Assembly: GCA_026770705.1 (NCBI GenBank)
Contig: JANJGN010000013.1
Span: 58,714,001-58,778,000, forward strand
Direction: 5' to 3'
DNA length: 64,000 nucleotides
From: Isurus oxyrinchus
Taxonomy: Eukaryota
Position 1 is the stretch's first letter; every line of letters starts with the position of its first letter. Position numbers and translations under genes: made by a program. Below, piece after piece: positions 1 to 64,000 of the stretch. The notes under the pieces were generated by a model that was not told the DNA's origin, did no database searches, and saw only the letters and a list, made by a program, of their open reading frames with translations.

Positions 1-224
1 GACAGGGGAGTCATGTCACGTGGGCGTAACACTATCCATGATAAAATATTTTCAATCATTACTGCATTCTTCATTTCCAGTGCCAACCGTTTTCAAACGC
101 CTCACTGAAATCCAAGTGCAAGACGTTGAAGCAATCAAGGTCCTTTGCCAAAGAAACCTAATAAGTTAGGTTGATGACCTTACATTCATGATCTTAATAC
201 TCTATCTTTTATGACCTTATTTCT

Positions 225-560
225 CTACAGATGTTTAATGATATTATCATGAATAAAGGTTTCCATAATTTTCCACACAGTAGGTGACAATTTTGCGACC
301 TGTCTTTCCTTCTATGGATCACTTTTGCTAGCTTTAAAAAGCATCTGTTTATTCCCCGACCAATGACCCCTCCCCGGCATGCAGCAGTTTCTGGAAGATT
401 TATGCCGGTGGCCCTGCAATTTCGTCCTTTATTCCCTGAAGAATTTTTGGATGCAATTTCGCTGCGTGCATTTCGATTATATTTTCATGGGCATTTGGCC
501 ATAATTTGTTCTCATTTGAGAGGTTCTTCTTTTAATGAGGATCCTGACCCAGGTGAAGGA
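225..560 (-). mobile_element. CR1-like LINE RT fragment
   Basis: Degenerate peptides HPKILQGIKDEIAGPP..IFQKLL and PTVWKIMETFIHDNIIKHL; paralog at ~33040-33380. Confidence 0.6.
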
Positions 561-2439
561 ACAGTCACATGTTGTGTATATCCACACAGTGGAATAAAGA
601 TGGATAGAGTTCATGGCACTGTTCGGTGTGGAGTCTATTCCCTAACAGTGCACTGACAATTTTGACGTAATTGTTTCCATAATTTAGTTGAAATAAACAC
701 ATTTTTTTGTTTACCTGCCATTGACAAGTAAGATGTTCTTATGGGTCTATTTCCCCTGACTCCCCATCAAGCCCCTCTGTAAACCTCGACTGACCATCCC
801 AGATCCTCTCTTGGCCATTGGCTAGCTAATATCATAAATGGTTATCAGTCCTCAAGCACTACCTGGCTCCTACCATTCAAAGCTGCTGTCATCACTACTG
901 GCCTCAGAATAATGCCTTCAACCCTTCTGCCTTTGTAATTTACCAGCCATCTCCAAATTCCTTGAACATGATGTTGATGCTGAAACCCACGCTCATCGTT
1001 TGCACCATTCCAGGTTTGAATCTTTATAATACAGTTTCCACCCCGCCTTGGTGAAGTAACAAATTACACTCTCTGTGATTGTGACTGTGGATAAGAATTC
1101 TTCCTTTCCCTTCTCGACCTCTCTACTGCCCTTGATATGGTTAGCCACCCCTGCTTCCTCCAAAGACTATCTTCTGTCCACACAGGTGAGGCTGTCTTCC
1201 CTTATTTCTTGTATTAAGCAAACAAAGGAAATAGGAGCAGGAATAGGCCATTCAGCCCCTCGATCCTGGTCCATTATTCAAGTAGATCATAGCTGACATT
1301 CTACATTAACACCATTTTCCGCTATATCCCCATATCCCTTGATAGTTTTTAATATTTAGAAACCTGTCAACCCCCGTCTTAATCTATGGAATCAGAGACA
1401 GAACATCTCCAGAAATTGATTCTCACGCTAGTGTTATGCTTATGTTACGAATAACCTGTTACAAACCCTTCCCCTTTCACCCTTCCTAATTGCCCCTTGG
1501 GCTATCATTTACAGCACCGAGCAGAAACAGCCTACTTAGCCATCTAGTCTGCACTGGCTCTTTGGGAGAGTAGCCCCGTGAATCCCATTCTACTCATCTT
1601 ATCGCATTTTCCTGTAAATTCCCCACCTTGCAATTATATAGCAGCTTGTCCTGGAGCCCTTCACAGTCAATGAAATAATTTTTGAAGTGTAGTGTCTGTT
1701 GCGACGCAGGCATCAAGGCAACAAATTTGTGCACAGCAAACTTCCGCAAGCAGAAACTTCATCAGGACAACATCATCTTTCCTGCTGATACTTCTTGAGC
1801 TTTAAGTGTTGGCCCAGGACACAAGAATAACTTCCCTTGTTTATCGTCCAATAGTGTCATCGATTTTCTTTACATCCACCTGCGAGAGCAGATGGCGACT
1901 TGTTTTGTTGTCTCATCCAAAAGATAGCACCACCTGCAGTCAGCTGCGATTAAATAAAAGCAATGCTGTGGAAATGATGTTAATTCGTTTGTGTCCACGA
2001 AACGATGGATTATGTACCAGTTTTTCTTGTTTTTATACAAACCCTATGCGATTCATCAATTTAATTGCTAAATGTCTGTAGCCGCCGCTTTGCTATCGTG
2101 AGCAGTACCATAGAGCGTTCCTCAGCTAGCGTGTGAGATATCGCACATGTGCAGCTACAGAACAGAGCTTGGTCAATCTGCTCATCGGCTAATACGTTGT
2201 GCAATTTAATATGGATATTGCTTAGTCTGTGATGAAACCCTCATCATTAAACACATGCACAATCCGTCACAAAGGAGAGGACAGATTTCATCCTTTCTGT
2301 TAAAATCTGGCGCAAATAGTTTTTCATCCTGTTTTCGCAAACTTCTTCAGCGTGAGTGATTTACATGATGAAGCCAATTAAAAATAACTTCATTCCTATT
2401 TCCTTCGTCAATAATCAATACCACAAAGCACTTAATACT

Positions 2440-3960
2440 GGACATAAGAACATAAGTATTAGGAGCAGGAAGAGGCCATTTGGACCTTTGAGTCTGCTAC
2501 GCCATTCAAATTTCTACCTCAACTCCACCTTCCTTCCCTATCCCCAAATTCGTTAATTCACTTAAAAACCCAAAATCTGTGAATTTCTGTCTTGAACATA
2601 TACAACGACTACGCTTCCACAGCTCCCTTCTGTAGAGAATTTCAAAGATTCCACATATACCAGTGTCAGGCCTGGGAAATTGCAGCCATGAGGAAAATTG
2701 AGTGAGCTAGGGTTGTTTTCCTTAGAGCAGACGGGGCTAAAGGTTGACTTGATTGAAGTGTACAAAATTATGAATGGCTTAGATAGAGTTGACTGTTTCC
2801 CTTAGCAGAGAGCTCAATGGTAGGTGTCTGGAATTCTCTGCCCGGATTGGTGGTTCAGAAAGAAACCCTCAACTCCTTTAAAAGGTACCTGAGTCTGCGC
2901 CTGAAGTGCTTCAACCTGCAAAGCTACGGACCGGGTGCTAGATGTGGGGTTTAGAATGAGCGGCTAGTTCTTGTTTCAACCGGCGCAGGCATATTGAGCT
3001 GAATGGCCTCTTTCTGTGTCGTAACTTTTCTGTAGTTTGATGGTTCTACCTTGTCGATTGCGGAGGCACAATCACTGATCTTTGCGTCACACTGGTAGTT
3101 ACAGCCTGCCAATTTAAAAATGACCCATTTATTCCTATTTCCTGTTTGTGTCAATTCACCAATCTCAATTCACGTTAATATATATTACGTCCAATCCCGT
3201 GGTCCCTAATTTTGCGTAATGAAAGCTTGTGTGGCACACGATTTAATGTTTTATTTTTTGAAAATGCTATAGAACTATATCCACGGATTCCACGTTATCC
3301 TCCTTACTAGCGATATACTCCAACACTGATTTTCTAACTGTCCTGTTATCATGCCCGAGATAAGAAAATTCTAGTATTTTGGCCACTACTGATGTTAGGC
3401 CAATTGGTTTAAATTTCCCCATTTCTTTATTCCTCCTTTCTGAAATATCTGGGTTACGTTTGCTACCTTCCAACCCTTGGGAACCCCTCTAGAATCTAAG
3501 GGATTCTGGAAGATCGATATCAATGCATCTCTGCAGCGACCTCGTGCAAAACCCTAAGGTTCGCCAGGTCCAGGGGAATTTCGACAAGTTATTCTCATGA
3601 GTTTCCTCTGTACCACTTGGTAACTTATATTGGTTTATGTATATTCTGCATTCTCGCTAAACCATTCGTTCTTAATTATTTCCGGATTATTTTTACGCCT
3701 TCTATCTTGAGAACAGTTATCCAGTATGCGTTTAGTTCCTCTTCCATTTCCTTAATCTGCATTATGACTTGGCCTGTTTATGCTGCGAATCTTGCCATGT
3801 TTATATTAATTAATCTAGTACTATTTCTATACGTTTAGAAACATTCATAACCTGTTGTTGTAACTCTTGCTATTCTAATCTCTAATCCTCTTTCCCCTTT
3901 ACAGATCACTCACTTGGGCCTCTTTTGCTGAATTCTAACATCCTCCCAATCCTCGGGCAT
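2440..3960. mobile_element. Mosaic of CR1-like LINE fragments
   Basis: LGLFSLEQTGLKVDLIEVYKIMNGLDRV on + (~2708-2790), KFKPIGLTSVVAKILE on - (~3370-3420), and 3'-end-like motifs (ATTAGGAGCAGGAAGAGGCCATT). Confidence 0.6.
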
Positions 3961-4195
3961 ACTACTCATTTGGAAATATATATCCAGTCACATATACATA
4001 CATTAGCAGTGTGGACACGATGAACAGAATTGCTTCATCGAACACCAATAGCAGTGGTGCAATGTGTTTCGAAAAATCTGTGCGCACTCTTTATAACTTT
4101 AGCCTTAATCACATCAAAATCATGAGATTTGATTTATATTGCATCAGAAATAAAATACACAAAAACTGTTTTGCATTTGATGTTCGGAACGTTAC

Positions 4196-4201
4196 TTTAT
4201 T
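4196..4201 (-). terminator. Putative polyadenylation signal for C1
   Basis: TTTATT on + (AATAAA on -), about 310 nt past the C stop. The homologous position in C4 also has TTTATT (63192-63202). Confidence 0.6.
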
Positions 4202-4509
4202 CAACGCCTGTACTGGAAAAGTCTAATGGAGATTAAATGATTAAGGTGAAATAACCATATTGTTGCATTTTAATTATCGTTATCGGTGCATAAAGGTAAA
4301 TTAATAAACATCGACTTTTCAATTAACACCGGCAATCTCTCGATGGAAGAGTCTTTGAAAACAGAAATTCTTACAAAGCGAAGATCCAACCGCCATGGCT
4401 AATTGCTTAAATCTCCGAAATACAATCAATTACTGTCCTTTTCGTTACATGAAAGAAATTAGTAGGAATGAACAAATATTCTCAGCTGAGTCAAGTATAG
4501 TCTCCGAAA

Positions 4510-4813
4510 TCACATACAACTGGATCTTGAGATGCTTGAGCGAAACGGGTTTGCTTGAGTCTCGTGTTTAACCAGACAAGAGTAAAGCTCGTGTGAGTTC
4601 CAGTCTGAGGCTGACAGAGTCAGATAACTGCTCACACTGAACGTGTTGTCTGTCTGCTGCTGGATCCGACTGGTCTCAACCCCATTACCTCTGACACTGC
4701 CATCGACAGTCTATTCAATCTCCACAGCTCCCGGCTTAAAACCGCTCACCAAACACACCAGGGTCGCCGTGTTTTTCGCTGTGGAAGGAGAGAGACAGAT
4801 GGTTCCTGTGGGT
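4510..4813 (-). pseudogene. Ig lambda C exon C1, frameshifted
   Basis: Motifs [36 protein letters not shown]...SYLTLSASDWNSHELYSCLVKHETQANPF...SSCM match the shark lambda C as I recall it. A 19-nt deletion near 4783 (304 nt vs 323 nt for C4) shifts the frame, and the conserved Trp is TAG at 4711-4713. Confidence 0.93.
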
Positions 4814-5319
4814 CTGTTTAAAACAAAACTAAGTTAAGAGGTGTTGGGGGAATTGCCTTGATTGAACGCATGAGATTTTTTTAAAACACTACAATTCGAA
4901 TTCTGTCATTCATTAAATAGATGAAATAGACCCCTTTGATTCGCGCGGTCTTCCGAGGAAGGCTGAAGGAAGGAGATTGGTAGGACGTTTGGAACTGAAA
5001 GAGCGAACTTAGGTTTCAATGGCTGACTGGAGTTGGGTCTGTTCAATTTTATAGTCAGCAAAAAAATACGCGCACAGTTTATTTGGCATTGTCGCTCCTG
5101 AACGATATAACACATTTCTTTGCTGTTAATATATTGCTGACAATATGAGGGTCATTATGTAGCTGCTGTGTCTCCACACTCAGACGCTGCTGCCACGAAT
5201 AATTATAAATAGATTTAGAAGCACGTTAAATTTGATGAAATGCTGATTAGCTTTGCAAAGGGTTTACTGATTAACCTTTTTCTTATACCCTGAACAGTGT
5301 AGGTGTACTTGCTCCCGTA

Positions 5320-5530
5320 CTTCTCCCCTCTTGAATCAGATGGTTTCAACACCACGCCGGAAACTGACCTCGCAACCTAGACTGAAATTCCAGCCACGTG
5401 AATGTGGCTCGGGCCGTTCTGACAGCTTTTGGATAAGAATTAAACCGAAATCCTCGTCTGATTGACCTAAATTACTCTATTGCAGTATTGGAGGAAGTCG
5501 CGCCAGGCTGTTCTCATTGTGTGAAAGCAG
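5320..5530 (+). repeat. Degenerate SINE (Deu-domain/SacSINE-like) in the J-C intron
   Basis: GGTTTCAACACCAC...TTGGATAAGAATTAAACCGAAATCCTCGTCTG resembles the Deu core as I recall it. Copies at ~25180-25390 and ~38445-38655; inverted relatives at ~1800-1945, ~34600-34730 and ~55950-56075. Confidence 0.4.
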
Positions 5531-7039
5531 ATTAACCAGTGATTCCTCGCACTGCTGCATGTGGGAAATAGATTGCGGAGATCATTATGAGGATCTCATT
5601 AACACAAAATCTTTCCGCCAACGCTCTGGCATGTTTCGGATAGAGTCCGTGAAATAAAGGCAAAATAATTATCTGTATGAGTTTTGTCCTTCAGTGTTGC
5701 GTGGTCTGTAAGAGGAGCCGATGGGGGAAATCTTAACTTTGTGCAACAGTGTAAAACTAATTGACCAAGTTAAACTGCACGCGCACATTACTTGTATGAA
5801 AGATATAGATTTGTTTAGATCTAGAGCAAGGGTTAGCGCCAAAAGAATTTGGGCGAATTTGCTTCCATCATTAAAGTCGAAAGCGTAACAATTGAATATG
5901 ATCAACACTATTAATACAACGGAATTGTTACTTTGAGTCACATTCTGATTTCTCTGATTACTGGTCTGTGCATCGAAATTACCAACAACTCAGGTTCGAT
6001 TTCAGCAGCAGAAATAACACAAAGTTTCTGTCCAAGGTCGCATGCTTAATACACAGGGCAATCTGACAATGTGAATAGTTCGAGCACAATGAAAGAATTT
6101 AGTAATGCCACTGATCTCATGTTCACACATGTTCATCTTAGTTTTAAAAAGACTCTGCGCTGACGTGGAATTTGGCATTACAGAAGGGACCAGGAGTTGA
6201 CTCGCTGTATAACTGCAAACCCGCAAGCGCTTAATCAGAGATGTATAAATGCCTTATTTATGGGCAGCTTTGTGAATTCGACCCCTTACATAGGTTGCGC
6301 CACATTTAACCAACGCACAATAAATGAAATGTTTCCCCACTGCGCGGCCATTCATCATGTGCGTTCAGTTTAACGCAGTATTCGGACTGAATTTCAGTTG
6401 TTACTCAAAGCCGCTATAGTCAGTAGAAGAATAGTTTCAGCTAAAAACCTAATAAGGAACTCAGAGCGCAGAACATTGAAGGTTCAATTTAACATCCATT
6501 TTTAACCTTTCTTTGCTCTTCCGGTTCTGAAGGGAGAATTGAAATGGGCTGATGTTTGGCCATGTCCATTATTTCAAGTAGCTGGCGCAAGTGCTCATTA
6601 TCTATTTGTGCCAACAGGCACGGCGTTTTGGAAAGGTATTGGAAGGGAAGCAATACCATTGTTATCAATCGTGTGGTTACTGGTCATTTTCTTATTTCCC
6701 TGCAAGGTCACTCGATGTTGGATTATGATTAAAGATTCTGACTGATTACCCCGTTCTATGGCGGAGAGATTCTGAGGCGGTTGGTTATTGTGACTGGGGC
6801 AATACAGCTCATTACAGACCAAAACTCCATTCTGAACTCACAGAAAATATTATAGAACTGGAAAGCTCAGATTTTAACTACTTACCAGGGGTAGTCTTGC
6901 ATTATTTAAATTTAATTAATGGTGCTATTGTTAAAAGGGCATTAAAATTGCTGCGAAATAAAATAACTAGTCACCTATTTTATTTACTTCTTAACCTGAA
7001 GCACGCTTTGAACAATATATCCGAAATGGTTTTACTCAC

Positions 7040-7387
7040 TGCCAACACCCAGTTCGGTTCCTTCACCGAAGTTGTACATGCTGTTTTTCCATATAGCACA
7101 ATAATAGTCCGCGCCATCCTCCGATTTAACGTTACTAATAGTTAACGTTCCCGTGTTGCCGGATACCGAGCCAGAAAACCGGTCGGGAACACCGGAGGCT
7201 CTGTGCGTGCTGCTTCCAGAATAATAATAAAGCAGATACCGAGGAGCATTTCCAGATTTCTGCTGGTACCAATATATGTTGCTGCTTCCTAAAGTGGCAC
7301 CGGACAAGGTGCAACTTATTTGGACGATTCCTCCGAGAGAAGTCGATTTCGAAGGCGGTTGATTTACTGTAATGTCCGCGTTTGAAA
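7040..7387 (-). CDS. Germline-joined VJ exon of Ig lambda (type II/NS3) light chain, open reading frame intact
   Basis: Acceptor TTTTCTTGCAG, then (V)SNADITVNQPPSKSTSLGGIVQISCTLSGATLGSSNIYWYQQKSGNAPRYLL...GVPDRFSGS...[27 protein letters not shown], then donor GTGAGT. Both Cys, WYQQ, YYC and FGxG are present. V and J are contiguous with no RSS, and the leader intron is retained, so it is not a retrocopy. Confidence 0.95.
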
Positions 7388-7517
7388 CTGCAAGAAAATG
7401 GCATAAAAATGTGGGTGTAAATTGGTCAAACTATTGAGTTTTAACTCCCGTGAAATATCATCCAAAAATACTTCCTAAAGGCGCCTTTACAGTAAATCTA
7501 CGTTTTAAAATACTCAC

Positions 7518-7566
7518 CTGCCAGGCAAAAAATGAACACAGTGATTGCATGGACGCAGTCAGTCAT
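7518..7566 (-). CDS. Ig lambda (type II) light-chain leader exon, cluster A1
   Basis: Reverse complement reads MTDCVHAITVFIFCLA plus one G (49 nt, phase 1), followed by donor GTGAGTA. Hydrophobic signal peptide; paralog at 40685-40733. Confidence 0.93.
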
Positions 7567-7642
7567 TGTGGAAAGTTTAACGAGCCACCGAAGTACTGAC
7601 AGATCTATGACAAGATGGGTTAGCTGTCGGAATCTCTCTGTT

Positions 7643-7651
7643 TTTTAATAA
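7643..7651 (-). promoter_or_regulatory. TATA-like box of cluster A1 (octamer lost)
   Basis: TTATTAAAA on the minus strand about 80 nt upstream of the ATG, next to an E-box (CACCTG); conserved at ~40812-40826. Confidence 0.5.
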
Positions 7652-7809
7652 CACCTGTCTTCAAGAAGGTGTTAAAAACAAAAAAAACTGCGGATGCTGG
7701 AAATCCAAAACAAAAACAGAATTACCTGGAAAAACTCAGCAGGTCTGGCAGCATCGGCGGAGAAGAAAAGAGAGGAGAGAGGAGAGGAGAGAGTTGACGA
7801 AACGTTAAA

Positions 7810-9159
7810 ATGGCAAGCGACATCCCCCACCAGGATGGTCTGAGGGCCCTTAGCTTCTTCCTCGAACAGAAGCCCGAACAATCCCCATCCACCACTACTC
7901 TCCTCCGTCTGGCTGAACTTGTTCTCACGTTGAACAATTTCTCCTTCAACTCCTCTCACTTTCTCCAAATAAAAGGTGTGGCTATGGGTACCCGCATGGG
8001 CCCCAGCTATGCCTGTCTCTTTATGGGATATGTGGAACATTCCTTGTTGCAGTCCTACCCCGGCCCCCTTCCACAACTTTTTCTCCGGTACATCGATGAT
8101 TACTTCGGTGCCGCTTCATGCTCTCGTCGGGACTTGGAAAAATTTATTAATTTTGCTTCCAATCTCCACCCCTCCATCATTTTCACGTGGTCCATCTCTG
8201 ACACTTCCCTTCCCTTCCTTGACCTCTCTGTCTCAATCTCTGGTGATAGACTGTCCACCAATATCCATTACAAACCCACCGACTCCCACAGCTACCTCGA
8301 CTACAGCTCCTCACACCCCGCTTCCTGTAAGGACTCCATCCCATTCTCCCAGTTCCTTCGCCTTCGTCGCATCTGTTCCGATGATGCTACCTTCAAAAAC
8401 GGTTCCTTTGACATGTCCTCCTTCTTCCTTAACCGAGGTTTTCCACCCACGGTCGTTGACAGGGCCCTCAACCGTGTCCGGCCCATCTCCCGCGCATCCG
8501 CCCTCACGCCTTCTCCTCCCTCCCAGAAACATGATAGGGTCCCCCTTGTCCTCACTTATCACCCCACCAGCCTCCGCATTCAAAGGATCATCCTCCGCCA
8601 TTTCCGCCAACTCCAGCATGATGCCACCACCAAACACATCTTCCCTTCACCCCCCTTATCGGCATTCCGTAGGGATCGCTCCCTCCGGGACACCCTGGTC
8701 CACTCCTCCATCACCCCCTACTCCTCAACCCCCTCCTATGGCACCACCCCATGCCCACGCAAAAGATGTAACACCTGCTCCTTCACTTCCTCTCTCCTCA
8801 CCGTCCAAGGGCCCAAACATTCCTTTCAAGTGAAGCAGCATTTCACTTGCATTTCCCCCAACTTAGTCTACTGCATTCGTTGCTCCCAATGTGGTCTCCT
8901 CTACATTGGAGAGACCAAACGTAAACTGGGCGACCGCTTTGCAGAACACCTGCGGTCTGTCGGCAAGAATGACCCAAACCTCCCTGTCGCTTGCCATTTT
9001 AACACTCCACCCTGCTCTCTTGCCCACATGTCTGTCCTTGGCTTACTGCATTGTTCCAGTGAAGCCCAACGCAAACTGGAGGAACAACACCTCATCTTCC
9101 GACTAGGCACCTTACAGCCTTCCGGTCTGAATATTGAATTCAATAACTTTAGGTCGTGA
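7810..9159 (+). CDS. Penelope-like ORF: C-terminal part of RT plus GIY-YIG endonuclease (449 aa, uninterrupted)
   Basis: Motifs QIKGVAMGTRMGPSYA, RYIDD, HYKPT, CPRKRCNTC, NLVYCIRC..CGLLYIGETKR, R..EH and GLN. It begins at IPHQDG, after the RT motif-A aspartate. Confidence 0.88.
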   Translation: MASDIPHQDGLRALSFFLEQKPEQSPSTTTLLRLAELVLTLNNFSFNSSHFLQIKGVAMGTRMGPSYACLFMGYVEHSLLQSYPGPLPQLFLRYIDDYFGAASCSRRDLEKFINFASNLHPSIIFTWSISDTSLPFLDLSVSISGDRLSTNIHYKPTDSHSYLDYSSSHPASCKDSIPFSQFLRLRRICSDDATFKNGSFDMSSFFLNRGFPPTVVDRALNRVRPISRASALTPSPPSQKHDRVPLVLTYHPTSLRIQRIILRHFRQLQHDATTKHIFPSPPLSAFRRDRSLRDTLVHSSITPYSSTPSYGTTPCPRKRCNTCSFTSSLLTVQGPKHSFQVKQHFTCISPNLVYCIRCSQCGLLYIGETKRKLGDRFAEHLRSVGKNDPNLPVACHFNTPPCSLAHMSVLGLLHCSSEAQRKLEEQHLIFRLGTLQPSGLNIEFNNFRS

Positions 9160-9547
9160 GCTCCCTCCCCCATCCCCACCCCCTTTCTGTTTCCCCCTTT
9201 TTTCCCCTTTTTTTTCCCTATAAATTTTATAGATTTTTCTTTTCCCACCTATTTCCATTATTTTTAAATATTTTAAAATCTTTTATGCTCCCCCCACCCC
9301 CACTAGAGCTGTACCTTGAGTGCCCTACCATCTATTCTTAATTAGCACATTCGTTTAGATATCACCAACTTTAACTTTAACACCTATGTGTTCTTTTGCA
9401 CCATTGTCACTGACATCTTTTGATGATCTGCTTCTATCACTGCTTGTTTGTCTACACAAGCACCTCTGTCTCTCTCTCTCTCTCCGCCCCCCCACACACA
9501 CACCTTAAACCAGCTTATATTTCAACTCTTTCTTGGACTCGAAATCA

Positions 9548-9586
9548 AGTTCTGTCGAAGGGTCATGAGGACTCGAAACGTCAACT
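9548..9586 (+). ncRNA. Minimal hammerhead ribozyme-like motif in the pLTR (variant core)
   Basis: AGTT-CTGTCGA-A-GGGTC-ATGAG-GACTC-GAAA-C-GTC-AACT: stem I AGUU/AACU, stem II GGGUC/GACUC, GAAA box, palindromic ACGU in place of helix III, and a GUC cleavage triplet. Present in about 10 copies. Confidence 0.7.
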
Positions 9587-10070
9587 CTTTTCTTCTCCGC
9601 CGATGCTGGCAGACCTGCTGAGTTTTTCCAGGTAATTCTGTTTTTGCTTTGGATTTCCAGCATCCGCAGTTTTCTTTGTTTTCACATTGTGTAAATGTTT
9701 TGACTTCATTTTCCTGGTGAAAGCGATTTGAACCATAGAAACATACAGCACAAAATGATGCAATTTAGCTCCCCATTCTTTGCCTGATCTATGAATGAAC
9801 GACCCAATTCGCCCTGCACCTACATTTCTCAATGTTTCGGGTTGAGGGCTAGGGGACCAGGCTTCCCCACATTCGCCCCGACACAATCAAAGAAGCATTT
9901 CAGAACTTGGGTGTTAATCTAAACTATTTCCACCACAGGTCAGCCATGACACCAGAAGGCAGCCTTTAAGGAGCAATCGGGAAATTAGGAGACGGAAAAA
10001 GAGTAAAATGTGGGTGAAGAAGGGCACCAACTGCCGAGAGAGTTGGAAGAATCAGGCACTGGCTTTTCTT

Positions 10071-10245
10071 AAAAACAAAAAAACTGCGGATGCTGGAAAT
10101 CCAAAACAAAAACAGAATTACCTGGAAAAACTCAGCAGGTCTGGCAGCATCGGCGGAGAAGAAAAGAGTTGACGTTTCGAGTCCTCATGACCCTTCGACA
10201 GAACTTGAGTTCGAGTCCAAGAAAGAGTTGAAAATGCTGGAAATG
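10071..10245 (-). mobile_element. Short Penelope pLTR insertion
   Basis: pLTR 3' end flanked by the 12-bp duplication CTGGCTTTTCTT (10059-10070 / 10246-10257); empty site at ~41500. Confidence 0.85.
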
Positions 10246-11149
10246 CTGGCTTTTCTTCTTCTACTAGATGAAAGTTCGATGGAATCCAGGGACATTCACG
10301 TCCGCTCTTGGCTGGGAATGCAGCCAGCTGGCGCACACTAACCCCCGACAGCATCACCCACCACCCTGCACCCTCCGTGCATCTCCAGTCCACCTCAAAT
10401 CAGAGGTAGAGTCACCCAGATCACGTCAAGCCGGTAGTCAAATTCCACCGGAGTGAATGAGTTCTTCCAGTCAGATTGTTGGGAACACTCCCTGGGAGGG
10501 TGGAGGATGTGAGACCAGCAAGAAGGTGGCCTTGGAATGGTGAGTTCATGGGCGGTGGATCAGCGAAGAGCAGACTGGAGAGTTCGTCTAGACTTTGGGC
10601 CTAAAATGGGCACCTCGAAGCAGCAGGGGATTGAATTCCATTCACTCCGAACTCCTCTTTAACTTCCTTCCCAAAACATGTGACAATTACCGTTGTTTCT
10701 CGTTTGTTGGTTTAAAATCTGTTATTCCTGACAAGGGAAACTTTTTGTGTCAGAGTTAAACTTTTATTTAACTTCAGTTTGTAAAGTTGACTAAAACTTT
10801 AAAGCATTTCTAAAGTTTCTGGTGAAAGATAATCGACCTGAAACGTTTAAATTTTAAATTAATTTAGCCTAATATTCTAATATTCTGCAACGCTCATCTT
10901 TATTTTTATCGTTTTGAAAAATATTCGTGTAAATAGCTGTTGAAATTTCTAAGGAGGCTTCCTATTGTAAGAAAACAATATTGTAATTAGAATGTGCTTC
11001 TTAAGATCTTTTTTGTCAAATTTGTCTGAAATTTCTGGACATAGTTTACTTTTTTCAGGCGTGTGCAGTTATTTATAAAATTTTTCACTTAAAGTAATGA
11101 AATATTTTTGTGATACAACAGTGCCTTTCTCTTCCCGGTGTGATTACAA

Positions 11150-12500
11150 TGGGATGTTTTTGGGTAAAATGCTGAGCCACAGGCTGTCCTCTGACCGTGC
11201 ATTCCGCAATGCCGCCACTTAACTTTTGATCCAGCGCTTGCAGCAGAATGACTTTTTGCCTCTAATGGCTAGTTCTCTGCATATCAAAATCCAGGCTTTC
11301 AACATTGACAGAGTTGTGTGGGCTGCAGCACGCTACAGTGATCTTCACTACCGGCTCTCGGGTGTATTGGGGGACACCGTCAAACTTGTTCATGCACCAG
11401 AAGTGACTTCTCAGCACGCTATTGGTTCTCGCAACAACCTGCCTGAATTTTTTTTTGGAAAAATATACGTTATTCATCAAATATCTGAAAGAACGTTGCA
11501 AGACATTTTAAATGGTTGTCACAAAGTTGCAATCAGGCTCATCTTTTACACATGGATCACGAGGTGCTTCAATGCAATCAATGAATTTTACAGTCATTTC
11601 AATATGGTATTCCAGGCAATCAGAAAGTGCAATGATATTGGAGTTATCGACATACGTTCTGTTGCACTCTGAGGTGCTTCAATACAATTATAATACATTT
11701 AGCATTCACTGCCTGCATTCATTTTGAGTCGTACAACCAAAGGTCCGTATACATTTCCCAACCCCTAGGTGCGCTATAACTGAAAAGTCTTAAACAGCGA
11801 CTTTTCCCCATTGCAACTTCGTGGCAGCTGCTTCAAGCTTTAGTGCGTCCCTCAGCAGGTAGCCCTGGGTCCTGGAATGTGCCAGTCTGCAACACTCGGT
11901 CAGAGACCATTCTTTGCACTGGAAGAGCAACAAGTTTAGGGCAAGCCAAAGAGCGTCACCGAGTTGATGACCTTCCAGCTACAGTTGATGTTTGTCTCGG
12001 TGTGTGTCCCCAAGAACAGCCCGTAGAGCACACAGTCCTGTGTCACTGCGCTGCTCGGGATCAACTTCGACAGAAACCACTGCATCTCTCTCCAAACCTT
12101 CTGTGCAAAAGCACATGCCATAAGGAGGTGAACAACGGTCTCTTCCACACCACAGCCACCTCGAGAGCAACGTGCAAAGGGGGTGAGACTCCAGGCGTGT
12201 AGAAAGGGTCTGACGGGGAGGGTCTGCCTCACCACCAGCCAAGCTACATCTTACTGCTTAGTGGAAAGTTCTGGCGATGAGGCATTCTGCCAAGTGACTT
12301 AGGCTGCCTGCTCAGGGAACCATCCGACAGGATCCACCATCTCCTTTTCGCCAAAACCTCTAGGGCGTTATATGCCGGGCACTGCCTGATGGACTTGCGG
12401 TCAAAGGTATCAACAACCTGCCTATTAGATACCTTGACCTGATATTGCAATCCTCCCGTTTCTGTCTGTGTGTGTGTTGCAAAAAAAAGCAGCAAGCGAC
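11150..12500 (-). mobile_element. Degenerate Harbinger transposase C-terminus, interrupted by the Tx1 element
   Basis: RQVVARTNSVLRSHFWCMNKFDGVPQYTREPVVKITVACCSPHN resembles the HARBI1-type motif ERTFGxLKxRFRCL...IxACCxLHN. An uninterrupted paralog lies at ~28960-29370. Confidence 0.7.
11445..12410 (-). mobile_element. Tx1/L1-clade LINE, 3' fragment
   Basis: C-terminal zinc-knuckle region (GCGVEETVVHLLMACAFAQKVW), 3' UTR and an A9 tail (11448-11456), with a 13-bp TSD CAACAACCTGCCT (11432-11444 / 12411-12423). Confidence 0.85.
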
Positions 12501-12514
12501 AAACTTTAAACTAA

Positions 12515-12652
12515 GATAAAAACAAAGAAAACTGCGGATGCTGGAAATCCAAAACAAAAACAGAATTACCTGGAAAAACTCAGCAGGTCTGGCAGCATCG
12601 GCGGAGAAGAAAAGAGTTGACGTTTCGAGTCCTCATGACCCTTCGACAGAAC
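12515..12652 (-). mobile_element. Short Penelope pLTR insertion
   Basis: Runs from the hammerhead 5' boundary to the pLTR end; short AACTAA duplication; empty site at ~43740. Confidence 0.85.
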
Positions 12653-13046
12653 TAATATGCATATTATTCCCATTAATCCTAAGCATGCACATCTTGTAAC
12701 TACTACAGTGCTGCAATGCTCAGAACTGGGCCTAGGCGATTCATATTCTATATTTATGGCTTAAACGCATAGACCGAGGCTAAAGTAAGTTTGCCGATGA
12801 TACAACGCTAGATTGGAATGTAAGCAATGAGGAGGAGAGCACAAAGATGCTGCAAAGACATATAGAGAGATTTAGAGTGGACAACAAAATGGCAGATGGA
12901 ATATGGTAGTAAGAATAGGGAAGCAGAATATTTATAAAAGCATGAAAATTCTGAATGAAGGATTTCAGTGGATAGGATCAGCTGCTGGAAACGCACCGGG
13001 ATTGGATTCCTCAAATCTAATCTCAAAATATTCAACTACTGTTGGA

Positions 13047-14340
13047 TCAAATTAAAAATGCGCAAATGTTTGTCATTTTCTGCACAGATGGGGTCATTCG
13101 CTCGTTCAAAAAACATTCTTTCCTACTCCCTAAACTGTCAAAATTACTAAATTGGACCTGACATGCCTCCTGTGTTAGATGATTCCCTGGAACTTGTGTT
13201 TCCATATTAGCAGATCCCTCATCACTTGTCGCTTTGGACTCCTGTGTCACAATTTCTTCAACTGTACCCACAGCATCAGCTTCACGCAGTCTCTCTCAGA
13301 TGTCGTGATCCGACTATCACAGATTTCCCTTTCTTCAACAGCCTGAATGTGAACAAAGGAGTCACGGCACCCCCACACCTGCCACAGACACCGATTGTGC
13401 ACCCTGCTCCTTCATTGGATGATACTGATCTTCCTCCTCCATCACAGTTTCAATATCGCCCTCCTCAGAAACTCTCAGTGCTGTTCCTTCAGCAGCACCG
13501 CTTTCCGTACATTCAGCTGCTGCCATTGACTCACAGGCATCACTAACTAATGTGTCCAAGGACACCTATGAATCTGTCAGAGGAAAATATTTGCTATTAT
13601 TTGTCGCATGAAATAAACTTCCCTGCTCATACATGGTTTAAACATTCAGTTAATGACATCTCTTTTGTGCATTCCAGCATTAGAATGAGCCCTAGTTAGT
13701 CTAGGGTTAGTGATCCTCAACAGTTACCTGCTGAAATCCTCAGTGTTCAGTGAGATCATTTAGGAAAGTACCATCACCCCCAGGAGAAGCAGCGCTTCTC
13801 TCGTGTGAAAAATGCAAAATGAAGATCTTGGTTTCTCGCTATTTCGTCTTATGACACACTTTACAATTACTGGAGACAGTTTTAATAATACTAACAACAA
13901 ACTGAAGAGTGCACTCTGTGAGGATGAAGACTAAGCATAATCGTTGATGGCAAGGCCAGCACTATCTCCAAGCAATTGAATTTTATGACACTTTATTAAA
14001 TGAGGAACCATCCTCACCTCATAATCTTTTAAACTTTCAACTTTTAAATCAAGATATAAATTTAAAAATGAATAGCATGCATTCATCTACATTTCCTGAC
14101 AGAATGACCAAGTCATGGAATTTCTTTTATGGCAATGTTGTCCCGTGCATGACACTATTTGCAGTCACTGCCTGTGCTACTTACTTCCAGGCTAAGGTTC
14201 TGATTTTCCTTGGCAGATTTCAAATGTGCATTACCGATGATGCGGGAATGTCTCGTTTCAATTTCACTGAGAAGAATTTTGAGGTCTGCGCCCGTGAAAT
14301 TATGACACCTTTTTTTCTCATTCACATCCTGCACTGTCAC
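13047..14340 (-). mobile_element. Degenerate Myb/SANT-like (Harbinger ORF2-type) remnant
   Basis: KKRCHNFTGADLKILLSEIETRHSRIIG is typical of the N-terminus of Harbinger Myb/trihelix proteins; acidic low-complexity ORFs follow. Paralog at ~44170-45454. Confidence 0.55.
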
Positions 14341-15099
14341 ATTCTACAATCAAATAAGTGGCTCCGTTCTACTAGGCTAAGGTAACAATACTTTAAATTG
14401 CACCTTCCCATTTATTACAATGTAAATACTTCCCTCATTCAATTCAACATTTCTCGGCGTCTTCTAACAGTAAATTAAACAAACTCATTAAGGTAAATCA
14501 AAGGTTTCTTTAAAAATTGACAATTGTTTTGAAAAATGATTAAGAATTTTAGAAAATACTCAGCAGAAGACTGAAATGTTCCTGGATCTCAAGAGACGGT
14601 CCTTCACTGATAACTTAAAACGGAGCGTGGCCCTGGCGATTCTGCGCCTCGCCTGCCTCCATGGAAAACTGAATGCTCCTGCAGGGAGAGGATGAATCTA
14701 AACCTCTAGTGGAGAAAGCTAAGGCAGCGACTTTAATCATGGTCAGCGGCTTGAGAGCCTCGTCGCTGACCGGACGCTCTTGGTCAATATAAAATAAACT
14801 CCAGATGTACAGTGCAGTTACATCATCAAGCAGCGTAAGGAGCCAGTTACAATACAGTATTCTCACAGACAGTAAATTAAGAAGCACAAACCAATGAACT
14901 TCACTTTTAAAGTCACATTTAACAGCTAGCGAAATAAATGATTACGTGATATACATGGGGTTACGATAAAAGATAAATATCAAACAAACGTTAAAAAAAA
15001 GTTCGAAATGACGTGGATGTTTTCATGGGGACAGTTCACATTCAAAAATATTACTATTTCAGGGCAGTGAATCTGTTTAATAATAATGATGGATTTGTC

Positions 15100-16560
15100 C
15101 GCCGTTAAAAATACAGTAAAGCAGCATTCAAGTAGCAGTAACCAAGGGTTTGTGCAGTGAGGCCATTGGTGCAACAGTGGAAGTTCTTGTCAGTTCAATA
15201 ATTTCGAACTGATTGCTCTCTGTGGGGATCTCATCAGCACAGGCTGCAGACAAGCTAAAATAACAGTAGCAATTTCTGACTTGCCACATGGATGTGTGCA
15301 CTCTAGCAGTTACTATCAATTTCAGAGTAATAGCATCGAAGCCGAATCTTTCGCTTCCTTGGATTGTGTGCATCTGGTAAGTATTCCTCTATGAAAATTG
15401 TTGGACTTACAGAAGCACTTGAAACGCCTAATCTTCCTGCACTGGAAACACTCTGCGCCCCCTGCTGGACAACATAGGTGCCTGTGCTTTTTGTTGGAAC
15501 TGCAGCGCAAACATCTCCAAATGATTGCTGTAAGGTTTCCCGCCCTGACGCCCGTTTCGGCGAGCTTCTGATCGGTATGCCCGCCACCCTTGGGCTTACG
15601 CAGTTAGCAGAGTCATCTAGAGCCGCTGTGTTGCCATGCATTTATCTATCAGACTTCGTCGTATTGAACTGTTTAATCCAGAATGGGGGTCGTCATTGCT
15701 CTGTAAGAAATCCAAATCCCTTTCATCATGGACTCCAACGTCAGCGGGGTCACGGATAAGTTAATCTTTCAAGAGTGCAGATGAGTGTAGGTGATGTAGG
15801 TCAGTGTGAAATAATTCAGCGGATTCCCTGGGTCTTTGGGATTTTTGATTCAAATGCTCTTGCTTAATCAAAAGGTTTTGTTACAGGTTAAAATACATGT
15901 CGAAGGTTTTAAGGGCGGCCTTGAATCTGCCGAGACCTCTTCCACCCCCTATCTCGAGGGCATCATTGGTGACTGGTCCTATGGTGCAATGGAATGAACT
16001 AACCTGGTGCTTCTGCTCTTTTTCGTGAAGGCTAAATGCTGCTCGATATCAGAGGAAGGGTTTCTTCAACAACTCGCACTTTTGGCCTTTGCCCGGACTT
16101 CGAGACGTTCGATCGGGTGGCGTAGAGATAGTGATAATTTGCTGGGTATTGACTTCATTGCCTTTTTGCAGTTTGCCTCCTTCTTCCGTTCATTGATTCT
16201 GCCTTCCACGGGTTTTCTTGCAATTTCTCGTTGTGGTCCTGCCGAAGACATCAATCCTTCTTTAGACTGGTGTCACAACCATTGCTACCATTTTTCACCT
16301 TCTGGTGGCGTGTTGCAGGGTTCTGGTTTGTGTGGCCTACCTTATCTAGAGAGATTGCTGTTTTACACTGGCAGTAAAATCAAACCGGTTTATTAACACC
16401 ATATGTGAGATAGGTTACAGAGGCAGAGTGTCTCCTATGAGTGCAAACTATTCCATCCTCTCTCCCGAATGTCAAACACATGACTGCTGTTGTCACTGTT
16501 ACATCATGGACTACATCACTCATTAACAACTATTCTATTCACCCTTTACATTGCATTATC
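15100..16560 (-). mobile_element. Possible Ty3/Gypsy remnant (LTR, PBS and gag)
   Basis: AATAAA at ~16390, then TGGTAGCAATGGTT (16277-16290), which is the tRNA-iMet PBS TGGTAGCAGAGGATGGTT lacking 4 nt. Gag-like peptides LDFLQSND..WIKQF and, in the paralog, PKNIYQMRTIQEGERVDF. Confidence 0.45.
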
Positions 16561-16823
16561 TGTACGTGGGCTTGCATTCCTACTTTGGTTTCACAGCTGT
16601 TCGGTAACTATTTACACTTGTTTGTGGCGTTTTTCCTTTAATGAAAATGGAATACCAAATGCGTTCCGGTATCTAGGCTTAAGAGAAGGAATGTTGTTCC
16701 ATTACAATGGAATAAATCTGGATACAGTTTAGGAATCTACTCAGAGTGGTGTCTATTGCCTAACATTGAAATGGCAATTTCCAAGTGTTTTTTTTTTCTG
16801 CAATTGAGTTGAAATTAACACTT

Positions 16824-19800
16824 GGCCAGAATTTGTTGTCTCGGGGCAGGCGCGCGCCCGTCCCAATGGACGTGAAACAGTGTGAGATGACAACGGGCGA
16901 GCATCCTGACGTCACCTCGTACGCGAGCAATCTTCAGGTCGGTGGGCCACACCCCAACAGTTAAAGGGCCATTTAAGGCCATTAAAATAGGATTTGATTC
17001 TGATTATCCAGTGCCAGGTGATTTCATACTCATCGCATGGGTAAAACGGGCAGGCGAGCTGCCCACTTTTAATGAAATCTCATCCAAGGGCAGGATAAAA
17101 AGGATCAGCAATATTGCCATTAGGAGTAGTGAGGAGTTAAACGGGAGGATTTTTCCCTTGTCGGACGAGCTTGGCAGTGTTGTGCAGGAGTAGACGGTCA
17201 GACTGGACCTAAGCGCGATTTCACGCTGGCGGGCCAATTAAGGATCGCCCATCACGAATCGCACTTGGCAGTGCTCAGCACTGTCTGTACGGGGAGAGGA
17301 GGAAGGCGAGCGCACCGGTGCGCGCTGGAAAAGCTCCCTGAGGGGAGATAAACATTATTAACAATAAAAAATAAAGAGTTATGAAATGTTATAAAACATG
17401 ACCCCTTGTGTGAGTCTGTCACATGAGCAGGGATATGTTACTAATGAAATTTTAAAATTTTTATTTTATTCTTATTTGCTGTTGGAAAACTCATCCCATC
17501 CGTGGATGTGGTTTCCTAAAAAAAATGCTTGGCCTGTTCGGCTGCCCGTCCACCGTAACGATGGACGGGCAGCGAACAATATCTTTAAATTACCATCTAC
17601 ATGGCCTTGATTGGGCTTTTAATCGTCGCAGGCGTGCGCCAGAGTCGGCAGAGCACTCGCCAACTGAAATATCGTGCGAGTGCACAATGACGTGTGTTGG
17701 TCGCCCAACTTCATCGCGCATCATTTACACTTTGCCTGGTCGAGCACGCACCCACCTGCCTGGCTAAAAGCTCTCCCCCTAGGCAATGGTTTGCCATTGG
17801 TTGCTTATTTGGACTTGACAGCTCCATCTCTGTTCTGAGTTTCATTCTTAGCACTTCTAGGCTTAATTTCAGGACTCATTAGCGTCTCCACGGCCCCCCA
17901 GAGTATTTTGGCCATGTCGACCCCTCCAGGCACCAGACAGCCTTCTGTAACTCTGGTAATGGGGATTGTGGTCTCCGCTGGTGGCATCTCCTATGAGGAG
18001 GAAGAGAGTAGCAGAAGGGAGAGGATGTCATGTGTCCCAGCGTAGCTTCCAGGTGAACTTCCTGTTGGAGGAGAGGCACAGACACAAGGGCTGCAGTGCC
18101 AGCTGCCAGTACAAGGTGGAAAGGGCTGCAGAATTGCCACTATCCTACTGCCAGGGTTTACAGACAGTAATGCAGCTACTGGAGCTGCAATGGCGAAAAA
18201 GGCGCCACCTCTCCAGGGAGACTGTGCCTCCATTTATCAAGTGATTGAGCATGAGATCAGCTCCAACTGTGTGGGTGGATACCCCATGCCAGTGGCTCTG
18301 TAGGCCACAGTGATCCTCAACTTCTATGCCTCTGGCTCGTTCCAGAGGTCAGTGGAGAATCTTTGTGGAGTGTCCCATTCAGCTATCCACAACTGTGTCA
18401 AATTGGGGCAGGATTTTGCCCTTGGTGGCGTGCTCAGAGGGGATGGTTGGAAACCTCGTCACTGCCCGCGATTGGCTTTGCACTGTGATTTTATGCGGTC
18501 AGGCCAATTAAGGCCTGCCTAGCGTATGACATGAGTGCAGAACATGCGCGATGGACAGACCAGGGTGGGCGCTCAGTGTCCACCAGGTCTAACAGAGACC
18601 CGGCAGCCAATTCAGAAGGGGCCGCAGCAGCCCTTGGAAGGCTGCCAGCGGAAGATGTTGATCTCGGCATGGACAGCGTAGCGGGTAGACACGGCAGGCA
18701 AGAGGGCAGTTCAGCTTTTTCATTGCTTTTCTTGATGAATGCCTCGCTGCCAACCTGGAGGATGTGGCAGTGGGGTGAGAAACCCTTGCCCCAGGGACGG
18801 GAGGAGGAGGTCCCCTCACCTCATCAATAAGGTCTGGGAGGAGATGGCATCCAGTGTCAGCAGCCACAATGTGGTGAGGCGCACATGGGTGAAATGCCGG
18901 AAGAACTTCAATAATCTCCTGTGATCAGGAAGGACAACTACCATGTTGGCATGGGCCACATTCCAGAGCAGATAAGAGCTGCCCAACCCCACCCTGCGGC
19001 ACCCCCTTCGACCTCAGAGGTATTCGAGTGTGAATGGCAAATGTTAATAAGGCAGCATGTGGGCAAGGGCTGAGCCCTGACAGCTTGGACTGAGTATCTT
19101 GGGGCTCCAGTGTCATGAATCAGCTGAACACTTCAAGACACTCCTCAGGTGGGGCTGGTCAGGCTGCAATGGCAATGCAGGTAGACTGATCAATGCTGCT
19201 CTATCCTTTCAGGAGAAAACATCCCATAACAATGCAGAGATGTCTGCCCCACCTATTCATCCTTACCCTGTATGAGCAGGAGGTCCCGAGCTGGAGCTGC
19301 AGAGCCAACATGCGCCTAGGTCAGCCGGCCGCAGTAAGGTTGGGGTGCCAAAGGGAGGTAACAGTGCAATGCACTGAGGTCAAAATGTCTGTAATTGCAA
19401 CCATTCCAATGTCATCTCTATATTGATGTGAGACTTGAACCTGGAACCCCATTGATAATTGAAAGACAAGAGCACTCTGATGCATATCCCTGTCTCATCC
19501 AGGTGCCAGACATGCACAGTAACAGTGTAATGACTTCAACTAACGTTATGTCCTAGTCCTTAATTTCAGGCTCACCAGCAGCCCATCAGGATGAGGGGCC
19601 GGAAGGCCTACCCCTAACCCCTGAGGACAACACACATTATAACACACATGCATCACACCCTCTCAACCAAGCAGGTACCAGTACAGATCCCAGCACCTCA
19701 GTGGGCATTAGATCGCCAGCTACTCTCTCGGTGCACATTGGTGAGGGCACATCACACTCACTTGAGGTACGAGGGGAGCAGGGAGTGCCCAGGGCACCGG

Positions 19801-22800
19801 CAGTTGGAAGGCTGCTGGGGACAGGGCAATGCTCAGCTGGTGGCTAATGATGTGCCTCTGGAGTCATCCATGCAGCAGCAGATGTTGGAGATCCAGTACG
19901 GTGTGTGGGAGGATCTGGTGGAGATACGTGAGAGAATGTGTGCCATGGTCTCCATTGCAGAGGACACCTTGTGGAGCATGAGCAATGCACTGACCAACAT
20001 GGCTGAGCACAATGCCTCCTCCATGAAGAGAGTGGTTACTCTCATAGGGAGGCTCCACCTGGAGCTGAATCAGGCATTCCTGCGGATGAGCTCAGATCTG
20101 CAAGCTCTCACACTGGCAATGACCTCAAGTGGTCACTCAGTCTGGGAGATGGATTGGGCACCCAGGTGCCAGCTAGGTGCCCGTCCATCAATGGTGAGCA
20201 GGGAGGTCCAGAGCAACATCACCTTGACACACTAGCTGCCTGTCGTCTCTGCGGGCTCTTCTCAGGGCAGTCCAGATGAGGGCAACAGCACCTCTGGCCC
20301 TCTGCCAGTGACCATGGCATCTGATGAGGCTGCAGCATTTGTCAGAGATGCCAGCCATGCCACTGTCCGTTCCCTCCCAGCCAGGGCCAGCACAGGCTCC
20401 AAGGCCAGAAGATGCCTGCCAAAGTCATCAAGGCCAACAAGACAGCAGAGTGAGCAGGCTGCCTCCAATACCGGTGCCAGTAAGGGTGGGAGGTGGGGGG
20501 TGAGCACTTAGTCATAGCACCCGCAAGTGCAAACTTAAAGCAGCAACTTAAAGCACCTTAATCACAACATGTCCTGATCATGGAAGATATTTGCTTCCCC
20601 CACTTTTATGCTCATTGTTTATTGGTGTGATGGATAACATCTGTCAATGTTAATTTGTAGAATGTATGCCAGACACCATTTCATTAAATGTGTTTTTGTA
20701 CAACAAGCCTCTGGGTGCTTCATTTGCTCTGTAGGTGCAGGGTAAGCCATGATATTATGATTGCCTTGTTTCTCATTAAAATTTATTGAAATAGCACTAG
20801 TGTATGTTGTTGACCAAGGAAATGCTCCTATCGGGGACACGTATGGAGCCTGCGGTCCTGGCATGTGGTGGTGGCTCTTATTTGGTCAGCTAGCTGAAGG
20901 AGCATTAGATCAAAGTGCCCTGGTGTTCCTGCCTCCCTGGAGGTTACACAGTTCAGCGTCTATCCTCTCAGCATTCTCCTCAGTGTGCTCGTCCTCGGAC
21001 TCACCACTGGACTCGTCAGCAGTTGTCTGTGCAGCTACGTCAAGATCTTCTTCCTCCACTGCATCTCCCCTTGCCAGTCCCAAAATGTGGCGAACGCAGC
21101 ATGCAGCCACTATCAGTGACACACGCGCTGGTCCTACAATTCATCATGTATTTCTGTGCATTGTTTGTCTGCCCAAGGGCATCACCTCACACGTATCCAC
21201 ATTGCATTCCATTCAGCATTCATCAACCCATCTGACCAGCCCGCCTATATCAGCCTGTAATGCGAGTCTATCCTCCTTACTATCTGCCACCAATGTTCGT
21301 GTCCATTGTTTCTGGAATGTTGAGCACATAATGAGCTGGGGGAAAGGGATGAAGTATGTCACCATGTGCACGCTAACTGACCCACTGTCCTTGTTGTTTA
21401 TTTCAGCAACATCACAGCATGTCCGGCAGGAGGAGCTGCAGATGCCCCTTCTCGCACCTGAGGACCCCCTCATGTGTCACCTGCGTCACACTATTTCCAT
21501 GAGGTAGGCACCTGCGCAGATGAGGACACTTCGGTGGGCATTGGATCATCGGCTAGTGTCCCAGGCACAGTGGAGCGGGCATGTCACCTTCGTTGGAGGA
21601 GCTGGCAGAGAGAGAGAGTGCTGATGACACCAGCAGTCAGAGGACTGCAAGGAACCAGGCACATGCTGAGTTGGGGTGTGATGATGTGCCTCTGGAGTTG
21701 TCTGCGATGCAGCTGCTGCAGGAAATGTGGCCCGGTGTGTGCGAGCATCTGGGAGTGACACATCAGGCTGGGCTTCACTTTATGCCCATAGTGGAGGAGT
21801 CCATGCAGAGCCTGATGCAATGAGCCTCATAGCAAAGCGCCATGCATCCTCCATGGAGAGAGTGGTGAATCTCTTGGAGAGGCGCCTCCAGGAGAACAAT
21901 CAGCTCCTCCTGGGGTTATGCTCGAACCTGCAAGACCCTACAGCACCAGTGGCCACAGTTGGTCAGTGCCTATGTGGGAGATGGTGTGGGCTTGAAGCTT
22001 CCCAGCTTGTTACCCATCCATCCACGGTGAACAGGGAGGTCCGAGGTGACCACATGTCTGCAGGCTCCTCTCACGGCGCTCCAGCTGAGGGCACCAGCTC
22101 CTCTGCCCCTCTCCCAGTGACTGCTTCATCGGGTGAGGCTGCGACGACTGGCGAAATGCCAGCTGTGCACCTGGCAGATCCCTCCCAGGCAGGCCCAGCA
22201 CTGGCTCCACAGGTCAAAGGATGACCGTCAAGGTAATCGAGGCCAACTGTCTCAGATGCCACTCTGAGCGATGGGGCAGCACCAGGACATAGCACCTGTA
22301 AACAAAAGCATAAGGCACCTTAGGCACACCACGGGTTGCTCACTGGTGCTTTTTTGTTGGCCCGTGATTAGGCCCTTGTAATTTATTTTTGCTTGCTTAA
22401 CATTTTGTTTTGGAATTGTGAAGACATCTGATGTTTAAAATAAAATTCAGATGTGCTACCATGGCTGAGGGCGGCTCATTTATTCGGCATGTGTTTGTTT
22501 AAGAGAAACGTCATGACTGTTTATTTGGACATTCAAGTTTATGTCCAAAACCCCTAATTCCTGCTGATGACCTGCCAGATTTAGCACTTAAGTGCCAAGT
22601 ATGGAAGTGCCAGGGAAGGCTGGTCCTGCTGATCCATTTGTGTTGAGCTAACTGAAGATTCATTGGATTAAAGCCTCCCGGGTGTCCCTGCCTCCTTAGT
22701 GTATCTCAGGTCAGCGTCTAGCCCCTCAGCATTCCCCTGTGCTTGCTCATCTCCAGCACCAGTGCTGGACTCATTGTGTGCAGCCACAGAAACTGCGGCA

Positions 22801-24110
22801 AAGTCTTCAGCGTCCACTGCATGCCCCCTTTCCAGCTCAAGATTGTAGAGAGTGCAGCATGCAACCACTATCACCGACACACGATCTGGGGGGGTATGGA
22901 GTGCACCCCCTGAGCGGTGCAGGCATCGGAAGTGCATCTTGAAAGACTGATGGTTCTCTCCGCCACAGCACTTGTGGAGGCATGGCTCCTATTTTACTGC
23001 TGCTCAACGTCTGATATTGGATGGCAGAGAGGCATCATGAACCACTTTCTGAGAGGATAGCCCTTGTTACCCAGCAGCCATCCATCAAACCGAGCTGGAG
23101 CACTGAAGAGTCCTGGCACCTGGGAGTGTCTGAGTATATAAATGTCGTGGGAGTTGCCTGGGTGCCTTGCACCAACTTGTAGTATCAGCATCCTCTGATT
23201 ACACACTATCTGCACGTTCATAAAGTGGAATCCCTTCCTGTTGATGAAGACACCGGGTTGACCTGTTGGCACCTTGATTGTCACGTGCATGCAGCCTATT
23301 GCACCCTGGATGCGGGGGGAGCCAGCAATGACCGTGAAGCCTCTGGTTTGTCTGGTTCCAGTGGAAGTGGATGAAGGTTAATGCACGCTTGATCAGAGCG
23401 CCTGTGACCTGCTTGCCATAAGTGTGGACAGCTGATTGGAGGACAACGCAAAGATCAACCACCGATCCCTGGAAAGAGCCAGAGGCATAGATGTTGAGGG
23501 CAGCTGTGATCTTCAGAGCCACTGGCATGGGGTGTCCATCCATACAGTTAGGGGAGATCTCAGGGCCAATTATCTGACAGATGTAGTTTTCTGTCTCCTT
23601 TAACAGCCGAGGCCTCCATCAGCACTGCACCTCAGACATATTGAGTTAGCTGCTTCGCCGCCTATATACTCTGGCAGCAAGATAGCGGCGTCTTCCGTGG
23701 CTCCTTCCATCTTGGACTACTTCTTGGTCCATCGCCCCTCCTGCCTGCGCCTGTACTCCCAAAGGTAGCTGCCCTGGAGGCTGACTGTGCACTCCTGGCC
23801 TTCTTTTCCTTCTAGCCCTCCCTTCCACCTCAGAGGAGCTGCCTCCAGTGGACATGTCTGAACCCATACTCAGGCTAAGGGGAGCCGTCCGGAAAGCTGC
23901 TAGCCCGCTAAAGATTACTGACTGTAGAGTGCTGACCTGAAGCTTTAAAATACACAGAAAGCTGCTGGAATTCGTTCTGAGCTACTGCTGATCAGAGAGG
24001 CAAGTTTAAAACACTTTCTCCGATAATTACTCCACAAAGCAGATTGACGACCCCACTGACCCATCTTATCCCGCTCGACGTCACCGAGCGTCCAACTGAA
24101 AATTCTGCCC
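16824..24110. mobile_element. Nest of PIF/Harbinger DNA transposons
   Basis: Plus-strand transposase N-terminus 17959-18404 (ILNFYASGSFQ); plus-strand Myb/SANT ~18670-20510 (KVWEEMASSVSSHNVVRRTWVKCRKNFNNLL); minus-strand transposase pieces 20880-21135 and 22650-23867 (FINRKGFH.MNVQIVC, WLLGNKGYPL, VACCTLYNL). TIR-like GGGCAG(G/A)ATTTT at 18406-18417 and 24099-24110; MITE-like piece 17143-17778. All are disrupted. Confidence 0.88.
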
Positions 24111-24308
24111 ATTGACGTTTCACTTCACCGGCAAATTTTTGGTGGAAGAACCTGTAAAAGTAACAAGCCTTACAAAGCAAAGATCCAACCGCAATGGCCA
24201 CTTGCTTGCATAACCGAAACACAATCAATTTCTGCCCTTTTCGTTACATGAAAGAAATGAATTGGATTGAACAAACATTCTCAGCTGGGTCAAGTACAGT
24301 TTCCGAAA

Positions 24309-24630
24309 TCACATACAGCTGGATCTTGATATGTTTGCTTGGAACGGGTTTGCCTGAGTCTCACGTTTAACCAGACAGGAGTAAAGCTCGTGTGAGTTCC
24401 ACTCTTGAGGCTGACAGGCCAGGTAACTGCTCACACTGAATGTGTTGTCCGTCTCCTGCTGGATCCGACTGGTCTCAACCCCATTGCCTCCACACTGCCA
24501 TCTACAGTCCATTCAATCTCCACAGCTCCCGGGATAAAACCGCTCACCAAACACACCAGGGCCGCCGTGTTCTTCATTGTGATTTGATCCGATGAAGGCG
24601 GAAGGACGGAGACCGATTCTTCCTGCGGAT
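24309..24630 (-). pseudogene. Ig lambda C exon C2, orphan (L-VJ deleted) and frameshifted
   Basis: [46 protein letters not shown], then a 1-nt deletion (~24491) and a compensated -1/+1 pair near 24405-24420; ends SRSSCM*. No V or leader upstream. Confidence 0.92.
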
Positions 24631-26314
24631 CTGTTTGAAAGGAAAACTAGGTTTAGCAGTGTTAGGGAATTCCTTTGGTTTTGCATAACAGTTTTTCCAA
24701 ACAACATAATTCGAGTTCTGTCTTTTAGCGAGAATAATAAATAGATCCCTTCGCTCTGCGCGTTCCTCCCAGGAACGCTGAAGTGGAAGAGAAATTCAGT
24801 TTTAATGGCTGACCGGAGTTGAAACTTTGGGTCTGAGCAGGTTTGCACAAAGCAAAACAATAAATGCCCATTATGTTTCGCTACGTCACCTCTGGATAAT
24901 GCAAACTATATCTTTGTTGTTGATATATTGTTGACAATAACAAGGTGAATAACAGGTTGTCGCGTCTCCACATTGAGTTGCTGCTCTACCAGTAACAATT
25001 AGAAAACGAATTAGAAACACTAAACATACATTCAATCTGTTCAAATGGATTACCATGTGATGGAAAGCCCATCAGTTTTAATACAAGTCGTGTGGGTAGG
25101 TGTTACTGATGAACTTTTATGTTATAATTCTGAACAGTGTAGGTGCACTTGCTCAGGTAGTTTCACCCTATGAGATTCTCCCCTCTTGGGCCAGGCAGTT
25201 TTAACCCCACACCGGAAACTGACGCCGCAACCTAGGCTGAAATTCCAGCGAAGGGCATGCGGCTCTGGCCATTGTGACAGCCTTTGGATAAGAATTAAAC
25301 CGAGATCCTCGTCAAATGGGATAAAATATTCCATTTCAGCATTGGAGGAAGTCGCCACAGACTGTCCTCATTGTGTGAAAGCAGATTAACCAGTGATTGA
25401 TCACAATACTGTCCGTGGGAAATTGGTGGCGCGATGGCTGCGGGGATCATTATGGGGGTCTCATTACCAAAAAATATTTCCGCAAACGCTCTGGCATGTT
25501 TCGGATAGAATCCGCGAAATAAAAACAACCAATTCTTCGTAGTCTTTAAATATTGCATGGCCTGTAGGAGGAAGTGATGGAGGAAATCTTGACTTGTGCC
25601 ACAGTGTAAAACGGGTGATAAACGACAGACATTTTTACATTGAATTCAACGGAAAGAGAAGTCGGAAGCAATAAAAATCGGCTGTCGACCCCACATCCGC
25701 CGTTAAACTGAGAGAGAGCTAGGGAACCAGTCTTCCCCACACTTGCCCCCGACACCATCAAAGGGACATTACAGAACTTGGAAGGGTGTTATCCTTAAAT
25801 TGCTACTTCCCCCACAGGTCGGCCTTGACACCAGAAGGCAGTATTTAAGAGGCAATCGGGAAATTAGGAAACGGAAAAGGAGTAAAATGTGGGTGATGCA
25901 CGGGCACCAACTGCCGAGAGAGTTGGAAAAATGAGACACTGGCTTTTCTGCTCCTGCTCGATGGAAGATCGATGAAATCCAGGGACATGCGCGTCCGCTC
26001 TTGGCTGGAAATGCAGCCACCTGGTGCACACTAACCCCGACACGAAGATCCACCACACTGCACCCTCCGTGCGCCTTCAGCCTGCCTCAACTCAGAGGTA
26101 GAATCACCCTGATCACGGCAACCCGGTAGAAACATTCCACCGGAATTTGTGAGTTCCTCCAGTCAGAATGTTGGGGAACACTGAGACACTGAGGATGTGG
26201 AGGATGCAGACACCTTACTGCTGAGACCAGCAAGCAGGAGGCATTGGAATGGTGAGTTAATGGGCGACGAGTCAGTGCAGAGCACGCCGAAGGGTTCGCA
26301 TAAACTTTGGGTTC

Positions 26315-28367
26315 ATTAAAAACACAACAAATAATGAAGCAGAGCTCGAATTGTCTCCTCGCTACCCACTTTTCTTACGTCAGCAACCAGCCACACGCAT
26401 GCAACAGTCCAACACTGGGTGAATATGGGAAATGTACCTTTACCTTCTTCTCTAATGAAACGAGTGTTAGCTTACACTGGCTGCTTCAGCCGTATGCAAA
26501 CAATAAAGGATATGCACGAATACTTATCTCAGCGACTTCGAATAACGGAGGAAGACATGCGGCTTTGGCTGTACAACAGTGAGAACTACCTTGCACTACT
26601 AGATGATGAGGATCACACGTTAGAAGATTTGAAAATTCTGTATGAGCAGCACTTGGTGATTGAAGTTCGCAACCACGATATGTGTTGGCCGGAGGAAATG
26701 TCATCCATTGCAAATAGTAACAAAATGCACAGACACAAGGTTCCAACTGAAAAGGGTGCTACAGGATTAAGTAACCTGGGAAACACATGTTTTATGAATT
26801 ATTGTATCCAGTGTGTCAGTAACACACAGCCGCTCACGCGTTACTTCATCTCAGGGAGGCACCTTTATGAACTCAACGGGGCTAACCCATTAGGAATGAA
26901 AGGTCATGAAAGAGCTATGGGGATCTTATCCAAGAATTGTGGAGTGGAACTCAGAAGAATATAGCACCGCTTAAACTCAGGTAGACAATAGCAAAATACG
27001 CTACAAGATTTAATGGCTTTCAGCAGCACGACCCCCAAGAGCTCCTAGCATTCTTGTTGGATGGTCTTCACGAAGAACTCAACAGAGTTCATGACAAGCC
27101 ATATGTAGAACCGAAGGAAAGCGATGGTCGTCCAGATTTTGAGGTTGCAGCAGAGGCATGGGAAAATCACTTAAGGAGAAATAAATCAATTGTGGTTGAC
27201 CTGTTTCACAGACAGCTAAAATCGCAAGTCAAATGTAAAACATGCGGACACATCAGTGTTCGATGTGATCCATTCAACTTCTTGTGTTTGCCTCTGCCAA
27301 TGGATAAGTATATGCACTTGTAAATCACAGTTATCAAATTAGATGGTTCCACACCAGTGCGATATGGTTTACGATTGAATATAGATGAGAAATATACAGG
27401 TCTGAAAAAACAATTAAGCGAATTGTGTGGACTGAAGTCAGAACAGATCTTGCTGGGAGAGGTTCATGGTTCTAATATTTAAAAAATTCCCTCAAGATAA
27501 CCAGAAAGTGCGACTGTCAGTGAGTGGTTTTCTGTGTGCTTTTGAAATCCCTGTTTCACCAATCTCTGCCAGTTTTCCTGTACAAACAGATTCGTCCCAG
27601 GTGCCATTATGTAACAGAAGGCATAAGCAGTCCTCAAATGCAAATCCAGTGAAACCAAGCCTCATTCCCAATGGAATTTCGAGTACTGTGGTGTTGGCTG
27701 GGATTGATAAGAATCTCTCTAATGAACTGCCTAATGGACATTTGCCAGCAGTTACTGACAGCCTTTTCACAGGATATATTATTGCAGTTCACAGAAAAAT
27801 GATGTGGACAGAATTGTATTTTCTGTCCTCGCAGGAAAATCACCCCAGCTTATTTGGCATGCCACTCATTGTGCCCTGCACTGTACATACTCGCAAGAAG
27901 GACCTCTATGATTCTGTATGGATACAGGTTTCACGGCTTGCCAGCCCTCTGCCACTCCAGGAAGCAAACAACCATGCTCAAGACTGTGATGACAGTATGG
28001 GCTATCAGTATCCATTCACTCTTTGAGTTGTTCACAAAAATGCATATACATATTCATGGTGTTCATGGTATAGATTTTTTAGAGGATGCATGATTGACTG
28101 TTCTGATGAACGAGCTTCTGTTGGGAATGCTTACATAGCCATTGACTGGGATCCAACTGCTCTACATCTTCGTTATGAAACATCACAAGAGAGGATCTGT
28201 GAGGAACACGAAAGTGTCGAACAGAGCCGACGAGCTCAAGCAGAGTCCATTAATTTGGACAGCTGTCTCTGGGCATTCACTAATGAGGAGGAGTTGGGGG
28301 AAGACGAGCTCTATTATTGTTCAAAATGTAAACCCATCGCCTGGCAACAAAGAAGCTTGATCTCTGA
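26315..28367 (+). pseudogene. USP32: Processed (intronless) internal fragment of ubiquitin-specific protease 32
   Basis: Contains [17 protein letters not shown], the Cys box [55 protein letters not shown] and ELYYCSKCK...LATKKLDL. About 2 kb of colinear coding sequence without introns, with several stops and frameshifts, and no His box, 3' UTR or poly(A). Confidence 0.93.
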
Positions 28368-29394
28368 TCTCCAAGATGTGCCCGTGAGCAGAGAATTGAA
28401 TTCCGGTCACTGCTAACTTCTATTTCGCTTCCTCCGTAAAATGTGTAACAATTACTGTTATTCCCCCTGTTGTCGGTTAAAATGTGTTATTGCTGAAAAT
28501 TAAAGGCTCCTTGTGTCAGACTAATACCTTCATTTAATTTCAGTTTTTAAAGTTGTCTAAAATTTTAAAGCGTTTCTAAAGTTTCTGGTGAAAGGTGATC
28601 GACCTGAAACGTTAATTCTGTTTCTTTCTCCACAGCTGCTGTCTGTTGCTATTCTGACATTTTCGTTTCTATTCTAAAATTTAAATTAGTTGAACGTAAT
28701 ATTTGCAGCATTTGCCTTTATTATGTGTTTCGAAATATACTCCTGTAAATGGTTGTTCAAATTTCTAACGAGGTTTCCTATTTCAATAAAACAATGTTAT
28801 AATTAAAATATATTTCTTGTGGCCTCGTTCCTCAAAGTTGCCTGAAATTTCTGGTCTAATTTAATATTTGCAGACGTTTGCATTTATTTGTTTGAATTTT
28901 CACTTAAAGTTATGAAACCTTTGTGTGATAAAACAGCGCCTGTCGCTTCTGGGTATGATTGCTATGGGTGTTCATTGGGTAAAGTGGTCCGCCGCAGGTT
29001 GAGCTCTGATCTTGCATTCTGCAGAGCTGCCACTTAACCTTCGCATCAGCGCTCGCAGCAGACGAAATTGCTCCCTCCAATGGCCCCTCCTTTGCTTACC
29101 AAAATTCAGACTTTCAACCATCGCAGAGTTGTGGATCCTGCAGCACACTAAACTGTCTTGGCTACAGGCTCCAGGGAGTATTGGAGGACACCCTCAAATC
29201 TATCCAAACATCTGAAGCGGCTTTTCCGCACGCTACTGGCCTTCGCAGCAACCGTCTGAGGGATTCAAGGACTCACTATTAGCGTCCTTCTCTTTCCGTC
29301 TGTGGCTTGTAAAAAGGCATCAGCAGGGAGAAAGCTTCACACAAACCTCCCACACTTCCGCTGGCTGCCCATCCCTAAGCATGCATATATTGTA

Positions 29395-29990
29395 ACTAAT
29401 GATGTGCGGCAAAGTTCAGTGTCGGGGCCTCGGCGATTTATATCCTATATTAATGGCTTAACCGAAGAGACCGAGAGTACTGTGCTCAAGTTTGCTGATG
29501 ATACAAAGCCAGATGGGAATGTAAGCTATGAGAGGGAGGGTACACCGAGGCTCAAGGAGTTGTAAAGTGAGTGGACAGCAAATGGTAGATGAATGTGGGA
29601 AAACGAGCGCTTATTCACTTCGGTGTTAAGAATAGGAACGCAGAATATTCTTAAAAGGCATGAAAAATCAGAGGGACCTGAGTGTATTAGTACAAGGAAC
29701 ACAATGTTATCGTGCAGATACAGCAAGCAGTTAGGAAAGAAAATGGCTTGTTGGACTTTTCTTGCAAGGGGATTGGAATACGAGGACACGAAATTCTTGT
29801 TTCAATTGTACAAGGCTTGGGGGCGTTGGGACAAGACCATGCCTGAATTACAGTGCACAGGTTGCCTGCATGCGTAAGGATGGATGTACTTGCGCTAGTG
29901 AATTGGGTCTCTGCTCTCAGGAATTTAAAAAATGAAAGCTGAGCTCATTGAAACGGAGAAGATTCGAAAGGGGCTTGACATGGTTGACAT
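29395..29990 (+). mobile_element. CR1-like LINE RT fragment
   Basis: QSSVSGPRRFISYINGL...LKFADDTK. Shorter homologous pieces lie at ~12710-12910 and ~43800-44030. Confidence 0.7.
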
Positions 29991-30039
29991 TGAAAGGGCG
30001 ATGTCCCCCTTCCTCCAGCACAAATCAAGCTGCACTGCC

Positions 30040-30200
30040 CCCCACCCCCCACCCCCACCTTAAACCAGCTTATATTTCACCCCTCTCCTGTTTTTACTTA
30101 GTTCTGTTGAAGGGTCATGAGGACTCGAAACGTCAACTTTGTTCTTCTCCGCCGGTGCTGCCAGACCTGCTGAGTTTTTCCAGGTATTTCTGTTTTTGTT
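30040..30200 (+). mobile_element. Penelope pLTR fragment
   Basis: CTTAAACCAGCTTATATTTC...AGTTCTGTTGAAGGGTCATGAGGACTCGAAACGTCAAC matches the pLTR at 9500-9640. Confidence 0.8.
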
Positions 30201-31314
30201 CCCGCATTCAAATCCGGATGTTCGGGCTTTGGGAGCTGCTGTCAATTTCAGGGGAGTAATGACAGCAAACGCGGACTGTTTCGCCGCCATTAGACCCGCA
30301 AATCTCCGAGCCATTATCTAGTTCCATTTAGAGTCCCAAAAAACAGAAATCCCGTCACGTTTCGGCTTTCTCATTTCCAGCCAGAATAGATACATTGTAC
30401 AAAGTTGCTGCTCATTATCCAATCTCTCTATCGCCTCAATAATTCTGTTGACTCCATTGTGTATTTTCTCAATAGCTGTAACATTTTACCCATGGCAAGA
30501 ACAATTGTACACAGCTTTTTAAGTGCGGTATTACCGATGACTTGTAAAGTGGCAAGATTATCGCACTATTTCAACTGAATGTTGGTCTTTAAAAAGTTCC
30601 CAAATACTCATTTTCATTAGTCACTGTCACCAAACATTATTGAGATAGTTTCAATGTATCAATCAGAGGCCCAGCTTTCTTTCATTTTCTATGTGCATTA
30701 TTTTCTTGCTTTTTTAAATAATAGTCCCTTCCTGGATTGTTTTCCCCACTTTTAATTTCTCAATATTCTATCTCATCTAGTAGATTTCTGCACAATTCCA
30801 AGGTACATTTAAGTTCTTCCTTTGGTTACTCTGTTCAGCTTTGGAGCCTCCCAACTTCCTCAGTTTTCTGTCAATTATAGATTTTGCCATGGTACTCTTG
30901 ACTCTTCGCTCCAGGTCCTATATAAAGATGTTAAACAAAATATGCCCTCAGCCAATCACTATTGGGCACCTTGCTACCATTCTCTGAGAATTATGACAAT
31001 CTCTGGGACACAAACCTCTAGGTTCCATCGACTTACCAATTACATATTGTCACAATGATGTGATTTGTCCATGGGCGGTATTGATCTTTCATTTCATTGG
31101 CTGATCAAACACATATTGAATTCCTTACGAAGGACTTTTAAAAACCAAGCAAAAATTCTGACTTAAGATGACTGCCAAAGGTTACCTGATGTCTGGTATT
31201 AACGGTTGATTAGTTCCCCGCAAGGTTCCAATATGGAATACAATTAAGACATACCCAGTCACCCTCATGAAATTTCACGCCTGCTGTTGTCGAGAACTAT
31301 TAGAAAAGATTATG

Positions 31315-31625
31315 AAAACAGAAAATGCTGGAAAAACTCGGCAGGTCAGACAGCATCTGTGGAGAGAAAAATAGAGTTAACGTTTCATGTGCGTATGACT
31401 CTTCTTCAGAGCTAAAGAGAAGTAGAAATGTGATGAAATTTTACTACAACAGGCCGAAGGAGACAAATGGAAATCCTGTCAGAGAGAAGAGCAGCACTTC
31501 TTCAAGATAGGCATTCTTGGAAGAGAAGTCGCAGTGAATTAAACACTAAAGTAAAAGCAAAATACTGTGGATACTGGAAATCTGAAATAAAAACAGAAAA
31601 TGCTGAAAACAGTCGCCAGGTCTGC
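31315..31625 (-). mobile_element. Older Penelope-like fragments with a canonical hammerhead core
   Basis: The reverse complement contains CTGAAGA-AGAGTC...GAAACGTTAACTC (~31374-31413); 31465-31590 resembles the pLTR/ORF-start junction at 60700-60830. Confidence 0.65.
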
Positions 31626-32665
31626 TTTTTACTTCAAAAGATTCACTGGAACTCACACTTGCATTTTATAAGGCTACCTCTCACAGAATGTTTAGTAGGG
31701 CAATAGCGATATAGAAAGATGTTTTTCTTGCCTCATCAAGATTGATAATGAATCATTCAGAAGGTAATGGCGGGGACATTATAGGCCATGGGATTATAGC
31801 CACCGTCTGTTCGGATATGAGCTAAGCAAATACCTTCCGAAACTATTAAGGTGAATGAGGTAATGTGACTGGAGTAATCAATATTCAAATTTATTTTAAT
31901 CAACACATGTTGCTGAAACAGTAGTCTGGGAAGAACCTGGTTGTTGGACAGTAACACTCTCCCTCTCCCCTTCTCTCCCAAGTTACGAACCTATCTCTGC
32001 TACAGTTTAAAAACCCAGCACAGAGATAATGAATTTCCATTTAAAAGGGCATCAAAATTCATCAACTATTGGAAAAGTCGAATTACATTTTGAAATAGAA
32101 TTGTCTCTGGTAATTGCAGTTTTGCATGGGCTTCACCTCCTAGAATCTCAAGATCACAGTGGGGAAAATTCTGCTGCCACAGACACCAGCAAAGGACTCA
32201 TAACAGTCAACTCTCTTTATATTTTACCGTTTAGCACTGAATATTAATTTGGTTAAGGAAGCAACTAGTCACTGTATAACTTTCAATTCTATGTGCATTT
32301 GTACGTGGGTGAGTGCCTTTTGAAGTTCAGATAGGGATTTCTATTTTTAAATATATTTATATCGTTACCTGGGTGGGTTTTTAACTTAGAAAACTATCCA
32401 ATTTTCTTGTTCCAACCTCATGAAACCTTGCCAGACTAGTTTATTTCAAATCAGCATATAAATTTGTAAGCACAGTCAGTGACCTTCATCCTCTCTGAAT
32501 TCACAAAAAGTCCTGTTACCATCAGGTTTGGAGTGGTAGGACAGGGGAGTCATGTTTTCCTAACCTCACGTGGGTGTAACACTATCCATTATAAAACATT
32601 TTCAATCATTACTGCATTATTCATTTCCAGTGTCCACTCTTTTCAAACGCCTCATTGAAATCCAA

Positions 32666-32907
32666 AGATAAAAACAAAGAAAACTGCGGATGCTGGAAAT
32701 CCAAAACAAAAACAGAATTATCTGGAAAAACTCAGCAGGTCTGGCAGCATCGGCGGAGAAGAAAAGAGTTGACGTTTCGAGTCCTCATGACCCTTCGAAA
32801 TCAAGTTCTGTCGAAGGGTCATGAGGACTCCAAACGTCAACTCTTTTCTTCTCCGCCGATGCTGCCAGACCTGCTGAGTTTTTCCAGGTAATTCTGTTTT
32901 TGTTTTG
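32666..32907. mobile_element. Hairpin (inverted pair) Penelope pLTR insertion
   Basis: Two opposed pLTR ends flanked by the 14-bp TSD TCATTGAAATCCAA (32652-32665 / 32908-32921); empty site at ~102-115. Confidence 0.9.
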
Positions 32908-35900
32908 TCATTGAAATCCAAGTCAAGACATTGAAGCTATCAAGGTACTTTGCCAAACAAACCTAATAAGTTAGGCTGATGACCTTATATTCATCACCTT
33001 AATTCCCTATCTTTTATGATCTTATTTCTCTCCAGATGTTCGATTATCATGAATAATGATTTCCACAATTTCCCACACAATAGATGACAAATTCACTGCC
33101 TGTATTTCCATGGATCACTTTTGCTAGCTTTAAAAACTGTCTGTTTCTTCCCCGTTCCCTGAGACCTCCCCGGTATGCAACAATTTCTGGAAGATTTATG
33201 TCGGTGGTCCTGCAATTCCGTCCTTTATTCGCTGAAGAGTTTTTGGATGCAATTTCGCAAGCCACTGGGTGCGTTCCTATTATGTTTTCATGGGTTTTTG
33301 AACATAATTTGTTCTCATTTGAGAGACTCTTCCTTTAATGAAAATCCTGACCCAGGCGAAGGAACGGTCACATGTTGTATAAATCCATACAGTGAAATAA
33401 AGATAGCTAGAGTTCATAGCACTGTTTGGCGTGGACTCTTATTCTCTAACAATTTTGACATAATTGTTTCTGCAATTTAGTTGAAAAAACACATTCCTTT
33501 ATTTATTTGCCTTTGACAAGTAGAAAGGTCTTACTGATTTATTTTCCCTGACTCCCATCAAGTACATCCGTAAGATCCGACTGACCACCCCAGATCCCTT
33601 CTTGGCCCTTGGCTAGCTAATATCATAAATGGTTATCAGTCCTCAAGCACTATCTGGCTCCTACCATTCAAAGCTGCTGTCATCACTACTGGCCTCAAAA
33701 TAATGCCTTCAACCCTTCTGCCTTTGTAACTTACCAGCCATCTCCAAATTCCTTGAACATGATGTTGATGCTGAAACCCACGCTCAATCGTTTGCGCGAT
33801 TCCAGGTTTGAATCTTTACAATCCAGTTTCCGCCCCGCCATGGCGAAGTAACAAATTACACTCTCTGTGATTGTGTCTGTGGTTCAGAATGCTTCCTTTC
33901 TCTTCTCGACCTCTCTGCTGCCGTTGACATGGTTACCCACCTCTGCTTCCACCAAAAGCTCTCTTCTGTCCACGCAGGTGAGGCTGTCTTCCCTTATTTC
34001 TTGTATTAAATGAACAAAGGGAATAGGAGTAGGCCGTTCAGCCCCTCGGTCCTGGTCCATTATTAAGGTAGATCATGGCTCACATTCTACCTTAACACCA
34101 TTTTCCGCTCTACTCCCATATCCCTTGAAAGTTTCCAATATCTAGAAATCTGTCAATTCCTGTCTTCATCTGTGGAATCAGGGACGGAACATCTCCAGCA
34201 ATTGATTCCCTCGCCAGCGTTATATCTTGAGTCACGAATAACCCATTAGAAGCCTTTCGTCTTTCACCTTTGCATAGTACTCCTTGGGTCTATCATTTAC
34301 AGCACCGAACAGAAACAGATTACTTAGCCATCTAGTCTGCACTGGCTCTTTGGGAGAGCAGCCCCGTGAATCCCACTCTACTCATCTTATCGCATTTTTC
34401 AGTAAATTTTCCACTTTGTAATTATATGGCGGCTTGTTTTGGAACCCTTCACAGTCAATGAAATACTTTTTGAAGTGTAGTCTCTGTTGTGACGCAGGCA
34501 TCAAGGCAACAAATTTGTGCACAGCAAACTTCCGTAAGCAGAAACTTTATCAGGACAACATCATCATTCCTAGTGATGCTTCAGGAGCTTTAAGTGTTGG
34601 CCCAGGGCACAAGAATAATTTGCCTTGTTTATCGTCCAATAGTGTCATCGATTTTGTTTTACACCCACGTGCGAGAACAGGTAGAGACTCGCTTTGATAT
34701 CTCATCCAAATGATGGCACCATCTGCAGTGTCAGCTGCGATTAAATTAAAGCAATGCTGTGGAAATGATGTTAATTCGTTTGTATCCACAAAACGTAAGG
34801 TTATTTATCTGTTTTTCTTCTCTTTGTCCAAACCCTATGCTATTCATCAATTTAATTGTTAAATGTCTATAGCCGCCGCTTTGCTATCGTGGACAGTATC
34901 GTAGAGCGTTCCTCAGCTAGCACGTGAGATATCGCACATGTCCAGCTACAGGACAGAGCATGGTCAATCTGCTCATCGGCTAATACGTTGTGCAATTTAA
35001 AATAGATATTGTTTAGTCTATGATGAAACCCTCATCATTAAACACGCGGACAATCCGTCTCAAAGCAGAGGACAGATTTCATCCTTTCTGTAAAAACCTT
35101 GAGCAAATAGATTTTCAACTTCTTCGGCGTGAGTGATTTATATAATGAAGCAAATTAAAAAATAAATTCCTTCCTAGTTCCTTCGTCAATAATCAATACG
35201 TAATGCCTGGACATAAGAACATAAAAATTAGAAGCAGGAAGATGTCATTTGGATCTTTGAGTCTGCTGCGACATTCAACAACATTCTACCTCAACTCTAC
35301 CTTCCAAAGCTATCCCAAAATTTGTTAATTCACTTAAAAAAATCTGTGAATCTCTGTCTTGAACATACACAGCGACTACACTTCCACAGCTCTCTGCTGT
35401 TAAGAATTTCAAAGATTCCACAAATACTAGTGCCAGGGCTGAGAAATTGCAGCTATGAGGAAACTTGGGTGGCCTAGGGTTGTTTTCCTTAGAGCAGATG
35501 GGACTAAAGTTTGAGTTCATTGAGGTGTACAAAATTATGAGGGGCCTAGATAGAGTAGACTGTTTCCCTTAGCAGCGAGGTCAATTATTGGGGGTATAGA
35601 TTGAAGGTGATTGGTAGAAAGATTAGAAGAATATTAGTAAAACTCTTTTCCCCCAGAGAGTGGTATGTGTCCGGAATTCACTGGTTCAGACAGAAACCCT
35701 GAACTCCTTTAAAAGGCACATGGGTCTGCGCCTGAAGTTCTATAACCTGTACGACTGCGGACAGGGTGTTGGAGCTGGGGTTAGAATGGGCGGCTAGTTC
35801 TTGTTTCAGCTGGCGCAGACACAAAGGGCTGAATGGCCTTTTCTGTGCAATAACTTTTCTGTGGTTTAATGGTTCTACCTTGTAGATTGCGGAGGCACAA

Positions 35901-37078
35901 ACATTCATCCTTGCATCAAACCGCTAGCTCCAGCCTGCCAATCTAAAAATGACCCATTTATTCCTATTTTCTGTTTGTGTCCATTCACCAATCTCAATTC
36001 ATGTTAATATATATTGCGACCAATCCCATGGGCCGTAATTTTGCGTAATAAATGCTTGTGTGGCACATGATTTAATGTTTTATTTGTGAAAATGCTACAA
36101 ATGCACATCCATGGATTCCACCTTAGCCTCCTTCCGAGTGACATACTCCAACACTGATTTTCTAACTGCCCTGTTATCATGCTCCAAATAAGGAGATGCT
36201 AGCATCTATCACTGATGTTAGGCCAACGGCTTAAATTTCCCCAATTCTTTATTCATCCTTTCTTAAATGTCTGGGTTATGTTTGCAACCTTTCAATCCTT
36301 GGGAACTCTTCTAGAATCTAAGGGATTCTGGAGGCACTGTATCAATGCATCTCTGCAGCTACCTCGTGTAAAAGCCTGTAAATGCAGTTCGCCAGATCCA
36401 GGGGATTTTCGACAAGTTATTCCCATGAGTTTCACCTGTACCACGTAGTAACTTGTATTGCTTAATTTTTATTCTTCATTCTCGCTGAACCATTCGTTCC
36501 TAGCTATTTCCGGGTTGTTTTTGCGTCTGCTATCTTGAAAACAGATATCCAGTCTGTATTTAGTTCCTCTTCCATTCCCTTAATCAGCATTATGACTTCA
36601 CCTGTTTATGCTGCTAATCTTGCGACATTTATATCCATTAATCTAGTCCTATTTATATACATATAGAAACATTAATAATCTGTTGTTGTGACTCTTGCTA
36701 TTCTACTCTCTAATCCTCCTTCCCCGTTACAGATCAATCTCTAGGGCCTCTTGCTGAATCTCTTGCTGAATTCTAAAATCGTCCCAATCCTCGGGCATAC
36801 TACTGGTTTGGAGATATATACCCAGCCTGACACACAAACATTTGCAGTGTGAACAAGATGAACAGAAAAGTTCCAACCGCAATGGCTAATTGCTTAAATC
36901 TCCGAAATACAATCAATTACTACCCTTTTCGTTACATGAAAGAAATGAATAGGAATGAACAAATATTCTCAGCTGGGTCAAGTACAGTCTCCGAAATCAC
37001 ACACAGCTGGATCTTGAGATGCTTGATCGGAACGGGTTTGCCTGAGTCTCATGTTTAACCAGACAGGAGTAAAGCTCG

Positions 37079-37508
37079 AGATAAAGACAAAACAAAACTG
37101 CGGATGCTGGAAATCCAAAACAAAAACAGAATTACCTGGAAAAACTCAGCAGGTCTTGCAGCATCGGCGGAGAAGAAAAGAGTTGACGTTTCGAGTCCTC
37201 ATGACCCTTCGACAGAACTTGATTTCGAGTCCAAGAAAGAGTTGAAATATAAGCTGGTTTAAGGTGTGTGTGTGGGGGGGCGGAGAGATAGAATATCACT
37301 GCTTGTTTGTCTACACAAGCACCTCTCTCTCTCTCTATCTCTCCGCCCCCACACACACACACCTTAAACCAGCTTATATTTCAACTCTTTCTTGGACTCG
37401 AAATCAAGTTCTGTCGAAGGGTCATGAGGACTCGAAACGTCAACTCTTTTCTTCTCCGCCGATGCTGCCAGACCTGCTGAGTTTTTCCAGGTAATTCCGT
37501 TTTTGTTT
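37079..37508. mobile_element. Hairpin Penelope pLTR insertion inside C3
   Basis: Inverted arms of ~170 bp; 14-bp TSD AGGAGTAAAGCTCG (37065-37078 / 37509-37522). Confidence 0.9.
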
Positions 37509-37575
37509 AGGAGTAAAGCTCGTGTGAGTTCCAGTCTGAGGTTGACAGGGTCAGATAGCTGCTCACACTGAACGT

Positions 37576-37713
37576 TCAACAGAACTCAGTTCTGTTGAAG
37601 GGTCATGAGGACTCGAAACGTCAACTCTTTTTTTCTCCGCCGATGCTGCTGAGTTTTTCCAGGTAATTCTGTTTTTGTTTTGGATTTCCAGCATCCGCAG
37701 TTTTTTGTTTTTA
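37576..37713 (+). mobile_element. Short Penelope pLTR insertion inside C3
   Basis: 13-bp TSD TCACACTGAACGT (37563-37575 / 37714-37726); begins with the mini-hairpin TCAACAGAACT-C-AGTTCTGTTGA. Confidence 0.88.
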
Positions 37714-40208
37714 TCACACTGAACGTGTTGTCCGTCTCTTGCTGGATCCGACTGGTCTCAACCCCATTGCCTCTGACACTGCCATCGACAGTCCATTCAA
37801 TCTCCACAGCTCCTGGCTTAAACCCCTCGCCAAACACACCAGGGCCGCCGTGATTTTCGCTGTGATTTGATCCGATGAAGGCAGAAGGAGAGAGACAGAT
37901 GGTTCCTGCGGATCTGTTTAAACAAAATTAAGTTTAGTAGTTTGGGGGGAATGGCTTTGACTGAACGCATAAGATTTTTTTCAAAACACTACAATTCGAA
38001 TTCTGTCATTCATTAAATAGATGATTTTTTTTTTTGTTGCTTTGCTTTGCGCGGTCTTCCGAGGAAGGCTGAAGGAGAGAGATCGGTGGGACTTTTGGAA
38101 CTGAAAAAACGAACTTAAGTTTTAATGGCTGACTGGAGTTGGGTCTGTTCAACTTTACAGGAAGCAAAACAATACATGTACATTTTATTTGGCATTGTCA
38201 CTCCTGAACGATATAACACATATCTTTGCTGTTAATATTTTGCTGACAATAAGAGGGTCATTATGTAGCCGCTGTGTCTCCACACTGAGACGCTGCTGCC
38301 ACGAACAAAAAGAAATAGATTTAGAAGCACAATAAATTTGATGAAATGCTGATCAGTTTTGCAAAGTTTTCACTGATTAACTTTTATGCTAGAACCCTGA
38401 ACAGTGTAGGTGAATTTGCTCAGGTAACTTCACCCTGTGATCTTCTTCTCCGATGGGTCAGACGCTTTCAACTCCACACCGGAAACTGACCCCGCAATCT
38501 AGGCGAAATTCCAGCTACGGGAATGTGGCTCGGGCCGTTCTGACAGCCTTTGTAAAAGAATTAAACCGAGATCCTCGCCTGATTGACTTAAATTACTCTA
38601 TTGCAGTATTGGAGGAAGTCGTGACAGGCTGTGCTCATTATGTGAAAGCAGATTAACCAGTGATTCCTCGCACTGCTGCATGTGGGAAATAGACTGCAGA
38701 GGTCATTATGAGGATCTCATTAACACAAAATCTTTCCGCTAACGCTCTGGCATGTTTCGGATAGAATCCGTGAAATAAAGGCAACTTAAATTTTTGTATG
38801 AGCTTTGTGCTTCGGTGTTGCTTGGTCTGTAAGACGGGGATGGGGGAAATCTTAACTTTGTGCAACAGTGTAAAACTGGTTATAAATGGACAGAGCATTT
38901 TACATCGGAAGTAAAGAGAAATATAAATCGAGAGAAATGTAAAATCGGTTACCAACGCCACATCAGCCGTTTCACATGATCGGCCAAGTTAAACTGCGCA
39001 CGCACATTACTTGTATGAAAGATATATATTTATATAGGTCTAAAACAAAGGATAGCGCTAAAAGAATTCGGGTGAATTTTCTTCCATCATTACAGTCGAA
39101 AGCGTAACAATTGAATATGATCAACACTATTAATACAACGAATTTGTTAGTTTGAGTCACATTCTGATTTCTCTGATTACTGGTCTGTGCATCGAAATTA
39201 CCAACACCTCAGGTCCGATTTCAACAGCAGAAATAAAACGAAGTTTCTGCCCGAAGGCGCCTGCCCAATACACAGGGCAATCTGACAATGTGAACAGTAC
39301 GAGTATAATGAAAGAATTTAGTAATTCCACTGATCTCATGTTCGCACGTATGTTAGTTTTCAAAAAACTCTGCGCTGACGTGAAACTTGGCAATGTTTCC
39401 TTCATTACAGAAGGGACCAGGACGCAACTCGCTGTTTAATTGAGAACCCGCAAGTGCTTCATCAGAGAACTATATATGTCATATTCATGGGCAGCTCTGT
39501 GATTTCGAAGCCTTACATAGTGTGCACCACAATTAACCAACGCACAATAAATGAAGTGTTTCCCCACTGCGCAGCCATTCATCATTTGTGACCAGTTTAA
39601 CTCAGTATTCGGACTGAATTTCAGTTGTTACTCAAAGCCGCTATATTCAGTGCAAGAATAGTTTCTGCTAAAAACCTAATAAGGAGCTGAGAACGCAGAA
39701 CATTGAAGGTTCCCGTTCTGAAGGGAGAATTGATATGGGCTGATGTTTCGCTGTGACCATTATTTCAAGTAGCTGGCGCAAGTGATCATTATCTATTTGT
39801 GTCAACAGACGGCGTTTTCGAAAGGTTTTGGAAGGGACGCAATACATAATCATTGATATCAGTGTGGTTACTGGAGGTCTCATTTTGTGTTTCCCTGCAA
39901 AGTCATTCGGATTAGGATTAAAGGATTAGGATTAGGATTAAAGATTCTGATTGATTTCCCCGTTCTATGGCGGAGAGATTCTGAGGCTCAATGCAGACAA
40001 TTCTCAACTCATAGAAAATATTATGGAACTGGAAAGCTCAAATCTTAACTACTTAGCAGGGTAGTCTTTATTATTTAAAGTTAATTAATGGTGCAATTGT
40101 CAAAAGGGCATTAAAATTGCTGCGAAATAAAATAATTAGTCACCTATTGTATTTAGTTCTTAACCTGAAGCACGCTTTTAACAATATAAAGGAAATTATT
40201 TTACTCAC

Positions 40209-40542
40209 TGCCAACACCCAGTTTGGTTCCTTCACCGAAGTTGAATATATTGTTTTTCCATATAGCACAATAATAGTCCGCGCCGTCCTCCGATTTAATG
40301 TTACTGATAGTTAACGTTCCCGTGTTGCCGGATACCGAGCTAGAAAACCGGTCGGAAACACCGGTTCATGCTGCTTCCAGCATAATGAGAAAGCAGCTAC
40401 CGAGAAGCATTTCCAGATTTCTGCTGGTGCCAATATATGCAGCTGCTTCCTAAAGTGGCACCGGACATGGTGGCACGGACGGTTCCTCCGAGAGAAGTAG
40501 ATTTTGAAAGCGGTTGATTTACTGTAATGTCCGCACTTAAAA
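40209..40542 (-). pseudogene. Germline-joined VJ exon, cluster A2 (pseudogene)
   Basis: Paralog of 7040-7387. A 6-nt deletion removes the first Cys, there is an in-frame TAG at 40397-40399 and an 8-nt frameshifting deletion. CDR3-J reads [22 protein letters not shown]. Confidence 0.93.
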
Positions 40543-40684
40543 CTGAAAGAAAATGACATTAAAATGAGTGTAAATGCACTCCAATTAATTGTTCAAACTA
40601 TTGAGTTTTAACTCCCGTGAAATATCATCCAAAAAGACTTCCTAAAGGCGCCTTTACAGTAAATCTACTTTTTAAAATACTCAC

Positions 40685-40733
40685 CTGCCAGGCAAAAAAT
40701 GAACACAGTGATAGCATGGACCCAATCAGTCAT
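40685..40733 (-). pseudogene. Ig lambda leader exon, cluster A2
   Basis: MTDWVHAITVFIFCLA plus G, donor GTGAGTA. The exon is intact but belongs to an inactivated VJ and C. Confidence 0.9.
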
Positions 40734-40810
40734 TGTGGAAAATTTAACGAGCCACTGAAGAACTGACATCTCTATGACAAGATGGGTTAGCTGTCTGAAT
40801 CTCTCTCTGT

Positions 40811-40862
40811 TTTTTAATAACACCTGTCTTCAAGTAGGTGTTGCCTTGTGGTGGGTGCAAAT
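40811..40862 (-). promoter_or_regulatory. IgL promoter: TATA-like box, E-box and variant octamer
   Basis: TTATTAAAAA (40811-40820), CAGGTG (40821-40826) and ATTTGCAC (40855-40862). The last is one mismatch from the octamer ATTTGCAT and lies in light-chain orientation, ~120 nt upstream of the ATG. Confidence 0.6.
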
Positions 40863-42697
40863 GGGCCTTCTCATCTCAAACAATCAGGTCCTCTGAAATA
40901 CAAAGACCATCTCAAATTCTCTTCGGCTAGCAGAAAATACAAGGAAGCTCATGCATAAGCAAAATACTGCGGATGTTAGAATACTGAAAGAAAACCAGAA
41001 AATGCTGGAAACATTCAGCAGTTCAGGCAGTATCTCTCGAGAGAAAAACAGAATTAACGCTTCAGATCATGACCTTTCGATACAAGCATTTGCCACAAAC
41101 GTTAGTACTGTACCCGGGCATAGTCTGTAAATGTTTATACTTCATTTTCCTGGTAAATGCGATTCGAATCATAGAAACATACAGCACAAAATGATGCAAT
41201 TTAGCTCCTCGTTCTTTGCCTGATCGTTGGATGAACGACCCAATTCGCCCTGCACCTACATTTCTCAATGTTCCGGGTTGAGGGCTAAGGGACCAGGCTT
41301 CCCCACACTCGCCCCCGACACCAACAAAGGGACATTTCAGAACTTGGGTGTTATTCTAAACTACTATTTCCACCACAGGTCAGCCATGACACCAGAAGGC
41401 AGTCTTTTAGGAGCAATCGGGAAATTAGGAGATGGAAAAGGAGTAAAATGTGGGAGATGGAGGGGAAGAAATTCCCAGGAATGTTGGAAGGATCAGACAC
41501 TGGCTTTGCCTCTTCTACTAGATGAAAGATCGATGGAATCCAGGGACATTCACGTCCGCCCTTGGCTGGGAATGTAGCCACCTGGCGCACAGTAACCCCC
41601 GACACTATCACCCACCACCCTGCGCCCTCCGTGCACCTCCAGTCCACCTCAAATCAAAGGTAGAGTCACCCAGATCACGTCAAGCCGGTAGACAAATTCC
41701 ACCGGAGTGAATGAGTTCTTCCAGTCAGAATGTTGGGAACACTCCCTGGGAAGGTGGAGGATGTGAGACCAGCAAGAAGGTGGCCTTGGAATGGTGAGTT
41801 CATGGGCGGTGGGTTAGCGGAGAGCAGACTGTAGGTCTCGCCTAAGCTTTGGGCCTAAGGTGGACCACTTGAAGGATCAAGGAATTGAATTCCAGTCACT
41901 CCTAACTCCTCTTTAATTTCCTTCCCAGAACATGCGACGATTACTGTTATTTTTCGTTTGTTGGTTTAGAATCTGTTATTCCTGACAAGCGAAACTTCTA
42001 GTGTCAGAGTTAAACTTTTATTTAACTTCAGTTTGTAAAGTTGACTAACACTGTAAAGCATTTCTAAAGTTTCTGGTGAAAGGTAATCGATCTGAAGCGT
42101 TTAAATTTTAAATTAGTTTAACCTAATATTCTAATATTCTGCAACGCTCATCTTTATTTTTATCGTTTTGAAAAATATTCGTGTAAATAGCTGTTGAAAT
42201 TTCTAAGGAGGCTTCCTATTGTAATAAAACAATATTGTAATTAGAATGTGCTTCTTAAGGTCTCTTTTGTCAAATTTGTCTGAAATTTCTGGACATGGTT
42301 TACTTTTTTCAGGCGTATGTAGTTATTTACAAATTTTTTCACTTAAAGTAAGGACATATTTTTGTGATAAAACATTGCCTATCTCTTTGCGGTGTGATTA
42401 CTATGGGATGTTTTTGGATAAAATGCTGAGCCACAGGCTGACCTATGATCTTGCATTCCGCAATGCCGCCACTTAACCTTTGATCCAGCGCTTGCAGCAG
42501 AATGACTTTTTGCCTCTAATGGCTAGTCCTCTGCTTATCAAAATCCAGACTTTCAACAATGACAGAGTTGTGTGGGCTGCAGCACGCTACAGCGATCTTC
42601 GCTACCGGCTCTCGGGTGTATTGGGGGACACCGTCAAACTTTCCATGCACCAGAAGTGACTTTTCAGCTCTCTATTGGTTCTCGCGACAACCTGTCT

Positions 42698-43647
42698 GAT
42701 CTTATTTTGGAAAAATACACGTTATTTTTAAAATATCTCAATGAAAGTTGCAAGACATTTTAAAATGGCCGTCACAAAAATTGCAATCAGATTTAACTTT
42801 TACACGTGCATCACGAGCTGTTTCAATACAATCAATGAATATTACAATCATTTCAATATGGTATTACAGACAGTCAGACAGTACAATAGTATTGGAGTTA
42901 TCGACATACATCGTGTTGCACTCTGAGGTGCTTCAATACAATTATAATACATTTAGCATTCACTGCCTACATTCATTGTAAGTCGTACAGCCCGAGGGGT
43001 CCATACAATTCCCAGCCCCTCCGTGCACTATAGCTGAAAGGTCTTAAACAGCGACCTTTCACCATTTCACCTTTGCGGCGGCTGCCCGACGCTTTAGTGC
43101 GTCCCTTAGGCCTGGACCTTGGAATGTGCCAGTCTGCAACACTCGGTCAGGGACAATTCTTTGCGCTGGAAGACCGACAAGTTTCGAGCAGACCAAAGAG
43201 CGTCGTTCAAGGAGCTGATGATCTTCCAGCTGCAGTTATGTTTCTCTCGGTGTGTGTCCCCGGGAACACCTCGTAGAGCACAGAGTCCTGTGTCACTGCG
43301 CTGCTGGCGATCAGCCTCGACAAAAACCACTGCATCTCTCTCCAAACCTTCTTTGCAAAAGCACATGCCACAAGGAGGTGAACCACAGTCTCTTCCCCAC
43401 CACAGCCACTCGAGAGCAATGTGCAGAGGGCGGTGAGACTCCGGGCGTGTAGGAAGGATCTGACGGGGGCGGCCTTTCTCACTACCAGCAAAGCTACATC
43501 TTGGTGCTTGGTGGAAAGTTCTGGCATTCTGCCCAATGACAGCCTGATCAGGGAACCAGCCGACAAGATCCCCCATCTCCTTTTCGCGCAGAACTTCTAG
43601 GACGTTACGTGCCAACCACTGCCTGATGGACTTGTGGCCAAAGGTGT
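42698..43647 (-). mobile_element. Tx1/L1-clade LINE 3' fragment (duplicate of 11445-12410)
   Basis: Same insertion point, degenerate TSD (42685-42697 / 43648-43660), and peptide GCGGEETVVHLLVACAFAKKVW. Confidence 0.85.
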
Positions 43648-46600
43648 CAACAACCTGCCTATTAGATACCTTGACCTGATATTGCCATCCTTCCGCTTCC
43701 GTCTGTGTGTGTGTGTTGCAAAAAAGCGATAATCCTTAAACTAATATACCGATTATTCCTCTAATCCTAATAAGCATGCACATATTGTAACCACTAGAGT
43801 GTTGCAATGCTCAGTACTTGGGCCTCAGCGATTTATATTCTATGTTAATGGCTTAAACGAATAGACCGAGGGTAAAGTAAGTTTGCTGATGATGCAAAGC
43901 TAGATGGGAATGTAAGCAATGATGAGGAGAACACAAAGATGCTGCAAAGACATAAAGAGAGGTTTAGAGACTGAACAACAAAATGGCAGATGGAACATAA
44001 TGTGGGCAAATACAGGTTATTCATCTTGGTGGTAAGAAGAAAGAAGAATATATATAAAAGCATGAAAATTCTGAACGAAGGATTTCAATGGATAGGACCA
44101 GCTATTGGAAAAGACCAAGGATTGGACTCCTCAGACCTTATCTCAAAATATTCAATTATTGTTGGATCAAATTAAAATTGTGCAAACATTTGTCATTTTC
44201 TGCACACCTGGCATCATTTATTCGCTCTAAAAGTACTTTTTTCCGACTCCCCAAAACTGTCCAAATTATTAAATTGGGCCTGACATGTCTCATGTGTTAG
44301 ATGATATCCTGGACCTTGTACTTCCAAATTGGCAGCTCCCTCACCGCTTGTCGCTTTGGACTCTTGTGTCGTACTTTGTTCCCCTGAACCCACAGTATCA
44401 GCTTCACGCTCAGAGGTCGCGATCTGACCATCACAGATTTCTTCTTCTTCAACAGCTTGAAGGTGAAATTCACGGCACCGCTACATCTGCCTCAGATACA
44501 GATTGCGCACCCTGCTCCTCCATTGGATGATACTAATCTTACTCTTCCAGCACAGTTTCAATATCACATTCTTCGGAAATCCTCAGTTCTGTTCGTTCAG
44601 CAGCACTGCTTTCAGTGCATTCAGCTGCTGCCATTGACTCACAGCCATCACAACTAATGTGTCCAAGGACACCTATGAATCTGTCAGAGGAAATTATTTG
44701 CTATTATTTGTGGCATGAAATAAACTTCCCTGCTCATACATGGTTTAAACATTCAGTGAGTGACATCTCGTTTGTGCATTCCAACATTAGAATGAACACT
44801 AGTTACTCTAGGGCTAGTGATCCCCAACAGTTACCTGCTCAAATCCTCAGTGTTCATTTAGGGAGGTGCCATCGCCCCCAGGAGAAGCAGCTGTTCTCTC
44901 GGGAGAGAAATGCAAAATGAAGATCTTGTTTTCTCCCTATCCCGTCCTGTGACACACTTTTACAATTACTGGAGACAGTTTTAATAATACTAACAAGTAA
45001 TACTAACAAACTGAAGAGTGCACTCTGTGAGGATGAAGACTAAGCATAATCGTTCATGACAAGGTCAGCACTATCTACAAGCAACTGAATTTTAAGACAC
45101 CTTATTAAATGAGGAACCATCCACACCTCATAACCATTTAAACTCTCAACTTTTAAATCAAGATATAAATTTAAAAATGACTAACACGGATTCATATACA
45201 TTTCCTGGCAGAATGCCCAAGTCATGGGGTTTTTTTTACGGCAATGTTCTCCCGTGCATGACACGCTGCTATTTGCAGTCACTCACTGCGCTATTTCTTT
45301 CCAGGCTAAGGTTCTGATTTTCCTTTACCGATTTCAACTTTGCATTACCGATTATGCGGAAATATCTCGTTTCTATTTCACTGCGAAGAATTTTGAGGTC
45401 TGCATCCATGAAATTATGACACCTTTTCTTCTCATTCGCATCCTGCGCTGCCACATTCTACAATCAAATAAGTGGCTCCGTTCTGCTAGGCTACGGTAAC
45501 AATACTGTAAATTGCAGCTCCCATTTATTTTACTGTAAATAGTTCCCTCATTCAATTCAACACTTCCAACACGTTTTCTAACATTAAATTAAACAAACTC
45601 ATGAAAGTAATTCAAAGGTTTTTTTTTAAAAAAAATGACAATTGTTTTGAAAACTGATTAAGAACTTTAGAAAATTTTCTCAGCAGAAGACTGAAATCTC
45701 AAGGGGCGTGTCTTCACTGATAACTTAATACGGAGCGTGGCGCCTGCCTCCATGGAAAACTGAATGCTCCTGCAGGGAGAGGATGAATCTAAACCTCTAG
45801 TGGAGAAAGCTAAGGCAGCGACTTTAATCATGGTCAGCGGCATGAGAGCCTCGCCGCTGACCGGACGCTCTGGGACAATATAAAATAAACTCCAGATGTA
45901 CAGTGCAGTTACATCATCAAGCAGCGTAAATAGCCAGTTACATTATAGTATTCTCACAGACAGTAAATTAAGAAGCACAAACCAATGAACTTCACTTTTA
46001 AAGTCACATTTTACAGTTAGCGAAATAAATGATTACGTGATACACATGGGGTTACGGTAAAAGATAAAATATCAAACAAACATTAAAAAACTAATTGAAA
46101 TGGCGTGGATGTTTTTCATAATGGGGACATTTGACATTCAAAAATATTACTATTTCAGGGCCAGTGAACCTGTTTAATAGTAATGACGGATTTGTCCGCC
46201 GTTAAAAATACAGTAACACCGCATTCAAGAAGCAGGAACCAAGGGTTTTTACAGTGAGGCCAATGGTGCAACAGTGGAAGTTTTTGTCAGTTCAATAATT
46301 TCGAATTGATTGCGCTCTGTGGGAATCTCAACAGCACAGGCTGATGGCAAGCTAAAATAACTGACAGCAATTTCTGACAGAATGCGTGGACTCCGGGGAT
46401 TACTGTCAATTTCAGAGTAATAACATCAAAGTCGACTCTTTCGCCTTCTTGGATTGTGCGCATCTGGTAAATATTCTTTGGTCTTCTTCCTCTATGAAAA
46501 TTGTTGGAGTTACAGGAGCACGTGAAACGTCTAATCTTCCTGTACTGGACAACCTTGGTGCCTGTGCTTTTTGTTTGCACCGCAGCGTAAACATCTCCAA

Positions 46601-47918
46601 ATGACTGCTGTCGGGCTTCCTGCCCTGTCGCTCCTTTTGGTGAGCTTCTGCACGGTATTCCCGTCACCCTTGGGCCTATGCAGTCAGCAAAGTCATCTAG
46701 AGCCGTTATATTGCCACGGATTTATATCTCCGACTTCATCGTATTCAACTGTTTAATCGAGAATGGGGTCGTTTTTGCTCTGTAAGAAATCCAAGAGCCT
46801 TTCACCATGATCTGCAATGACAATGTGGTCACGTATAAGTTAATCTTTCAATGCACCATATCTGCAAGAGTGCAGATGAGTGTAGGTGATGTAGGTGTGT
46901 GTGAAATAATTCAGTGGATTCCCTGGGTCTTTGGGATTTTTGATTCAAGTGCTCTTGCTCAATCACAAGGTTTTGTTTCAGGTTAAAATACATGACGAAG
47001 GTTTTAAGGACAGTCTTGAATCTGCCGAGATCTCTTCCACCCCCTGTCTCGAGGGCATCATTGGTAACTGGTCCTATGGTGTAATGGAATGAACTAACCT
47101 GGTGCTTATGCTCTTTTGCATGAAGGCCAAATGCTGCTCTATTTCAGAGGAAGGGTTTCTTCCATAACTCACAATTCTGGCCTTTGTCCGGACTTCGAGA
47201 CTTTCCATCGGGTGGGGTAGAGATAATGATAACTTGCTGGGTATTGACATCATTGCCGTTTTTCAGTTTGCCTCCTTCTTCAGTTCATTTATTGATTCTG
47301 CCTTCCACAGGTTTTCTTGCACTTTGTCGTTTTGGTCCTGCCGAAGGCATCAACCCTTCTTTAGATTGGTGTCACAACCATTGCTACCATTTTTCACATT
47401 CTGGTGGCAGGATTCTGATTTGTGTGGCCTATCTTATCTAGAGAGACTGTAGTCTTACACTGGCAGTTACTTCAAATTTGTTTATTAACACCATATGTGA
47501 GATAGGTTACAGTGTTCGTGTCTCTTATGAGTACAAACTATTTCATCCTCTCTCCCGAATGTCTAGCACACGACTACTGTTGTCACTGTTACATCATGGT
47601 CTACATCACGCATTATCATTAACAATTCTATTCACCCATTACGCTGCATTATCGTACGTGGGCATGCGTTTCTACTATGGTTTCATAGCTGTTCAGTCAC
47701 CATTTGTTCTTGTTTGTGGGGCTTTTCTTTTAATGAAAATGGAATACCAAATGCGCTCCGGTATCAAGGCTTAAGAGAAGAAATGATATGCATATTCATT
47801 ACAGTGGAATAAATCTGGGTACAGTTTGAGATTCTGCTCGGAGTGGAGTCTATTGCATAACAGTGTAAGGGCAATTTCCACGTGATTTTTTCCTGCACTT
47901 GAGTTGAAATGAACAGTT

Positions 47919-50900
47919 GGCCGGAATTTGATGTCTCGGGGCAGGCGCGCACCCGACCCAAATGGACATGAAATAGCGAGAGATGACATCAGGCGAGCGT
48001 CCTGACGTCATCTTCCACGCAAGCAATCTTCAGGTCAGAGGGCCACACCCCAACAATTAAAGGGTCTTTTAAGGCCATTAAAAAGGCAATTGATTCTGAT
48101 TTTACATTGCCAGGTGATTTCACAATCATCACATCGGTAAAATGGGCAGGCGGGCTGCCCACTTTTAATGAAATCTTATCCAAGGGCAGGATAAAAAGGA
48201 TCAGCAGCAATGCCATTGGGAGTAGTGAGGAGTTAAGGGGGAGGATTATTCTCTTGTCGGAGGGGCTTGGCAGCATGTGGGTGGGAGCTGTCGCAAATTG
48301 GCCATTGTCCGCGATCAGGACCCAAGCGCGATTTCATTCTAGGGACCAATTAAGGACCGCCCATCATGAAACGCGCTTAGCAGTGCTCAGCACTGTTTTT
48401 ATGGGGGAGGGCAGGAGGAGCAAGGAGCAAGCTAGAAAAGCTTTCTGAGGCACACAGCTGCCTCAGGGAGATGAATATTTTTCAAAACGAAAAATAAATA
48501 TTTATGAAATGTTATAAAACATGTCCCTTTGTGACTGTTATAAATGAAATTTTAAAAATTTAATTTTATTTATATTTGCTTTTGGAAACCTCATCCCACC
48601 CATGGATGAGGTTTCCTGAAAAATACAAAGGCAGCTTGGCCTGTTCGCCTGCCCACCAACCGTAAGGATGGATGGGCAGTGAACAATTTCTTTAAATTAC
48701 CTTCTTCATGGCCTTAATTGGCCTTTTAATTGTCGTCAGGCAAGCGCCAGAATCGGCAGAGCACTCACCAACTGAAATATCGTGAGAGTGCACAATGGCG
48801 TCGGGATGCTCACCCAACTTCATTGCTCATCATTTACACTTTTCCTGTTTAGGCACACACCCACCTGGCTAAAAGTTCTCCCCATAGGTGATGGCTTACC
48901 ATTGGTTGCTTATTTGGACTTGACAGCTCCATCTCAGCTCTGAGTTTCATTCTTAGCATTTCTAGGCTTAATTTCAGGACTCATTAGTGTCTTCAAGGAC
49001 CCTGGAGGATTTTGGCCATGTCGACTCTTCCTGGTACCAGACAGCCTTCTGTAACCCTGGTAATGGGGATTGTGGTCTCCTCTGGTGGCAGCTCCTCTGA
49101 TGAGAAAGAGAGCAGCAGAAGGGAGCGGAGGTCAGGTGTCCCAATGCAGGTTCCAGGGGAGCAACCTGTGGGAGGAGAGGTTGCAGGCACAAGGGCTGCA
49201 GGGCCAACTGGCAGCCCAAGATAGAAAGGGCCACGGAATCACCACCATCCTGCTGCCAGGGTTTACAGGCAGTGATGCAGCTACCTCATTATGTCGGAAG
49301 GGCAATGGCAAAGGAGGCTCCACCTTTCCAGGGAAACCATGACCTCCATTTGTCAGGTGATTGGGCCTGAGATCAGCTCCGATACTGTAGGTGGACACTC
49401 CATGCCAATGGCTTTGAAGGTCACAATGACCCTCAACTTCTATGCCTCCGTCTCTTTCCAGGGGGTCAATGGGAATCTTTGTGGAGTGTCCCATTCAGCT
49501 ATCTACAGTTGTGTCAAACTGGGCAGGGTTCTCCCCTTGGTGGGATGCTCAGCAGCGGAAGTTGGGAACCTGACTACTGCCGCAATTGGCCCCACACCGC
49601 AATTTTACGTGGGTGGGCCAATTAAGATGCAGCTGCAGCATGAGCGCAAAGGGGCAGACAGGGGCGAGTGCTCAATATCCACCGGGTCTAATGGTGACCC
49701 GGCAGCCAATTCGAAGAAGCACATCTTCAGAAGTCCTATGATCCTCTCTATCACCGCCCTTGTGGAGGCATGACTTCTTTTATAACACTGCTCTGCCTCT
49801 GTTCTTGGGTGGTGGAGAGCTGTCATGTGCCACTTTTTCAATGGATAGCCTTTGTCACCCAGCAGCCATCCATCCAGTTGGGCTGGAGCACTGAAGAGCC
49901 TCAGGAGTGTCTCAGGATGTAAGCATTGTGGGAGCTGCCAGGATACCTTGCACAGACTTGCAGAATCTGCATGTTGTGATCACACTAATTGCATGCTCAT
50001 GGAGTGGAATCTCTTCCTGTTGATGAAGGCACCTGGCTCACCTGCTGGCACCTTGATGGCCACATGGGTGCAGTCGAATGCACCTTGGAGATGGGGAAAC
50101 TCAGCAATCACTGCAAAGCCTCTGATTCACTCTGCCTGGCTGGCCTCATCCGTACAGTAGTGAATGAAAAACAATGCATGCCTGATCAGAGCATCTGTCA
50201 CCAGCTTCACCCAACAGTATACAGCTGTTTGGGAGGCACCATACAGATCCCCCATTGACCCCTAGAAAGAGCCAGTGGTATAGAAGTTGAGGGCCACTGT
50301 GACCTTCAGCACCACTGGCAAGAGATGTCCACCCACATGGTCAGAGCTGATCTGAGGGCCAATTCTCTGACAGATGGAGGCCATGATGTCCCGTAAGAGA
50401 CAAAGCCTTCTTCGGCACTGTACCTCAGACACATTGATGGAGGTGCATCGCCGTCTGTATACCATGGCAGCACAATAGTGACATCTCCTGCGGCACCTTC
50501 CACCTTGGGCTTCCTGTTGGCCCTGCGTCTCTTGTGCCTGTGCCTCTCCTCCAACAGGTCGCTCCCCTGGAAGCTGTATTGGCACATCTGGCCTCCTACT
50601 CCTTCTGGCCCTCTCTTCCTCCTCAGAGAAGGTGCCTCCAGCAGAGACCACAATCCCCATTTCCAGGGTAAGGGAAGGCTGCCTGAGACCTGGAAGGTCC
50701 CAAGTGGTGTGAATCCTCCAGGAACCTGGAAAACAACACTGAGTCCTGAACTGAAGCCTCTAAAATATTTTAATGCTGCTCTGAAGCAAAATAAAGATGT
50801 CCTGTTCACACAAGCAAGAGACAGCAAGTAATATTCTAAACTATAAACTACTCACATTTAAAAGCCCAATGACCCCTCTTATCCCACCCGTGGATGAGGT

Positions 50901-53565
50901 TTTGGAAAATGTGGCCTGCCCACCTGCCCATTTAGCCCATGCAACGGCCTGAAAATTGCTGTGACTACATAAACAATGAGACAATTGTCTCAAAAACTGA
51001 CCACTTAATTAATGATGGGCATGCATCCGTCTTCAACTTCCACCCACCTAACGAAATATTGCGAGAGTGTGCGTTGATGTCAGCATGCTCAGCTGACGTC
51101 AATCTGCTTTATTTTCCACTCAGACATAGAGGGTGCACGTCCTAATGCTGAGCTAAAAATTCTGCCTGTGGTGACAGAAGCTCTGTTCAGGTGGGCACTG
51201 ACCTTTATTCTTTACCATGCAGACGAGGCCAGCCAGACTGAGTGAGCCAGAGGATTTTCAGCGATTGCTGGGTTACCTGCATCCATAGTGCAATTGACTG
51301 CACAGATGTGGCCATCAAAGCCCCAGCAGGTCAGCGGGGTGCCTTCATCAACAGGAAAGGATTCAACTCCATGAACGTGCAGATCATCTGTGACCACAAG
51401 ATGCAGATTCTGCAAGTCTGTACAAGGTACCCTGGCAGCTCCTATGATGCTTATATCCTAACACAATCCCAGGTGCCGAGCCTTTTCAGTGCTCCAGCAC
51501 AACTGGATGGATGGCTGCTGTCTGACAAGGGCTATCTATTGAAAAGGTGGCTTATAACAGCTCTCCACCACCTAAGAACAGAGGCAGAGCAGTGTTATAA
51601 TTGAAGTCATGCCTCCACAAGGGCGGTGATAGAGAGGACCATAGGTCTTCTGAAGATGCGCTTCCTTAACTGTTCAGAGGGAGAACTACAATACTCCCCA
51701 GAGCAGATGTCACTGATAGTGGTTACATGCTGCACTCTCCACAATCTGGCTCTGACAAGGGGAGACCCCTGCCTCTCCATGGCCAGCTGACTGAGGTGGG
51801 ACTTGTTGCGCCAGCTACAAGGCATCCATCTACTACCTCATCAGAATGAGGAGGTTTGGGGGCCTCACCCTGTCTTAGCTCTTTTGTTGGTGTTATGGCT
51901 TCTCTTCTACTGAAGTGCAGAGGAGCATTGATTTGTCTACTCTCTACCCGCAGCAACAGTGCAGCCTAGCAACCACACGCACCCCACCCAGGGCACCTTA
52001 TAGGGCACATCTGAGTCATGGCCCTTGAGCTGCAAGGCACTCAGGCCAAGCAGCCAGTTGTCACCTCCTTGGCCGGCTCTGGTGTCAATGACAGTTGGCA
52101 CTCAGACTCTGTAATCCTGAGCTTCATGGGTAGGTGGCCAGTCCTTAACACTTCTCCACACTGATCCATGCCAACTTGGTACTCACCTTTGCTGAGTGCA
52201 GCAGCAGGTCCTTGAACCTTTTGAGGCACTGCACCCTTGTGCGCCGCACAATGTTGTGGCTGCTGACTTCGGCTGCCACCTCCTCCAAGGCTTTTTTGTT
52301 CAGATGCAGTGGCCTCCTCCTGCCAACCCTGAGTACGAGAGTCCAGCCTGACAACAACCTCCTCCACAAGGACCGTGAGGCACCCGTCCAAGGGCAGAAT
52401 ATGAAGCTCGGTGGGCGGGTGTGTGACTGATCCGGCCAAGTGTAAAATGACGCACAGGAACGTCAGGTGAGTGTCACGACATCATCAGGTAGTCCTGCGA
52501 TATTTCATTCAGCAGGCGTGTGCCAGAATCATCAGCACACATGCTGACAATTAAAATAAAAACAAAGAAAACTGCGGATGCTGGAAATCCAAAACAAAAA
52601 CAGAATTACCTGGAAAAACTCAGCAGGTCTGGCAGCATCGGCGGAGAAGAAAAGAGTTGACGTTTCGAGTCCTCATGACCCTTCAAGTTCTGTCGAAGGG
52701 TCATGAGGACTCGAAACGTCAACTCTTTTCTTCTCCGCCGATGCTGCCAGACCTGCTGAGTTTTTCCAGGTAATTCTGACAATTAAAATACCTGTTAATG
52801 CCTTGAAAAGGGTGATTAAATTCAAATTGATGCTGCCCGTCCAACCTTACGGTTGGTGGACAGACGTAAAGGCCAAGCAGCCTTTACACTTTTTAGGAAA
52901 CTTCATCCAAGGGCGGGATGAGGTTTCCTACAGCAAATAGAAATCAAAAATAAATTTTGCACTTGAATTAAAAACATGCCCCTGTCCATGTGACGGAGTC
53001 ACATAAGGGGACATGTTTTATGACACTTTTAGTTACTTTTTTTAAACAGCACTTCATCTCCCTGAGGCAGCTCTGCACAAAGTTCACGCTCCGCCCGCTT
53101 CCCCTCCCCCACAGGCAGCCCTCAGCGCTGCCGCTCGCATTTCATGCTGAGCAGGCCTTAATTGGCCCACCAGCGTGAAATCGTGGTACGATGCCGATCA
53201 CGGCGGCCGTCGGTGTATTGAATGCCCCCACTGAGCCAAGAAACGGTGGGGCCGAGCGCCCGCCTGACTTATCCGCCCTCCTGACGTTTTCAGCCGCTGG
53301 TGAGGCCCTTGTTTGAACGAAATGGTCTCTGGACAGACTGCAAACATTCTCCCTAGCAGCTGGCTCTGCTGGTTTTAAAGCGCCTGCTGGGTCGCCATTG
53401 GACCCGGCGCCCTACAGGTTCCCGCCCACAGCCAGCCCTTCCCGCAGAGGACGGACCTTAATTAGCCATCCGGCGTGAAATCATGTGCAACGTGACCACG
53501 GCCAGGAACAAACTCCACATCCGCTTCCGCCGACTTAACGCGCATGCCAAGCGTGAATTCGGGTC
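47919..53565. mobile_element. Nest of PIF/Harbinger DNA transposons (second repeat unit)
   Basis: Plus-strand transposase 49063-49520 continues at 51168-51780 (AIDCTDVAIKAP...FINRKGFNSMNVQIIC...DKGY) and is split by an inner element at 49521-51167 with a minus-strand transposase. Minus-strand Myb/SANT at ~52180-52390 (RRTRVQCLKRFKDLL). The right end is approximate. Confidence 0.88.
52559..52775. mobile_element. Hairpin Penelope pLTR insertion
   Basis: Opposed pLTR ends flanked by the 15-bp TSD CTGACAATTAAAATA (52544-52558 / 52776-52790). Confidence 0.9.
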
Positions 53566-53819
53566 ATCATTTTATTTACTTGCCATTGCCTAGTATGAGG
53601 AGCTCATGTATTTATTTCCCCTGATTTCTGAACAAGACCCATCTGATCACCCCATATCACTTCTTGGCCCCTTGCTAGCTAATATTGGAAATGTCTCACC
53701 TCGAGCATTACTTCGTTCCTGCCTTGAAAAGCTGCTATCATCACTGCTGTCTTCAAAATAATATGCTCAACACTTCAATGCTTGTAACTTACTAACCCAT
53801 TTGCAAATTCCTTCAACAT

Positions 53820-55055
53820 CTCCCTCCAGGTGTTTGACAAGGTGTTTGCTAAAACTCACTTTCCCAGCCATATTTTCTTGCTCAGCAACTCTCTGACTTA
53901 ACCCACGTGGATTCCAACTGAAGTTCCATCCCTCATTTTTCGAATCCACCCAGGATTACAGGTATCTTTGGGGCATACAACATTCCAGGACCCCCTGGTC
54001 CACTGCTCCATCACCCCCAACTCCTCATCCCTTTCCCACAGCACCATCCCATGCAATCACACAGATGCAACACCTGCCCCTTTACCTCCTCCCTCTCACC
54101 GCCCAAGGGCCCAGACATTCCTTTCAGGTGAAGCAGTGCTTCACTTGCACCTCCTTCAATTTGGTTGATTACATTTGCTGCTCCCAATGCAGTCCCCTCT
54201 ACATTGGGAAGACCAAACACAAACTGGGTGACCACTTTGTGGAACACCTTCAGCTATCCACAAGCATGACCCAGACCTTTCTGTTGCTTGCCATTTCAAC
54301 ACACCTTCCTGCTCTCATGCCCACATGTCTGCCCTTGGCCTGCTGCAATGTCCCAGTGAAGCCCGACGCAAACTGAAGGAACAGCACCTCATCTTGCAAT
54401 TCTGCACTTTACAGCCTTTTGGACTTAGTATTGAGTTCAACAACTTCAGACCATGAACTCTCTCGTCTATCTACACCCCGTTTTTATCCCTTTTCCTAAA
54501 TTCATTTTTATTCATTATTCACTTATTTTTAATGTTAGTCATTTTTATTTTCATTCATTTATTCATAACTTTATCTTCCTTTTTATCCCCCCTTCTTATC
54601 CCATTTTCAATCCCTTATTCCCCCACCGCCCGTCCCCCCTACTCCACCCCACAAGGGCCATCTGTTACTTGTTCCTGTTGTTCTTTTCAGAGTGCTTACC
54701 CTTGTCTTGCTATTGTCACATTCTGCTTTCATACCTTTATGCCACTATCAGCACCTTTTTAGCCTTTACCAATACCATTAACACTCCCTTTGTCCTTTTG
54801 TTTATGACACCTTTGTCAATCTCTCCTTTGCCCCACCTATTGCTGGCCTTCTATCCAGCTCTCCCTCCCCCCTCCCTTAAACAGTATAAATTTCAACACG
54901 TTTCTACTTCTCTCTAGCCCTGAAGGAGGGTCATACAGACTCGAAACATCAACACTGTTTCTCGCTCCAGAGATGCTGTCAGACATGCTGAGTTGTTTTC
55001 CAGCATTTTCCACTTTTGTTTCAGGTTTCCAGCATCTGCAGTATTTTGCTTTTAT
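53820..55055 (+). mobile_element. Older, internally deleted Penelope-like element
   Basis: The ORF N-terminal piece (VFDKVFAKT...) is joined at ~53980 directly to the GIY-YIG part (CSQCSPLYIGKTK), followed by a pLTR with a hammerhead motif at ~54917-54953. Degenerate TSD TCCTT(C/G)AACAT. Confidence 0.8.
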
Positions 55056-57301
55056 CCTTGAACATTTTGTCGTCTCCCAAATTCATGCCTATCTTTTGCG
55101 CAATTCCAGGTTTGAATCTTTACAATCAAGTTTCAAACCCCGTCTTAGCAATATAACATCCTTAAACAAAGTAACCAATTACATTCTCTATGATTGACTG
55201 TGGTTCAGAATTCTTCCTTTCCCTTCTCGACCTCTCTGCTGCCCTTGACATGGTTACGCACCCCAACTTTCTCCAATGACTGTTGTCCACCCAGGTGAGG
55301 CTGTCTTCCCTTACCTCCTGTTTTATAGGAACATAAGAAATAGGAGCAGGAGTAGGCCGTTCGGCCCCACGAGTCTGCTCCGCCATTGAACTAGATCATG
55401 GCTGATCTTCTCCTTCAATGCTATTTTTTTTTCGCATTTTCCCCTTATCTCTTTATATGTTTAGTATCTAGAAATCTATCCATTTCCGCTCTCATCTACG
55501 GAATGAGAATTAGAACATCTCCAGAAATAGCTTCTCACCACTACAGTGTTATATCTGGAGTCACGAATAATCTGAGTTTGGGTCCGTAGTGTTTCACATT
55601 TCCATACCACCGCGTGGGTTTATCATTTCGAATCATAGAGTGGGAGTACAGAAGGAGGCCATTCAGCCTTTCGCGTCTGCACTGGCTTTTGGGAAGAGGA
55701 AATCAGTAAATCCCACTCTCCCCACCTTTTCCCATATTCCTGCCAATATTCCTCCTTGTAATTATATGGCGATATCAGAAAATCCTGGAGCGCTTCAAAG
55801 TCAATGAAATACTTTTTGAAGTGTAGTCCCTGTTGTGACGTGGGGATCACGGCAGCTAATTTGTAACAGCAAACTTCCGCAAGCAGAAACTTTATCCCGA
55901 CAACATCATCATTTCTAGTGATGTTCATTGGGGGTTAAATATTGATTCAAGACACTAAGGATAACTTCCCTTGTTTTTCTTTTAATAGTATCAGGGATTT
56001 TGTTTTGCATCCACCTGGGAGAGCAATTGAAGACTCGGGTTGATGTCTCATCCAAAACATAGCACTGCCTGCAGCGTCAGGCGAGATTAAATAAATGCAA
56101 TGTTGTAGAAATGCTTTTAATTCGTTTAAGCGACCGGAAAACGAGGCATCTTTTTTTTTAAATCCAAACCCTGATTCATTTATCAATGTATTTGTTAAGT
56201 GCCTGCAGCTGCCACTCTACTATCATTAACAGAGTTCGTCGGCTTGCACATGAGATATCGCAGATGTACAGCCACAGAACCGAGCCTGGACAAACGGCTC
56301 ATCATCAAACAAGCGCACAATCCGTCCGAAAGCAGAGGTTTGCTTATGTTAAAATCTTGCTCAAACGGTTCTAATTTGGTTTTAGCAAACTCCTTTTGCG
56401 TGCGTGATTTCCATGAGTGAAGCCAATTTTAAAAATCTTTCTCCTTTTCGCAAACCATTGGTTCCTACTTATTTCCGGATTGTCTTTCGTGGCTTCTATC
56501 TTGATAACAGATATCCAGTTTTTGTTTAATGCATCTGCCTATTCCTTCATCTCTATTCTGATTTCACCTGTCTTTGCCACTAATTTCCCCACATTTATAT
56601 TCATCACCCTCTTCCTATTTATATACATTTAGAAACGTTTACAATTTGTTTTTATGACAAGTGCTAGTCTACTCTTTCCGCTAACAGTATGGGTTTTTTG
56701 GTCCTCCTAATCCTCTGGCATGCTGTTCTTTTGGAAATATATCATACTTGCGCACACATACAGAGTTGTCTGTGGTGTCAGGGTGTGTAGAAGTGCTTCA
56801 TTTGACCCCATAACAATAGTGGAATTTGTTCTGAGAAATCTTCGCGCACTCTTTATACACTTAGCCTTAATAATATCGAAACGTCTGATAGGTAAAGCCA
56901 GTTTTTTTTTTAAAAAACCTTCCTATTTTCTTCGTCAATAATCAGCACCAAAAAACGCAATGCCTGAATGTAAGGGATGGGACCAGGAAGAGGCCATTTG
57001 GCCCTTCGGGTCTGCTGCACCATTCAACAAGATCATCTAACTCAACTCCACTTTTTGCTCTACCCCCAAATTCGTCAATCCGTTTAAAAATCTATCAATC
57101 TCTGTCTTGAATCTATACAACGGCTGCTCTTCCACGGCTCCCTGGGGTAAAGAATTCCAAATATTCCAAATTTATTGGTAATTGGGGAGGCCCAGGTATT
57201 GATCCTTGCTCGTTACAGCCTGCCAACGCGAAAAGGATCCATAAATTCCTATTTAATTTCTGACCATTCACCAATCTCAATTCATGCTAATATATTGCAC
57301 C

Positions 57302-60300
57302 TGAAGATGCAGAAAATTTGGATTTATTTTAAAGTGTTAGCCAGGACCAGAGCACCAAAGCATACACAATAACAGCCTTACATGAAAGCTAAAAACTTCT
57401 ACAAAGGGCTCAGCTGTAAATTTGCAATTAGGAAATGGGAGACACACGGACGGGGACACGGAATAACTCAATCAAGGAATGGGGAAAAAAAATAAAAACA
57501 AAAAAACTGCGGATGCTGGAAATCCAAAACAAAAACAGAATTACATGGAAAAACTCAGCAGGTCTGGCAGCATCGGCGGAGAAGAAAAGAGTTGACGTTT
57601 CGAGTCCTCATGACCCTTCGACAGAACTTGAGTTCGAGTCCAAGAAAGAGTTGAAATATAAGCTGGTTTAAGGTGTGTGTGGGGGGGGGGGGGGGGGGGG
57701 CGGAGAAAGAGAGAGAGAAGTGGAGTGGGGGTGTGGTTGTAGGGACAAACAAGCAGTGATAGAAGCAGATCATCAAAAGATGTCAACAACAATAGAACAA
57801 AAGAACACATAGGTGTTAAAGTTGCTGATATTATCTAAACAAATGTGCTAATTAAGAATGGATGGTAGGGCACTCAAGGTATAGCTCTAGTGGGGGTGGA
57901 GGGAGCATAAAAGATTTTAAAATATTTAAAAATAATGGAAATAGGTGGAAAAAGAAAAATCTATATAATTTTTTGGAAAAAAAAGGAAGGGGGAAACAGA
58001 AAGGGGGTGGGGATGGAGGAGGGAGCTCAACACCCAAAGCTGTTGAATTCAATATTCAGTCCGGAAGGTTGTGCTTAGTTGGAAGATGAGGTGTTGTTCC
58101 TTCAGTTTGCGTTGGGCTTCACTGGAACAATGCAGCAAGCCAAGGACAGACATGTGGGCAAGAGAGCAGGGTGGAGTGTTAAAATGGCAAGCGACAGGGA
58201 GGTTTGGGTCATTCTTGTGGACAGACCACAGGTGTTCTGCAAAGTGGTCGCCCAGTTTACGTTTGGTATCTCCAATGTAGAGGAGACCACATTGGGAGCA
58301 ACGAATGCAGTAGACTAAGTTGGGGGAAATGCAAGTGAAATGCTGCTTCACTTGAAAGAAATGTTTGGGCCCTTGGACGGTGAGAAGAAAGGAAGTGAAG
58401 GGGCAGGTGTTGCATCTTTTGCGTGGGCATAGGGTGGTGCCACAGGAGGGGGTTGAGGAGTAGGGGATGATGGAGGAGTGGACCAGGGTGTCCCGGAGGG
58501 AGCAATCCCTACGGAATGCTGATAGGGGGGGTTGAAGGGAAGATGTGTTTGGTGGTGGCATCATGCTGGAGTTGGCGGAAATGGCGGAGGATGATCCTTT
58601 GAATGCGGAGGCTGGTGGGGTGATAAGTGAGGACAAGGGGGACCCTATCATGTTTCTGGGAGGGAGGAGAAGGCATGAGGGCGGATGCACGGGAGATGGG
58701 CCAGACACGGTTGAGGGCCCTGTCAACGACGGTGGGTGGAAAACCTCGGTTAAGGAAGAAGGAGGACATATCAGAGGAACTGTTTTTGAAGGTAGCATAA
58801 TCGGAACAGATGCGACGGAGGCGAAGGAACTGAGAGAATGGGATGGAGTCCTTACAGGAAGCCGGGTGTGAGGAGCTGTAGTCGAAGTAGCTGTGGGAGT
58901 CGGTGGGTTTGGAATGGATATTGGTGGACAGTCTATCACCAGAGATTGAGACAGAGAGGTCAAGGAAGGGAAGGAAAGTGTTAGAGATGGACCACGTGAA
59001 AATGATGGAGGGGTGGAGATTGGAAGCAAAATTAATACATTTTTCCAAGTCCCGATGAGAGCATGAAGCAGCACCGAAGCAATCATCGATGTACCGGAGA
59101 AAGAGTTGTGGAAGGGGGCCGGAGTAGGACTGCAACAAGGAATGTTCCACATACCCCATAAAGAGACAGGCACACCTTTTATTTGGAGGAAGTGAGAGGA
59201 GTTGAAGGAGAAATTGTTCAGCGTGAGAACAAGTTCAGCCAGACGGAGGAGAGTAGTGCTGGATGGAGATTGTTCGGGCCTCTGTTCGAGGAAGAAGCTA
59301 AGGGCCCCTTTACCATCCTGGTGGGGGATGGAGGTGTAGAGGGATTGGATGTCTATGGTGAAGAGGAAGCGGTTGGAGCCAGGGAACTGGAAATTGTTGA
59401 TGTGACGTAAGGTGTCAGAGGAATCACGGATGTAGGTGGGAAGGGACTGGACAAGGGGAGAGAGAAGGGAGTCAAGATAATGAGAAATGAGTTCTATGGG
59501 GCAGGAGCAAGCTGAGATGATTGGTCTACCAGGGCAGTTCTGTTTGTGGATTTTGGGTAGGAGATAGAAGCAGGCCATCCGAGGTTGGGCGACTATCAGG
59601 TTGGAAGCTGTGGGAGGAAGATCCCCAGAGGAGATGAGGTCAGTGACAGTCCTGGAAACAATGGCTTGATGTTCAGTGGTGGAGTCATGGTCCAGGGAGA
59701 GGTAGGAGGAAGTGTCTGCGAGTTGATGCTCAGCCTCCGTGAGGTAGAGGTCAGTGCGCCAAACCACAACAGCATCACCCTTGTCAGCGGGTTTGATGAT
59801 AATGTCAGGATTGGACCTGAGAGAATGGAGTGCTGTAAGTTCAGAGAGAGACAGGTTAGAATGGGTGAAAGGAGCAGAGAAATTGAGACAACTAATGTCA
59901 CGCCGACAGTTCTCAATGAAAAGATCAAGAGAAGGTAAGAATCCAGAGGCAGAGGTCCAGGTGGAGGGAGAATAATGGGGATGGATAAAAGAATCCGTTG
60001 AACTGGGAGAGGACTCCTGCCCAAAGAAGTGAGCCCAGAGATGAAGACAGCGGAAGAAGAGTTCAGCATCATGCCGAGCCCGAAATTCATTGAGGTGAGG
60101 GCATAAGGGTATGAAACTAAGTCCTTTGCTGAGCACTGAACGTTCAGCATCAGAGAGGGGAAGGTCAGGGGGTATAGTGAATACACGGCTGGGGCTGGGA
60201 TTGGAAGATGGGGTGGGCATGGAGGGACAGGCAGAGGTGGAGGGTCCTAGATGGGTGTTGGTGTCGATGAGTTGTTGGAGCTTGCGTTCCTTAGCACTTG

Positions 60301-60998
60301 AGAGAAAGAGAAAAAGTTTCTTGTTGAGGCGTCAGATGAGCCGAAGAATAAAATGAAACTGGGGGCACGCGCAGCTTTGAAAAAGGGTACGGCGGTGCTG
60401 CTGGAGGGAGAGATTGAGTGTGTTCATATGGCGGCGCATGGCACTGAGTGTGCATTTCAGAATGTGACGGGAACAGCAGTCTGAGAAACATTTTATGTCC
60501 CGGAGATACCTGTAATCCTGGGTGGGTTCGAAACATGAGGGGTGGAATTTCAGTTGAAATCCACGTGGGGTAAGTCGGAGACGGAGACAGTCACTGAGAA
60601 AGGAGATATGGCTGTGAAAGCGGGTTTTAGTAAACACCTTGTCAAACACCAGGAGGGAAATGGAAAGCAATGAAGGTGAGCAAGGCAAAAGAGAGGTACG
60701 GAAATCTTGTCGCAGAAAAGAACAGAACTTCTTCAAGGAGGTAGGCATTTCTTGAAGAGCAGTGGCAGTCAATTAAACACAGAGATAAAAACAAAAAAAC
60801 TGCGGATGCTGGAAATCCAAAACAAAAACAGAATTACCTGGAAAAACTCAGCAGGTCTGGCAGCATCGGCGGAGAAAAAAAGAGTTGACGTTTCGAGTCC
60901 TCATGACCCTTCAACAGAACTTGAGTTTGAGTCCAAGAAAGAGTTGAAATATAAGCTGGTTTAAGGTGTGTTGGGCGGGGGGGGTGGGGGGGGGTGCG

Positions 60999-61029
<31 letters not shown>

Positions 61030-61904
61030 GGAGGGGTGGTGTGGTTGTAGGGACAAACAAGCAGTGATAGAAGCAGATCATCAAAAGATGTCAACAACAA
61101 TAGAACAAAAGAACACATAGGTGTTAAAGTTGCTGATATTATCTAAACGAATGTGCTAATTAAGAATGGATGATAGGGCACTCAAGGTATAGCTCTAGTG
61201 GGGGTGGAGGGAGCATAAAAGATTTTAAAATATTTAAAAATAATGGAAATAGGTGGGAAAAGAAAAATCTATATAATTTCTTGGAAAAAAAAAGGAAGGG
61301 GGAAACAGAAAGGGAGTGGGGATGGAGGAGGGAGCTCAACACCTAAAGTTGTTGAATTCAATATTCAGTCCGGAAGGTTGTAAAGTGCTTAGTCGGAAGA
61401 TGAGGTGTTGTTCCTCCAGTTTGCATTGGGCTTCACTGGAACAATGCAGCAAGCCAAGGACAGACATGTGGGCAAGACAGCAGGGTGGAGTGTTAAAATG
61501 GCAAGCAACAGGGAGGTTTGGGTCATTCTTGCGGACAGACCACAGGAAATGGGGAAGGCCATTTCGCTCCATCTGATAGCCATCTTCAAAAAAGACAATG
61601 CCCAGTCTCTGCACTGCAATTACTGTACAGGAACACAATTATCAACCCATGGGGGGTGGGGGGGGGGGGGGGAGTGCGGCGTGCGGGGTGTCATTGGGCA
61701 TTGGGCTGTGGCCTTTGTCTAACGAATACCATTAAGTTGTAACTGATAGTAAAAGATATATAAATTCTGCTCATTTGAAACCTCGGTGGGGAAGGGCCTG
61801 GCCCAGCGTTTGCTCCCCGCATGCGTAATAAAGGAACCACTTGAATATTGCATCTGGACCCCGAGTGTTGAAATTTTGTACCAGAGTATTCCTCGGACCT
61901 TTCA
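57302..61904 (+). mobile_element. ERV-like solo LTR (~530 bp) split by the Penelope insertion
   Basis: Ends TGAA...TTCA with a 4-bp TSD CACC/CGCC; two ATTGG boxes (~61693-61704), TATATAAA (61757-61764) and AATAAA (61827-61832). The flanks rejoin to match empty sites at ~3190 and ~36020. Confidence 0.72.
57487..61546 (-). mobile_element. Near full-length Penelope-like element with partial-tandem pLTR structure
   Basis: An upstream partial copy (GIY-YIG end plus pLTR, ~60785-61546), an ORF from ATG 60748 to 58049 (IIIKPADKG, FYLLPKIHK, PGRPIIS, YIRDS, RYIDD, GIY-YIG) with one stop, a ~31-nt deletion and frameshifts, and a downstream pLTR. Flanking duplication AATGGGGAA (57478-57486 / 61548-61556). 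Confidence 0.93.
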
Positions 61905-63191
61905 CGCCCAATCCCCTGGGCTCTAGTTTTGTGTAATGAACTTTTGTGTGCCACCTGACTTAATGTTTAATTCTGCAAAATCCTAATAAACTAACTCCAC
62001 TGGTTCCACATTATCCTTCTTACTACTGACATCTCAGTACTAGGTTATTATGCCCCTAAAAAGAAGATTGTAGCAATTTTCTGCAACTGGTGATAGGCTA
62101 ACTGGCTGTTGGTCTCCTATTTTCTTTATTCCTCCTTTCTGGAATATCAGGTTTATGTTTGCTACCTTCCAATCCTTGGAACTGTTCTAGAACCCAAGAG
62201 ACCCCAGAAGCTCGATATCAACGCATCTCTGCGTCTACCTCGTGTAAAACTCTAAGATGCAGCTCGTCAGGTCCAGGGGGTTCATCACAATTTATTCCCA
62301 TTAATTTCACCTGAAGTACTTACTAATTAATCCTGATTTATTTAGCTTTCTCCTTCTCGCACACTATCGGTTTCTAATTATTCCCGGATTGTGGCTTCTA
62401 TCTTGATAACAGATATCCAGTTTTTGTTTAATGTCTCTGCCTATTCCTTCATCTCCATGTTGATTTCACCTGTCTTTCCCACTAACTTCCCCACATTTGT
62501 ATTCATCGCCCTATTCCTAATTATATACATTTAGAAACGTTTGCAGTCTGTTTTTATGACAGGTCTTTTTCCGCTTACAGTCTTGGACCCCCACCCCACC
62601 CACAATCCTCTGGCATTGCGTTCTTTTGGAAATATATATCTACGCACACACAGGCACACACACATTTACTATGATGTCAGGGTGTGTAGAAGTGCTTCAT
62701 CTGACCCCATAACAGTTGTGGAATTTGTTTTGAGAAATCTTCGCGCACTCTTTATAAACTTAACCTTAATAATATCGAAACGTCTGATGGGTAAAGCTAG
62801 TTTTAAAAAACCCTTCCTATTTCCTTAATCAAAAATCAACACCAAACACTTAATGCCTGAAAATAAGAAAAGGGAGCAGGAAGAGACCGTTCGACCCTTC
62901 GAGTCTGCTGCGCCATTCAACAAGATCATGGCTGATCTTGCACATCAACTCCACCTTACTGCACTGTCCCCAAATCCGTTAACTCGCCTAATACCCCAAA
63001 CCTGTGAATTTCTGTCTTGATTATTCACAACGGCTGCACATCCACAGCTCTCTGGGGTAGTCGATTCCAAATATATTTTAAACGGTGGAAGCGCAAGTCC
63101 TGATCCTTGCGTCAGCCTAACATAATAGACTTCAGTTATTTTTCATCAGAAATAAAAGACACGAAACGGCGCTGCATTTGATATTCGGCCA

Positions 63192-63202
63192 TTTATTTTA
63201 TT
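63192..63202 (-). terminator. Putative polyadenylation signal(s) for C4
   Basis: Overlapping TTTATT hexamers at the position homologous to 4196-4201. Confidence 0.55.
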
Positions 63203-63395
63203 GAGAAGCTGTATAGGAAAGTCTAATAGTAATTAATTACTTAAGATGCCATAACCATATTACTGCCTTTAATTAACTTTCCCGGTTGCATTACCGTGAA
63301 TTAATGAACATTGACTTTTCACTTAACACCTGCAATCTTCCGGTGGAAGAACTTTAAAAATAGAAATTCTTACAAAGCGATGCTCCAACTGCAAT

Positions 63396-63530
63396 AATAT
63401 AATAACAAAAAACTGCGGATGCTGGAAATCCAAAACAAAAACAAAAATAAAAATACCTGGAAAAACTCAGCAGGTCTGACAGCATCTGCAGAGAGGAACA
63501 CGATTAACGTTTCGAGTCCGTATGACTCTT
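63396..63530 (-). mobile_element. Short Penelope pLTR insertion in the C4 3' UTR (related subfamily)
   Basis: 10-bp TSD CAACTGCAAT (63386-63395 / 63531-63540); the insert is truncated inside the hammerhead motif. Confidence 0.85.
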
Positions 63531-63653
63531 CAACTGCAATGGCCATTTGCTTAAATCTCCGAAATGCAATCAATTTCTCCCGTTTTTGTCACATGAAAGA
63601 AATTAATAGGAATGAACAAACATTCTCAGCTGAGTCAAGTACAGTTTGCGAAA

Positions 63654-63976
63654 TCACATACAGTTGGGTCTTGAGATGTATGCTCGGAACGGGTTTGCCT
63701 GAGTCTCGTGTTTAACCAGACAGGAGTAAATCTCATGTGAGTTCCAGTCTGAGGCTGACAGGGTCAGATAACTGGTCACATTGAACGTGTTGTCCGTCTT
63801 CTGCTGGATCCGACTGGTCTGAACCCCATTGCCTCTGACACTGCCATCCATAGTTCATTCAATCTCCACAGCTCCAGAGATAAAACCGCTCACCAAACAC
63901 ACCAGCGTCGCCTTGTTCTTCGCTGTGATTTGATCCGATGAAGGCGGAAGGACGGAGACCGATGGTTTCTGAGCAT
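63654..63976 (-). pseudogene. Ig lambda C exon C4 with a single nonsense codon
   Basis: [57 protein letters not shown]...HETQANPFRAYISRPNCM*. Full length (323 nt); the only lesion seen is TGA at 63855-63857. Its VJ, if any, lies beyond the window. Confidence 0.92.
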
Positions 63977-64000
63977 CTGTAAAAGAAAAAAAGTTTAGTA

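What the first reader, a model, noticed from the sequence alone, without database searches (positions are those of the whole stretch)
9548..9586. Young Penelope family carries a hammerhead ribozyme with a fixed non-canonical core (CUGUCGA, A6->U)
Seen: the young pLTR copies (e.g. 9548, 10167, 12615, 37180, 37407, 52686, 57588) share AGUU-CUGUCGA-A-GGGUC/GACUC-GAAA-C-GUC-AACU; those at 30100, 37588 and 60882 have CUGUUGA. Older relatives keep A6: CUGAAGA at ~31405 and CUGAAGG at ~54920. Known: Penelope-like elements encode minimal hammerheads that lack helix III and are thought to cleave as dimers through a palindrome (ACGU here); A6 of CUGANGA is normally near-invariant. Inference: the family that spread most recently did so with an altered core. 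It is either a new active variant or an attenuated fold kept for another role.
Basis: partly seen in the sequence, partly recalled or inferred. Interest (0 to 1): 0.72.

Follow-up and report, generated by a model that had tools for sequence, protein, structure and literature searches.

The report
Jumping-gene ribozyme with mutated core
About 100,000 copies of a young, intact jumping gene in this (probably shark) genome carry a small self-cutting RNA motif in which one normally fixed letter changed long ago, which likely slows cutting, yet the element kept multiplying, so fast cutting is probably not needed for it to spread.

Summary
Observation confirmed and extended. The 39-nt motif is a minimal hammerhead fold in the pseudo-LTR of a Neptune-type Penelope-like element. 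Genome-wide, the exact CUGUCGA form occurs 60,876 times against 78 with A6, which is mutation background. All intact 918-aa elements examined carry U6. Correction: U6 is not new to the youngest family. It arose from a CUGAUGA ancestor, first as CUGUUGA, and persisted through about seven subfamilies (10-13% change at synonymous sites). Side branches carried C6, and three organisms share U6. After A6U, changes fell on positions a hammerhead leaves free (4 of 7 against 1 of 31), but the core alone (0 of 12) is not significantly conserved. No copy starts at the predicted cut site; 25 of 104 start at the 5' edge of helix I. Real A6 revertants are predicted to misfold, which would confound the proposed revertant assay. 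Best reading: a slowed hammerhead whose fast cleavage is dispensable. Cleavage is untested. I found no U6 natural hammerhead in print (one key paper was not held); A6C is known. The scan noted this motif before elsewhere in this genome (e1-9904347) and an A6C form in another genome (e1-9834341).

The parts
9548..9586 (+). Minimal hammerhead fold with U6: helix I 9548-9551/9583-9586; core 9552-9558 (U6 = 9555, C7 = 9556); extra A 9559; helix II 9560-9564/9570-9574; GAAA 9575-9578; ACGU palindrome 9578-9581; predicted cut after 9582
   Evidence: sequence; numbering as in PMC4209133
7821..9684 (+). 5'-truncated young Penelope-like element, 98.5% identical to an intact unit; open frame to 9159 with RT motif YIDD, CX4CXXC linker and GIY-YIG; the motif lies in its 3' pseudo-LTR
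9587..9684 (+). Conserved downstream part of the pLTR and optional ~35-nt tail; probable reverse-transcription start region (inferred from PMC11167929)
   Evidence: two classes of 3' end seen among copies
7671..7772 (-). Inverted pLTR stub at the 5' end of the same insertion (lacks the hammerhead core)
10167..10205 (-). CUGUCGA copy in a solo pLTR (10069-10233) with a 12-bp target duplication; absent from the duplicated segment
12615..12653 (-). CUGUCGA copy in a solo end that starts at helix I; absent from the duplicated segment
30100..30138 (+). CUGUUGA copy of an older U6 subfamily (AACUUUG type)
32804..32842 (+). CUGUCGA copy with G12>C, in a fold-back pair (32652-32907)
37181..37219 (-). 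CUGUCGA copy, head-to-head partner of 37407
37407..37445 (+). CUGUCGA copy
37588..37626 (+). CUGUUGA copy starting at helix I
52686..52724 (+). CUGUCGA copy in a fold-back pair (52559-52778)
57495..61546 (-). Full-length but frameshifted element (57495-60952, 93.8% to intact unit) with an upstream partial tandem copy; motifs at 57590-57628 (CUGUCGA) and 60883-60921 (CUGUUGA), 3,293 nt apart
63404..63536 (-). Decayed copy of the oldest U6 subfamily (GAGUC helix II, GUU triplet)
31375..31413 (-). Older A6 relative (CUGAAGA), helix II damaged
54916..54954 (+). Older A6 relative (CUGAAGG, decayed) at the end of an old element fragment (53817-55045)

Best explanation
The motif is the minimal hammerhead of a young, intact Penelope-like retrotransposon in which core position 6 changed from A to U in an ancestral subfamily and stayed so, which likely slows self-cleavage without abolishing the fold, while the element likely copies itself from uncut RNA and so tolerates the loss. 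Shown: the anatomy, the link to intact RT-GIY-YIG frames, fixation of U6, the subfamily series CUGAUGA > CUGUUGA > CUGUCGA, C6 side branches, and copies that read through the cut site and start at the 5' edge of helix I. Inferred: reverse transcription starts in the tail 70-100 nt downstream of the cut site and must cross it; two motifs about 3.3 kb apart would pair through ACGU; cleavage would be slow and probably helped by the element's protein; the rest of the core is probably kept by selection for that residual activity or fold; and reversion to A6 is now disfavoured because, after U7>C and U17>C, A6 would complete a 5-bp helix that hides the palindrome and the cut site.
For: 28 of 28 listings of a motif behind a full 926-codon frame have CUGUCGA (overlapping loci repeat some elements); 20 intact frames differ by a median 0.25%. 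Revertants sit at mutation background: A6 78, G6 about 50, U6 60,876, and 13 of 14 head-to-head partners of A6 copies have U6. Series and ages. From the first to the youngest U6 subfamily, 4 of 7 free sites changed against 1 of 31 constrained sites, the one being A-U to G.U (Fisher p=0.002), while 18 of 181 non-CpG four-fold sites of the frame changed. C6 was carried by templates: 8 of 30 C6 copies against 0 of 30 U6 copies share one upstream type (p=0.005), and 5 of 10 partners also have C6. 0 of 104 U6 and 0 of 58 A6 copies start exactly at the cut site; 25 of 104 U6 copies start 31-40 nt before it, none of the 25 an alignment artefact. Cost to free the core: U6C7 1.6, real A6C7 copies 5.4 kcal/mol (n=25 and 14). 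In print: A6C is natural, weak and Mn2+-preferring (PMC3088659, PMC7151607); CUGA-turn single mutants show low activity (PMC9901934); an anole PLE hammerhead needs its protein to cleave and dead mutants still insert in vitro (PMC11167929).
Against: No cleavage data, and no published A6U rate that I could read. Conservation is not significant against the neutral rate: constrained 1 of 31 against four-fold 18 of 181, p=0.20; core alone 0 of 12, chance 0.28. The first A6U step raised, not lowered, the predicted cost of opening the core (1.65 to 2.57). The 39-mer folds no better than shuffles (z 0.06), and in a 185-nt context helix II of the young form is hardly predicted (P 0.03). The C6 enrichment did not reach significance in a second sample alone (5 of 22 against 1 of 20, p=0.19). 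A6 families also lack starts at the cut site, so that test does not tell U6 from A6; a cut-and-circularised template would also leave no such starts. The tree does not resolve the base of the U6 lineage.
Confidence: 0.5

Rival explanations
1. The motif no longer cuts. Its sequence is kept for another job at the 5' end of the transcript: an RNA structure bound by the element's protein, or DNA promoter elements just behind the start site.
For: Copies pile up at the 5' edge of helix I, as expected if the RNA begins there; PLE promoters lie in the pLTR (PMC6765202, section 11). Position 6 took U and C. [quoted passage not shown]
Against: The changes that did occur fall on N7, loop II and H17, the sites that hammerhead catalysis leaves free, and H17 moved from U to C. 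A promoter or binding role would not predict that pattern.
Confidence: 0.25
2. The motif is a dead relic that is drifting; too little time has passed since A6U for the other core positions to change.
For: Neutral change along the lineage since A6U is only 10-13%, so 0 changes at 12 core sites has a chance of 0.28, and 1 of 31 is not below the neutral rate (p=0.20).
Against: Free sites changed at 4 of 7; about seven successive subfamilies keep both helices and all other core bases. In contigs of three organisms the variants listed inside the motif are at CpG, loop, N7, H17, one G.U-compatible helix II site and one low-share helix I site (lists cut).
Confidence: 0.13
3. U6 is a fully active variant: the dimer, the element's protein or Mn2+ makes up for the lost A6 contacts, and cleavage plus ligation gives a 3.3-kb circular template.
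For: All other core bases are intact, the triplet is GUC, and U6C7 has the lowest predicted cost of opening the core among U6 forms (1.6 kcal/mol). Tandem arrays with ~3.33-kb spacing exist. A6C cleaves well in Mn2+ (PMC7151607). The circle model is in PMC4209133.
Against: No compensating change accompanies A6U: ancestor and first U6 family differ by that one letter in the 39-nt motif. No rescuing double mutant of the CUGA turn other than the C3-G8 swap was reported (PMC9901934, passages). Linear-looking 5' ends lie upstream of the cut site, not at it.
Confidence: 0.12

Closest known systems
Minimal type-I hammerheads (min-HHR) in pLTRs of metazoan Penelope-like elements (Cervera and De la Pena 2014, PMC4209133)
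   Same: Position in the pLTR, short helix I, 5-bp helix II with G10.1-C11.1, extra base between 9 and 10.1, no helix III, palindromic ACGU, NUH triplet.
   Different: Core is CUGUYGA. All representative motifs that I read in their Fig. S3 (parts 1-2 of the supplement) have A6, though their search descriptor demanded it; the core variant they describe is U3-A8. No cartilaginous fish is listed.
A6C hammerhead of phage Bcep176 (Perreault 2011, PMC3088659; Naghdi 2020, PMC7151607)
   Same: Natural substitution at core position 6; the CUGCUGA core also occurs here in 1,854 copies.
   Different: One phage locus with a full three-helix fold, tested in vitro (weak in Mg2+, good in Mn2+). Here mainly U6, in a helix-III-less motif, fixed in about 100,000 copies of a retrotransposon, untested.
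PAc (Poseidon, Anolis carolinensis) hammerhead (Frangieh 2024, PMC11167929)
   Same: pLTR hammerhead upstream of the reverse-transcription start and tail; no sign of ends at the cut site (their RNA-seq, my copy boundaries).
   Different: PAc cleaves when its protein is present, its motif overlaps the start codon and it belongs to the Poseidon clade; here the motif lies about 170 nt before the first methionine and the protein has the Neptune/Nematis linker.
Neptune/Nematis EN+ Penelope-like elements (Craig 2021, PMC8557442)
   Same: One frame with RT, Zn-finger-like linker and C-terminal GIY-YIG; partial tandems, inverted 5'-truncated copies, 30-40-nt tail.
   Different: Canonical hammerheads are described as universal in these clades; this lineage lost A6.

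Membership tests
PLE minimal hammerhead (min-HHR) | Lies in the pLTR of an RT + GIY-YIG element | tested here: met
PLE minimal hammerhead (min-HHR) | Helix I and helix II with G10.1-C11.1 | tested here: met
   4 and 5 bp; on 12 hand-picked related copies 92% of cells pair, with a G-C/A-U swap at 10.1-11.1 in 3 of 12 and almost no covariation in helix I
PLE minimal hammerhead (min-HHR) | Extra base between 9 and 10.1; no helix III; palindromic 15.1-16.1; NUH triplet | tested here: met
   A at 9559, ACGU at 9578-9581, GUC
PLE minimal hammerhead (min-HHR) | CUGANGA core with A6 | tested here: not met
   U6 in 60,876 against A6 in 78 copies; hence filed as a derived variant, not as a canonical member
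PLE minimal hammerhead (min-HHR) | Self-cleavage as a dimer | not testable with these tools
   only assembled contigs were offered, which show no RNA ends
Neptune/Nematis EN+ PLE | Single frame, RT then C-terminal GIY-YIG | tested here: met
   918 aa; RVT_1 E 7e-8, GIY-YIG E 9e-4 (below its curated cut-off)
Neptune/Nematis EN+ PLE | CX2-5CXXC linker between RT and endonuclease; DKG motif | tested here: met
   CPRKRCNTC at 784, DKG at 322; feature from PMC8557442
Neptune/Nematis EN+ PLE | Partial tandems, inverted pLTR, tail | tested here: met
Neptune/Nematis EN+ PLE | Placement in the RT tree with named clade members | not tested
   no reference PLE proteins were fetched
Position-6 variant hammerheads (Bcep176 type) | Weak in Mg2+, active in Mn2+ | not testable with these tools
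   needs kinetics
Metazoan non-LTR retrozyme | Non-coding short tandem units each with a hammerhead | tested here: not met
   tandem units are ~3.33 kb and coding; the short copies seen are solo or fold-back ends

The most novel reading that the evidence does not exclude
Selection favoured braking the ribozyme. Cleavage would remove the RNA's 5' cap and cut off the tail where reverse transcription starts, so a lineage that lost A6 outlasted its A6 sister and became the genome's dominant active element, keeping the rest of the core as a slow or protein-gated switch. Later changes at 7 and 17 locked the brake in. Loss of A6 recurred (C6 side branches here, C6 reported in another shark-like genome), making position 6 a natural rate dial in vertebrate Penelope hammerheads.
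Probability: 0.2. Interest if true: 0.75.

Novelty: new variant of a known kind. Interest (0 to 1): 0.47.

Why it matters
What the hammerheads of Penelope-like elements do is an open question: they are near-universal, cut poorly, and were dispensable in the one in vitro system. This genome holds a natural series of ancestral and derived cores (A6U7, U6U7, C6U7, U6C7) attached to an intact, near-identical, high-copy element, so rate can be set against proliferative success directly. It also shows that searches demanding CUGANGA miss about 100,000 motifs in one vertebrate genome, so hammerhead counts and claims of absence in PLE clades may be too low.

Tried and rejected
Rfam scan: no hammerhead model matched; the 10 hits are below gathering score and mostly microRNA models matching fold-back junctions. 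CUGUUGA as mere CpG decay: rejected. A spreading A6-revertant subfamily: rejected. My first idea, that U6U7 pairs with U16.1-C1.3: rejected, P at most 0.03; the competing helices are others (UGAYG/CGUYA in A6 forms, UGUU/AACG in U6U7). A6U as an unmasking gain when it arose: not supported. C6 as a single clade: not supported, C6 copies are scattered along the tree. Position-6 letters read from BLAST offsets were unreliable and are not used; one search replaces them. One search counted at least two copies twice and is superseded. Cluster consensus for group 8 shows A6 only because I fetched 30 rare A6 copies on purpose. RNA ends and expression: only contigs, most of them only guessed to be RNA, so no evidence. 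No solved structure matched the protein. Look-ups of earlier findings by sequence and near the window were empty. Lunse et al. (PMC5785218) and Scott et al. (PMC4008931) were not held, so whether position-6 variants appear there is open.

Full report
1. The observation. The motif is at 9548-9586 as described. With positions 6, 7 and 9 left open, 17 window sites match at up to 3 mismatches against 5.5 expected; the 11 perfect matches all have U at position 6, 8 as CUGUCGA and 3 as CUGUUGA. The two A6 relatives are real but decayed. No Rfam hammerhead model matched. The genome is 4.98 Gb; that it is a shark is recalled resemblance and earlier AI notes, and no call names the organism.

2. The element. 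The 9548 copy is in the 3' pseudo-LTR of a 5'-truncated element (7821-9684, 98.5% to an intact unit) with an inverted stub at its 5' end. A protein search scored 94 of 194,516 candidates, all without a stop and 99-100% identical. In 20 stretches fetched around full 926-codon frames and 30 search loci, all 28 listings of a motif behind such a frame are CUGUCGA, and tandem units repeat every ~3.33 kb (some elements are listed twice). Twenty intact frames differ by a median 0.25%. [quoted passage not shown]

3. Fixation. Exact 31-mer counts are 60,876 for U6C7, 78 for A6C7 and 257 for C6 or G6, of which about 50 are G by the first 100 listed. A6 is thus at the level of another transversion, and 13 of 14 head-to-head partners of A6 copies carry U6. 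A looser pattern finds 100,283 non-A6 motifs. In 964 kb not chosen by motif (80 spaced 10-kb stretches, 10 stretches beside the window, and the window), 55 motifs split into 39 U6, 2 C6 and 14 A6, the A6 ones far more diverged. Contigs of three coded organisms show no other letter at 9555 at 3% or more or in the cut list at 1%; the 80% likeness filter favours young copies.

4. History. U6 is old. A CUGAUGA family (1,847 exact copies) differs from the first U6 family (4,956 copies with a near relative) by that one letter in the motif. CUGUUGA with the AUGAG loop has 13,486 copies against 1,809 for the opposite-strand CpG control, so it is a subfamily state. Of 367 copies, 238 fell into 12 groups and 129 stayed unclassified. 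A tree on the last 1.1 kb of the frame (39 rows: 7 of 56 young copies and 32 older ones) is a ladder from A6 outgroups through CUGUUGA to CUGUCGA, but its base is unresolved, so a single origin of U6 is likely rather than shown. Median divergence from own consensus is 4.7% for the A6 ancestor (n=6), 3.4% for the first U6 family (n=14, partly best hits and so low), 1.6% for a middle one (n=5) and 0.2% for the youngest (n=55, mostly chosen as intact). Position 6 also took C: 1,854 copies, enriched in one upstream type (8 of 30 against 0 of 30, p=0.005; 5 of 22 against 1 of 20, p=0.19, in a second sample), with C in both arms of 5 of 10 pairs against 1 of 14 for A (p=0.05). They do not form one clade.

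5. Selection. Between first and youngest U6 consensus, 4 of 7 free sites (N7, loop II, H17) changed against 1 of 31 constrained sites, an A-U to G.U change (p=0.002). Four-fold sites changed at 18 of 181 (26 of 200 with CpG). Constrained sites are not significantly below that rate (p=0.20), and 0 changes at 12 core sites has a chance of 0.28. Helix II shows a compensatory swap against the oldest family and helix I next to none, on 12 hand-picked related copies. The pattern fits continued selection on a hammerhead fold but does not prove it.

6. Footprint of cleavage. Among copies not chosen for the motif, 0 of 104 U6 and 0 of 58 A6 copies start exactly at the cut site (2 and 3 within 2 nt), whereas 25 and 12 start 31-40 nt upstream, at the 5' edge of helix I. 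All 25 U6 cases are true boundaries, 10 of them fold-back junctions, with four insertions counted from both arms. Integrated copies therefore come from templates that are continuous across the site: uncut RNA, or a religated circle. Earlier notes of this scan (e1-9883823, e1-9838315) led me to this test and to reading the pile-up as the RNA's start.

7. Folding. The 39-mer is no more stable than shuffles. In real copies, A6 forms close a helix between the core and CGUYA; U6U7 forms close UGUU/AACG; U6C7 breaks both. The cost of freeing the core is 1.65 (A6 ancestor), 2.57 (first U6), 1.64 (U6C7) and 5.43 kcal/mol (real A6C7 copies) in the short context, and 3.75, 3.64, 4.16 and 6.24 in a 185-nt context, where helix II of the young form is hardly predicted. 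So A6U gave no folding gain when it arose, but reversion is now predicted to be costly, and the fold probably needs help.

8. Mechanism. Most likely (0.5) a slowed hammerhead: A6U removes core contacts (inferred from A6C data), the element reverse-transcribes uncut RNA from the downstream tail, and residual, perhaps protein-assisted, dimer cleavage or folding keeps the rest. Rivals: non-catalytic role (0.25), drifting relic (0.13), fully compensated variant (0.12).

9. What is in print, and what I saw. PMC4209133: main text parts 1-2 of 4 and supplement parts 1-2 of 3. PMC11167929: parts 1-2 of 4. PMC7151607: parts 1-2 of 4. PMC3088659: passages and section 8; it cites an earlier mutational study for low activity at position 6, which I did not read. 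PMC9901934: passages and supplement list only, no per-variant values. PMC6765202: passages and part of section 11. PMC8557442, PMC6155905, PMC12192606, PMC3846280: passages. bioRxiv 10.64898/2026.07.22.740005: part 1 of 5 and passages, supplements not seen. Eight searches showed no report of a natural U6 hammerhead or of hammerheads in shark PLEs in their listings. Lunse et al. on small PLE hammerhead variants was not held and may bear on novelty.

10. Verdict. A real, fixed, long-lived core variant of a known ribozyme in a known element class: new variant of a known kind, interest 0.47. The scan had noted the same motif on another piece of this genome (e1-9904347) and an A6C form in another genome (e1-9834341, not checked). 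What this report adds is the subfamily series, the C6 side branches, an honest limit on the selection signal, the boundary test and the warning about the revertant control.

Noticed in passing
window 100-18600 and 32900-49700: A tandem segmental duplication at 83-89% identity. The young insertions at 7671-9684, 10069-10245 and about 12519-12653 are missing from the second copy, so they postdate it.
   Followed up: partly
window 7671-9690 against 40842-41126: Where the young element sits, the duplicate holds about 280 nt that include an old pLTR stub (41079-) and are absent from the first copy: deletion on insertion, or a separate insertion at the same spot.
   Followed up: no
window 26338-28026 (+): Intron-less, broken ubiquitin-specific protease sequence (UCH and Ubiquitin_3 hits), probably a processed pseudogene.
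   Followed up: no
L006-L035, motif at 1500: Many of the rare A6 copies sit right at fold-back junctions with a U6 partner (10 listings with a U6 partner within 160 nt), which suggests error-prone junction formation.
   Followed up: partly
L059-L061, L259-L271 (group 2b): An extinct A6 sister subfamily shows the same two changes (GAGUC to GGGUC, GUU to GUC) as the U6 line: convergence or exchange between co-active masters.
   Followed up: no
window 31397-31413 (-) and L036-L064 (group 1): The older CUGAAGA family has AGCU opposite AACU, a mismatch in helix I, so imperfect hammerheads occurred in this lineage before A6U.
   Followed up: partly
window 9531-9547: The youngest subfamilies gained a second GGACUCGAA just upstream of the motif, a repeat of the helix II-GAAA strand that could pair with GGGUC instead.
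   Followed up: no
window 49276-50851: Inverted copies of a frame resembling a Harbinger-type transposase fragment (resemblance recalled; no Pfam hit for the one frame scanned).
   Followed up: no
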